Source of the DNA: Cyanophora paradoxa CCMP329
Lineage: Eukaryota; Plantae; Glaucophyta
Assembly: GCA_004431415.1 (NCBI GenBank)
Contig: QPMI01000114.1
Location: forward strand, 1 to 64,000
Direction of reading: 5' to 3'
DNA length: 64,000 bases
Below the pieces are notes generated by a model, which saw nothing but the letters and a program-made list of their open reading frames with translations, searched no databases and was not told the origin of the DNA. Every line of letters starts with the position of its first letter. Position 1 is the first letter of the stretch. Shown here piece by piece: positions 1 through 64,000 of the stretch. The position numbers and the translations under genes were made by a program.

Positions 1-366
1 TAAAGCCGCTTTCGGAAGGCCCAATACGAGTTTTCGCTGAGATCATGCAGGGGCCATGGTTGAAACATGCAATGCTCTCACGGGTTGCCAGCATCGACTC
101 AAGACACGCTAAATACTCTTTAGAAAGCCCTTAACTTCCAGATTACAGGAATAAATATTTGTCCGGTCTGCCGATTCCCGGAACGTCGGTGCACCTTCAT
201 GTGTCTCACTGAGCACATCATGAGCACAGTCTGGTGACTTGATGAACAGCTCATCTTCTCTTCAGCACTGAAAGAAGTCATTCCTGGAATTGCTGATTAC
301 CGTCAAAATGAAGTCTTCAAAGCTTTCGAGGGTCCTCTCTCTGATTTTGAAACAATCCGAGTTTAG
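1..366 (+). CDS. Probable 3' exons of a spliced gene of unknown function (partial)
   Basis: Open segments KPLSEGPIRVFAEIMQGPWLKHAMLSR / ITGINICPVCRFPERRC / LIFSSALKEVIPG...FETIRV* are separated by plausible GT..AG introns, with a TAG stop at 364-366. No family recognised. Confidence 0.3.
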
Positions 367-2204
367 ATCTAAAGCCATTAGGCGCTAGCACCTTTTTTTG
401 CCAAGGGGGGGGGCTGTGACTCATTAAGCTGCACGAGCACCAGCAATGCGTGCCACGTCATGAACTGCTCCTTATAGAGAGGGTTCGATGCATTGGAAGG
501 CGGATCGAAGCGAGGAACGCACATGACCAGACCTAGGCCTAGGCCTAGGCCGGTCTCCAAGGGAATTCGTTGTCGTACCCCGGGTCCAACTTGCCGACCG
601 GCGACCGGCCGCGGTGACTGCGTCGGCTGGCCCTCGCGGCGGCAGACGGCCTTGCCAGATAGTTGCAACTCCTGGCAGCACGGCGGCTCGGTGCGTCGTT
701 CTGGGCTTCGCCGCGCAGCCGGACTCCTGACTCTGCGAACAGGCCGAGCAGCGGTGCTGTTGCCGCAGCGAACGCGGCCACTTTGAGAGAGAACGATGCA
801 CCTCTTGCGCCTTGATGCTCTCGCCCGGCTCGTGCTGGGTCTGATTTCAAACGCAGACTGTCGCTGCCCCTGCTGCTGGGTTCGGCCGCGGCCGCGAACG
901 CTCTCGAACGCGTCGTTTTCGACCTCCTTCCGCCCTTAATCTCTACTCGTTGCCCGGCCGCCGCCGGTCAGCTTATGTTGCTTTGACAGGCCCGCGCAGA
1001 AAGGCGAGGCCCCTGCCGATGCGAAGCAAGGTGTTTCTGGTTTCCGTCTGTTTCCTTCGATCGCTCATCCCGCTTGCATGTCAGGGAACACGCACGACCG
1101 AGCCCCGCGAGCACGGCCAAGTGGCGGCCGCGACTTGCTCGCTGGCACTCTTGGCGGCCGGGCGGGAAGCGGTCCGCTGGTCAAGAAACCTCGCGGACGA
1201 TGCTAACGCACGAGCCTCGCTAACACGGCGCGCTTCGCCCGGTTCCGGTCCTGTCTCTTCCAACACTCGCAGCTCGCCTGGCTCCTTCTCCCGCAGGCTA
1301 GGTGCTCGTTCTTGTTTCCGCTACTCTCGCCTTGATCTTGTTCTGACACCGGGGACGCGCGCAGCGCAGCGGGTGCCGTTCACGCGCGGCCAGCATCTCG
1401 CACTTCTTGCTGCGGGAGCTCGGACGGGTGCGGTCTTTTCGCAGGCGCGCGTTCTTCTCCTCTTTCGCTTGACGCTCCGAGCGCAGCGAGCGCCTCGTCC
1501 TCGCCCTCGGCTACGGGCGGGGATGGTGCCGCTGTCACTCCGGATCCGTTCTTCTGCCACTTCTCTTTGCCGAGGTGCACAGCCGCGCGCGCGCATGCCA
1601 ACCTTGTCTCTTTCTGTTCGAGCGTTCGCTGACCGCGACGCGCACAGCGCAACGAGCGCCGCGAGGTGCCGCATGACCTTGTGCGGGTTGCATCACTTTA
1701 CGTCTGAGCCGGTCTGCTAGCGCTGCTCCTCTACTTGCCGAGGCGCACAGCTCGTTTTTGACACTCGCGTGCTCGCAGCGACCAGCGATTGTCCTGCTAG
1801 CAGGGCAGCGGGTCAGGAGCTCGCTGTTTTCGGGAGTATGGCTCAGAGGTAGGGGGCAGCAGCTGCAACTCGTTTTCTCATGCTAGCTATTGATAGGGCT
1901 GCGCTGCCTTCGCGCACATGCATTTTTTGCTGGCAATGCGTTTTCTGTATGACTGCTTTCTGCATATAAGTAGTGGTGGGAGCTTCGGAGAGCAGCGGCC
2001 CTGCCGGGCTTTCGAAGCCTGCGCATGCGCATCCCCATATGCAGGGTGCCCTCGGACCGGGGCCGGCGCCGGCGCCCTGGCCTGGTCCAGGCCGCGGCCG
2101 GCCACGGCCGGCCCGACTAATTTGATTTCTCGAAGTTGAGATAATTTTGAGTTAACTTTAATTATAATAATAATTTTGATTTTTCATGCAGAATATTAAT
2201 ATCC

Positions 2205-2405
2205 GTAAAACACAGGGTTGCACAGAACACACAGGGTTGCACGGTTAAACACAGGTCTACATGGATAAACGCCGGTTTGCATGGGTAAACACAGGGAACA
2301 TGGGTAGGCACAGGTGGACACGGGTAGGCACAGGTTTACATGGGTGGGCACAGGTGGACACAGGTCGACACAGGTCGACACAGATTGCACCAGATTGCAC
2401 AGGAG
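2205..2405. repeat. Degenerate ~10-bp period tandem repeat (CACAGGT(C/G)GA-like)
   Basis: Recurrent acacagg/gcacagg/acatggg units at ~10-bp spacing, following an AT-rich stretch at 2120-2200. Confidence 0.75.
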
Positions 2406-2421
2406 AAGGTTTCGGCAACCT

Positions 2422-4305
2422 ACCGCCCCGCCCCGCGCCGCCCCGCCCCGCCCGCCCCGCCCCGCCCCGCCGCCCGCCCGCCCCGCCCCGCCCCGCCCCG
2501 CCCCGCCCCGCCCCGCCCGCCCGCCGCCCCGCCGCCGCCCCGCCCCGCCCGCCCCGCCCCGCCCCGCCCCGCCCCGCCCCGCCCCGCCCGCCCCGCCCGC
2601 CCCGCCCCGCCCCGCCCGCCCCGCCCCGCCCCGCCCCGCCCCGCCCGCCCCGCCCGCCCCGCCCCGCCCCGCCCCGCCCCGCCCGCCCGCCCCGCCCCGC
2701 CCCGCCCCGCCCCGCCCCGCCCGCCCGCCCCGCCCCGCCCCGCCCCGCCCCGCCCGCCCCGCCCCGCCCGCCCCGCCCCGCCCGCCCGCCCGCCCGCCCC
2801 GCCCCGCCCCGCCCCGCCCCGCCCCGCCCCGCCCGCCCGCCCCGCCCCGCCCCGCCCCGCCCGCCCGCCCCGCCCCGCCCCGCCGCCCCGCCCCGCCCCG
2901 CCCGCCCCGCCCCGCCCCGCCCCGCCCCGCCCCGCCCGCCCCGCCCCGCCCCCCGCCCCGCCCCGCCCGCCCCGCCCCGCCCCGCCCCGCCCCGCCCCGC
3001 CCCGCCCCGCCCCGCCCGCCCGCCCGCCCGCCCGCCCCGCCCGCCCCGCCCGCCCGCCCCGCCCGCCCCGCCCCGCCCCGCCCCGCCCGCCCCGCCCCGC
3101 CCCGCCCCGCCCCGCCCCGCCCCGCCCCGCCCGCCCCGCCCCGCCCCGCCCCGCCCCCGCCCCGCCCCGCCCCGCCCCGCCCCGCCCCGCCCCGCCCCGC
3201 CCCGCCCGCCCCGCCCCGCCCCGCCCCGCCCCGCCCCGCCCCGCCCCGCCCGCCCGCCCCGCCCGCCCCGCCCCGCCCCGCCCCGCCCCGCCCCGCCCCG
3301 CCCGCCCCGCCCCGCCCCGCCCCGCCCGCCCCGCCCCGCCCCGCCCCGCCCCGCCCCGCCCCGCCCCGCCCGCCCCGCCCCGCCCCGCCCCGCCCGCCCC
3401 GCCCCGCCCCGCCCCGCCCCGCCCCGCCCCGCCCCGCCCCGCCCCGCCCCGCCCCGCCCCGCCCCGCCCCGCCCCGCCCCGCCCCGCCCCGCCCGCCCGC
3501 CCCGCCCGCCCCGCCCCGCCCGCCCCGCCCGCCCCGCCCCGCCCCGCCCCGCCCCGCCCCGCCCGCCCCGCCCCGCCCCGCCCCGCCCGCCCCGCCCCGC
3601 CCGCCCGCCCGCCCCCGCCCCGCCGCCGCCCCGCCCCGCCCCGCCCGCCCCGCCCCGCCCCGCCCCGCCCGCCCCGCCCCGCCCCGCCCGCCCCGCCCGC
3701 CCCGCCCCGCCCGCCCGCCCCGCCCCGCCCCGCCCCGCCCCGCCCCGCCCCGCCCCGCCCCGCCCCGCCCCGCCCGCCCCGCCCCGCCCCGCCCCGCCCG
3801 CCCCGCCCCGCCCCGCCCCGCCCCGCCCCGCCCGCCCGCCCGCCCCGCCCCGCCCCGCCCCGCCCCCGCCCCGCCCCGCCCCGCCCCGCCCCGCCCCGCC
3901 CCGCCCCGCCCCGCCCCGCCCCGCCCCGCCCCGCCCCGCCCGCCCCGCCCCGCCCCGCCCGCCCCGCCCCGCCCGCCCCGCCCCGCCCCGCCCCGCCCCG
4001 CCCCGCCCCGCCCCGCCCCGCCCCGCCCCGCCCCGCCCCGCCCCGCCCGCCCCGCCCCGCCCCGCCCCGCCCCGCCCCGCCCCGCCCCGCCCGCCCCGCC
4101 CGCCCCGCCCGCCCGCCCGCCCGCCCCGCCCGCCCCGCCCCGCCCCGCCCCGCCCCGCCCCGCCCCGCCCCGCCCCGCCCCGCCCCGCCCGCCCCGCCCG
4201 CCCCGCCCCGCCCCGCCCCGCCCCGCCCCGCCCCGCCCCGCCCCGCCCCGCCCGCCCGCCCCGCCCGCCCGCCCCGCCCGCCCCGCCCCGCCCCGCCCGC
4301 CCCGC
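2422..4305. repeat. ~1.9-kb (CCCCG/CCCG)n microsatellite; G-quadruplex-prone (GGGGC)n on the minus strand
   Basis: Directly visible run made only of C and G. Confidence 0.97.
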
Positions 4306-4325
4306 GCGGGCCGAGGCTCGGGCAG

Positions 4326-4440
4326 GAGGCGGCGCGGGCGCTGGGCCTCGGGACGGCGACCTTCAAGCGGCTCTGCCGGGAGGCCGGCATCCGCCGCTGG
4401 CCCCACCGCAAGCTCGACGCCCTCGCCCGCTGGGGCGCCC
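4326..4440 (+). pseudogene. RWP-RK domain exon (NIN/RKD/MID-like transcription factor), copy 1, upstream exon missing
   Basis: After the acceptor ggcag the frame reads EAARALGLGTATFKRLCREAGIRRWPHRKL, matching the RWP-RK consensus (EAA..LG...T.LKR.CR..GI.RWP.RK). Confidence 0.85.
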
Positions 4441-6599
4441 GCGCCGACGTGCCCCGCCCGCGCCCCCGCCCCCGCGCCGCGCGCTCGACGCGGGGCGGCA
4501 GGCGGCGCTGGCGCTGGGCCGCGGGAGGCGCCCCGGGGGCTCGACCGCTCGGCCCTCGCGGCGGCGCGGCGCGCGCTGCTCGCCGCCGCCGCCCGCGTCC
4601 GCGCCGACCCCGCCGCCTCCGGTGCGCCCCCGCCGCCCCCGCCCACGCCCGCCCCGCGCCCGCCCCGCCCGACCCGCCGCAGTGACCGAGCCGGTGTTGC
4701 TCGTGAGGAAGATCCTCGGGCCCCACGGGCTGTAGCTGGCGCTGGCCATGGGGCCCGCCCCGCCCTGGGGCTGGGACCCCGCCCGCCCCCGCCGACGCCG
4801 ACGCAGAATTTCAGATTCTGAAAAATGAATAGGAAGTCGACATGTGCGATGAGTATAAATCTCGTACGAAACGGAAACTTGAAAGGCAAAACTACGAGAA
4901 CGAGGGAAGAAGAATCGAGGGACGGGCACACACGTTTTACGGACAGGATGCAAAACTACACGAACGGTCGCGGGGGAAGAACGATCAAGCCTGAAGAGAC
5001 GTGCACGCTGTGACACGCACGTTGATCATAGGCGGTAACGGGCGGGACAACTGCGCTGCAGCTGCCGCAGGCGACGAAGAGAAGGCCGCTGCAGCGCCCG
5101 GCCGAGTGTGCGACCGCGGCCGGGACGAGCTGACGCGCAGTGGAGACGGGCCCCCGCAGACGGGTGCAGCGCGCCTGCGCAGAGGGCTCGCAGAGGGCCC
5201 GACGGGGTACGCGCTGCGGGCCGCCGCGCGCCGCGCTGCGCCCCCGAGGCGCACTGCGCCGGCCTGCCCGCCGGCGCCCCGAGCGCTCGCAGACGCCCGC
5301 GCGGGCGACGGCAGCGGCGCTCGCGATCGAGGGGCGGGCTCTGTTGGAGGCGGCGCCGCTGCGTCACCCGAGGCGGGTCGGTCGAGGCGCGCCGCCGCCG
5401 GCGTGCGGGGGGCCGCCGGGCGCGCCCCACAGGCCGCCGAGCTCGCCCCAGAAGGGCTCCTCGTCGGCCGGCCAGCCGGGGCCGGGCCCCCCGCCGCCGC
5501 CTGCCCGGGCCGGCCTCCAGCAGCGGCGCGAAGTGGAGGCGGGGGAGGCGGCCCGGGGGCGGCCGGCCGCGCGGGGGCCGGGCCGCGCCCGCCGCCGCCA
5601 GAGCCGTCGCGCCCATCTGCGCCGCCGTCGGCGCGGGGCGGGGCGGGCGGGACGGGGGCTGGGCCGGGCCCGGGGCGGGTCTCGAGGAGGGGGAGGCGGT
5701 CGAGAGCGGCAGCGGCGCAGCGGCGCCCGTCCGCCAGCGCTGCCTCCGCGCTGCCGCCCGTCAGGGCCCGAGGGCGCCGGGAGGGCGGCGGCGGGGCGGG
5801 CCGCAGCGCACTGCCAGGGCAGAGGGAAGCGGATGCGATCGTCGTCGGAGCGCGGGGCGCGGCCGCCCCGCCGGGGCCACCCACCAGCTCCGCCTGCGCC
5901 CGCGCGGCTCAGAGGGCGGCGCGCGTGTCTGCGCGGGGACAGGGAAGCACAGGCGCCGCCTGCAGGCGGGGCGGGGGCCCACGCCCCGGGCGGCGTCTCC
6001 GCCCCGAGGTCCGGGAGGACCCAGAGGGGGCATCAGAGGGGAAGGGAGGGCGGGCGGGAGGGCGGCTCCCCCCAGGCCCCCCCCTCGAGGGCGGCGGTCA
6101 GCGGGCGGCGGGGGCGGCGGGGGCGGCCGCGGGCGCGGCCGGCCGCCCACGCGACCGTCCCGCCCTCCGGATCCCTGCGAGCAGCGTCCGACGATCGACG
6201 TCAGCGCCGCCCGCAGGGGTCGACCGGGGAGGCCCGCGGGGGCGCACGGCGGCAAGGAGGGCGGGCGCGCCCGGCAGCAGCGGCGGCACGCGGGGCGCAC
6301 GGGGGCGCGAGGGGGCGGCGTGGAGGGCAGGCGCGCCCGGCGGCAGCAGCGGCACCGCTGCGCGCGGGGGGTCGGGCGTGGGGCGGGCCGCGCGGCGAGG
6401 GCGGGGCCGCACGGGCGAGCGCGGGATCCTCGGAGGGGCAGGAGGGTCCCTCGGGGCAGTTGGCGGGGACCGGGGGCGCTGCGAGGCGTGAGGGGCGCGC
6501 GGCGCGCGGGGCACAGCACCGGGGACGCGCCGCGCTCGTCGCGTGGCCCGGCGCAGCGCACGCAGCCGGCGCCGCCGGCAGGCGGGCCGGCCGCCCTGC

Positions 6600-7432
6600 G
6601 GCGCTTGGGCCTGCCGGCGTCGTGGCGGGCGGCGCTGAGGATGCCCGGCACGGCGACGGTCCAGTCCCCCGCCCCCCACTCCTCGAACCTGCGCCCGCCC
6701 GTGAGGGCCGCCCCCGGCCGCGGGCGGGGCGGCGGCGGGGGCGGGCGGGCGGGGGCCGGAGGACGAGGGAGAGGCGGCCGGCGCGGCTCGAGAGGGGCGT
6801 GATGCGCGCCGCGATCTCGCCCGACGTCCAGCTGGCCCCGGGCTGCCCCGCCAGCTCGACCCTCTGCGCCCGGCGCGCTCGGCCCGGCCCGCCGTGCCCG
6901 CTCAGAGCGGCGCTCGGGCGCGCACGACGGCCGCCCCCGAGAAGTCGTTCGCGCTCAGCCAGTGCTGGAAGGGCGCGGTGGCGACGTCCCGGCCGCGCGT
7001 CCTCAGCACGCAGGACGAGATGGGCGCGCCCGTCTCGTCTGCCGGGCGCGTCAGGGGCGGAGGGCGACGCGCGCGGGCGCCGGGGAGCCTGCGGGCCGTG
7101 CAGGGCCGCCTCGAGCCTCGGAGGGCGCTGGGCCACGGCGACGGCGTCGGGCGCGGCACGCGCGGCGCGTCGACGTCCACGCGGAAGGGCACGATCTTGG
7201 ACTGCGCGGGGCGCACTCGGCGGGGGCGACGCGGCCCGGGCGAGCACGCCGACCTGGTTGCCCCCGATGAAGAAGGGCTCTGCCGCAGCGCAGGACTAGT
7301 CAGCTCGGAGGCGCGTGGCAGTGATCGCGGGGCAGTGCCGACCTCCGCTGCCCGTGGATGTGCTCCGTAAAAAGTGTGGCCCGCAGGCGGGTGCCGCAAC
7401 TCAGGATGCGCTCTCCCACGACCGCGTACATG
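6600..7432 (-). pseudogene. Spliced gene relic of unknown family within block A (second copy ~52960-53790)
   Basis: Exon-like segments conserved in both copies, separated by GC-rich intron-like spacers ending in cag: MYAVVGERILSCGTRLRATLFTEHIHG / EPFFIGGNQ / SKIVPFRVDVDAPRVP / RVELAGQPGASWTSGEIAARITPLS. Confidence 0.4.
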
Positions 7433-10400
7433 TGCGATGGCGCGGATGCGTGCGTCGAGCGCTGATCGCTGATCTCGGGCGCCGTGGCGCATGTGCGTCC
7501 GAACATAGCTAGATCAAGCTGGCTAGGCAGGCGACCCTAACCCAGCCAGCTACGGCGGGTCAGGCCTAGGGGCGAGACCAAGACCACGAGCAGTTTTACC
7601 CGTGTATACGTAGCCGTTCCCTGCCGTACCCTTCCGAGCCTCATCGACGAGTCATCGTCGAGTCATCGACGAGTCATCGTGTCCGGCCGACTCCGACGTC
7701 GCGTACGCGTCGTCGTGTCCGACGTATCAGAACGTCTCGGGTTAACGGTCGTGACGACGACGCCGCCCGGCCGCACGCGCGCGGCCGCTGTCGGCCGTTT
7801 CCTGGCCTCGGAGCGCTGCGCGCCGCCGGCAGCCGCCTTGAAGAGCACCTGTACCTCTGCCACGTGGCCATCTGCCGCTACACGCCCTCTGCCGCGCCAC
7901 GCCGAGTCGATCGCGCGCCGCCGCGGCAGCGCTTCACGCCGGCCTCCCTTGAGCGCGAGAATGTCCCGGAGGAGCCCGGCCGAAAGAACATCTCAAGCTT
8001 CGCCACCGACCACCGCGCCTCTCTCTCCGGCGCGCGCCCGTGCCCCCGGCCCCGCCCCGCCCCGCCCGCCTCGTGGCTGACCCGCGCGTGCGTGCGTCGT
8101 CCGCAGGCGTCCGGCTGGAGACCCTTCGCGAGCCGCAGGCGCGCCGCGCCGACCCCCGTCCCACGCCCCGCCTCCGTGCCCCGCGCAGCTCGAACCAGCG
8201 GCCGCGGGCTGTCCGACGGGAGCGCGTGCGCCATCAACCGCGGAAACCCGGCCCCCCGCCCTGCCCCGCCCCGAGCACGTCGTCCCGTAAGCGTACCGTA
8301 CCCTCCTGGCCAGGGCGACGCGAGGCTTCGAGCGGAAGCTGCAAAACCTGCGCCAGTGGCGGGAGGCTCTCCGTCGAGCGTGCTCGCGGGCTTCTTGGCC
8401 GCCGCCGATGCGGGCCGCCGGTGGCCCGCCCGCTCTGGCCAGCGTGCGGGAGCGCCAGTCGGGGTACGCGCAGCTCTACTGGTCGTACCCCCCCTCTCCT
8501 TCCCCCGCCCTGCTCTCCCTCGCCCCTCCAATCGCGTACCCCAGGACGCGAACGCGTCCCGAGCACGACGTCGCTTGTGGCGGGCGCGGGCGACTCGCGC
8601 GTGAGCAGGAGCTCCGGGGGCGGGGTGGGCCGGTGCCTGTCGCCCCCCGCCCCGCCCCGCGCCTTTCCCACCTGCGGGCCTGGCCCCTGCCCCCCGCCCC
8701 AGCGTGCGGAGGGGCCCGCGGCGGAGGGGGCGCAGGCACCCCGCGGGGGGGGGGGGGGGGGCCGAAGCGGAAGGCGAGGGCGAGGGAGGGGGGGGGGGGG
8801 GGGGGGGGGGATAATATACTCACAGGCAGTGGCCCAGTGGTGGGGCCCCTTCGCGCTCTTTAGGTTCGCCCGTCGCTCATCCTGCCGCAGTGCCATGGCC
8901 AGCTGCAGCCCTCTCGCAACCTCTCCCGACTCCGCTTCAGCAGCAGCCGGATCCGGGCCGCTCACGGCGCATGTGTGTAAGCTTGCCTAGCACGGGCAGC
9001 GCGCACTGCCGCGCCCCCCGGGCCCGCGCTCCGGATCCCCCACCGCGCCGCCGCGCCCGCGCCGACCTCTGCGCCCTCCCAGATCTTGAACGATGGAAGG
9101 CCACGAGGACGTCAAGAACGTGCGCAGCTCAGCCACGGAGGCGACCGCGGTCCCCGCGGGCCCCGAAGCCGATGGCAACGCAGCGACGTCGACGGTGCGG
9201 CGCGCCTGATATCGATGGCGATGATGGCGTCCTGACGCCACCTGCGGCCTAGCTATACAAGCGTATCGCCTCCCTCTCGCCTATACAAGCGTATACAAGC
9301 GTATCGCCTTTTCCCTGCATAATAAGTAGGTTCCTCCTCGCCCCATTCAGGCGCTTGGAGCTTCAATGGGGCATTCCAAACTCCGCAAAACTCAGGTTCA
9401 CTCGTGAGGACCCAGGCGGCCCGGCGCGCGGGTCGAACCCGTCTGGGGCATTGTGCACCCCAAACTCAGACCCCCCATCTCCAAGGGGTCCCTGGCCCGC
9501 CTCTCCGGGTACTCGCGGTACCCCCCGCCTCTCCTGGTCCGGCCTTATCGCCTCTCGACGCAGCCGCCTGCGCATCGAGGAGGAGCGCCGGAGGCGGGGC
9601 GCGGTCGCCTCGCGGTGCGTGCCGACCCCAGACCAGACCCGCCCCCTGACGTCCTCATCGCCTTTTGCCGCAAACCCGCCCCCTGACCGGTACCCCGCCG
9701 AACGCAGGCCGCCCCGACGGGTCCGACCTCGGACCCCGCGACCCGCGCGGGCGTACACCCCCCACCCTTCCAGCGCCGGTTTCGCGCAGGCCCTGGACGC
9801 CCGGCCCCGTGCTGCGGGTGCGGGGCGGGATGGGGCTGGGGGGCGCCGTCGCCGCGTTCCTCCGGGCCGCCGGCGCAGCCCTGGGGCGTGCATGCAGGCC
9901 CCGCGCTTTCCGAGCGCCCACGTACCCCCCTGTGCGCCTACTCCAGCGCCCCCCCGCGCTTTCCGAGCGCTCCTCGATCGCGCTCCTCACCCCCTGTCCG
10001 CCTGCAACCGGAGCTCGGGGGGCTCGGCTCGGCTAGGCGCCCCGAGCTCGAGCTCGAGCTTCGTCCACCGAAGCCGCGCGCCGGCTCCCTCGGGTCTTCC
10101 TTTCTGCCCTTCCCCTCCAGGCCGCTCGTCCACTCCGAGCCGCCGGGCCCCCGGCCGCGCCCGCGCCTCTGCCCCGGGCACGGGGAGGGGCGCGGGGGTG
10201 CAGTCGAGGCAACATCGGCCGCCCGGCGCGTGCGCGGGATCCGAGGGCCGCCCGCTGCGGGCCGCCACCCGGGGGCGGTGAGGGAGGCGGTGGCGACCAC
10301 CTGCGCGTGCCCCTCTCTCGCCCCGAGGTCGAGTGCCCCGACGAGGCGCGTACCTCCTCTTATTTATTACCCCCTAAGGGGGGACACGCGGTAGGCGGCC

Positions 10401-11928
10401 CCCTAAGCGTCGCCCCGCACGCCACTGTACCCCCCGGCCCTACCCTTGCATCGCCCCGCATGTACCCCCCGCCCTTTCTCGTTTCCTCTCCCACTGACGG
10501 GGGCATGCGCGCGCAGCCCGCGCGGGAGGGCGCGGGCGGCGCCCAACAGCGCGCCCCCAGAGGCCCGCCCGCCCTCTCCGCCTCCCCCTCCGGCCCTCCT
10601 CCGCCACCCCCGAGCCGCCCCCTCCCCCCTGCCCCGAGTCTGCTGCGCTCCTGTACCCCCGTTCCGCGTCAAGCCGCTGCAGGAGAAGCCGGCGCCTCGA
10701 TGGGCGCGGCGGCGCACGGCGCGACGCCCGCCCGGCCGGCGGCCCCGTCGCCGATCTCTCCCCCGCCTCCTCCTTCCCCCCCCTCCTTCCTTCCCCCCCG
10801 CTCCCGCTCCACTCCCTGACCTCCTCCCCTCCCTCTCCCCTCCCACTGGGCAGCGGCAGGGGGCCGCCCCGAGGACGACCCCTCTCGCCCGCCCGCCCAG
10901 CCCTCGCCTGGCCCGACCCCACCCGCCTCGGCCCCGGCCGCCGACGCGCCGGCATCGCCGCGGCGGCCGCGGTGCCCGCCCGCGGAGGAGGCCGGCGGCG
11001 GCGACGATGTGTGGGGAGGCCGGCGGCGGCCCAGGCGCCCGCCCCGCGCCGCCCCGCGCCCCACGCTTGCGCCCTCCTCTGAGCCTGTGGCAGGAGGCGG
11101 GTGTGCCGCGAACGGGGCGGGAGGCGCGGGGGTGGCTGGAGCGCGGGGCCGCGGGGTTCCCCGCCGCCTCCCGGCGCAGCGCCGCCTAGGTCCGTGCATC
11201 GTTCCATTGGGCATTCTATGAGGGGCCGCGCGGCGAGTCCTTGGTCCCCCACGCCACCCGCGCGCGCCCCAGGATGCCGCCTCTCTCGATTCCCTCTCCT
11301 GTCCTTACCTCTCTGCTTCTTATCGTCTTTGTCCTTCCTCCCTCTCTCCGCCCCGCCCCGCCCCGCCCCGCCCCGCCCCGCCCGTTTCGTCACGGCTGAA
11401 CCTTCACTCGCTTCGCAGCTCTCGCTGCTGACGGGGCCCCGCGCCGGCCGCCGCAGCGCGCGCCTCTCGCTCCTATCGAAGCGCGCCGCGGCGGTGGCCT
11501 CGGCCGCCTCGAAGCGCGCCGAGACCGCCCCGGCGGTTCCGGCGGCGGCAGAGGCGGCGGCGTGGTCTGCAGCAGAGAGGCAGGGAGAGAGGTGCGCGCG
11601 AGCCGCCCCCTCTCCCCCGCGACGCTCGCCCTGAATTAACTGCTGGCGCGCAGGGGCACGCCGCCGAAGCGGAGCGCCGACCCCGGGACGCCGGAGGGGG
11701 AGCGGCCGCCCTCGCCCAAGCACTGTGAGGGGTACCTCTTCGGAGGGGGCGGCGGCGGGGGCGCACTGGCCTCCCGCCCCGCCGCCGAGTCGCCAGCGCG
11801 CTCCTCGGCGGGCGCCGCCGCCGCCGCCGCTTCGGCCGGCGGCTCGGGCGCGGCCCGGTCGGAGGGATCCTCGGGGGGTACGGGGCCATCGGAGGGCGGG
11901 GCGGGGGCCCCGCCCGAGCAGCCGAGGC

Positions 11929-13192
11929 CGCACCACGTGGGCCAGCAGCTCGCCCCCCTGAGGCGAGGCTCCTTTCCCTTTCGCTTCGCCCCTTGCGGTG
12001 CGCTGCGGTGAGCTGCCGGCCGCGGCCGCCTCTCCCCCCCCTTCCCCCTTCGCCGATCGTGTACCCCCGTCAGGCCCGACCCCCGGGCGGACGCGGTGGC
12101 GGCGATCGTGTGCGCCGTCCTGAAGGAGGAGCTGCAGGGCCGTCCGGGGCACGGGCCCGGGCAGTGGCGGCCCCGCCTCGGCATCCTCTTCGCCGAGCCC
12201 TAGGCCTGCGCTCCACCCCCGGAGCTTCCGCCCCCGCCTGCTCAGCTGCCGGCCCCGCCGGACGCCTCTGCTCCCGCCCCCGCCGCGCCTTTGGACCCCA
12301 CGGCCCCGCCCCGCCCGCCCGCCCCGCCTCCCCCGACGGGGCCTGGGGCCCGCGCCGCCTGGAAGTTGGAGTACCCCGGCGAGCCCTTCTCCGACGCCCG
12401 CTCCTTCCCCGACGAGCCCGCCCTCTTCCGGGGTGCCCCCTTTCTCCCCCCCCCCCCCCCCCCCCGTACCCCGTCGTCTGAGCGACGTACCCTCCAGGGT
12501 TCGCAGAGCTGGTTCGGGGGATGGACCCGGACGTGCTGCCCGGACATGCTCTCGAGCGCCGCGAGAATGGGCACGGCGTCGACCACGCGACGGGCGTCCA
12601 CGTCTCCGGCCGGTCCGCCCCTCTCTGCCCTCTTACCTTCCCCTTCTTTCCTGGTCTGAACGACCGCAGGCACGTGCTGAACGTGTGGCGGCTGATGCGG
12701 GGGGGGCTCAAGCTGAGCATGCACTCCCTCGAGAACGTCGCCTAGCACCCCCTCAAGGTACCCCCCTCTCGCCCCGTACCCCCCCCCCTCTCCCCGCCGC
12801 CTGAGGGCCCCCCTCAGACGCGGCTGTGGAGACGCGGCGCCCCGGGGGCGCCCCCCGACCCCGTGGCGGGGCGCCCGGCCCCGCGCCGCCGGGCCGCTGG
12901 CGCCCCGCCCGCTACTACGCGTGCGCCGCCCCCGCCCCCGCGTCCCTCCGTGTCCTCGCGCCTCCTCCAGCCCCCCGCGCTGCCGGGGCGCAGGCAGCGG
13001 GCGCGGGCAACGCCCCGCCATCCTCCCGCCTCCACCTTAAGCTTCCTCAACGCCCCGCCATCCTCCCATCCTCCAAGGCCGTCGACCTTTTCTCCCGCCT
13101 CCACCTTAAGCTTCCCGACCCCGCGGCCCCGCTGGCGCGTGCCTTCGGCAGCGACTTCTTCGCCGCCCTCGCCCGCGGCCCCCAGGTCCGAG
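11929..13192 (+). pseudogene. REV3: DNA polymerase zeta catalytic subunit fragment (inactive exonuclease-like region), copy 1
   Basis: Ordered motifs resemble REV3 (LTLLSVEVHA..PDP..D, DPDIL.G, GRHVLNIWR.MR, LARLFGIDFFSVLSRGSQ.R): HHVGQQLAPL, PDPRADAVAAIV, RSFPDEPALF, MDPDVLPG, RHVLNVWRLMRGGLKLSMHSLENVA, RWRPARYY, LARAFGSDFFAALARGPQVR. Contains an in-frame stop at 12743-12745 and frameshifts. Confidence 0.75.
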
Positions 13193-13303
13193 GGGCGTCC
13201 CCAGGGCGAATCAGGAAGCGCAGGGGGCTACGGGCCCGGGAAGGGAACTCAGGGGGCTCCGGGGGAACCCCAGCCTGGCAGGTCCTCTCTCTCACCGCCA
13301 ACT

Positions 13304-13456
13304 AGGGAGCTAGGGGAGAGGCGAAGCTAGGGTCCGAAGGGAAGCTCGGGCGAAGCAGGAAGCTCGGGCGAAGCAGGAAGCTCGCGATCGGGCGAAACAG
13401 CTGCAGGAAGCTCGGGGGCTAGGAAGCTCGGGGAAGCTCGGGAGCTAGGGGAGAGG
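13304..13456. repeat. Short tandem repeat of GGAAGCTCGGGCGAAGCA-like units
   Basis: Repeated ggaagctcgggcgaagca / ggagctagggg units. Confidence 0.75.
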
Positions 13457-13815
13457 CGCCGCGCCCGCCCCCAGCTTAATTCACTGGTCCGGATCCGGAG
13501 TCGCGGATCCGGATTGAGCTCGCAAGTTACCGGTACCGGGTAAGAGTCGCAACCTGGCATGCGCAGCTGCAGGCTGCAGCCTGCATGCGCAGGCAAAAGC
13601 TCAGCGGCTAAAGATAGACTCTGAGATCGAAATCTGCAGCTGGCCATGCATGGGATCCCGGGTCCTAGATCTAGATCAGGCTTTAATTACTCTGAGGTGA
13701 GCCTCGGAGCGGCCTAGGCTGCTGGCTGCTGCAGTGCCACACAGACCTAGAATAGTAATACGGTGCGCATATATAGTAAGGCAACTTCGTCGTCGAGAGC
13801 GTCGTCGCGGGACGA

Positions 13816-15129
13816 ATGGTGGCGTCCAACAGCGTCCACGCAACCCCGGCCGCAACCGCAACTAGCGCCTGGCTGCCGGATGTCGAAGGAGCGCCCGGAG
13901 GGGAAGGAGCAAGCGCGGGCAGCGGCAAGAAGATTGCTATCGACATTCGCTCAGTGCTCCTTGATCCCACATCGCCGTTCTACAAGTTCGCCAAGCAGCT
14001 CAACGAGGCAGATCTCAATGGTCAGCGCGCCCAGCGCCCCTGGCCAGCAGCCGGGCTCTTGCTCGCGTGCGATGACCTGCTGTGAATGAGCGATTTGCGC
14101 AGGGGATGGCGAAATAACACTCCCGGAACTTATCCAGCTCTTCCGTGCGCATCAGTATCCAGTTTGCTTGTCCAAGGCCTCGGGCTCATGAGCTCTAGAT
14201 CTTGCAATATCAATTGGCCATGGCTGCAGCTGATCATGATCGTCTCGTGCAGGTCGCCTCTCGAAAGGAGAGCGGAAGGCGCGGCTTATGAAGGCTCTCG
14301 CTATGTGCGCGGCATGCATATGCATCTTTGATCATGAGCCAATGCCGCGCGTCGAGAACCATCCCGCTGTGACGCTCACAACATGTATGTACATGTGTAC
14401 AACGCAGCCTGATGCTCGTGGCCGTGGTGCTTATCGTGGCGGTCGTTGGCGGCATCACGTTCTGGCTCCTGCAGATCACGAAGGAGGCGAAGGTGCAGAA
14501 CAGCGCATTCCTCGTCGCCACTGGCCAGACAAACACGGGAGCGCCCAACCAAGCTGTCCTCGTGGGCAAGCCGGTACGGTCCAGTGCAATTTTAAATTGA
14601 ACCGGTACCGATTATTCACGCTGCATATGCATGTGCAACGCAGCAAGCGAACTTCACGCTGGACACAGCGATTGCCACAAAAACCATTCGCCGCGTGCTC
14701 CTCGCTGCGATGACCGCCAATGCAAGCTCACCGGATCCGCTCGTTGCGTTTGGCACTGCACCGCGAGGCGTGTTTGTGAGGGCTTGCGACGCCTACAACC
14801 AGGTGCGCATGGGGCTTCGAGTTTGAAGACTTCTCAATCTCGTCTGTGCTCACGTGCACGTACGTATACGTATACGCGTGGGCTGTGTCAGGGTCACCTC
14901 ACGATGTCCGTGAACGTCGAGCTGACCCAACCCGCCATCAAGGAGATCGAGGAAGTCAAAGTCACGCGAGTCAGCGGGTGCTCGAACGCGGCGGCTGCAA
15001 TTGAACTCTCTGCGAGCGGGCGCCTCTCTTCGTTAGTCTGCTATAGCTATCAACGCCTGAACGCACGCGTACGATCAGTTCACTTGGCGCGGTCATACGA
15101 TAACGATCGTCTGCCCCGCTCAAGCTTCG
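13816..15129 (+). CDS. 5' half of EF-hand/TM/Hint-domain gene, interrupted by a LINE
   Basis: Splicing intron 14021-14102 creates a canonical EF-hand loop DLNGDGEITLPE. A later exon encodes the TM segment LMLVAVVLIVAVVGGITFWLL followed by KEAKV. The last exon FTWRGHTITIVCPAQAS runs into the TSD. Confidence 0.7.
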
Positions 15130-18100
15130 GGGATTCCTGTACCCCAAGAAATTGGACAAAGGGCGCCCCGCTGCCGAGCCTCGTGGGCTGGGCGACCAGC
15201 ACGACCACAGGAGAAGGACGGTTAGGGTGAGAGCAACTGCTGGACAGAGTTTGGGCCCGGCGATCATGGTGCACAGTTAGCTCCCCATCCCGCCGTTCCT
15301 CCATCACGATAGCTTCCGGGGCTCCATGAGGGTCCCTCCCGTCTCCTTCCCTCACGTCCTGACTGCCCGCCGGGCTTCCCGTCCGAATCCCTTCCCGTCC
15401 TACCTGCGAGAGCCCCAGAGCTCCTCGCTTCCCGACGAACCTGCCTCCCGTCCTATCTCATCCTGTCCTGCTTGCCTCGAACGCTTTAAATGCCGCACAC
15501 TAGAACCCGCGTTCGAGTACAGTCTGCCTTGCGCTCCCTGCGCCCGCCGACTGCCCAACATGCCCATTCGTTTCCTTAACCAACGCGTATGTCTATCGTC
15601 AACCACAGCACTCGAATTGCTCATGAGTCCAGTCCGCGCACTCTTGCGCCACGCGTTGACCCGGCGTACTGTTGGCCGCCATTGCCCCGAGCGCAGACTG
15701 CCGCGGAGCCCTGTCGACTCGGTCGTCCTTTCGCAGTGGACTTCAGCGCTAGTATGGCCCCTCCGCGCCGGGGCGCAGTGTCGGCGGCTGATGCCGCCCC
15801 TGTAACTAGTGACCCCGGCGCTGACGTAAACGCAGCCGCGCCCCCGCCCGTAGACACAGCTGCCGCACCTCCACCCAACCTGATAACGTTTGGCACGCTC
15901 TTCCCGCCCGCGCACTTTGCCGAGGGGAGCCCGCTCATAGGCCCGGCGCCCGCCCTCTCCCGTCACAAACCTGAAGGCGCCCTCCGCGTGATGACCTTTA
16001 ACACAAGGGGCACGTCGGCGGGCCGGCTGCAGCAGGCGGAGGACTTTGCGCAGAAATGGGCCTTGGATTTGATGGCCCTGCAGGAACTTTCGGTCTCGAA
16101 CGCCGAGATGCAGGCGGCCCTCTTCACCCCGGCCGCCGCCCCCGGCGAGGCCCCGCTCAGCTCGATCACGCGCGGGAGGCTGATCCACTCGATTAAGAAA
16201 TCGAAAACCAAAGGGAACGGGACGCTCTCTGGGTCGCCGAGCCGTGGGCGCGCCACATCGCGCGGCACTACCGCTGCCCGGGCAGACTCGCCGGGTGTGA
16301 AATCCGCCTCAAGGCGAACCGCCAGCTGTTCGTCGCGAGCGTCTACATGCCTCCCACCGAGAGTAAACCTGAGCACATCGCGGATCAAAAGGCGCTGATG
16401 GAGTGCCTCGAGCGCATCAACGCGGACTTTCGCTCTCGCGCGAAAGCTCACCTGATTCTCCTGGGTGACTGGAACTCTGTTGCGATCCCGGCCATCTCCC
16501 GCATTCGTCAGGGCAGCTTCGTCCAGTCCCAGATACCGGAACGCGCGTGGTGGGGGACGCTGCGAGGCACTTGGGGACTGTTAGATGCGGCAGAAGAGAA
16601 AAGAAAAGGAGCAGAGGTCACCTTTATTGCCCGCCACGGCCCGCCAGCGGAGACATCGGGGGCCGCGCCAGCGGACGACGACGAAACCGGGGACTCGGCG
16701 GTCGAGGCGCCGGAACTCGTGCTGGACGACCGCCTGCTGGATCCTGCGCCCGACGACGCTATCACCTCGGCAGGGCGCATCGATGCGGTGCTCCACTCGG
16801 CGAGCCTGAAAAAGGCGCTGCGATCGGTGCATGCACTGCCCCGAGCCGTGGCCATGCCGCACCCTTCTGATCACTTCCCCGTCATGGCCGACTATGACCT
16901 GAAAACGGCGGGGCTCAGCCAGCCAGCCAAGGACGAGGCGCGCCCGTCGCAGCCCCCGCCCCTCTTCGCGCTGCACCTCATCGACAAAGAGAAGCTCCCG
17001 GCGTTCCGAAAGGCGGTGGAAGAGCGCCTGCAAGGACTGGAGACAGAACTGGACAAGGCCCTGAACGGCGTTGGCGGCGGCACCGACGAGGAGCGGCGGG
17101 AGCGAATCGGTACCCTCTACCGGCGGGCCACCGAGGACGTGCTGGCGCTCGCTAAAGAACACAAGTGCCTGAAAGCGCGCGGCTCCCGCCCCGCGAGCCG
17201 GCGGCCGGTCGCATGGCAGCTGGTGATGGACAAGAAAGTCGGTCGCCTACTCGCTGGCTGGGCTGCAGAATCCGCTGGAGGCTTACCGTCGTCCCGACTA
17301 ACCACCCGTCTCGAGAAACTTGAGGGCCTCGTCAAAAGCCTCGTCCCGGGACCCGAACCCATGCCGCGCCGCCCCGTCCGCGACCCGGACGACGCAGCGC
17401 CCTTCCCGGCCCGCTACGGGTCGTGGCGACTCTACTTCAAGCTCCTGAACAACTGGCGGAACCGCGTTCGCAGACGCCACCAGAAAGAGACGAGCGCAGA
17501 ACGTAACCGGCAGATCCAGGAGTTCGTCACGGCGCGCCAGGCGCGCTTTGCGGACCCGCGCCAGCTACGCAGCTATCTAAACTCTGTACTTGAACGCTCG
17601 CGCGGGGAGCCGATCATGCACGTCACGCGACTAGCGCGCGACGGAAACTTTTACGAAATTTACACGTCCCCCGATGAGGTCAAAGCCGTCATGGCCGAGC
17701 ACTGGAAGCAATGGTGTGCCAAACGCAACCCCCAGCTTGGCGGCACAGTCGACCTGGTGCCCGACTCCGCGCTAGACTACCTGCCCCCCGACTTCTGGCG
17801 TGCAGTCTACCGGCCCCTAGTCCTGCAAGCTGGCGCAGCAGATGCATTCGCCGGGACAATGATCGAGCCTACGTACGAGGAGCTAGGGGCGTACGTGCGC
17901 TCACTGACAGACGGGGCGGGCGGGCCCTCGAACTGTACAAACGCAATCTTGAAGACGCTCTGGAACCCGGAGCTGCCCGACGCGATGGATCCGGAGGCGT
18001 ACCCACCCCGCGGGCGCCGGCTCCTGATGGCGATTGTCTGCGAGGTGCTCCGCCTCCGCGACCTGCCTAGCGAGATGTGTGAGAGCAATATCTTCGGGAT

Positions 18101-21100
18101 CCCGAAGAAGGGGGTCTGGGACGGGGACATCGAAGGCAACCTCCGCCCCATCACGCTCCAAGAAGTCGGCCTGAAGCTAGCGACGGGCCTGCTCACGAAG
18201 CGACTAGCGGATGCTATAGAGAAGCACGGGGTCCTGCAGGGGGTGAACTATGGCTTCAGGAAGGCCAAGTCGACGTACGACGCCCTGCACCTCACGGTGG
18301 CCATCCTAGAGGACGCTAAAGAGCACCATAAACCCATTTATATCCTGCTCCAAGACATTCGGCGGGCGTACGACTCAGTATCGTGGGTCAGCATGGAGCT
18401 CTCCTCCGCCGGATCGGGGCCCCGGAGGGGTACATTGACCTGCACCGCAATATCTTTGAGCGGCGGCGCGCGCGCGCGATTACAGGGCACGGACTCTCTG
18501 ACGCTTTCGAGCTCGAGTGCGGCCTCCCGCAGGGCGGCATAGAGTCCCCGCTCCACTGGCTCATCTTCTACGACGCCCTCCTCTGCGCCCAGCAAGAATT
18601 GGACAGAGTCGACTGCGATCAAGGCGGGGAGGGGGTCGCGTACGTTCTGGGCGATGCGGTCGCGGACGCCGGGCAGCCTCGCGCGCGCGTCACGGGGTGC
18701 GCGTACGCGGACGACACCCAGTGGTGGAGCGGCACAGCGGCCGGGATTCAGAGACTGGCCGACGTGGCTTCCGAGTTCTTCCGCATGCACGACATCACGG
18801 TCAACGCTTCGAAAACCGAGTTCACGTACAACAACGTCTCACCCGAGCCAGAGGCCCCGCTGCTGGGCCATCCGCGCGTGCCGGTCGGCAAGAAGCTGGC
18901 GCCGGGCGCGCACTTTAAGCTGCTCGGCGTCTACCTGACCGCGAACCTGTCGTGGACGGAGCAGATCAGACAGATGGAGGCGCAGGCCCGCGAGACCGTC
19001 GCGGTCATCGCACGCAAGCAACTGACCGCACAAGAGGCCTGCTACATCGTCGAGGCCGTCGTGCAGGCGCGGATCGCGTACGGACTCAAGGTGGTGCCGC
19101 TGTCGGAAGCCCAGTGCGACCGGCTGGACGCCATCTGGCTGCGAGTAGTTAAGCACCACGGCGGACTTGCGGCGTCAACGTCGAACTATGCGCTCTGGAG
19201 CCACGGCACGTATCGCCTCCCGCGCATGGCGCACCTGATGGCCAAGAACCAGATCACGGACCTGCTCGCGCGGCTCTGCGGCGAGCCGGACGAACTACTC
19301 TCCCAGGTGATGGCCCACCGCGTCCATGCCCTCCAGCGCAAGCTAGGCGTGCCGCTGCTGCCGACAGAGTTTCTGAACGCGCACGTAACGCCACAACTCG
19401 CGAAGGCCAACACGATCGCCGCTGTGATGCCGCTGCTGCAGCGCCGCCAGTACAGGATCCAATCGAACCACGCACGATACGTGAGCGCCCCGTACCCCCC
19501 CGGGGCCGGTGTACCCTGGCCGAAGCCGGCAGAGCTCTTGCGCGAATACGTGCTGGCGACGCACATCCCCAAAGACATCTTCAAAGACGCCGCCCCTACC
19601 CTCTACGCTGCAGGCATGTACTGGATGTCCTCTGTCACGGCGCGCGACGGTGAGCGCCTCTGCACCTGGCGGGACCTGCACCTCCGAGCCCCTCGCGACA
19701 CCCTGCCCTGGGCCGCTCCTTCCTGGTGGAAGACCCTCGCCAAGGCTCTGACGCTAGACGCTAGTGGCAAGGGTGCCCTTCGGTACCCGATGAGGCAGCC
19801 CCCCGGTACCCCACCATCAGCCATGGCGCAGCTGCCAGGCGGAGCTAAGAAATACATTCACCGACCGGACGATTTCGTCTGCTACTACGACCTGGCGACC
19901 ATTCACGATGCGACGATACCGCCCCACGTCGGCCGCCTCCGTACGGCGGACTCCGAGCCGGGCCGCCTTGTTGCGACGGAATGCCGTCTCGAACACTGGA
20001 TCCCTGTCCCGGAAGAAGCGGACCCGATCGCCGACGGCGCCTACTGCCGCTGCGATGGACACTGTCAGCACGAAATCCGGGAGCCGCCCCTTGCGCAGCG
20101 CCGCTACAATATCATACCCGGGGAGGGCCGGCGGCACTGGCACGACGATCACACATGCCCGCGAGCCGCCGGCGCGGCCTGCCGGGCGACGAGCACCTGC
20201 GACGACGCAGGGGAGCACGGGACCTCGGTCGGGGGCTGGGTCGAACATGCCGCCGCGCTGGGAGCCGTACCTGGCGCCGTGTCCACAATTGAGCACGACG
20301 ACGTGCCCGCGGCCGAGTGTGAGGGCCAGACCTCCACCCGCTCAGGTCGCGCCAGCCGCAAAGTACTCTCGCGCCAAGGCCTGCTTGAATACTTTCACCC
20401 CGCACGGGCAGCGGCGGCGGCGATGGATGCGCACCGATGGCGGATGCTGCTGCAAGCCAGGCAAGAAGGGGACGATCGCGTGCAGTGGCACTCCCTCTCG
20501 CCCGAGGATGCCGCCCGCCTCGCCGAGCTGGAAGCGGACCCGCCGGAGCCGCTGCACCTGCCGCAAGACGAGGCGGCCCCGATTACCCCTAGGCAGGCAC
20601 GGAAATACTACTACGCACTGAGGGACGAAGACTCCTGGGCGACCTTCCTGCAGGCGTGGGATGGGCTGGAAGCGAGCCTCCGCCGCGAGCTGCGGGAAGC
20701 TGAAGCCGCCACTGACGGGACCTACGAGGCGGCCGCGCCGGCCCTGGCCTGGACGGACGGGAGCCTGCTGGACGGTCAGACGACCCTAGCGCGCGGAGCT
20801 TATGCGATCCACTGGCCCGCGCGTCACCTGCGCACTGGCGCGAGCCTCCACCCGCCGGAAGTCTTTCCCAACTTTCGCGCCCGCCTGAGTGGGACGCAGG
20901 AGATCAACAAAGCGGAGTTACAGGCAGTGCTTACGGCGGACATACTCTCCCCGTTCGGAGCCGTGGTCCACATCGACAACCAGAATGCGATCCGCTGGTG
21001 TAGGGAATTTGTTCTCGACGCCGCCCAGCGTAGCCCGCGGGAGTACATCCGGCACGTCTGCTCTGCCGAACTATACGCGTGGCGTAAACTCAGGGCCCAA

Positions 21101-23516
21101 CTAGATTTGAGGGGGCGGCCGCTCACGCTGGTGAAAGTGAAGGCGCACGCGCAAGGCGAAGCGCGCGACCTGCACAATGACGTTGCCGACGCTCTTGCGA
21201 ATCGCACAGCCGACGAACAACTCCCTGCAGAGAGCCTTCACGAGCCCGTCTTCCTGCCGCCGGAGTTCAGCATGCCAGCCGTCCTCACAATCGGTAACGG
21301 GGACGGCACCGTGCGACGGGTGGAAGGCGACCCGAAGGAACACATGGACACCTTACATGAGCATCACACGCACTTCGCCTGGGCTCAACAACCACTGGCT
21401 GGAGCAGTTCTACGCCGCGGAAACGCCGGGGCAGACATCGGCGGCCTGTATGCTGAGACGACCGTAGGACCCAGGTTCCGCGGCGCGAGCGGAGCTCGCA
21501 ACGCGCTCTTCAAGTTCAGGACCCAATTGATCTGCAGCTCGCTCCCAGCGAACGAAGTCCGGGTACGGGATAGGCCCGACCTCTACGCAGCCTACAACCC
21601 GGGCGGCCGCTGCGCGGCTTGCGCCACGAGGACTCCATGTGCCCGGCGGAATCGAGCGAACTCGTCGGAGGCGAGCGAGCAGCTCGTGCAAGCCGGCCCT
21701 AGCCGACAGCGCGCGGCCCCCACAGCTCTCACCGCGGGCCCAGCAGAGACATACACGCACGTCTTCCTGTGCCCGGGGCCCCATGCAGTGGCGCACCGCG
21801 CGGAGACCGCCCGTGAGCTGAATCGCTTCCTGCGGCGCGTCCACCGCGAGGCTCACGGCCCCCAGCCCAAAAACGTCGATCCCACGCTGGCGCTCGCTTC
21901 CGGTCTTGTGCCCGCCTACCTACGCGTAGCTGACGATGACGCCGCAGCGCGCAGACTCGACGACGACCCGACCGTCTTCCCGCGGCTCTGGGTACTCCAG
22001 GGCGTCGCTCCTACATCGCTCGAAAGCGACCTGATCCGTCGGCTCGACCTCGACCCGCGCCGCGCACCCCGCACGGCTAAGCGCGTGCGCCAGATGCTAA
22101 TAGAACGCGCGCGTCGGCTCTGGTCTGACAGGTGTGCAACCAACGCCGCATGGGAGAAGGACTGTCGCATCTCCCAGGCCTCCAAACGCCGCCCGCGCCC
22201 GCGCCGCACAGGGGCTAGAGCTAAAGAGCGCGCCCGCGGCCCTCGTGCCCCGATAGAATACTGCCCCGCCTGCGACGGGCCCCTGCACCTCCATAACGAA
22301 CTCCGCGCAGCCCAGAACGCGGACTGCACGCCGGAATACCGAGGATGGAAGGCAGCGCTTCAAGCCCAAGAACTCTACGACAGCACCAAGGTCCGCCCCT
22401 GGAGCCTGCCCCCCCCGGACGATTAACCTACCCTCGTAGGGGGATGGGGGGGGGGGGGGGGGGGCTACCACTGGAGGAGACGCGGAGACACGGAGACTCC
22501 ATCACTACGCCCACTGACGACCTCACTCTCAACCTATCACCTACGGCCGCTCGCTGGGCCCTCGCGCCCGCCGCCGACCCGCCGTCGCCTGCGCGACCTG
22601 CGCCTCCACACCTCTCTCGCTACCGCCGACACGCTCGCCTCCCGCCGCCACCGCTGCTCTTGCCCCCCCTGCCCTCTCTCGCCCGTTGCCCCAGTCGCCC
22701 TTCCCCACGGCCCCTCCCCCCACCCCTCTCCGCCCTCACCGTTCTGCTGATCTCCCGCTACCCCAGGGAGGGGACGGTGGTGCGAGCTGCCAGGTGGAAG
22801 GTCGTCGGTCGGCCGCTGAACCCACCGGCGCCTGCCCCGGCCACGCGCCAGGCCGGGGCGGTCGGACCGCCGCGGAGGGGGCTCGTCATTGCCCGCGGCG
22901 GGGGGGAGGCGGTCGGCGGGCGGCTGGAAGCCCGGCGGAACGCGCCACTGGAGCCTCCCTTCTCCCGACCGCGGCTGCCCGACCCGGTCCTCCCCCGTCC
23001 TGTCCCACCGCCCAACGTCGCCCCATGCCGTGCCCTCCTCCCTGCCCCCGTCCCCCTTACCCCCGACCAACCTTCCCGGATGCCCTGAGCCCGGCGGCTC
23101 CACCAGGCTTGCTCTCGGACGAGCGAGCCCCCGACCCGACCCGCCGTGCCGACGACACGGCGGGCCGTACGCTAGCGTGTACAGGGAGGTTTAGATTATA
23201 GTGCGCCTTCTCGGAGGCCCTAGCTTACTAGGCATAGCGCTAGCTACAGCTGCAGCTCACTTCGCTGCCCACCTCTGATTTCTATTCTCGTCCCTGGGTA
23301 GTCACTCCCTTTCCCGCGTATACGTAGGATCTTTCCTGTGCTGCAGCTCTAGACTTAGTCCCCGGGGTAGCATCTCCAGTTACTTCCACATCCGAGCTCC
23401 ACCCGGTCCGATGTCCGAAAGGCTTAGTCCCGTAGGCTCATCTCTCGACTTGACACAGATGGACACCTCAGTTCCATCTATAGCCATTTGTCTCGGTGTG
23501 TGCGAATTCATTTATG
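15130..23516 (+). mobile_element. Near full-length non-LTR retrotransposon (APE endonuclease-RT-RNase H-Zn finger), 8.39 kb
   Basis: Flanked by the perfect 15-bp TSD cccgctcaagcttcg at 15115-15129 and 23517-23531. No poly(A) tail. Confidence 0.93.
15754..22426 (+). CDS. LINE ORF2 polyprotein with two frameshifts (~16220, ~18400)
   Basis: APE motifs: MTFNTRG, ALQE, SVYMP, LLGDWN, RIDAV, SDHFPV. RT motifs: RPITLQE, QDIRRAYDSV, GLPQGGIESP, AYADDT, LLGV. RNase H motifs: WTDGS, INKAELQAV, HIDNQ, KVKAH, NDVADALA. Zn finger: CAAC...ETYTHVFLC. Confidence 0.93.
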
Positions 23517-23531
23517 CCCGCTCAAGCTTCG

Positions 23532-25189
23532 CCTTCAGCTGCGTGCACTCTCTACGCGAAGCAAAGCCGTGGGCACCATTTTAAATTTGCAGATCCATGG
23601 CAAAGCCCGGTGCTGAGAGGCTGCGCGCGCAGTCGTTGCAGGGAGTGCACTCCAATATGGTGTGAGCATGTCGCGCCGACGTTTGCAGAATGTTGCTCAA
23701 TTGCAAGGCCTTCGCCGCGCTCTCAAATCGGCGATAAGTGACGCGGGCGTACTGAATCCGTCCGACGTCGAGACGTGGTTTGGAGACTCGAAATCAAATG
23801 CAGCCGCAGCGGATGCAGGAGCCAAACACGCCAGTGACGGCTGGCACAGGTGCGGCATTCATTCTTCAATGGACGCGAACACCGCTAATTATAACCTTAA
23901 GCTTGCGTCAATCACCTCCAGGCTGGGCTTCTTCACGTACGACGACTGCGTGGCTTTCGTCGCGAACTCGTCGCACACCGCGGCCCAGTGCGCGGCGCAT
24001 TTTATTTCTGCGTCTCTCTGACGTGAGGCAGCAGGTGCGGATCGCCTATCTTCTCGGCACACGGACGCGAACTGCTTCAAGATCTAGAAGTTGATCATGA
24101 TGCCGGAGTTAGTTCGCAAGCGGCTCGCGTCCTTATGCATGTGCCGTGATGCGACGCGACTGCAGATCAACATACACGGACGCAGGCATCTTCTCCAGAC
24201 AGAAGACCCTTGCTTCCACGGCTCGACGACGCTCCAGCTCGAGGACGGCCGCCGCATGCGCCTTGACGACCCCGCCTTCCGCCACGGACCCGGTCTGGCT
24301 AGGACTGTCCGGGTGCAGGCCGCTGCATCCGACGGCTCCCTGCACTTCGCGGTGCGCATGCATTCAATATTGAAGCGCATAGCTCAAAGATCCTAAACGT
24401 GTCCCAACCGGCAGAGGTTCTACGGGAACACCCACAAGCCAGGCTACAAACCGCAGCCGTTCGTCAAGATCTCGACACGATCTTCGAACCTCATCTTGAC
24501 GCCGGGTATGCTCTGCTCTCTCTGCGATGCTGACGTGACCGGTCTCTATACTCATGGCTTTTGCAAATGCCTCATCAGGCCACTTTGTAAATGTCGCAGA
24601 GACGGAATCGTGGCGTGAGGCGCGCCTGCTGGTGGCCGCCCGCGTGAAGAAGGGCCACTACGTCTTCATCGAGCACGAGGGGCGCCTTATCGCCGAGGCG
24701 GTGACTGTCGTGGAGGACGTGATCGAGCGCGGGTCGTTCGGCATCTGGGTCGAGGGGGATCTTCCTCTCGTCAACGGCATCGCCGCGTCCGTCGCCACAG
24801 TCGGTGCGTGATCTCGATGAAGAGTTGACAGTGCACGTCTGCTACATGCAGCTAACTGCGTTTGCCCAGATCTACTGTACAGCAAGGAGGAGCTTCGAGC
24901 CAACACGCACTGGATGGTCGACGTTTGCTCCGCGATTATCTATTGGATGCAGCAGCTGGGCCTTTTTACAGCCCGCATCTTGTACCCGATCATCATCGCC
25001 CCGACGGCGAACCCTCGCCTGTCTTTTGAGCGGCTCGTCGAAAGAATCAACAGCATCTCACCAAGCCAGTTCATAGCTCTTGGGATCGGCTTCGTCGTCA
25101 TTCCGGCCTTGGCAATGGTGCGGCTGGTGTGGAGGAAGATTTGCACCATGCATATGGCGTCTCGCTCCAAGACGATCAAGCTCGTGTGA
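23532..25189 (+). CDS. 3' half of EF-hand/TM/Hint gene: ectodomain, Hedgehog-type Hint (Hog) domain and C-terminal hydrophobic segments
   Basis: The frame resumes after the TSD (PSAACTLYAKQS). Hint starts CFHGSTTLQLEDGRRMRLDD at 24211. Spliced block B reads LILTPG|H, followed by AARVKKGHYV and GSFGIWVEGDLPLVNGIAAS. TM segment FIALGIGFVVIPALAMV; stop at 25187-25189. Confidence 0.8.
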
Positions 25190-25259
25190 TGCTGCAGATT
25201 TAGATGTGGACCTGTACATAATCGATGTACATGTCAAAGGCTGGCCGTGCAAATCAAAG

Positions 25260-25830
25260 CAATCGAGGGGCGAGCCCTGCCGGAGGCGGCGCCCCTGCGT
25301 CACCCGAGGCCGGTCGGCCCGGCGGGCGAGGCGCGCCCCCGCCGGCGTGCGGGGGCGGCCGACCGCGCCTCACGTGCACAGCTATACAGGCCGCCGAGCC
25401 CGCCCCAGAAGGGCTATTCGTCGGCCCGCCAGCCAGGCTCCCGGCGGCCGCCTGCGCGGGCCGGGGCCGGCCTCCAGCAGCAGCGTGAGGTGGGCGTGGC
25501 CATGGGCCGGGGCGGGGCGCGCGGCCCGGGGCGGCCGGCCGCGCGCGCGGGGGCCGCGCCCGCCGCCGCCAGAGCCGTCGCGCCCATCTGCGCCGCCGTC
25601 GGCGCGGGGCGGGGCGGGGCGGGACGGGGCTGGGCCGGGCCCGGGGCGGGTCTCGAGGAGGGGAGGCGGTCGAGAGCGGCAGCGGCGCAGCGGCGCCCGT
25701 CCGCCAGCGCTGCCTCCGCGCTGCCGCCCGTCAGGGCCCGAGGGCGCCGGAGGGCGGCGGCGGGGCGGGCCGCAGCGCACTGCCAGGGCCGAGGGAAGCG
25801 GATGCGATCGTCGTCGGAGCGCGGCGCCAG
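25260..25830 (+). repeat. Third partial copy of duplication block A (matches ~5325-5850 and ~51733-52190)
   Basis: Shared atcgaggggcg...ctgcgtcacccgagg...ccagagccgtcgcgcccatctgcgccgcc...ggatgcgatcgtcgtcggagcgcgg. Confidence 0.85.
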
Positions 25831-26240
25831 CGCCGCCGCGTCCATGGCCATCTGCGCCCCCGTCGACGTCGGCGCGGGCTGGCGCGGGGCGGGGCCGGGG
25901 CGGGGCGGGGACGGAGCTCGAGCTCGAGGCGAGCCTCAGCCTGGCCCTCAGGGCCTCGAGGAGGAGGCCGGCGCCGGCGCCTCACAGTGCTTCAGCGCCG
26001 CGTTTTGAGCCCAGGACCGTCGGATTAAGGTCTGGGGCCGCATGATGTCAGCATGATGCCGCAATGATGAAAAGTGATGCTTGTATGGAAATGGCAGCAA
26101 TGGAACTTGGGACTTGGAATTTTTTTTGGGCAAACGCAGTGTTCCGGCATGACTCGGACCCGAACCCGAGCAAAACCGTTGTATGGAGACGGAAATAGCT
26201 CGGGGACTAGCCCCGCGGCAGGACTAGTACTAGCCCCACG

Positions 26241-27125
26241 CAGTGAATTTAAAATTTCACTTTCGCAAATTGCAAATTGAAAATTTACATATTAATTTTC
26301 AGAAAATTTTCACTGCCAAAAAGAGCACTGAAAACTTTCAATATATTGCAAAATACCCCCCCCCCCCTATTTTCGAGCACGCGCCGGCGCGCCCCCCCCC
26401 CCGGCCTTCTTGCAATATAGATGCGACTCATGATCACGCATTATATTTAACTTTCAAACTTTCAAACTTTCGAAAACTTTCAGCATCAGCAGCGCGAGCA
26501 GCACTGCTGCAGCAGCCGCCGCGCCGCGCCACACGTGTACGTATACGCGCGCACAGATCTAGATGGCGGACGCGTCCAGCACTACTGCTGCGCAGCAGTA
26601 GCGCCATCGTGGCCGCGGCGCCGTCGTCGGCGCCGTCGCCGCCGTCGCCTGGTACGGCGGCGTCGGCCGGGACGGGCGCGCCGAACATGCACGGCCTCCA
26701 GCAGGCCGCGGCCGGCAAGCGCAAAGCAGGCCGGCCGGAGGACCCCATCCATCGATTCTCGCACGCTCGGCACAGCTGCAGGCGATTCCGGACGAGGTGC
26801 AGATGGGCGTTGACGACAACAGCGGCATGGCCATATGCATATGCATGGAGGCCAGCTGCAGGCCCTAGGCCTCGCTTCCGCCCTCGCGCCCGAGCCTGCT
26901 GTCGACGACATAGCGGATAGTTAATTTATGCTTAAGATCGCATTATGGACATGCTCTCTCGTGTCTGGCGTGCCGCACTGAGTGCCCCTGTGTAGAGAGA
27001 TGTAGCAGATTCGCTTTGCAAGTAAACTTTGTATGGTGAAAATATTTGCTGAAAGTTTTCGAAAATTTACTGAAAATTTTCAGGGGGGCCCGCGGGTTGG
27101 AGATAATAAAATTTCACAAACACTG
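26241..27125. mobile_element. Putative non-autonomous hAT-like element
   Basis: CAGTG...CACTG ends and AT-rich subterminal TGAAAATTTT motifs. Flanks are gccccacg / gcccccacg (8-bp TSD with one extra C). Confidence 0.55.
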
Positions 27126-27166
27126 GCCCCCACGCGCGCGCCGCCGGCTATAGGCTTTCCCACAAA

Positions 27167-27593
27167 CAGTGTTGTCGTTATAGCGTCACCGTTATAACGG
27201 ATGACGTTATAACGTCACGTTAATAACGCGTTATAACGACCCCAGTCAATATGACGGACAGTCGTTATTAACGAGCTTCACGGCCTTCACCCCCCCTTAA
27301 CTCGCTTATTTCATCGTATTTTACCGCATTTATGACATAAAACTATGATAGAACAACTAAGAAGATGTTTACACATGCAAAGAAGGCTTAGGAAGCTCGC
27401 CGGCGATCACTGGCAGACCGCAGTCACGTACGAGCGGAAGTACCCGTGCAGGAAATGGAATATATTTAATGAATATTTAATATAATAAAATATTCAAAAT
27501 GACGAAAGTAACGCGTCATTATCCGTTATAACGCGTTATAACGGTCACGTTATAACGACCCGATTTCCCAAGTACGTTATAACGACAACACTG
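27167..27593. mobile_element. hAT-family MITE, 427 bp
   Basis: 16-bp TIR cagtgttgtcgttata / tataacgacaacactg and perfect 8-bp TSD cccacaaa (27159-27166, 27594-27601). Many subterminal CGTTATAACG palindromes. Confidence 0.9.
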
Positions 27594-29184
27594 CCCACAA
27601 ATTCCCAGTGATCCTCTAAAGGTTCCCCACACTGGGCTAGGGTTGGCCGCTTGAAATTTCAAGCCATTGAAATTGCATTGAAATTAGCCCTGCCAATTTC
27701 GGAAATCCAGATCGGCGAGCGAAATTCCTGTTCTCTCCCTCCAATGTCCGTCCCGCGTGTTCGCCCCGTACTCGTCCTCAATCAATTCACGCACTTACCT
27801 CGACGATGACATCACGCAATTTTCCATCGACTCTCTCTCGTGGATCGAATCTCGAACTTGTACGCTGCAATCCCGACGTCTGTCATGAATCAATTTCGAT
27901 CCTGGCTCCCCTAAGACGATCGCTCTCCCGTGGGCGTCGAGCGAAATCGAATTTCTCTCGCGGATCGATTCCGGTATTTATACCCCGGTTCGATCGCGAA
28001 ACCCCAAAAAGTGGGACCCGGTCCCGCCTGGTCCCGCGACGAAAGCGCGGCAGGAATGCCCCAGAGCGGTACAGAAAGAGAGCCGAGGGCGCACGCACCG
28101 CTGCAAGCTCGATTGCGGGCGCCGTCGACGCTCCAGTGCGAAGAGTCGGCCGAAAATTTGATCCGGCTGGTCCCGCCCGGCACAGCGCTTCAAAGTCCTT
28201 TTTTTCGTCCGGAAACGACTTGGCTTATTCCCCCCCAAAGGGGGTACGACTTGGGCTTTAGCGCTATGATAGAACAACTAAGAAGATGTTTACACATGCA
28301 AAGAAGGCTTAGGAAGCTCGCCGGCGATCACTGGCAGACCGCAGTCACGTACGAGCGGAAGTACCCGTGCAGGAAATGGAATATATTTAATGAATATTTA
28401 ATATAATAAAATATTCAAAATGACGAAAGTAACGCGTCATTATCCGTTATAACGCGTTATAACGGTCACGTTATAACGACCCGATTTCCCAAGTACGTTA
28501 TAACGACAACACTGCCCACAAATTCCCAGTGATCCTCTAAAGGTTCCCCACACTGGGCTAGGGTTGGCCGCTTGAAATTTCAAGCCATTGAAATTGCATT
28601 GAAATTAGCCCTGCCAATTTCGGAAATCCAGATCGGCGAGCGAAATTCCTGTTCTCTCCCTCCAATGTCCGTCCCGCGTGTTCGCCCCGTTCTCGTCCTC
28701 AATCAATTCACGCACTTACCTCGACGATGACATCACGCAATTTTCCATCGACTCTCTCTCGTGGATCGAATCTCGAACTTGTACGCTGCAATCCCGACGT
28801 CTGTCATGAATCAATTTCGATCCTGGCTCCCCTAAGACGATCGCTCTCCCGTGGGCGTCGAGCGAAATCGAATTTCTCTCGCGGATCGATTCCGGTATTT
28901 ATACCCCGGTTCGATCGCGAAACCCCAAAAAGTGGGACCCGGTCCCGCCTGGTCCCGCGACGAAAGCGCGGCAGGAATGCCCCAGAGCGGTACAGAAAGA
29001 GAGCCGAGGGCGCACGCACCGCTGCAAGCTCGATTGCGGGCGCCGTCGACGCTCCAGTGCGAAGAGTCGGCCGAAAATTTGATCCGGCTGGTCCCGCCCG
29101 GCACAGCGCTTCAAAGTCCTTTTTTTCGTCCGGAAACGACTTGGCTTATTCCCCCCCAAAGGGGGTACGACTTGGGCTTTAGCG
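27343..29184. repeat. Near-perfect 921-bp tandem duplication (27343-28263 / 28264-29184)
   Basis: Identical ORFs offset by 921 bp. It duplicates the MITE right end and the left end of the CACAG element. Confidence 0.93.
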
Positions 29185-30684
29185 CTTGCCTTCAGCTGCC
29201 GGCACGGCGAACGCTATCTCCACGCCATCGCCTCCCGTTCTGGCAGCGAGTAGTATTGCCTAGATAACATCGATTGGGCGGGTCCTCGCCGCCTGAGGCC
29301 GCCCAGATCGCCCGCCCGCACAGGAATCGTCAGCCAGCGAGCGTCAGGCCGGCGGCGCATCGGACGTATCCACCGACTAGCCGGCATGACCAGCGCTCTT
29401 TCCGGACGTAGTACAGCACTTCCGGGGGCTTCACGCGCGCCCGGCAGCTCGGCAGCGAATCTCGGGCGCGGAAGCTTGGAGCGACTTTCGGATCTCTGGG
29501 CGCAGCTCACCCGCAGGTGTCTTTCCTGCCTTCTCGATGCATATCCATCCACTAGCTGCGATCTGAGCCGCCCGCGCAGTGCCTGCGAGTTGGAACGGGG
29601 GGGTGCCTCCCGGCGGTCCTACGCCTGCCCCACCAACGCGGCGCCGCTCACCCTGTATGCGTTCGAGGGCTCTATTATCGATGTGCGTACCTTCTCCAGC
29701 GGTCGTGGCTCGGTTCCGCTCACGGGAAGAGGTCGCGCGCCCCAGATCAGTTTGCCCCCATCGCGTTTCGGTTGCGCCTCGCTCTTCTCCGACGCCATGT
29801 TCCTCTAGCGGTACGCCAGCACTTTGCCATACATGTTTACTATCCGCGTGCAAGCCCTGACCCGCCGCCGCGCAGCGGGTGGCGCGCCCGGCCTCGCCCC
29901 GCCAAGGGGGGTGGTTCGCGGACCGGCGACCTGGAAACTGAGCCCCGCCGCCCGGAAGTGCGTGCTTCTCTTTCTATATGTTAAATGTGAACTATGCGCG
30001 CTGCTCCCCGGCCCAGGCGCTTCGCTCCGCGCCGCTGACTGTGCACCACCAGTTAGAGACCTGCAGCCAGTTCACCACCACGGCACCCACGGCGTGTCTA
30101 GGTGCGGTTTCACGGTATGAAACCACTTCATTGTCGACATAAGCTGACTAAACTGCCGGGATGCAGCGGGCGCCGCCGGAATGGCCAAGATGACCACCAT
30201 GGCACCTCGGCGCCTCGCTACCCTGGTGCGCTCGCCGGCCGCCTGTTGCAGTTTCCGGCTTTGCTGATCGATGCGCACGTAGGCCGCTCGCTGTTGGGTG
30301 CGGCGAGGGTCCGCCACTGGCGCCGTGGCTCACACTGGGCGGGGGGCCGCCGACCGTGACCACCAAAACGAGCCCGGCCTCTGCTGTGCGAAAGCGCATC
30401 GTAAAGATTATGTTGATGTCAAGAAGACTTGCTATCCGCTAGGCGCGAGGTAGCCTGTGTATGGAGCGCGCCTATGAACGGACCTGTTTTTTGAATCTCA
30501 GAAGCTGGGGACTGAGGGCTGGGGCTCGCGCATAGCAACGTTTGAGCTACATGTCGATCGAAAGCGATCGCAATCAGTTGCAGTGAGCTAGCTAGACGGG
30601 ATGGTGGCACGTTCTGTTGTATGGGGGTACCAGTGTGTTTTTCCTGGTGAACCCGACTTTTTTTCAGGACTATGAAGCGCTGTG
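29102..30684 (+). mobile_element. Non-autonomous TIR element with CACAG termini (CMC: CACTA/Chapaev-like), copy A
   Basis: TIR cacagcgcttcaaagtcc / ggactatgaagcgctgtg; 3-bp TSD cgg. Confidence 0.8.
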
Positions 30685-30842
30685 CGGTCCCGCGACGCGC
30701 GCAATCGATGCGTACTGGCGCGCATAGACATAGCACGGTCTGCGCACTCCAGCGATCCGCTTTTCGGAGCCGGAACAACGCAGGAAGGCACGCGGTGGCG
30801 AAAATTCGATCCTGCACAGGCCCGGACATCTTTCCGCGCGCC

Positions 30843-32950
30843 GTAACAGTCCGGCGCCCGGGGAAAAAAGCTATGGTAAACATTTAAAAAAACCGGCCGA
30901 TCTGGGGTGGGCCGGACTCGAACTAGGGGTCTTGCTGATCGTAGCTAGCTTGCTGCGTTCGAATGCTAGCAGGCTTAAGCGCGTTGTCGGGAAACAAAGA
31001 GAAGCCTCTAACTGCGCCGTCCGCGGCAGCGAGCGCGATCCACGTGAAGCTAGCTAGTGCCGCAGTGCCGGAGTGCCCGAGCAGGCAGCTCCGGATCCAC
31101 GCGCTGATGCGCTTTCGAAAGCTAGCGTTGGTGCGTAGAGAACGCGCCGGCTCGCGCCGCCGGGAGAGCTAGCTAACGGGGTCCCGCGGTGCCTGCCCTT
31201 TGTCCCGCCCGGGCGGCTGTCCGGCAGCAGCGACGGCGCAGCGCCGCAGCCAATCGACTATGAGGCATCGAGTAGCGTCGCAGAGACTCGTTGCACACGC
31301 CCCCCTAAGATTGGAAGCGCCTCCGCGTCCGCGTCCGCAGGCGCGCCTCGCCCGGCCGCGCAACGCGCCCTAGCGGCGGCTGCGCGAGATGCGAGGCGGA
31401 CTTCTTCTCCCTCCTGAGCATGAGCCCGAGTGCGCGCTGGCTCCCCGCCGCGCCCCCGCCCCGCGCCCCCGCCCCGCGCCCCCGCCCCGCGCACGGCGCC
31501 ACAGGCTCTCACATTGCTCCTCTTCGAACAGCTGGAAGCGGCGCAGAAAAACAGAACGAGGGCGGGGCGCTCAGCTCCAGCGTCATGCGGCGTCTTCCAG
31601 AACGGCGTCGTACCGGCGAGCTGTCCCCTCGCCCTGCCGCGCGATCTTGTTAGAATCGCAAAGGGGGGCTCCTGCGGCGGGGCGCGCGCCGCGCGGGCGG
31701 GGGGCGCGGGCGGGGCTGCACGGACTCGCTTGGCGTCGGCGGACGGCGTCGGCGGCGTCGCGGCGTCGTCCCTCGCGTTCAGGGCGCCCGGCGGCGGCGC
31801 CGCGCGGCCTCCTGCGGCGGGGCGCGCGCCGCGCGGGCGGGGGCGCGGGCGGGGCTGCACGGACTCGCTTGGCGTCGGCGGACGGCGTCGGCGGCGTCGC
31901 GGCGTCGTCCCCTCGCGTTCAGGGCGCCCGGCGGCGGCGCCGCGCGGCCTCCTGCGGCGGGGCGCGCGCCGCGCAGACGGGGGCGCGGGCGGGGCTGCAC
32001 GGACTCGCTTGGCGTCGGCAGACGGCGTCGGCGGCGTCGCGGCGTCGTCCCTCGCGTTCAGGGCGCCCGGCGGCGGCGCCGCGCGGCCTCCTGCGGCGGG
32101 GCGCGCGCCGCGCAGACGGGGGCGCGGGCGGGGCTGCACGGACTCGCTTGGCGTCGGCAGACGGCGTCGGCGGCGTCGCGGCGTCGTCCCCTCGCGTTCA
32201 GGGCGCCCGGCGGCGGCGCCGCGCGGCCTCCTGCGGCGGGGCGCGCGCCGCGCGGGCGGGGGCGCGGGCGGGGCTGCACGGACTCGCTTGGCGTCGGCGG
32301 ACGGCGTCGGCGGCGTCGCGGCGTCGTCCCCTCGCGTTCAGGGCGCCCGGCGGCGGCGTCGCGCGGCCTCCTGCTCCAAGCCCACACATCTGGCAAGCTC
32401 TGCATGGCAAGCCAGCGAGCCCCGGAAGCACGCACGTGAACGTGGCAGGCCTGCTGCGGGCGATGGCGAGCCGGCTAGTCTTCCGGAACAGCCTTGATGT
32501 GCAGAGCCGCGACCTGGGAGTAAGCGCGATCGAGCGCGGGGCTAGGCCGCCGACGGCGTAAGGTTGAAGGCGCCAGCTAGCGCGAGAGGCTGGGCTCTTG
32601 GGATCCTGCTGACGCGGGCGTTAGCGCGCTCGCACGACGTCTCCAAGGCACGAACGCACATAGAAGTAGTATCTCCGACCTCGGCGATGCGCAGCTTCTC
32701 CCCTCGCCGAACTGCGCCTTCAGGACGCCGCCAGACGGGACGCTGGTGCGGCTGTAGTTGATGCGCTTCTCGCCGAGGCATTCTAGCCACGATTTAAGGT
32801 CGTCCTCTGGCCCGATGCTCTCCCAACTACACTCTCCCCAGGGTCATGCAAACCAAGTTCCCGGGATTTGAACCCTTGCTGTTCGGAGGAAAACGGTCTA
32901 ATTTCCAGTTTCCCTACCATAGCTTTTTTCCCCGGGCGCCGGACTGTTAC
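30843..32950. mobile_element. Unclassified non-autonomous TIR element (GTAACAG termini, 5-bp TSD) with internal gene-like cargo
   Basis: ~35-bp TIR gtaacagtccggcgcccggg(g)aaaaaagctatggta; TSD gcgcc at 30838-30842 and 32951-32955. Confidence 0.82.
31668..32373. repeat. Minisatellite, five copies of a ~140-bp unit
   Basis: Unit cctgcggcggggcgcgcgcc...ctgcacggactcgcttggcgtcgg...cctcgcgttcagggcgcccgg starts at ~31670, 31811, 31950, 32090 and 32230. Confidence 0.9.
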
Positions 32951-33111
32951 GCGCCCACGCCGCGGCGCATGCGCGGAACAATAGTATAAGCATTTGAGAT
33001 GTAGACAAACCCTTCCGCGCGCTTTGCAGATGCGCCGGGCCGCGAGGACCCAGCCGAACCCGAGAATTCGATCCTTGACGAACCTGCCCATCTTTCCGCG
33101 CGCCCTCGCAT

Positions 33112-34676
33112 CACAGCGCTTCAAAGTCCCGAAAAAAAGTCGGCTTGACCAGGAAAAAAAGACTGGTACCCCCATACAAACTGTGGGAGGACCACCGACG
33201 CATCTCGCGCGAGCGCTGGCGACTGCAATCGTCTCAGATCGATGCGCTGAGCAAACGGTTGCATGCGCGTCCCAGCCCGCCCACTACCAGCTTTGGAACG
33301 GGTCAAAAGTAGGTCCGCGTTCAAACTTCCCGAGCACTGCTACTCTAACGCATGCAACCGTTTGCAGAGCATAACAAGAGCCGCTGATTCCGCTTGAGAG
33401 CGGCGGCGGCCGGGCTACTTTTGGTCCTTCCTTCTTGGTCAGGCTCTAGCAGTGTAGACCACAGCCCCAGCCGTGGACCCTCGCCGCACTCGACAGCGAG
33501 CGGCCTACGTGCGCATCGATCAGCAAAGCCGGAAACTGCAACAGGCGGCCGGCGAGCGCACCAGGATAGCATGGCGCGGAGGTGCAATGGTGGTCATCCT
33601 GGCCATTCCGGCGGCGCTCGCTGCATCCCGGCAGTTTAGCCAGCTTATGTCGACAATGAAGTGGTTTCATACCGTAAAAGCGCACCAAGACACGCCGTGG
33701 GCGCCGTGGTTGTGAACTGGCTGCAGGTCTCTAACTGGTGGTGCACAGTCAGCGGCGCGGAGCGAAGCGCCTGGGCCGGGGGGCAGCGCGCATAGTTAAC
33801 ATCTAACATATAGAAAGAGAAGCACGCACTTCCGGGCGGCGGGGCTCAGTTTCCAGGTCGCCGGTCCGCGAACCACCCCCCTTGGCGCGGCGAGGCCGGG
33901 CGCGCCACCCGCTGCGTTCCGGCGGGTCAGCGCTTGCACGCGGATAGTAAACATGTATGTCGAAGTGGTGGCGTACCGCTAGAGCAACCTGGCGTCGGAG
34001 AAGAGCGAGGCGCAACCGAAACGCGATGGGGGCCAACTGATCTGGGGCGCGCGATCGCTTCCCGTGAGCGGAACCGAGCCACGACCACTGGAGAAGGTAC
34101 GCACATCGATGATAGAGCCCTCGAACGCATACAGGGTGAGCGGCGCCGCGTTGGTGGTGCAGGCGTAGGACCGCCGGGAGGCACCCCTCCGTCCCAACAC
34201 GCAGATGCTGCGCGGGCGGCTCAGATCGCAGCTAGTGGATGGATATGCATCAAGAAGCCCAGAAAGACACCTGCGGGTGAGCTGCGCCCAAAGATCCGAA
34301 AGTCGCTCCTGGCTTCCGCGCCCGAGATGCGCTGCCGGGCTGCCGGGCGCGCGTGAAGCGCCCGGAAGTGATGTACTACGTCCGGAAAGAGTGCTTGCCA
34401 TGCCGGCTGGTCGGTAGATACGTCCGATGCGCCGCCGGCCTCAGCTGCCGATTCCTGGGCGGGCGGGCGATCCGGGCGACCTCGGGCGGCTAGGACCCGC
34501 CCAATCGATGTTATCTAGGCAATACTACTCGCTGCCAGAGCGGGAGGCGATGGCGTGGAGATTGCGTTCGCCGTGCCGGCAGCGCAAGGCAAGCGCTAAA
34601 GCCCAAGTTGTACCCCCTTTGGGGGGGAATAAGCCAAGTCGTTTCCGGACGAAAAAAAGGACTTTGAAGCGCTGTG
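33112..34676 (-). mobile_element. CACAG-terminus element, copy B (inverted and diverged relative to copy A)
   Basis: TIR cacagcgcttcaaagtcc / ggactttgaagcgctgtg; 3-bp TSD cat; reverse-complement similarity to 29102-30684. Confidence 0.8.
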
Positions 34677-35698
34677 CATCCTCACGCATGCCCATCCATA
34701 CAGTATTCATTTGAGAGCTTTTGCAAGCTTTGCGCAAGCTCTCTGGGGGCCGAAGAGCACAAAAACCCAGCCGACGCCAAATTTGGAGATCTATTTTTTT
34801 TTTTTGGTGAATTACCGGCCACAGCCTCTAGTCTACTCCAGCACTGTGGGGGCGTGTACAGGCAAGGTGGGGCATGATCGATCGGAATTATGTGGAACGG
34901 GCGGGATTTGAAGGCGTGATTCTCATCGCAGGGCGATTCGAACACGGAAGGCATGCATCGGAAAGCGTGTATGATAACCACACCGCTATGAGCGGGGGCA
35001 AATTTGGAGATCTAGCTATAGGGGGGAAATATATATATATATTTCGAGGAATTCCCCCCCTAGATTTCACCTCGAGCTCGAGCTCCACCAAAAATCGAGC
35101 TCCACCGACCAATATAAATTTATTTCTCACCTCGAGCTCGAGCTCCCGGGTCCATCGACCGCGGCCGGTACCAATATATCGCTGCGGTGAATAAGGTGCA
35201 CGTGGCGGCGGGCCCGGGGGCGCTGGCTCGCCGGGCAGAGCGCAGCATGACTTGGTGGACGGGGCAGAGGCACCAGGGGCGGCGGCGCGGCTCGCCGGGC
35301 AGAGCGGAGGCGCGCGGGGCAGCCGCTGGGCGCCGTGGCTCGCCGGGTGGGGTGCCTGCGCAGCCTCGGAGCGCGGCGGCCTGGCCCAGTGGTGGCGTGG
35401 CTCAGCGGCTTGGTGGACGGAGCAGAGGCCCCACGGGCGGCGGCGAGGCTCTCAGGGCGAGGCAGAGGCATGCAGGGTGGCAGCTCGCGGGGGGGCTCAC
35501 TGGCAGCGCGGACCGGCAGGCACAGAGGCGGCGGATCCGGAGCGGCGTGCAGCCTACGGTGCAGCCTGGCAGCGCCAGGTCTACGCCTACCGAGCGCTCC
35601 CATCTAAGCCTCATCGACGCTAAGCGAGCAGGCATGCATTGGCAGGGCTTACCACACGTGAGTGTGGGCTTGTTGAAATTTCAATTTCAATTTCAATG

Positions 35699-37627
35699 CC
35701 GCCCGTTGAAATTGCATTGAAATAGAATATAAGTTTAATAAAATATATTGAATTTATCCGTTTTTGCACCCTCAGCTTCCCCTTCCCATGGCCAGCCCCT
35801 CCGGCCTTCCCAGGAGCCCTCCCAGCCCGTAAAGAGACTCAGAGAGTGAGAGCAAAGTCCATTAGAGATAATTTAGTGTGACAGAGACTCTCCGCAGTGC
35901 GTAGGGTCCCTGCACGTGCTGCTCTGCGGATTGAAATTTCAATTGAATTTTCAAAGCTTTCAAAGGGTCGACTTTCAGTTTCAACGCCAAATTTTTGAAT
36001 TTCATGAAATTCACCAACCCTACACTGGGCCCACAGCCGTTTGGGGGCTTTCCCGTCAAAAATTTTCCCAGCGATCTGATTGGGCGAGCGGGGGCACCAG
36101 GAAGAGGCAATAACAGGTCCCACAACTCGCGCCGAGCGACCTCCGCTGGCGATGCGTATCGCACCTAGAGCGTCTTACGAGCGCGGGAAGCGATGCGGGA
36201 GCCGCGCGCCTTGCGCGGATCGCCCCGATGATGCGTGGAGCCAGCAAAAAAACGCGAAAAAAACGCGCTTTGCCTACCCCGTGAAGCAAAAGAACTCGCT
36301 TCCCGCACGCAATGGAGCTCCCTGAGAAGTGCAAGCGCAGTGTCGACGAGATAGGACCAGCCGCGCCGAGAAAGCCCACGCGTGCGACCAGCCGCCGCTC
36401 AGAGTGCGCTGCACGACCTGCCTTGGAAGCACGACGGAACTTCGAAGGATGTCCTTGGACGTTCAGGACGTCTCTGCCAGGCTGCTGTGCCCCTGCCCGT
36501 CGCGCAGCCGCCCGGCTGAACTGCTGCCGATCGGCTGAACTGCTGCCGATCGGCTGAACTGCTGCCGATCGCAGTACTAGTTGAACTGCTCCGCCGCTGG
36601 CTTCTGCAGTTCGTGAACCTGCTCATCCTGACTTGGGCAGCAGGGCGCGCGCCGGGCGCTGGTCGGAGTCGTAAACCGCCCGTTGAAATTGCATTGAAAT
36701 AGAATGTAAGTTTAATAAAATATATTGAATTTATCCGTTTTTGCACCCTCAGCTTCCCCTTCCCAGCCCCTCCGGCCTTCCCAGGAGCCCTCCCAGCCCG
36801 TAAAGAGACTCAGAGAGTGAGAGCAAAGTCCATTAGAGATAATTTAGTGTGACAGAGACTCTCCGCAGTGCGTAGGGTCCCTGCACGTGCTGCTCTGCGG
36901 ATTGAAATTTCAATTGAATTTTCAAAGCTTTCAAAGGGTCGACTTTCAGTTTCAACGCCAAATTTTTGAATTTCATGAAATTCACCAACCCTACACTGGG
37001 CCCACAGCCGTTTGGGGGCTTTCCCGTCAAAAATTTTCCCAGCGATCTGATTGGGCGAGCGGGGGCACCAGGAAGAGGCAATAACAGGTCCCACAACTCG
37101 CGCCGAGCGACCTCCGCTGGCGATGCGTATCGCACCTAGAGCGTCTTACGAGCGCGGGAAGCGATGCGGGAGCCGCGCGCCTTGCGCGGATCGCCCCGAT
37201 GATGCGCGGAGCCAGCAAAAAAACGCGAAAAAAACGCGCTTTGCCTACCCCGTGAAGCAAAAGAACTCGCTTCCCGCACGCAATGGAGCTCCCTGAGAAG
37301 TGCAAGCGCAGTGTCGACGAGATAGGACCAGCCGCGCCGAGAAAGCCCACGCGCGCGACCAGCCGCCGCTCAGAGTGCGCTGCACGACCTGCCTTGGAAG
37401 CACGACGGAACTTCGAAGGATGTCCTTGGACGTTCAGGACGTCTCTGCCAGGCTGCTGTGCCCCTGCCCGTCGCGCAGCCGCCCGGCTGAACTGCTGCCG
37501 ATCGGCTGAACTGCTGCCGATCGCAGTACTAGTTGAACTGCTCCGCCGCTGGCTTCTGCAGTTCGTGAACCTGCTCATCCTGACTTGGGCAGCAGGGCGC
37601 GCGCCGGGCGCTGGTCGGAGTCGTAAA
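35699..37627. repeat. ~0.97-kb tandem duplication (35699-36675 / 36676-37627) in a probable DNA-transposon end rich in TTGAAATT motifs
   Basis: Duplicated ORFs offset by 971 bp. The internal 19-bp unit ggctgaactgctgccgatc occurs 3x vs 2x. Confidence 0.9.
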
Positions 37628-37709
37628 GGCCTTGGCGAGCTGCAGCGCGCGCCGCGGCGGGGCCGCCGGGCTCGCCGAACGTGGCGGGTGGGCGGGCTCG
37701 CGGAGCGTG

Positions 37710-38700
37710 GCGGGAGACGCGGCGGGCGGCGGCGCGGCTCGCCGGGCGGGCGGGGCCCGGCGGGCCGGGCGAGGCGGAGGCGCGCGGGGCGGTGCGGGGC
37801 CCGGCGGGCGGCGGCGCGGCTCGCTGGACAGGGCGGAGACGCGCCGGGCGGCCCCCAGCCCGAGTCGCTGCGCGGGGCGGGGGCGCGGCGGCCGGCGGCA
37901 CGGCTCGCCGGGCGGGGCGGAGGCGCGGCGGGCGGCGGCGCAGCTCGCCGGCCGCGGGCGGGGCAGAGGCGCGGAGGGCGGCGGCGCGGCTCGCCGGCCG
38001 CGGGCGGGGCAGAGGCGCGGAGGGCGGCGGCGCGGCTCCGAGGCTCGCCGGCGGGGCGGAGGCGCTGCGGGCGGCGGCGCGGCGCACCGGGCGGGGCGGA
38101 GGCGCGGGGGCGGCGGCGCGGCTCGCCGGGCGGGCGGGGCCCGGTGGGCGGTGGCGGGGCTCGCCGGGCGGGGCGGGGCCCGGCGGGCCGGCGAGGCGGA
38201 GGCGCGCGGGGCGGTGCGGGGGCCCGGCGGGCGGCGGCGCGGCTCGCTGGACGGGGCGGAGGCGCGCCGGGCGGCCCCCAGCCCGAGTCGCTGCGCGGGG
38301 CGGGGGCGCGGCGGCCGCGGCACGGCTCGCCGGGCGGGCGGAGGCGCGGCGGGCGGCGGCGCGGCTCGCCCCGCGGGCGGGCAGAGGCGCGGAGGGCGGC
38401 GGCGCGGCTCGCCGGCCGCGGGCGGGGTAGAGGCGCGGAGGGCGGCGGCGCGGCTCCGAGGCTCGTCGGGCGGGTAGGGCGCTGCGGCGGCGGCGCGGCG
38501 CACCGGGCGGGGCGGAGGCGCGGGGCGGCGGCGCGGCTCGCCGGGCGGGGCGGGGCGCGGCGGGCGGCGGCGCGGCTCGCCGGGCGGGGCGGGGGCGCAG
38601 CGGGCGGCGGCGCGGCTCGCCGGGCGGGCGGGGGCCCGGCGGGCGGCAGCGGGGCTCGCCGGACGAGGCGGGGGGCGCGGCGGGCGGTGGCGGGATTCGG
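37710..38700. repeat. GC-rich degenerate tandem array (GGCGGCGGCGCGGCTCGCCGGGCG-like) with higher-order ~420-bp duplication
   Basis: Recurrent cgcggctcgccgg units; gcccccagcccgagtcgctgcgcggggcg occurs at ~37851 and ~38274. Confidence 0.8.
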
Positions 38701-41700
38701 ACGGGCGGCCGCCGGGCTGATCATGATCATGAGCTCGAGGGGCCCCATCCCTGCCATGTCCCACCGGCCCGACCCGCCCTGTTCTTGTACCTGTTGCCTT
38801 GTAGAGCATGTGAAGAACTCAAATAGCTTTCGTTTATCGCTTTTCTGGACCCAGCAGAGCCTGTGCCGTGCCTGGGTGCCGTGCCTTAGCCGCCTTCCCT
38901 CATTTTGACGGTCACGTCGACAAATATTGAACCACCAGCGCGCCATCTCGATATAAATGAGTGACATTCTGAAAGAATAGTATCTTATGAGTGTGTGTAC
39001 TCATTTTCGCAGCGAGCGCGAACGTTTCGGACGATCCACGTTAACATGAGTCTTCAGACCGGAGTATAGTACTAGACCTGACTTCACTAAGTTCGAATTC
39101 ATCTTCACATCTACTTCATCATCGAGAGACCTTCATGATCACCGCCTCGGAACGTTCGTTCGAAGCATGATATTTAAGTTCCGGAACGTTCGTCGAAGCA
39201 TGATATTTAAGTTAAAATGAGATATTTAGACTATGGTCATCTTGATTCCAAAGCGGGAAGTCGCTGGGAGTACTACGGTACTGGGTCTTTGATCATGAGG
39301 CGGGCGGGGCATGCTCGAGCTGCAGGCCTCCCGCGCGCGCGCGCTGGCCCGGCCCTGTGCGCTTGAGTGAAAAGCCGGTGCTAGTGCGGGTTAACCCCCG
39401 GCCGGAAGCCTAAACAAGACCCGCGGCTTGACCGCCGCGGCGGTACGCCGTGATAACCCGAGGGCACCTGCTCGTGCTCCGCCGCGTGCCGCAGGTGCAA
39501 CTTGCATGCAGCGGGGCGCGTCGTGCGGGCGCAGGTACGTTCTAAAGAAGATGAACATGCGACTGCAAGCGGCGAGAGCCTCGGGGAAGCCGAGCAGCTA
39601 AAGTCGCCCGCGGCTTAGGCCGCGCGCGGGGAAGTCCCGGGTCCGACTTGCAATTGGCGAGCCTCGGAGCGCGGGCCGCCGTGCGCTGATCATGATCATT
39701 TCAGGTCCGGCCACAAAGCTTAAGTTCCCTGCCAGGCTGCAGCTCACCATCCCATCCCTCGTTCCAAACAACGCAATGTGCTGAAAGCGTAGCGTCGAGT
39801 GCTTGATCATGACAGAATACGCATGAACAAATGCTATGCTATGCTACGGGTGGCGGCAGAGAGCGCCTGTTGCCGCAGCCGCAAGGAGCGCCAAGGATGC
39901 TTGCGGCGGGAGCCAGGAGAGCCGGCCACAGCGGCGGGGCTATGAGGGGCGCGGGCTGGGAGCCGGCTGGCCGCGGCGGGGACGATGGAACGCCGCGCGA
40001 CGACGGGCAGCGCCGGATGGCGCAGGGCGACAGAAAACTGGCCGAGGCTGGCGGGCAGCGCCGGGTGCATGCGGCGGGGAGGATGGGGCGGCATTGCCGC
40101 GGCACGGGACGATGGGTAGCGGGACGCAACAGATAGCGGCCGTGTGCCGCGTCGGGGCGAGCAGAAGAACTGGCGGCGGAACGGTGAGCAATTGGCGACC
40201 GACGCAAAAGAAAGAGAAAGGAAAGCGTCGCACCGCAACAAGCGGGACGCGCCCACAGCTGGCAAAGCTTCGATGCGCAGCTGCTCGCTGCGAGTATCGC
40301 CGCCACCGTAACCGTTCTGCAGCATGCCAGCAACTGGAGCATGTGAGAACAGCGGAAGGGAGGCGCACGTCGCGGGGCCGCGAACCATGTGAACTGCGAT
40401 GATTGACGATAGCGAAATGTCTCCGCAGTGTTTCCCTGCGGACAGACTGCGTCACACAGCTGGGAGGCAGGATCCGCGCAACTGGCCGGAAAAGCAACGC
40501 TCTGACCTGCGCAGGCTCTTATAATGAGTCTTTGGAGCCATTCTACACAGCTGGAACGCTTAGCTGTGGCCGGACCGTTGCATGCGATTCGCTAAAACGA
40601 CCGCACCGGCGCCTCCAGTCCCGCCTCAACATCTTCTGAGTTGTCACAGAGTCCTCTCAAGCTGCTGAGCTGCGCGAGAGACGAGGTGGTCAGGAAAACC
40701 TGCCGGCAAGCCGGCAAGCGTCGCACCTGCGGACGGCCTGGCTTGCGATGACGTCTGCCCGGTATTGAACCTGCGGACGACGGCGCGTGTGCGTGCGCTG
40801 GCAGGTGCGAGCGCCGGGGGCGAGAGGTTGCTTGGCAGCGGGCGGCAGTCTGTCTAGATGTGTATGTACCCTAGCGGCCTGAGGCCGGGGAGACGTACCC
40901 ACCCACGGGCGTCGACGCTGCTCCCGCTGTCCCTGGCACTGCGAGGCGAGTCTCATGGCAGAACCGCGTCAAGTTCCATATTCTTGCGGGGGAAGCGACG
41001 CCAACGGACTTTTCTTCTGGCGATCCACCCAAAGAGCCGAGCGACGAGACATTCTCACAGGAAATAACAGCAGGCAATTGCAACGGAATGGCAGCAGCAG
41101 CGGCAGCAGCGACTGCCGTATCTATATTCATGAAACAGGCAAGCCAACCAGTTCGGAAGCTTTTGACACGAGCTGTGGCTGCGGCTTCTCAGCATGGATA
41201 CCTGGCCATACAGCGGGAGGACGAGGAAGAACTTCATGGAGATAACCTGGACCAAGTTAGTGTAGAAGTTTCTATAGTTGCAGGGGAATCATATATTCGG
41301 CGTGCCACTGCTATACCTTCTAGGTCAAATATTTCGGTTTCCGATTCAGGTGTTTAAGCAACTGAGACTTGGATCAAGACAGAATGCCGTTTCATCAAAT
41401 GGGTCTTTTCAGGCATTATTATTGGTCTTGTTGGGTCCGCTGTGCTGTGCTGTGGCGCCCAGCTGTGCAACCAGCCCGTGCGCTACACACAGGATTGCGC
41501 CGTGGCTGCGGGGTGGTGGGTCTGTATTGGGAGCCGTGGCCATGGTGCAGTCCCGGAGGGTACAGCGAGACTACTGACTGGGGTACATGGTACGAGTGGC
41601 TCGACTCAGTGGAAACCAGGCTGGCAACAGCATATATTATGGTCCACCGTAGCACAAAAGGACAGTACAGTACGCATTGATCCACACAGTCAATTGCATG

Positions 41701-42627
41701 CAACGCACAGTAGCGTGTACATCACGTACATGTACGTATACATGTACATACATGTATAGCTAGTCTATCAGTACTAGTATACGTACAGAGTCATATATGC
41801 ATGACTCAGTGATCATGCCATGATGTGGGAAACCGGGTGAGATGGTATCATGATCACTGACAAGCATGCGCAGGGGGGCTCCGCCCCCCCGCACCCCCCC
41901 AGAATTTTTCAGAAAACTTAAAATGACCTGACTCAGTGATTCATATAATTATAAATAACTATCAGCATAAGAAAGGAGATCTAGAAGCTCTAGGGCTGAA
42001 TAACATTCTACTATCAAGTGAAGAAAGAAGAACAATTGATATATATCATATATGCTATATATGATCATCGGATGTTTTGATTTGGAAAACTTGAAAGCAC
42101 TTCGTTGTGCTTCTTGTTTTCTGTTGGCTGGGAGGAAACACTTCTTCATGATCATGGGCAAGCTTGACCGTACCTGGACATCATGATCAGTCGATCATCG
42201 AAATCGGAATCATAATTACACAAGCAACAATTGCAAATACGGCAAGGAAGGCGTGCTTGGGATTAATCTCTATAGCTAGCGCTAGATTGATATTCCAATG
42301 AACTCTTTCATTCACAATAACACTCGGAGAAGACAATCTTCAAAAAACACTTACTTGTACTTGCAATTGTTGTTTATAAATTAATTTGCTGTTGGCTGAG
42401 AGGAAACACTTGGTCTATTTGTCTGTTGTTTGCAAATTCCGAGAATCGAGCAGAAACTGAACCGGCACTGAACAGCACTTCAGAAAGAAAAAAAGGGAAG
42501 AAAAAGGACCTTTCCATTGAAATGACTGCCGGATACATAATTTGAGCCTGAAAACTCCACTCTGTGGCAAATCCTACTGCTTTGTACTTCCAAGCTCACT
42601 GGCAAGAGCAGCGGCTGCCACTGGTTT

Positions 42628-45600
42628 CGATTTTCAACTGTACTCCAATTTCTCACCCAGCTCGTACCATGCTTTCGACCCTCACTCCTTTGCAGACCAA
42701 GCCCCATTTCCTTCAAGCATATGATGTCTTTTATGGCCTTAAGACTGTTGGTGTCTCTGACGTGGTAGACCAATTTTTCCCGATCGAGCTTTCTTATTAT
42801 CAATCTGTTCTCCGTACTGCCCCTGAGTCCTCCAATGTTGCTGGCCCCTCTGGTGCTAAGCCACCCCGCTTCCTCATTCGCCTTGGCGCCCAAGCCTTCC
42901 TGGCTGAACTCAAAACGATGGCACATCGTCCCGCATCGCTGATATGGCTGCGCGCTCTGATATTCAGCGTCCTGCTTCGGCAAATTTGCTTGACAGTGAG
43001 CTCCTCTCCTCGCTATGCCCGGTCTGCCACCGGCGCTGCAATGCACTGCACGTTTTCGTCCTCTGCCCTGTTGTGCAGCAGTTCTGGTCGCTCATCTTCC
43101 ATGCCCTGCAGCTCCAGCCGATGCCCATTCCTTCCGCTCGCTTTGTTGCCTGGTTGCTTACTGGCTCGGTCCGTTTTGCTGACAGCTGGATGTTCTTGCA
43201 GAACTGGGAGTGGCAGGTTGTTCGGATTCTTGGATTGCACGTCATTTTCCGCTCGTATTGTCTGGCCTATCGAGCAGGTCGCACTGAAGCTGCGGCTACG
43301 TTTGCAATGGACCCTAACACACAGCTGCCCCTTACACCTTCCTCCAAGACGGGCTTGAAGGCCGCTACTCTGATGGCTGCCTTGTTCCGCGAACTGGACG
43401 ACTTTATGGACATGCTTCCTCGTCGTTTACCTCGATTTAAAGTCACCTATGTCCGTGGGTATTTCCGTTTCATCTCTACTGCTGACCCCTCTCATTCTTC
43501 ATTCTACGCTAATCTTTTAGACGCTGCGCGTGCTTATGACCATTCCCTAGCCTCTTATGAGCACTGTGAACATATTGCTCAGCCTGCCCTAGCCCCGATC
43601 TAGCCCCTAGCCCCTTGTGGCTCAGTTTCCTTATGCCAGTGTGCGGCCTGTCCTGCTGCAGCGTCTTGAAAAGGAGGATCTTGAAGGCTATATGTCCCTC
43701 CTGACAACGGCTCAGACTCCTCTGACCTTTCCGACCTTGGCCCTGATGATCCTGATGATTCCTCCAGTAGTACCTCATCAGATGATGACGACCCCCCTGG
43801 TGGACCCGACCCTGCCCCTGACCCTGGTCCTGTGGTTCACTCACCCCCTCACCCGCTGCCACCTCACCCGCCGCCCGATATTGACTCGGAGGATGAGCCG
43901 CCTCTTCAATGCCGTCGTGTTGGTGCTTCAGCGTTTGGTCTTGATGCTGCTATAGATGATACAGGTTCACCTCCGCCCTCTCCTCAAGTTATCATCTATG
44001 TGGATGACACTGAGCTTGCCCCTGATCTGCTGCCGATCTCTCCTATCCGAATCGACGCTGTTGATGTTGAGCCCGACTTCGCGAGTCATGCTGTCATTGC
44101 TTCCCTAGCTCCTCCCTCTTCTGCCCCTCTGCCTTCTTCTGCGCCTATGACGCCCATGGATACTGATCCTCTTTCTCCTTCTATTGTCCCGCCTAAGCGT
44201 CGTCGAATGTCTTCTCCAGACCCTGGTGCTCTGGATCCTGGTGATAACATTCCTGGTGTCCCACCTCAGGTTTCTTTCAAACGCTTGCGGCCTTCACCTC
44301 CTCCAACTCTCCCATCCGCTGCCCCTATGGATCTCGCTGATGACCCAGGTTCCCCAATGGTGCTTATCTCTGACGAAGAGGCTGATGACATGACTGATGG
44401 CTGAAGGTTTCACACGTGAGGTCGTGACCAGGACTCCCCCAGGCCGGCATTAGGAAGAGGCCCGCATTGGGATGTCTGTGGTTGCTTTCCGTGTCTGCGT
44501 GTATGAGCGCCGGACCGCCGGGGCATACATGGTAGACCGTAAGGCGTTTGCGCCGCCACTACCCTTGTCTGGTTGGTTCACTGTCGATTGTGCTTCAGGC
44601 CTTCGGGTCCTTCGCCTTTCGTCAAAACCGCACAACCGGCTCGGGCGTGTCTTATACATACTCTTCTTCTTCAAAACGATGGCACTTAACCTTTCCAAGC
44701 CAGATTGTGTCTTTATGTCTTCGCTTCCTGTTGAGCGTGTAGAGCTGAATTCTGAGAACACCATCCCCTTCAATCCCTTCAAACTCGCTGGCTTGGATAA
44801 ATCCATTCCTTCTCCAGTTTTTCTGGCAGCTGCTTTTACTCAGCCTGTACTTGATATGGTCGCTAAGACCACTTTCACTGGCTCTGGCTCCCGCTATGAT
44901 CTTCTTTGTCGCCCTGAGCTTGGTGATTTCCCTGCTGCTCATACCGATCGTGCTCATCTTAGTCTCATTTTGAAAGTGCCCTTGGCTTCTATGCTCTTCC
45001 AGAGCCTCGAGCGTCGTACTAGTTTCATCAAGCCTCGGCCCGCTCGGCCCCTCGCCATGCGTTCCCTCATGATTCTTGGCTCGGATAACTACATTCACAA
45101 ATTTTATGTGCAGACTCTTCTTCCTGAGTACTCTTCTCTTGAGTATTATTCCTCTCTTGCTCACAATGGCAAGGCTCTCGATCCTTCTTCTTACTCTTTT
45201 GCCTCCACCTCTCCTTGCTACCAGATCCCTTGCCAGGAGCCTGACAAAAATTACAGCATTCTTGATGTCGATGAGCACACCTTCTTGTACCACTTCCATC
45301 AGGATCCCATGTTTTACTTTTTGCCTGCCTCTGTGCGCCCCCGCCTCGATGCTTTTTATGATGAGGCTCGCAAGCAGCTGGCCCTTGAGAAATCGTTTTC
45401 TGATTCATTTGAGGAAGGTCAGCATCTCGATGGCACTGGCCGTAGCCCTAGTGCTAAGCGTTCTCGCCCCTCTGATCCCTCTACTCCTTCTGGTTCTAAT
45501 GACACAATTGTGTAATTTTCTTCTGTACTTCTAATCTTGAATGATCGTCTTCGGTTTCCCTCTCTCCCGTCTTCCCTAACACCCTGTCTGGCCTGGTAGG

Positions 45601-45831
45601 GAGCAGGTCAGTTCAGTAAGTTAGGGCTTTTTCTTTGCATGGGGACCCTACGGCCCGGGTAGGGACTTTGTGCAGCTTGTCTTTCGCAGGTTCTCGAGAG
45701 CATCTCTCATCACTACCCACTGCTAGTGGGTCCCTGACGGAGCCTTGCAAGCTCCTTTAGGGGCCTCTGCGGTTCTGTCATACCCAGTCTTGCTGGCGTG
45801 GGCGTGTCTTTTACTTGCTCTCTCTCTCTCT
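42628..45831 (+). mobile_element. 5'-truncated retroposed copy of an RT-less single-ORF element, interrupted by a nested LINE fragment
   Basis: 13-bp TSD ctgccactggttt (42615-42627, 45832-45844) and (TC)n 3' tail. Near-identical to the reverse complement of 45931-47371. Confidence 0.88.
42925..44670 (+). mobile_element. 5'-truncated LINE (L1/Tx1-like zf-RVT C-terminus plus 3' UTR), nested insertion
   Basis: 15-bp TSD tcaaaacgatggcac (42910-42924, 44671-44685). Encodes CPVCHRRCNALHVFVLCPVVQQFW and ends in a (TCT)n tail. Confidence 0.88.
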
Positions 45832-45930
45832 CTGCCACTGGTTTTTTTTGATGCCACAGAGTCACATGTCACTCAGTGACTTTACCTTGTCCTGTGGAAC
45901 CCGTCTCAGTGACCACAGTGAATCAAAAAA

Positions 45931-48110
45931 AGAGAGAGAGAGCAAGTAAAAGACACGCCCACGCCAGCAAGACTGGGTATGACAGAACCGCAGAGGCCCC
46001 TAAAGGAGCTTGCAAGGCTCCGTCAGGGACCCACTAGCGTGGGTAGTGATGAGAGATGCTCTCGAGAACCTGCGAAAGACAAGCTGCACAAAGTCCCTAC
46101 CCGGGCCGTAGGGTCCCCATGCAAAGAAAAAGCCCTAACTTCCTGAACTGACCTGCTCCCTAACAGGCCAGACAGGGTGTTAGGGAAGACAGGAGAGAGG
46201 GAAACCGAAGACGATCATTCAAGATTAGAAGTACAGAAGAAAATTACACAATTGTGTCATTAGAACCAGAAGGAGTAGAGGGATCAGAGGGGCGAGAACG
46301 CTTAGCACTAGGGCTACGGCCAGTGCCATCGAGATGCTGACCTTCCTCAAATGAATCAGAAAACGATTTCTCAAGGGCCAGCTGCTTGCGAGCCTCATCA
46401 TAAAAAGCATCGAGGCGGGGGCGCACAGAGGCAGGCAAAAAGTAAAACATGGGATCCTGATGGAAGTGGTACAAGAAGGTGTGCTCATCGACATCAAGAA
46501 TGCTGTAATTTTTGTCAGGCTCCTGGCAAGGGATCTGGTAGCAAGGAGAGGTGGAGGCAAAAGAGTAAGAAGAAGGATCGAGAGCCTTGCCATTGTGAGC
46601 AAGAGAGGAATAATACTCAAGAGAAGAGTACTCAGGAAGAAGAGTCTGCACATAAAATTTGTGAATGTAGTTATCCGAGCCAAGAATCATGAGGGAACGC
46701 ATGGCGAGGGGCCGAGCGGGCCGAGGCTTGATGAAACTAGTACGACGCTCGAGGCTCTGGAAGAGCATAGAAGCCAAGGGCACTTTCAAAATGAGACTAA
46801 GATGAGCACGATCGGTATGAGCAGCAGGGAAATCGCCAAGCTCAGGGCGACAAAGAAGATCATAGCGGGAGCCAGAGCCAGTGAAAGTGGTCTTAGCGAC
46901 CATATCAAGTACAGGCTGAGTAAAAGCAGCTGCCAGAAAAACTGGAGAAGGAATGGACTTATCCAAGCCAGCGAGTTTGAAGGGATTGAAGGGGATGGTG
47001 TTCTCAGAATTCAGCTCTACACGCTCAACAGGAAGCGAAGACATAAAGACACAATCTGGCTTGGAAAGGTTAAGTGCCATCGTTTTGAGTTCAGCCAGGA
47101 AGGCTTGGGCGCCAAGGCGAATGAGGAAGCGGGGTGGCTTAGCACCAGAGGGGCCAGCAACATTGGAGGACTCAGGGGCAGTACGGAGAACAGATTGATA
47201 ATAAGAAAGCTCGATCGGGAAAAATTGGTCTACCACATCAGAGACACCAACAGTCTTAAGGCCATAAAAGACATCATATGCTTGAAGGAAATGGGGCTTG
47301 GTCTGCAAAGGAGTGAGGGTCGAGAGCATGGTACGAGCTGGGTGAGAAATTGGAGTACAGTTGAAAATCGAAGACAAGGTACGATGATGAGCTAAATAGG
47401 CGCCAAAGCCACCAACAACTGAGCGATAGTAAAACTGATAAGTGAAAGCATTAAAGGTAGCACCACTATAGGAATCCTGAGAAGTGGACTGCTTAACAAA
47501 GCCGTGCTTCGCGGAGGAGGACCATGGGTGCTGAGAGAACATGGAATTGATGGGAGCAAGGCGGTTCTGGAAGGCCGAGAGGCGGACAGATTCAGGGAGG
47601 TCACGGCCAAAGTCTGCAGGTTCATTCACGATGACACCTTCCTGGATACAGAAGCGCATGGCGACGGAGACATCATCGAAGGGCTTGCAAGAGCGAAGCG
47701 CATCGGCAAGGACAGTCTGAACATGCATGTACTTGGGCAGGCCGCCAATCTTGCGGGTGACGGGCCGCGTCATGAACGCGGCAAACTCGCGGACGCGAGG
47801 AAGGTGGTGGTAGTCAGGGACGCGGGAATTGCCCGAAAGCGATGGTGACTGAGCGTCAACAGCGAAGAAGTCGGCAACCTCCACAGAACCCTCAAGTGCA
47901 CGGGGAGCCGGCGGCGGTCCCTGCTGCTGGCGGCGCTGCCCCGGAGCACGGGGCGGATTGGCGGACATTCTAAAAGCTGCGTACAGTGGAGCAAAGGTCA
48001 GGATTGTCCGAGATGGAAAGATTTGAACGTTGGCTGGGCGAGCCACAAATCGGCGTCTAAGCGCGCAGCTGGCGGCCAGGATCTGCGTAAAGAGCGCACC
48101 CGTGCACACG
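45931..48110 (-). mobile_element. Longer, uninterrupted copy of the RT-less single-ORF retroelement (5' boundary uncertain)
   Basis: (TC)n tail at 45931-45942 on the minus strand and an intact ORF. No matching TSD found. Confidence 0.8.
46244..47968 (-). CDS. 574-aa intronless protein, putative LINE ORF1-like/RRM-like nucleic-acid chaperone
   Basis: Intact ORF from MSANPP. Two RNP2-like segments (RKIGGLPKYM, FKLAGLDKSI) and a C-terminal NLS-like PSAKRSRP. No RT, endonuclease or transposase motifs seen. Confidence 0.7.
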   Translation of the reverse strand: MSANPPRAPGQRRQQQGPPPAPRALEGSVEVADFFAVDAQSPSLSGNSRVPDYHHLPRVREFAAFMTRPVTRKIGGLPKYMHVQTVLADALRSCKPFDDVSVAMRFCIQEGVIVNEPADFGRDLPESVRLSAFQNRLAPINSMFSQHPWSSSAKHGFVKQSTSQDSYSGATFNAFTYQFYYRSVVGGFGAYLAHHRTLSSIFNCTPISHPARTMLSTLTPLQTKPHFLQAYDVFYGLKTVGVSDVVDQFFPIELSYYQSVLRTAPESSNVAGPSGAKPPRFLIRLGAQAFLAELKTMALNLSKPDCVFMSSLPVERVELNSENTIPFNPFKLAGLDKSIPSPVFLAAAFTQPVLDMVAKTTFTGSGSRYDLLCRPELGDFPAAHTDRAHLSLILKVPLASMLFQSLERRTSFIKPRPARPLAMRSLMILGSDNYIHKFYVQTLLPEYSSLEYYSSLAHNGKALDPSSYSFASTSPCYQIPCQEPDKNYSILDVDEHTFLYHFHQDPMFYFLPASVRPRLDAFYDEARKQLALEKSFSDSFEEGQHLDGTGRSPSAKRSRPSDPSTPSGSNDTIV

Positions 48111-49844
48111 GGGCGAGAGGTATGTGGGCCAGAGGCCAGAAATGGGGCCGACGGCCATCAAGGGTGCACTGGCAGCCTTCAAGTGCATATCGAATTGAGT
48201 ATATCAATGAGATGCCCAAATCTTCCATTGGCCTGCGATTCACAAGTTCCCCACTTACCGCACATGCTGGCACGACTGTTGGTAGCCCAGGCTGGACCAC
48301 CCATGGAGCATACTTCACTCAGTGAGTTTGACTGTTTGCACCGTAAACAATGCTGGCAGTTTGAGTCTGCCGTAGTACTAAAGCGCTTTTTCTTCCAAGG
48401 GGAACATGGGATAATCTACTACTGAGCATCGGAACTGTATGCATTTTAAGAGAGAGCTCGAGTTGATAACCATCAATATCAAACAGCAGATCGAGATATC
48501 GATCTAGAGAGATTAAAAGAACACAAGACTCTGAGACATAGAGAAATAAACGAAACACTAAATTCATAAAGCCTTGAAGAAATTGACAAAACACAAGGAG
48601 GTATGGGGAGGCGTCGCATCAGAGGAGGCCATCGGGAGAGAGAGAGAGAGAAATGCAGTAGACACATCCACGCCAGCAAGGGAGGCCATCGGGGCGGGGT
48701 GAGGGTCCTGCCCTGCAAAGCCATTGCGTTGGCCCAGTGGAGAAAAGAGGGGGGAAATGAGGCCGGCAGTGGAGGGAGGCTGGCGCCTCTTGCGGTGCAC
48801 ATGGGCGCTGCGGCAGAGGGAGAGAGGGAGCTCTGCAGCACTCGCAATCGACGGCCGAGAACAGCCGTCGGCCTGACCCCAAGGTTGCTGACGAGGCCGA
48901 GGACGGCCAGCTGTCTGGCCTCTCTGCCGGAGCAGGGGGCGGGCGGGTTGGTGCATGCACACGTGCTCGAAAAAAAATTTGCTCGGATAGGTACTAGGTC
49001 CGGCCAGGCAGGAAGCATGCGCACGTGCTCGAATCTGCACCTCAGAAGTGGGGCTTCCTCAGGAGGAGCGGCGAGGGGGGGTAGACCCGCCGCCTCCTCT
49101 GCCCCACCGCGAGGCGCAGGTCCTGCGACAAGGGCTACGGGGGAGCGGGCGGACCTGGGACGGCTGCAAACTTGAAAAGAGGCCGCACGCGCCCGTTGCC
49201 GCCGCCGGCACGTTCACGCCACCGGACACTGCACCGTGCGGCGGTAGCTTGCCGATCGGCATCCATTGGCTCCAAATCAACCAGCGACCAGCCCTCATCT
49301 CGGGCGGGGCGGGGGCAGAGGAGCAGCGGGGGTGCGCTGACAGCCAGTCATGGCGCGGGGCCACTAGAAGCACGCGCCGCGTCTTGAGGGCGAGCCCCAG
49401 AGCGTACGCCATGCGCCCGCCGCCGGCCCGGGGTCACGGCCGCGGGGCGTGCGCATGCGGGATTCGGAGCGCGCGCCTGCGGCGCCGGAGCGAAACGAGA
49501 GCAACTGCGACACGCGGGGGCTGCAATCCTCGCGGGCTCGGTCGGTGCTGAGCACATTCGACGCAGCGAGCGCAATCGCACCCAAATGGAAGGAGCGTAG
49601 AGCCAGAATGATGAGCGGCGCGGCCAGCAGCAGGCTGCCAGCAGCTTCGTGGGGGGTAGTCGTAGTCCTAATTTAGGGGGTAAGCAAACACAAGGGACTG
49701 CCTCTGTGGATCCGGAGGTGTGCACCGAGCAACATGAACACGGAAGTTTTCACCAAGCAACATGCACGCCAGTTCTTGCTGAACCGTGACCGAGTCCCGA
49801 AGTCCCGAAGTTCGAAACGACCTCGCTGAGCCCGGCGGCCTGCC

Positions 49845-50850
49845 ATGGAATCCAGGTGCGCGAAAGCGCGCCCGCCCGCGCATACGAGTTCTCAGAGGCT
49901 CAGCCGCAGGCGGGCGGCAAGCTACATCAAAGAGACCGCACGCCTCGCACGCTTGGCCCTCGGCCCGACGGGCGCGCCCTTCGAAGTCCCCCGACACGCC
50001 TTCGCCGCGGCTGCGCGTGGGCTTGCTCGGGAGGACGCTGGAGTCGCGGCCTGGGACGCTCCGGTGCGCGTGCCCGCCCCGGCCCGCGCCGCGCTCGGGG
50101 GGCCCGACCGGGCGCGCGGCGCCGGCCCTCGCGCAGGCGCCCTGGGACGGGGCTACCCCGCGCCTGGGCCCCTCTATGACGCCGAGCTCCAGCCGCCGGC
50201 GCCGCGGGCCGGGCCGGGCCCCTCTCCCGGCCGCCTCGGGGCCGGGGCTGCGCCCGCGTGGGCCGAGGGGCCGCCGGCCGCTGGGAGGGGCACGCGGGCC
50301 CGGCCGCCCCGCTCCTCGCCGCGCACGTGCGCCCCCTCCGCCCCCGGGGCCGCGCCTGGAAGCCGTTCGACGTTTACAGCTCTGAACATGTCAACTCTAA
50401 ATTCGTTAGTTCTTGATACGCACTGTTTCGTAACTCTGGACCTGTTAACTCTAGATTCGTTAGTTCTCGAAATGCGCCCCGTAAAGCCTCGAAGTCGACG
50501 AAGGCTTTCAGTTTCATCGAACGAGCCCGCCCTCGCCCCGCGCCGCGCTCGGCCCTCGGCGCGCGGCTGTGCGCCTCCCCCGCCCTCGGCCCGCTCACGC
50601 CCCGCCCCCCGCCCGCAGGGGCCGGCCCGGCCGCCGCCCACGCGCGAGGCCATCGCGGACCTCTTCCACCTCCCCGTCCCGTGCCCGCCCCGCCCCGCCC
50701 CGCCCGCCCGCGCGGCGCGGGCCGACGGCCGCGCAGGAGGCGGTGCGGGCGCTGGGCCTCGGGGCGACGACCTTCAAGCGGCTCTGCCGCGAGGCCGGCA
50801 TCGGCCGCTGGCCCCACTGCAAGCTCGACGCCCTCGCCCGCTGGGGCGCC
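49845..50850 (+). pseudogene. RWP-RK transcription factor gene, copy 2, probably decayed
   Basis: PTREAIADLFHLP(V), then a CCCCG-rich intron ending gcgcag at 50736, then EAVRALGLGATTFKRLCREAGIGRWPHCKL. The motif Arg is changed to Cys and a small insertion lies upstream. Confidence 0.75.
50364..50523. mobile_element. 160-bp MITE-like insertion
   Basis: AT-rich island in GC-rich sequence, with TIR cgttcga / tcgaacg, 3-bp TSD agc and internal periodic aactct/agttct motifs. Confidence 0.6.
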
Positions 50851-53800
50851 CGCGCCGACGTGCCCCGCCCGCCCCCAGCCCCCGCCACCCCGCCGCGTGC
50901 TCGACGCGAGGCGGCAGGCGGCGCTGGCGCTGGGGCCGGGGGGTCGCCCCGGGGCTCGACCGCGCGGCCCTCGCGGCGGCGCGGCGCGCGCTGCTCGCCG
51001 CCGCCGCCCGCGTCCGCGCCGACCCCGACGCCTCCGGTGCGCCCCCGCGGCCCCCCGCCCGCGCTCACTTCACGCCGACGCGCCCGCCCCGCCCGACCCG
51101 CCGCAGTGACCGAGCCGGTGTTGCTCGTGCGGAAGATCCTCGGGCCCCACGGGCTGTAGCTGGCGCCGGGGCCCGCCCCCCGGGGCCTGGGCTCCCTCCG
51201 CCCCCGCCGACGCCGTCGACGCAGAATTTCAGATTCTGAAAAATGATCATGAATAGGAAGTACTAGTCAACATGTACAATGCGTACTAAGGACGAAACGG
51301 AAAGGCAAAACTACGGGACGGGCACACTGTGACACACGTGTTACGGAAAGGAAGCAAAACTACACGAACGACCGCGGGGGAAGAACGATCAAGCCTGGAG
51401 AGACGGGCACACTAGTACTGTGACAACATGTTGATCATAGGCGGTAACGGGCGGGACAGCTGCGCTGCAGCTGCGGCAGGCGACGAACAGAAGGCCGCTG
51501 CAGCGCCCGGCCGCGTGTGCGACCGGGACGAGCTGACACGCAGTGGAGACGGGCCCCCGCAGACGGGTGCAGCGCGCCTGCGCAGAGGGCTCGCAGAGGG
51601 CCCGACGGTGCGTGCGCATGCGCTGCGGGCCGCCGCGCGCCACGCTGCGCCCCCGCCGCGCGCCGCGCCGCGCCCCCCGAGGCGCACGCGACGCACGGGC
51701 CGCGCCTCGCGGGCGACGGCAGCGGCGCTCGCGATCGAGGGGCGGGCTCTGCCGGAGGCGGCGCCGCTGCGTCACCCGAGGCGGGTCGGCCGAGGTGCGC
51801 CCCCGCCGGCGTGCGGGGGGCCGCCGGGCGCGCCCCACAGGCCGCCGAGCTCGCCCCAGAAGGGGTCCTCGTCGGCCGGCCAGCCGGGGCCGGCCCCTCG
51901 GCGGCCTGCGCCTCGGGCAGCAGCGCGAAGTGGAGGAAAGGCGGGGCGGCCTCGGGGCGGCCGGCCGCGCGGGGGCCGCGCCCGCCGCCGCCAGCGCCGT
52001 CGCGCCGGGCCGGGGCCGGGCCCGGGGCGGGCCTCGAGGAGGAGGAGGCGGTCGAGAGCGGCGGTGGCGCAGCGGCGCCCGCCCGTCAGCGCCGCCTCCG
52101 CGCTGCCGCCCGTCGGGGTCCGGGGGCGGCGGGGCGGCGGGCGGGCCGCAGCGCACTGCCGGGGCCCGGGGGCGGCGGATGCGATCGTCGTCCGGGCGCC
52201 CGGAGCGGCCGCCCCGCCTGGGCCGTCCACCAGCTCCGCCTGCGCCCGCGGCTCAGAGGTGCAGCGGCGGCGGGGCGGGCGGGGCGGGGGTCGCGGGGCG
52301 AGCCTGGGCCCAGTGGGGCCCGAGGGCGGCCCACGCCCCGGGCGGCGTCTCCGCCCGGAGGTCCGGGAGGACCCAGAGGGGGCAGCAGAGGGGGAAGGGG
52401 AGGGTGGGCGGGGAGGGCGGCTCCCCCCAGGGGCCCCCTCGAGGGCGGCGGGCAGCGGGGCGGCGGGGGCGGCGGGGGCGGCGGCGGGGCGCGGGCCGGC
52501 CGCCCACGCGACCGTTCCGCCCTCCGGATCCCTGCGAGCAGCGTCCGGCGGTCGACGTCAGCGCCGCCCGCAGTGGTCAGCGCCGCTTGGGCCGGCCGTC
52601 CGCTATGATTCAAAGCGTGCAACCTGCGGAGCGCAGCAGGGGGGCCTCCTCCCCCTCCTCGAGCTCGTCCTCCTCGTTGAGAACGGTGAGCAGCCAGGAG
52701 CGCCGCTGCTGCGCGCGGGGGCCGGACTGCGAGCCCGAGGGGCCGGCAGGCGCCGTCTCCACGAGCCGATCCGCGGGAGGCGTGCCGTCGGTGGCGGGGT
52801 GGGCGAGCCCCGCAGCCTCGCGCTCGGCCTTGGAGGCGTCGAGCTGCGACTGCGCCCCCAGCCACTTCGAGTCGACCTCGCGCGCCTCCCACTGCGATGG
52901 CCTCTGAGCTGGACGCGAGTTCGCATGATTGAGCGTGAAGGCGGACCTGGCGGCAGGCGCGCCGCTTGGGCCGGCCGGCGTCGTGGCGGGCGGCGCTGAG
53001 GATGCCCGGCACGGCGAACGTCCAGTCCCCCGCGGCCCGCCCCTCGAACCTGCGCCCGCCCGTGAGGGCCGCCCCCCGGCCCCGGGCGGCGGCGGAAGCG
53101 GGGCGCGCGGGGCCGGAGGACGAGGGAGAGGCGGCCGGTGCGGCTCGAGAGGGGCGTGATGCGCGCCGCGATCTCGCCCGACGTCCAGCTGGCCCCGGGC
53201 CGCCCCGCCACCTCGACCCTCTGCGCCCCGCGCGCTCGGCCCGGCCCGCCGCGCCCGCCCAGAGCGGCGCTCGGGCGCGCACGACGGCCGCCCCCGAGAA
53301 GTCGTTCGCGGCGAGCCAGCGCTGGCCATGGGAGGGCGCGGCGGCGACGTCCCGGCCGCGCGTCCTCAGCAGGCAGGACGGGATGAGCGCGCCCGTCTCG
53401 TCTGCCGGGCGCGTCGGGGGCGGCGGGCGGCGGGCGCGGGCGCAGGGGAGCCGGCGGGCCGTGCAGGGCCGCCTCGAGGGCGCTGGGCCGCGGCGACGGC
53501 GTCGAGCGCGGCACGCGCGGCGCGTCGACGTCCACGCGGAAGGGCACGATCTTGGACTGCGCGGGGCGCGCTCGGCGGGGGCGACGCGGCCCGGGCCGGC
53601 GCGCCGACCTGGTTGCCCCCGATGAAGAAGGGCTCTGCCACAGCGCAGGACTCGTCAGCTCGGAGGCGCGTGGCAGCGACCGCGGGGCAGTGCCGACCTC
53701 CGGTCTGCCCGTGGATGTGCTCCGTGAGGAGCGTGGCCCGCAGGCGGGTGCCACAGCTCAGGATGCGCTCCCGCACGACCGCGTACATGTGCGCATGCGA

Positions 53801-54680
53801 TAGCGCGGAAGCGTGCGTCAAGCGCTGATCGATGATCTCTGGCGTCGTGGAGCATGGACGTCGGACCATAGCTAGATCAAGCTGGCTAGGACGGCGGTCC
53901 TAATACAGCCAGCTTCGGCGGGTTAGGACCGTGACCAAGACTGTGACGAGCCGTTTAATCCGTGTAGCCGTCTAGCTGGTACCGGTGTCAGTGTACCGAC
54001 GACGACGCCTCGACGAGTCGCCGACGACGACGCGGCCCACGCGCTTTGACGTCTCGGTGACGACGTCAAAAACGGCCGCCGCCGCGCGCCGCCCCGCCCC
54101 GCGGCCGCGCGCCGCCCCGCCCCGCGGCCGCGCGCCGCCCCGCCGCGGCCGCGCGCCGCCCGATTCGACGCTGCACGCGCGCCGCCAGCCAGCCGTTTCC
54201 TGACCTCGGCCGCCGGCCGCTGTCTTAAGCTTCGGAGATCGACTTAAGCTTCTAAGCTGTCTCCGGCCGCGGCGCGGAACGGAGTCGACTTAAGCTTGTC
54301 GGAGATCGACTTAAGACTTTCTCTAGGGCGCCTCGCCGGCCTGCGCCCTCCGCTCCGCCTCGCCGAGTCAGTCGCGTGCCAGCTGCAGGCCCCGCCGCGG
54401 CGCGGCCTCTCGCGCGCGCCCCTCGCCTCGCTGGAGAGGGCGCCGCGCGCCGCGGCGCGGCAGCGCTTTACGAGGCGAAGAACTCCCGGGGCCCGCGAGA
54501 ACGTCCCGGAGGAGCCCGGCCGAGAGCACATCTCAAGCTTCGCCACCGACCACCGCGCCTCTCTCTTTGGCGCGCGCCCGCACCCCCCGCCCCGCCCCGC
54601 GCGCCCCGCCCGCCTCGTGGCTGACCCCGGGCCCGTGCGTGCGTACGCGTGCGTCGTGCGCAGGCGTCCGGCTGGAGACC
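50700..54680 (+). repeat. Segmental duplication block A, copy 2
   Basis: Collinear with 4306-8140, with indels. Confidence 0.92.
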
Positions 54681-55499
54681 CTCCGCCATCGACTGCTGCG
54701 CGCGCCGGAGACCCTCCGCCCACGCACCGCCCCGCCCGTCTCGAGCTCGTGGCTGACACCCCGCCCCCGCCCCCGCCCCGTGGCTGACCTCGCCTGCAGC
54801 TGCAGCCGGCGGCCGGCCCCGCAGGCTCCCCCGCCCGCGGCGCTCGTCGAGCCTCGAGCACACCGCCCTCGAGCGCGGCGCGGTGGTGGGGCGCGCCCGC
54901 CTCGCCGGCTCCGCGTCCCCGCCGGCGCGTTCTCCCTCCTTTGCCTCTGAATTCCCTCCCGCCCCGCCCCGGCTTCGTTCGCGCCCGACGCCGGCGTGCC
55001 TCGCGCCGCACGCGCCCCCGCCAGCCGCCCGCGCCCCCCGGGCCCGAGCTCGCGGGCTTCTCGGCCTTTCTTCTCGAGAGGTTGCCCCTCCAAGCCGCCG
55101 AGCCTCGGAGCTCCCGATCCCACTCCCGCACCCCCTCCCTCCCTCCATTCCCCGACGACATCGCCCCTCCTCTGTGCACTAGCTTCAACCTCCAGCCTGC
55201 TGCGCTCCAACCCCCGCAGCTCAGCGGCCCCGCGACCCTCACACCGCCGAGCGGGTGGCGGCCCGGGCGGGCTCGCGCTCGACCGGCGGGCCCTCCTGCA
55301 ACCCCCCGCGGGCCGGCGCCCCCGCCCCCCGGCTCGCTCCCCCGCCCCGGACGGCCGCATGCGCGGGGAGGCGGCACGGCCCGGGACGTTCCGGCCAGCC
55401 CCGCCACCCGACGCCGCCGGCGCCCCCTCGCTGGCCCCCCTCGACCCGGCGCCGGCCCTCTCCTCTCCCCTCAGCCTCCGCCCCCCTTCCGTCCTCCCG

Positions 55500-57612
55500 G
55501 CAAGCCCGACCCCCGGGCGGACGCGGTGGCGGCGATCGTGTACGCCGTCCTGAAGGAGGAGCTGCAGGACCGGGCGGGGCACGGGCCCGGGCAGTAGCGG
55601 CCCCGCCTCGGCATCCTCCTCGTCGAGCCCTGCGCCCCGCCCCCGGAGCTTCCTCCCCCGCCCCCGCCAGCTCAGCCGCCGGCCCCGCCCGACGCCTCTG
55701 CTCCCGCCCCCGCCGCGCCTTTGGACCCCACGCCCCCGCCCCCGCCCCGCCCGCCCGCCCCGCCTCCCCCGACGGGGCCCGGGGCCCGCGCCGCCTGGAG
55801 CGAGCCTTCTCCCACGCCCGCTCTTTCCCCGACGAGCCCGCCCTCTTCTGGGGTGCGCCCCCCTTCCGTCCTCCCGGACTTGGTGCGCCCCAGGGATCCC
55901 CCCGAGCACAGTGTCCCGCGCGGAAGGGCGCGGGCGGCGCCCACCAGCGCGCCCCCAGAGGCCCGCCCGCCCTCGCTGCCTCTCCCTTCGGCCCTCCTTC
56001 GCCCCCCCCCCCCCCCTTCCCCGAGTCTGCTGCGCTCCTGTACCCCCCCTCCCTCTCCCCTTCCCCTTCTCCCTGGTCTGATCGCCGGCAGGCACGAGCT
56101 GAACGTGTGGCGGCTCATGCGGGGGGGTCTCAAGCTGAGCATGCACTCCCTCGAGAACGTCGCCTGGCACCCCCTCAAGGTACCCCGTTCCGCGTCAAGC
56201 CGCTGCAGGAGAAGACGCCTCCATGGGCGCGGCGGCGCACGGCGCGACGCCCTCCCGACCGGCGGCCCCGTCGCCGATCTCTCCCCCGCCTCCTCCTTCC
56301 CCCCCCTCCTTCCTTCCCCCCCGCCCTCGTTCCACTCCCTGACCTCCTCCCCTCCCCCTCCCCTCTCACCGGGCCGCGGCAGGGGGCCGCCCCGAGGACG
56401 ACCCCTCGCGCCCCATCGCCTCCTTCGGTGCGTCCCGCCCCTCTCTCGCCGCGCCGCACGCCTCACCGCGGCGGCCGCGGTGCCCGCCCGCGGAGGAGGC
56501 CGGCGGCGGCGGCGACGTCCCTCGGCGAGGCGCCCCCGCCCAGGCGCCCGCCCCGCCCGCCCCGCGCCCCACGCTTGCGCCCTCCTCTGAGCCTGTGGCA
56601 GGAGGCGGGTGTGCCGCCTACGGGGCGGGGGGCGCGGGGGTGGCCGGAGCGCGGGCCGAGGGGCTCCCCCGCGCAAGGGGGTGGCCGGAGCGCGGGGCCG
56701 AGGGGGCGCGGGGGTGGCCGGAGCGCGGGGCCGGGCGCGCCTCCCGGCGCAGCGCCGCCAAGGCCCGCGCATCGTTGTGTTGGGCATTCTGTGAGGGGCC
56801 GCGCGGCGAGGGGTCCCCGGCCCCCCGCGCCATCCGCGCGCGCCCCAAGAGGCCGCCTCTCTCGATTCCCGCCCCTTCCCTTCCCCCTCCACTTCTTATC
56901 GTCTTTGTCCCTCCTCCCTCTCTCCGCCCCGCCCCGCCCCGCCCCGCCCCGCCCGTTTCGCCACGGCTGAACCTTCACTCGCTTCGCAGCTCTCGCTGCT
57001 GACGGGGCCCCGCGCCGGCCGCCGCAGCGCGCGCCTCTCGCTCCCATCGAAGCGCGCCGCGGCGGTGGCCTCGGCCGCCTCGAAGCGCGCCGAGACCGCC
57101 CCGGCGGTTCCGGGGGTGGCAGAGGCGGCGGCGGGGTCTGCAGCAGGGTGGCAGGGAGAGAGGTGCGCGCGAGCCGCCCCCTCTCCCCCGCGACGCCCGC
57201 CCTGAGCTGACTGCTGGGGCGCAGGGGCACGCCGCCGAAGCGGAGCGCCGACCCCGGGGCGCCGGAGGGGGAGCGGCCGCCCTCGCCCAAGCACTGCGAG
57301 GCCTAGGGGTACCTCTTCGCAGGGGGCGGCGGCGGGGGCGCACCGGCCTCCCGCCCCGCCGCCGAGTCGCCGGCGCGCGCCGCCGCCGCCGCCGCCGCCG
57401 CTTCGGCCGGCGGCTCGGTCGGAGGGGTCCTCGGGGGGTACGGGGCCGTCGGAGGGCGGGGCGGGGGCCCCGCCCGAGCCGCCGAGGCCGCACCACGTGG
57501 GCCAGCAGCTCGCCCCCCTGAGGCGAGGCTCCTTTCCCTTCCGCTTCGCCCCTTCTTTCTTTGTCTTGCCTGGCCTCTCCGGCAGCATCGAGCGCGAGGT
57601 GCACGCCAACAT
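55500..57612 (+). pseudogene. REV3: REV3 fragment copy 2, with rearranged block order
   Basis: PDPRADAVAAIVYAVLKEE (55505), RSFPDEPALF and GRHELNVWRLMRG...LENVAWH (56090-56170). The more N-terminal motif HHVGQQLAPLS|IEREVHAN lies downstream at 57490-57610. Confidence 0.72.
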
Positions 57613-58762
57613 GCACCTCGGCAGCGTCGGGGGCCCGCCTCGGCATCCTCAAGCTCCTCCACTTCCGCCGTCTCCAGCACCCTCGAAAACCCCTGTCTAC
57701 ACCTCTTGGGCAATTCTTGCATACGGCCGAAATCTAAATTCTGGCTTCGGGTGGAAAACCGCCAGACCAAGTCATGCACTTGAACATGAAAGTCGGAATT
57801 GGATCATCGGATTCGGATCCGGATTGGAGGGCCGGCCGGGTGCCCGGCGGCCGGGCAAGAACTTCGGAACTTCGGGAAAGGCATGCACATGCGTATGTAC
57901 AGGCGTTCATGAGCGCTCAAAGAACGAAGGCGAGTGTTTAAAATGCATATGATCAGCTGCAGACACAGTTTTTCATGATCAGAAAGCCCATATCAAGGGC
58001 GCCTGTTATATTAGTTCTACCGGTTCGCGTTAATTCGAATTCTGGGTCAGCTCGTAACCAGCTTTTCTCTCTCCTTTCGGCCCACGGGGCTCACTTTTTT
58101 AGCCACTGGGCCAGGCAGCTCAGTGAAGCAATGCCACGCGCGCGTGCATGCTACAAACCACCTGTACGCGGGTCCGGATAGACCAGAAAGTATCCGTAGT
58201 TCCAGAGTTGGCACCCAGCTAGCCCCAAGCCCCACCCCTCCTGCCACGCCCTGTCCTCTGACGTTCTCACAGGGCGGCCGCCCCGCCCGTGCCTGCCCCC
58301 CTCCCTGGAGCCCCCGTAGACCCCCTCTAATAGGATAAAACACCAGGCGCCCCAGACGCAATAATTATAAGATCTAGACCCGGGGGCGCGCCCGTGCGCT
58401 TAGCTCGCGCCCCCCCCCCCCCCCACCCCCTCCCCCCCCCCCCCCCCACCCCCTTATCAGCTGCAGTCACATATCATAGCGGCTATCGCAAGCTACCTAG
58501 ATGCCCTACCCCGCCCGCCTCCGCTCCGCCCCTCCGGGCCCCCGGTGGGGGTACGCCTTCGCCGGCGTCTTGGAATCAGTCGTGCTGGAACCCGGCCACA
58601 CCTGGCCTGGGCCCTCAGGGGGTCGGCGCAAGCCTGCAACAGGTGCAAACGTGACCGCCTCGTTCTCATTGATGCGATGTAGTACCTTGACCGTAAATGG
58701 AGGAGCACCCAGAGCTCAAAAAAGCGGCGCCATCGAGGTCCTTCCTCGATTCCTGATCACGA

Positions 58763-59590
58763 TCACGGTGGCAACTTGAACTCTTCCAAGTAGTCTTGCA
58801 AGATCTTCCCATGGTCGAAAGACATTCGATCCCTGCAGGCACGTTTATGTTGAGCTTCGAGAATGGACCAATTGCAAAGAGGTTGCAAATCTTGCATTCT
58901 GGAGTCAGGGCCAGTTGCTCACCAAGGGATAGAGTCCACTGGGATCGCATGTACTTCCCGTGCGTCGTCCTTAGCTTTCATCGTCCCTCTCGCCTTTCCA
59001 ACGAACACCAAGGAAACTGTGTGGCGCCTCGGATCCCGCTTTGGATCACTATAAGTCCTCCACTGTCTGAAATCGTACAGATGCAGATTTGTTTCTTCGT
59101 GGGTCTCTCGTTGTGCTGCGTCCTCCATCGACTCGCCGTAATCCTGAAGAATTCAGAGAGAAGTGCGGTAGTTGGTGGCGCGTGCCCACCACGAAGCCAC
59201 CCGGCAGCGCCAGGCCGAACGGAGGGTTCAGGCGCTCTCCCAGAACGATCGCGCGCTTGCCGTCCACGGTCATCTCGATGATGGCATCGACAGCGAGGAA
59301 GGGACCTGGGGGACGCGGGAGAGCGCTTCAGTGGCTCGGAGTGGCTCTGAGCATGTTCATCGGACCGGTGTTCACGGCGAGCATGCCCGACGGGATCGCC
59401 TGCACATGCGCTCATCAGAGATGCATGCGCTCGATACACATGCGCGCCGGCGCCGGTGCGTGCGCACCCTGCAAAAGCTGAGGGCCAGCCGCGGCGCATA
59501 CAGGTATCCGACAATCGCGAGTGCCAGTGCCGGCGCCGCGATGAGCCAGGCGCTGCGCGAGGTGCCCGCCGGCCGCGCCTTTCCCGCCAT
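58763..59590 (-). CDS. Nudix hydrolase (ADP-ribose pyrophosphatase-like), spliced, with N-terminal hydrophobic segment
   Basis: Spliced product GPFLAVDAII...ERLNPPFGLALPGGFV|DYGESMEDAAQRETHEETNL (Nudix box), YSDPKRDPRRHTVS, DDA, W|DRMSFDHGKILQDY; TGA at 58763-58765. Confidence 0.88.
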
Positions 59591-59745
59591 GCGCGTGTTA
59601 AGCGCTCCAGACCCGATATAAGCTTAGCTGGGTTCTAGCTGGCAACGCTGGCTAACTTAGCCTAACTCAGGCTAACTGGCTAAAGCGGGTACACGAATCA
59701 AAATTCAAATTCTAGCGGATACCCCCCTGCTCGCTCGAAGCTGCG

Positions 59746-62700
59746 ATGGCCCGCCCAAACGGAGCCGGAGCGCATGCATCACGCGTCAAACACACCGCTA
59801 GGTTGTCCCTAGCCCACCTGGGCCTGGGTCTCTTCGTCCTGGCGGTCTTGACCGCGGCCGTGCAACCCGGCTCCGAAATGGCAGGCGTTGAGCAGCAGCA
59901 ACATCAGTTTAGTAATAGGACGATAGAAGAGCCTAACCAGCTCGCCCTAGGGCCTAACCAGCCCGAAAACCTGGGTCTGACCAACCCGATTTGCCTGCTC
60001 GCTTGCGCGTCGCCCCCGATAACACCGTTTATGTACAACTTGTGTACTAAAGATAACAGAAACAGACCCAAAGGCCCCGGAGCACCGCCCTGGCCCGCGA
60101 GCGCGGACGACACGCTGGCCGCAACGGCTAGTAGGACTAATACCAGTTCCCTGATGACACACCTCCAGCTGCGCACGCAGGAGGGAGACGTTATTGTGTA
60201 TGCTCGACCTGGCCTGCGGCGAACGGAACTGGACACGTGCGTGACGAAACCCGGACGAGGACCTCGCGGCCGGGATCCCAACTGCAACGCGCCCAGCAGC
60301 GACGCACACCCTGACAGACTAAGAGACAAGCTGCACATCGCCCTTACCACGACAACGGCTCTGGGCTGGCTGCTCCACTCCTACGCATGTGCACACACGG
60401 CTCGCCTCAAGCTAAAGCAGCAAAATAAGCCTAAGGGGAGATCTAAAGCCGGGCTGGCGGGGCGCTTTAGAAAGTCGACTATGAAAAGGCTAAGCACCGG
60501 CCTGCTGCTGTGGCTCCTCGTCACCAGGTCGTCCTCGACACAACTGGCCCGGCGACCACTTTGCCCCCGACGTAACCGATCAGAAACGATGGCGATCTCA
60601 CTTTCTGTCCTACGCCACCAAGCTGTAGCTTCCCCGCCTGTCAGCGCCGCCGGCGCCCGGCTGCTAAGCCTCCTGCTCTTTATTGTGGGCCTGGCTACTG
60701 CGAACGCCCTGCCCCACAGCCAACCTGCGGCCGTGGGCCTTTCCTGGGCCTCGGTCTTCCAGCCTGCCGTGGCGGGGATGATAGGGGGGCTTCTCGGGAT
60801 CACAGCGAGGCGGGGGCAGGCCCGGCCCCCAGCGCCGGCACCCCCAACTGGGCCCACGAACGCACTTAGTCGCTGGAGCCCGCCCCCGGCTCAAGTCAAG
60901 GAGGCGCTGCGGGGCACGCTGAGGATCCGTACACAAAACGTACAGGGAGGAAACAGCTCAGACAAGACAAAGCTGCTTCTAGCAGACTGGGAGGAGAAAG
61001 TGACGCCGACCAACGGAGGCGGAGCAGGAGATCTAGATGTGGTAGCTCTCCAGGAGACGGCACTGGCGGACGACAAGTGGCCCCGACGAGGAGGCCGCTT
61101 CTTCCTCTCGGGACCTGCAGCGGACGGTACGGTCAGCGGCAAGGGAGCGGCGCTGTGGCTAAGCGACTTCTGGGCGCGCTACGGGGGACGCGTGCGTCGC
61201 GTACCGGGCCGCCTCGTGACGGTCGAACTCGAGCTGCCAGCGCACGTGCTCCTCACCATAGCGTCGGTATACCTGCCGTCAGGGGACAGCGCGGCCGAGA
61301 AACAGGAGCGTGAGACGGTGCTCGACGAACTGAGGCGCGTGCACGCCCGCACGGCGAGCGACCCGCGCGCCCACTGCCTAATCCTAGGAGACTTTAACTC
61401 GGTAAGAAACCCGGAGCTAGAGCGCATATCCGGAGGCAACTACTCCCAGTCAACAATCGCAGAGCACGACTTCTGGCAGCTATTCGCCGACTGGAAGTGG
61501 AAGGACCTCTATAGAGGGACGCACCCGACGGGCCGCGAAGTAACTTACATCCACGGGTCCGCTCGGGCGCCAGGCGAGCCCATCCTCACAGGATCCCGGG
61601 TCGACACAATGATGGCATCGCCGGCGCTCGCAGCCTGGACGCTGGGTGTCGGCATCGATATGCTAAACGAAGGCTGGCGCTCGGACCATCGAGGAATGGT
61701 AGCGGAGATCGACCTTGCCCCGCTGAAAGTGGTCGGCGCGACGCATCACCCGCGGACTGCCGCCCAGCGACCACCTCGTTTCTGCTTCCCGAAGAACATG
61801 AGCAAGTCCGACGAAGAGAAGTTCCACGCGACGATGACGCAAAAGCTCGTGCGCGGCGGGATGGTCAAGCGAGTCGAGGAGATGCTCGAGCTGGCGGCTG
61901 AGGCGCCTACGCCAACGAAGGAAACCCGCTTCGAAACACTGACGTTAGCTGTGCACGAACTACTGCTCGAAGCGGGACGGGCCGCAGCTAAGACGCTGGG
62001 GTATTTGAAGTACCCGTCCTCGAATGCGCCCCTCAAACCGTACAAGTTCAAAGCGCTGGAGCGCCGCCGGAAACAGATCGGCAGCCTCCTGCACCAATGG
62101 GAAGGCCTCAGATGGGGCGTGCGACTAGTACGACTCAGGCAATTAAACTCCAAACCGCCAATACCTGGCCTTCCCCCCCTCCCAGGGGACGGTCTCGAAG
62201 GGGGGGGGTACCTGGAACGACAGTGACTGGGTGAGGGCACGGAAAGCGCTGCAACGGGAGTGGCGCCGGATAGAAGACTCGATAAGCGCAAAGGGGAAAG
62301 AGATGAAGGACAAGCAGATCAGAGAGGCCCTCGATCTAAGAAGGACATGGTTCCGCCAAGAGCTAGGCAGGTGCCTCGATCGGTTGCTAGGACGCACTAG
62401 GGGCAGCCTGGCTTTCTCGACACTTGCACTCCGGGTCCCGGGAGAGGAACGACCTCGAATCATCGATAATGTAGATGAGCTAAAAGCGGAAGTCGCGACG
62501 GCCTTCAAGAACTGGGTACCCCCGCGTCGACCCCGTCTCCCCCAAACGGGCCACCCCCTTCCACCACACTGGCAAAGACGCTACGAGAGACAAAGACGAC
62601 TGCAGTACCCGAAGCTTATGAAGCCAATCACCGAGCAGGAGCTTAAAGACTACCTGGGACGCCTAGCAGCAAACACAGCGGCAGGTCCCTCAGCAATGGC

Positions 62701-64000
62701 GGCAGCCCTTTTAAAAAAGCTACCTCCAGCAGGGATGACGGCTCTGCTCGCCCTCCTGAACACCATACTTGTACACGGCCACCCGCCGGATTTCCTCATG
62801 GATGCAGTGATCTGTGCGATCCCAAAATCAGCTGAATGGGACGGGTTTGCAGACAGTACACGCCCAATCACGCTGCAGGAAGTGGTGCTTAAAGCCCTTA
62901 CAGGCATTCTGGGAAGGCGGCTTATGGACGCCCTCATAGAACAAAAAGCACTCAAGGGGAAAAACTATGCCTTCCTTAAAAACATGTCTACAGACGAACC
63001 TCTGCACATAGTGAACGCGATCCTTGAAGAAGCAAAGCGACGCAGAAGCGAAATTCACATCATTGCACAGGATATCAAGAAAGCCTACGACTCAGTCAGC
63101 TGGGCAAGCATGGAATTAACTTTTGAACGCTTCAACATACCAGAGGAATACGTGCGCCTCCACGAACACATCTGGCACCACCGAACAGCCAGAGTACTGA
63201 CCGCATATGGCCCCTCGGATGAGTTCTCCCCGGCGTGTGGGCTCCCTCAGGGCGCGCCCGAATCCCCGCTCCACTGGCTCCTCTTCTATGATGCCCTTCT
63301 CTGCGAACAGGAGTCTCAGGCAGAGGCAGAAGGACCAGACTCAGAGATCTCAGGGGTACAGATCGCACCTGCTCCGGGTGAACCACCAATCAGCTTGGCG
63401 GGAATTGCCTATGCAGATGACACAGACTGGTTTGCAAAAAGCCGCCGGGGGATCGAACTTAGAGCAAAAATCTCCACTGAGTTCTGTGAACTACACGATA
63501 TAGAGCTAAATGTGAAGAAGACTGAATATACAAACAATAGAGGGAAAAGCGTCTACCCGGAGGCCCCAAAAATGGGTACCCCACCCGAGACGATCGCGAT
63601 ATACCTCGAGCCCTCAGAACCCTTTAAGCTACTAGGAACCTATTTCACATGCAATTTAAACTGGAGCCGTCACAAAGCCCACACTTTCAATAAGGTAAAG
63701 AGCATTGTGACAGCTATCAAGGGGAAGAGAATGACAGCAGAAGAGGCAGTATATATCTGCAATGCAGTAATTGGAGGCAGTCTAAGATACGCTTTCAAAG
63801 TAGCGAATTTCTCGGACACAGACCTTAAAAACCTACAGGCTCTCTTCATGACGCTAGTAAAACATAGTGGGGGGCTCAGCAAAGCTACGGCAAACGCCTT
63901 TATGATGATGCCGGCTCCCTTTGGCTTGCTTTCGGTCCACTCAGTACAAGCAGAGGAACAGATATCCAAGCTACGAGCACACCTCATCTCTCCAACCTTG
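59746..64000 (+). mobile_element. Second non-LTR retrotransposon of the same family (APE + RT), frameshift at G-run ~62200-62210, truncated by the window end
   Basis: APE motifs: TQNVQG, VALQET, SVYLP, ILGDFN, SRVD, SDHR. RT motifs in the shifted frame: RPITLQEV, QDIKKAYDSVSWASME, GLPQGAPESPLHWLLFYDALL, AYADDT, LLG. Collinear with the 15754-22426 protein. Confidence 0.92.

Follow-up and report, generated by a model that had tools for sequence, protein, structure and literature searches.

Two near-identical copies of a ~2.23-kb retroposon, which encodes a single protein of 574 amino acids and contains no gene for a reverse transcriptase (RT) or an endonuclease, lie in tail-to-tail orientation in the 64,000-nucleotide stretch of Cyanophora paradoxa CCMP329 DNA that we analysed (contig QPMI01000114.1, positions 1 to 64,000; referred to below as the window). 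The element is a real and active protein-coding non-LTR retroposon without RT, comparable with HeT-A or HAL1. With neither RT nor endonuclease of its own, it has nevertheless spread by target-primed reverse transcription (TPRT), therefore the enzyme must come from elsewhere. Reliance on an outside enzyme had been proposed in the initial annotation of this DNA, and the occurrence of TPRT marks in an element lacking both genes bears this out. In our view the element is likely to represent a family of non-autonomous non-LTR retroposons that is young and low in copy number, and whose members are copied by the enzyme of a LINE lineage through a motif at their 3′ terminus. Such an arrangement, an RT-less element relying on a LINE, is rare but of an already known kind. 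What is new here is the transcription of the element, the intron in its 5′ UTR, the purifying selection on its ORF and the orphan status of the encoded protein.

Three TSD-flanked insertions and a full-length copy

The full-length element, copy 2, occupies positions 45932–48157 of the minus strand and contains, from 5′ to 3′, exon 1 of the 5′ UTR, an intron and the ORF, followed by the 3′ UTR and a tail of (CT)6. Its 5′ boundary was placed at ~48157, where a contig of the DNA run X4 stops. The 3′ UTR (45943–46243, minus strand) closes with a terminal 22-mer (45939–45960), which adjoins the tail. A candidate target site duplication (TSD) of 4–5 bp, ATCAA in its 5-bp form, is found at 45922–45926 and again at 48157–48161; seven A residues at 45925–45931 (T on the element strand) lie between this candidate and (CT)6. 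The loose contig end before 48158 resembles 45905–45923 and holds a single TCAA, as would be expected of an empty site for copy 2.

Copy 1 is on the plus strand, it is 5′-truncated, and it is interrupted by a nested LINE-like 3′ fragment. Its first part (42628–42924, plus strand) begins at about codon 200 of the ORF. The second part (44673–45831, plus strand) contains the remaining ORF up to 45515, then the 3′ UTR with the terminal 22-mer at 45800–45821; the tail is (CT)8 (45818–45833). The TSD of copy 1, CTGCCACTGGTTT, occupies 42615–42627 and recurs at 45832–45844. Its length is given as 11–13 bp, because the first CT could belong to it or to the tail. The interval between the two tails (45845–45921) is pre-existing target sequence, which resumes from 48158 onward and from 42614 downward. 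The copies are 99.3–99.5% identical, with seven substitutions and one indel over ~1,458 nt; differences were found at 4 of 1127 coding sites vs 4 of 317 UTR sites. Folding of the last 100 nt of the copy 1 3′ UTR yielded a z-score of −2.7. No LTR or TIR was detected among the repeats found in the window.

The initial annotation had described an element present twice between 42615 and 48110, one copy bearing the marks of TPRT. The presence of two copies was confirmed, and so were the truncation, the pyrimidine repeat tail and the TSD of copy 1. Copy 2 was likewise found where it had been proposed, but its end lies at ~48157, not at 48110. A third insertion was also found, a 44-nt copy of a related element (48637–48680, minus strand) that comprises the tail only and has a 13-bp TSD (48624–48636 and again 48681–48693). 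The upstream half of this tail is the same as in the ORF element; it is followed by a variant of the terminal motif and by (CT)8.

The insertions thus display TSDs of variable sequence, (CT)6–8 tails and truncation either at about codon 200 or 44 nt from the end, which are the features expected of TPRT. In the three TSD-bearing inserts, which are copy 1, the nested LINE-like fragment and the tail-only copy, the duplication measures 11–13 bp each. The element is also represented outside this assembly: 79–90% of its words were present in 20 sequencing runs of this organism, which come from 14 studies, and contigs of other runs carry additional, different 3′ flanks (run X3 at 45929; run X4 at 45793 and 45832).

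Expression and selection of the orphan ORF

The element is transcribed, and its 5′ UTR contains a GT..AG intron of 123 nt (48099 to 47977, minus strand; GTGCGC...TACGCAG), which is spliced out of the RNA but kept in the genomic copy. The splice joint 47976/48100 was found in runs X17 and X18, in contigs that support it by 26–29 letters on the shorter side, and was absent from the DNA run X4. Unspliced contigs were also seen. Exon 1 of the 5′ UTR (48100–48157, minus strand) does not contain an ATG, and the RNA contigs extend to 48129. Contigs of 1.6–1.7 kb spanning the ORF were present in three runs, whose RNA nature is a guess (label "RNA?").

The 574-codon ORF (46244–47968, minus strand) starts with the ATG at 47968 and terminates with the TAA at 46246–46244. 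It lies in one exon, without interruption. The earlier description of the ORF as intronless holds, but the element as a whole carries the 123-nt intron upstream. The predicted protein has a pI of 8.5, and its ends are basic and NLS-like. When the copies and the contigs were compared, ten coding sites were variable, and eight of the changes were synonymous and two non-synonymous (P=0.0025). Judged from this pattern of substitution, the ORF is under purifying selection.

Searches with the 574-aa protein did not reveal any relative. Pfam contained no matching family at E<=1, capsid models and known ORF1 domains included, and the PHROGs search was blank. Neither the word-indexed search of 5.8 billion proteins nor the exhaustive phmmer search of 1.84 billion representatives returned a match, and no relative was found in IMG/VR or in the JGI metagenome contigs. 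Among PDB sequences the best hit had E=0.44, which is meaningless. Exact-sequence look-ups of the 574-aa ORF and of a 621-aa extended ORF found nothing. The protein has no coiled-coil/RRM or CCHC signature, and its identification as an ORF1, as put forward in the initial annotation, was not supported. No RT or endonuclease domain was detected in the element; profile and homologue searches thus agree with the initial annotation that the element has a single ORF coding for neither enzyme. The tRNA scan of the region 41500–49000 was blank, and the Rfam scan of the same region gave no match at E<=1.

The single-sequence AF2 model of the protein had a pLDDT of 38 and was unusable for a fold search. 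A language-model feature search placed the protein near partiti-, picobirna- and related capsid clusters (families compared: PF25666, PF20816, PF20895), with a score of 0.93 and 173 shared features, but the recognition value of this match was low (860), in the range where high scores are weak evidence. The same capsid clusters were returned for residues 230–550 alone. Only two of the ten best family-bearing matches shared a family or clan with the best one.

The nested LINE-like fragment and the 3′ termini

The insertion that interrupts copy 1 is a 5′-truncated, LINE-like 3′ fragment (42925–44672, plus strand), flanked by a 13-bp TSD (42912–42924 and again 44673–44685; 12–13 nt are duplicated in the alignment). 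It consists of an ORF remnant (42926–44404, plus strand) ending with the stop at 44404, and a 3′ UTR (44405–44660, plus strand) with the terminal 22-mer at 44643–44664, followed by (TTC)3. The remnant was read with N at three 1-nt gaps (after 43586, 43610 and 43695), with which the frame is open to 44404; other copies fill these gaps. It encodes the CCHC motif C-x2-C-x7-H-x4-C-P-x5-W (43007–43087, plus strand), of the type found C-terminally in L1-type ORF2. The match to Pfam zf-RVT was only at E=0.24 (profile positions 58–85), and no RT domain was detected within the fragment. A homologue search with the 219-aa piece was blank, the exact-sequence look-up of the 190-aa LINE ORF gave no match, and the single-sequence AlphaFold model of the C-terminal piece (pLDDT 41) was too poor for a fold search. 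Contig depth summed over the fragment, a quantity not equal to copy number, climbs ~15-fold toward the 3′ end. Taken together, the CCHC motif, the TPRT marks and the 3′-rising depth indicate that the fragment is probably a LINE. The nested piece entered copy 1 after the arrival of the latter, therefore both were recently active. The other LINE ORFs of the window (RT, 16347–18539; endonuclease, 59746–62223; RT, 62303–64000) showed similarity neither to the nested fragment nor to the 574-aa protein.

The 3′ ends of the two elements are alike. Their terminal 22-mers are identical at 19 of 22 positions, as had been noted initially, and the longer terminus matches at 22 of 27. The match withstood statistical testing: the degenerate 22-mer occurs three times in the window vs 0.00 expected, and the local alignment of the two 3′ UTRs outscored all 500 of 500 shuffles. 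When the last 35 nt were removed, the alignment was no better than chance (72 of 500 shuffles reached its score), and the similarity is confined to the last ~27–35 nt. The 13-bp length of the TSD is also common to the element and the nested LINE. The tail repeats differ, (CT)n in the element vs (TTC)n in the LINE. The small stem-loops that the initial annotation had proposed in front of both termini found no support in folding: the z-scores ranged from −0.6 to −1.7, and the minimum-energy structures differed. A terminal hairpin can be formed in all three tails, with 91% of the cells paired and one compensatory change from G-C to A-U, but its support in the three sequences was not significant (169/500), and the short tails do not agree in their minimum-energy folds.

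Because the tail repeats are different and the similarity ends at ~35 nt, the true partner may be another LINE, to which the nested one is related. Closer relatives of the element's tail are the 44-nt third tail and the contigs sharing the whole 3′ UTR; in the latter the entire 3′ UTR of the element is found behind different upstream sequence.

Composition is a further property common to the two elements. The sense strand contains 63% C+T in the ORF element and 61% in the nested LINE vs 51% in the window, in accordance with the pyrimidine-rich strand, unlike the host, that had been pointed out before. Both favour A-poor codons ending in T or C, unlike the other long ORFs of the window. The GC3 value of the 574-codon ORF is 0.52 vs 0.70–1.00 for these other ORFs, with the single exception of a LINE RT ORF (0.55).

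Copying mechanism, alternative origins and known systems

We propose the following model. Transcription from the 5′ end of the element itself would yield a ~2.23-kb RNA, a fraction of which would be spliced in the 5′ UTR to serve as mRNA for the 574-aa protein, whereas the unspliced RNA would be the template for copying. An RT/endonuclease made by a LINE would recognise the 3′ end of this RNA by the GTGTCT-containing terminal motif in front of (CT)n, nick the target and copy the RNA by TPRT, which would give rise to the 5′ truncations and to TSDs of up to 13 bp. The supplier would be a LINE lineage ending in the same motif, of which the nested fragment may be a member or a close relative. A LINE whose tail resembles the last ~30 bases of the element is a plausible partner, and probably it is such a LINE that copies the element. 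As for the protein, we would guess at a Gag or ORF1 analogue that binds the RNA of the element or escorts it.

Other origins of the element were considered. The 574-aa ORF might be the ordinary ORF1 of an unseen full-length LINE, and the 2.2-kb element an ORF2-deleted derivative of the HAL1 type with both ends parental, not a separate lineage with a borrowed tail. A contig of run X17 speaks for this: its match covers the entire 3′ UTR and ends at 46254, eight bases upstream of the stop codon, where the contig runs into other upstream sequence. By eye, this sequence is open in the frame of the ORF as far as the TAA of the element, therefore another ORF, possibly ORF2, is also followed by this 3′ UTR module. 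The summed depth, which is 702–2168 over the 3′ UTR vs 421–615 over the ORF, points the same way, but 5′-truncated copies suffice to explain this excess. Moreover, among the contigs shown none joins the ORF to a downstream RT, the X4 DNA contigs pass directly from the ORF into the 3′ UTR, and the ORF is unlike any ORF1 family known to Pfam; we regard this derivation as unlikely. We think it quite unlikely that a foreign or host gene, which could be a capsid gene of partitivirus/picobirnavirus type, was fused to a LINE tail by template switching, and then became self-transcribing and amplified. The dsRNA segments of such viruses have a similar size and one-ORF layout, the language model returned capsid clusters both for the whole protein (0.93, 173 features) and for residues 230–550, and the terminal ~20 nt occur also behind unrelated upstream sequences (loose ends 48666 and 45760). 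This evidence is countered by the low recognition value (860) and the agreement of only two of the ten top family-bearing matches, by the failure of the Pfam capsid models at E<=1 and of phmmer and IMG/VR to supply relatives, and by an AF2 model that is unusable (pLDDT 38). In addition, the codon style is LINE-like rather than foreign-looking, and the 5′ UTR contains a spliceosomal intron. A processed host retrogene was rejected: no parent gene was present in the libraries searched, the intron is kept, and the codon style is that of a transposable element.

The element and its partner could also form an obligate two-part LINE, as the initial annotation had suggested, in which a LINE without ORF1 receives this function from the ORF element, and the ORF element borrows the RT. 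Recent activity of both, with the same terminal motif, TSDs of equal length and a common codon style, would fit such a division, and it would account for the selection on the ORF, which needs explaining in an element unable to copy itself. The ORF could, however, be selected through action in cis on its own RNA, as was proposed for HAL1 and HeT-A, and by summed depth the LINE tail is far commoner (13,526 vs ~420–600 for the ORF element), therefore the LINE seems not to be limited by the ORF element. We hold this reading to be very unlikely. A more specific form of it is a highly improbable conjecture: the 574-aa protein would be a capsid- or Gag-like RNA-packaging protein, possibly of partitivirus/picobirnavirus derivation, and the structural half of a two-part retrotransposon, for which an ORF1-less LINE supplies RT and endonuclease, with a movable terminal tag of ~20–30 nt shared by the two halves. 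Local inverted duplication of one copy instead of two insertions would explain the near identity of two neighbouring copies in inverted orientation, but we give it virtually no credence. The flanks beyond the two tails differ, the tails themselves are (CT)8 vs (CT)6 with a T-run, and the empty-site-like contig connects the flanks of copy 2; the duplication is refuted by the separate TSD and truncation point of copy 1 and by the different junctions.

RT-less retroposons with a selected protein gene are rare. In the low-copy retroposon family proposed here the protein, from a deep-branching alga, is a complete orphan that is nonetheless conserved and expressed, and the intron survives retrotransposition. 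If the role of the protein and the supplier of the RT were identified, this would reveal how a protein benefits a non-autonomous element, what minimal length of 3′ tag is enough for a LINE enzyme of this lineage, and whether the functions of a LINE can be split between two elements. For annotation of the Cyanophora genome the analysis delimits a repeat family and puts forward a LINE that may be its partner.

HeT-A and HAL1 are the textbook examples of RT-less protein-coding retroposons, and in each the protein is a recognisable Gag or ORF1. HeT-A, which occurs with TART/TAHRE at Drosophila telomeres, is like the Cyanophora element in having one structural protein, no RT of its own and an RT provided by another element; its relationship with the RT-bearing partner was proposed to be symbiotic (PMC2173066). 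The Gag of HeT-A is recognisably similar to that of TART, whereas the 574-aa protein matches nothing. HeT-A targets chromosome ends and has a poly(A) tail, whereas the element is inserted internally, with TSDs and a (CT)n tail. The mammalian HAL1 (half-L1) is a non-autonomous LINE derivative with one ORF, which relies on the LINE ORF2 protein (PMC5753468). The element resembles it as a single-ORF, non-autonomous retroposon probably in need of a LINE enzyme. In HAL1 both the ORF (ORF1) and the ends are those of L1, whereas the element has only ~30 nt of its 3′ end in common with the LINE of the window.

The LINE/SINE pairs offer another parallel, exemplified by eel UnaL2 and UnaSINE1, which have a common 3′ tail. 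For stringent pairs such a tail is described as the general principle (PMC5786205). Like the SINEs of these pairs, the element carries a LINE 3′-terminal sequence followed by a short-repeat tail, presumably as a tag for recognition by the RT. SINEs are short and non-coding, with a tRNA, 7SL or 5S head and a pol III promoter, whereas the element is 2.23 kb long and has a selected ORF of 574 codons; tRNA and Rfam scans revealed none of these heads in it, and the spliceosomal intron points to transcription by pol II. An autonomous LINE encodes RT and endonuclease, in contrast to the single ORF of the element, which encodes neither. With processed retrocopies and LINE-tail chimeras the element probably shares copying through RNA by a LINE enzyme acting in trans. 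Unlike processed retrocopies, it exists in multiple copies and propagates itself, its intron is retained, and its ORF is under selection across the copies.

Structure of the ORF element and its insertion site

Reading of 42000-48600, combined with a repeat finder, pairwise alignment and BLAST, showed two near-identical copies of the ORF element (an RT-less retroposon of about 2.23 kb) arranged tail to tail, in agreement with the initial annotation. Copy 2 (45932-48157, minus strand) consists of a 58-nt exon 1, a 123-nt intron, 8 nt of 5′ UTR, the 574-codon ORF (47968-46244, minus strand), a 3′ UTR of about 300 nt and a tail of (CT)6 followed by seven T. Copy 1 (42628-45831, plus strand) starts near codon 200 of the ORF, ends in (CT)8 and lies between direct repeats of 11-13 bp (42615-42627 and 45832-45844); the marks of target-primed reverse transcription ascribed to it earlier were thus all found. 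Over about 1,458 nt, 7 substitutions and a single indel distinguish copy 1 from copy 2.

Contigs of four public sequencing runs (the DNA run X4, and X3, X17 and X18, labelled "RNA?") were placed on 42700-48699. A DNA contig of X4 stops at 48157, the 5′ boundary of copy 2. Another contig begins at 48158, and the 19 letters preceding this point match 45905-45923, just outside the copy 2 tail, which is how an unoccupied copy 2 site would look. Together the two contigs place the 5′ end of the element at about 48157 rather than at 48110, the end assigned initially. For copy 2 the candidate duplication is just 4-5 bp (ATCAA).

The GC content is 60-90% in most 2-kb bins of the window; the segment 42-48 kb stands out as an island at about 50% GC, where the two strands differ strongly in composition and the asymmetry changes sign at 46 kb. 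At 2001-4000 the window has 90% GC over 2 kb with a strong C-over-G skew (-0.50). Copies 1 and 2 are separated by 90 bp, and one older sequence hosts both (42100-42614, 45845-45921 and 48158-48620). Its summed depth in the DNA run is high, from which we judged this host sequence to be itself repeated in the genome; it also has the empty-site-like paralogue. Motifs such as GTCACTCAGTGAC recur in the host repeat and in sequence flanking another insert (run X4), which hints either at a preferred target or merely at an abundant older repeat.

Copy 1 is interrupted by the nested piece, a LINE-like fragment of 1,748 bp (42925-44672, plus strand), which ends in (TTC)3 and is flanked by a 13-bp target-site duplication (42912-42924 and 44673-44685). 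No RT domain was found in the piece. In its first ORF there is a C-x2-C-x7-H-x4-C-P-x5-W motif resembling those with which L1-type ORF2 proteins terminate; the Pfam zf-RVT match was just E=0.24. Other copies in the runs have one extra letter after each of positions 43586, 43610 and 43695. Placing N at these three gaps opens the frame from 42926 to a stop at 44404, so the piece comprises a 268-nt 3′ UTR and, before it, the final ~490 codons of a long ORF whose C-terminal extension is acidic and proline-rich. The summed contig depth rises about 15-fold toward the 3′ end, the pattern expected for a population of 5′-truncated LINE copies. A homologue search for the nested piece found none. We consider it probable that the piece is the 3′ part of a LINE.

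Selection on the ORF, its expression and the encoded protein

The ORF is a real, selected and expressed gene. When copy 1, copy 2 and the contigs from all four runs are compared, 8 of the 10 variable coding sites are synonymous and 2 are non-synonymous, against a synonymous share of 32% expected with the observed transition bias (P=0.0025). Between copies 1 and 2, 4 of 1,127 coding positions differ, all synonymously, compared with 4 of ~317 in the 3′ UTR.

In the three runs labelled "RNA?", a label that is a guess, the ORF is covered by contigs of 1.6-1.7 kb at depths well over those of the neighbouring LINE body; neither the ends nor the levels of RNAs can be read from contigs. A joint omitting 47977-48099, with GT..AG ends on the ORF strand and 26-29 letters at its shorter side, is present in two of these runs and absent from the DNA run. 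This shows that the element is transcribed in sense and that the 5′ UTR intron is spliced. The intron is kept in the genomic copy and unspliced contigs are also present, which indicates that it was unspliced RNA that became DNA. The element had been described as intronless; this holds for the ORF, which is uninterrupted, and not for the 5′ UTR with its 123-nt intron.

The 574-aa protein has a pI of 8.5, a basic, proline-rich N-terminus and a KRSRP-type basic patch close to the C-terminus. It carries no RT or endonuclease signature, as noted from the start, and no CCHC or RRM signature. Comparison with Pfam and PHROGs yielded no family, and no match was obtained in a word-indexed search, in an exhaustive phmmer search over 1.84 billion representatives, among PDB sequences, or among viral and metagenome contigs. 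An AlphaFold model made without an alignment (pLDDT 38) was too poor for a fold search. A language-model feature search placed the whole protein beside capsid clusters of partitiviruses, picobirnaviruses and related viruses (0.93), and residues 230-550 searched alone fell beside the same capsid-type clusters. The recognition value of this search was low (860), and among the best 10 family-bearing matches just 2 belong to the family or clan of the top one. The predicted likeness to capsids is the sole lead to the nature of the protein, a hint and not evidence.

The 3′ terminus shared with the nested LINE-like piece

The terminal 22-mers of the ORF element and the nested piece agree at 19 of 22 positions, as first described, and a degenerate 22-mer pattern has three matches in the window against an expectation of 0.00 by chance. 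Local alignment of the two 3′ UTRs beats 500 of 500 dinucleotide shuffles. When the last 35 nt are removed, 72 of 500 shuffles reach the alignment score; the common part is therefore about 27-35 nt long. The small stem-loops proposed to precede both termini were not supported, the folds of the short tails being mutually discordant and no better than those of shuffles. Each of the three tail variants can form a terminal hairpin containing the conserved GTGTCT core; one G-C pair is replaced by A-U in a double change, and with only three sequences (169/500) this carries no statistical weight. Folding of the last 100 nt is unusually good for the ORF element (z=-2.7), compared with z=-0.9 for the LINE.

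The two elements are linked by the terminal motif, the 13-bp length of the target-site duplication, recent co-activity, copy 1 having already been in place when the LINE piece entered it, and codon style. In both, pyrimidines occupy 66-75% of third codon positions and A 6-11%, and GC3 is 0.39-0.56; the other long ORFs of the window have GC3 of 0.70-1.00, with the exception of a LINE RT ORF at 62303-64000 (GC3 0.55), whose third positions are just 46% pyrimidine. They are separated by the tail unit, (CT)n versus (TTC)n, and by the remainder of their 3′ UTRs, which are unrelated. The nested LINE-like element and the ORF element are members of one tail family.

Other sequences resemble the tail of the ORF element more closely. 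A third insert of 44 nt (48637-48680, minus strand), overlooked in the initial annotation, has a perfect 13-bp duplication on each side (through 48693) and is made up of the end of a related 3′ UTR and (CT)8. In its upstream half it does not differ from the ORF element, and its terminal motif is a variant; contig sequence running past the match at 48680 shows that its parent, too, matches the ORF element upstream of the motif. The summed depth of this parent family is far above that of the ORF element in the DNA run and in the RNA-labelled runs. Loose contig ends indicate independent insertions at other places: an X3 contig leaving the window sequence at 45929 has the tail of the element and then another flank, and X4 contigs leaving it at 45793 and 45832 reveal a tail-only copy of roughly 40 nt with a 7-nt repeat on either side. 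Across 14 studies of C. paradoxa, 20 runs held 79-90% of the element's sampled words.

An X17 contig that departs at 46254 has the whole 3′ UTR in common with the element, and the match extends to 8 nt upstream of the stop codon. Beyond this point the contig has a different upstream sequence, which keeps an open frame into the same TAA; a second element with an ORF therefore has this 3′ module. Contigs of X17 and X18 (48666) have the final ~20 nt of the third-type tail, with (CT)n, behind unrelated sequence, including directly behind a telomere-like repeat of TTAGGG/TTTAGGG units; the latter would reflect either a tail-only insertion into telomeric repeats or the joining of a portable terminal module to other RNAs. 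Since tails stand behind differing upstream sequences, the terminal module looks portable. Contigs also join the LINE tail end at 44671 directly to 45378, inside the ORF element, and to 48679, in the third-type tail. Such joints could arise from LINE insertions nested in other copies or from template switching within a single reverse-transcription event; chimeras of the latter sort would be direct evidence of one enzyme copying both RNAs.

Other LINEs of the window, interpretation and known systems

Two further LINEs lie in the window. An ORF with an RVT_1 domain (16347-18539, plus strand; E=6e-8) precedes a 1,213-aa ORF without a Pfam family (18785-22423, plus strand); their GC3 of 0.76-0.77 assigns them to a family other than that of the nested fragment. 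A third family is represented by an Exo_endo_phos endonuclease-domain ORF (59746-62223, plus strand; E=4e-11) and the reverse transcriptase-domain ORF at 62303-64000 (plus strand; E=4e-21), which touches the window end and probably extends past it. Within the window this LINE shows no likeness to the nested fragment.

The analysis supports the ORF element as an RT-less, protein-coding, non-autonomous non-LTR retroposon. Its transcription would start at its own 5′ end, and a LINE enzyme would copy it in trans, with the terminal motif as the likely tag. The nested LINE-like element is plausible as the supplier of this enzyme, or else a relative of that source may be. The proposals that go further, namely that the 574-aa protein is an ORF1, that the LINE has none and that each element depends on the other, gained no support. 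Among known systems the nearest are HeT-A with TART, where HeT-A lacks pol, must obtain RT elsewhere and a symbiosis has been proposed (PMC2173066); HAL1, a non-autonomous L1 derivative that encodes ORF1p alone (PMC5753468); and LINE/SINE pairs with shared tails (PMC5786205). The ORF element differs from all of them in its orphan gene, its retained intron and its very short common end.
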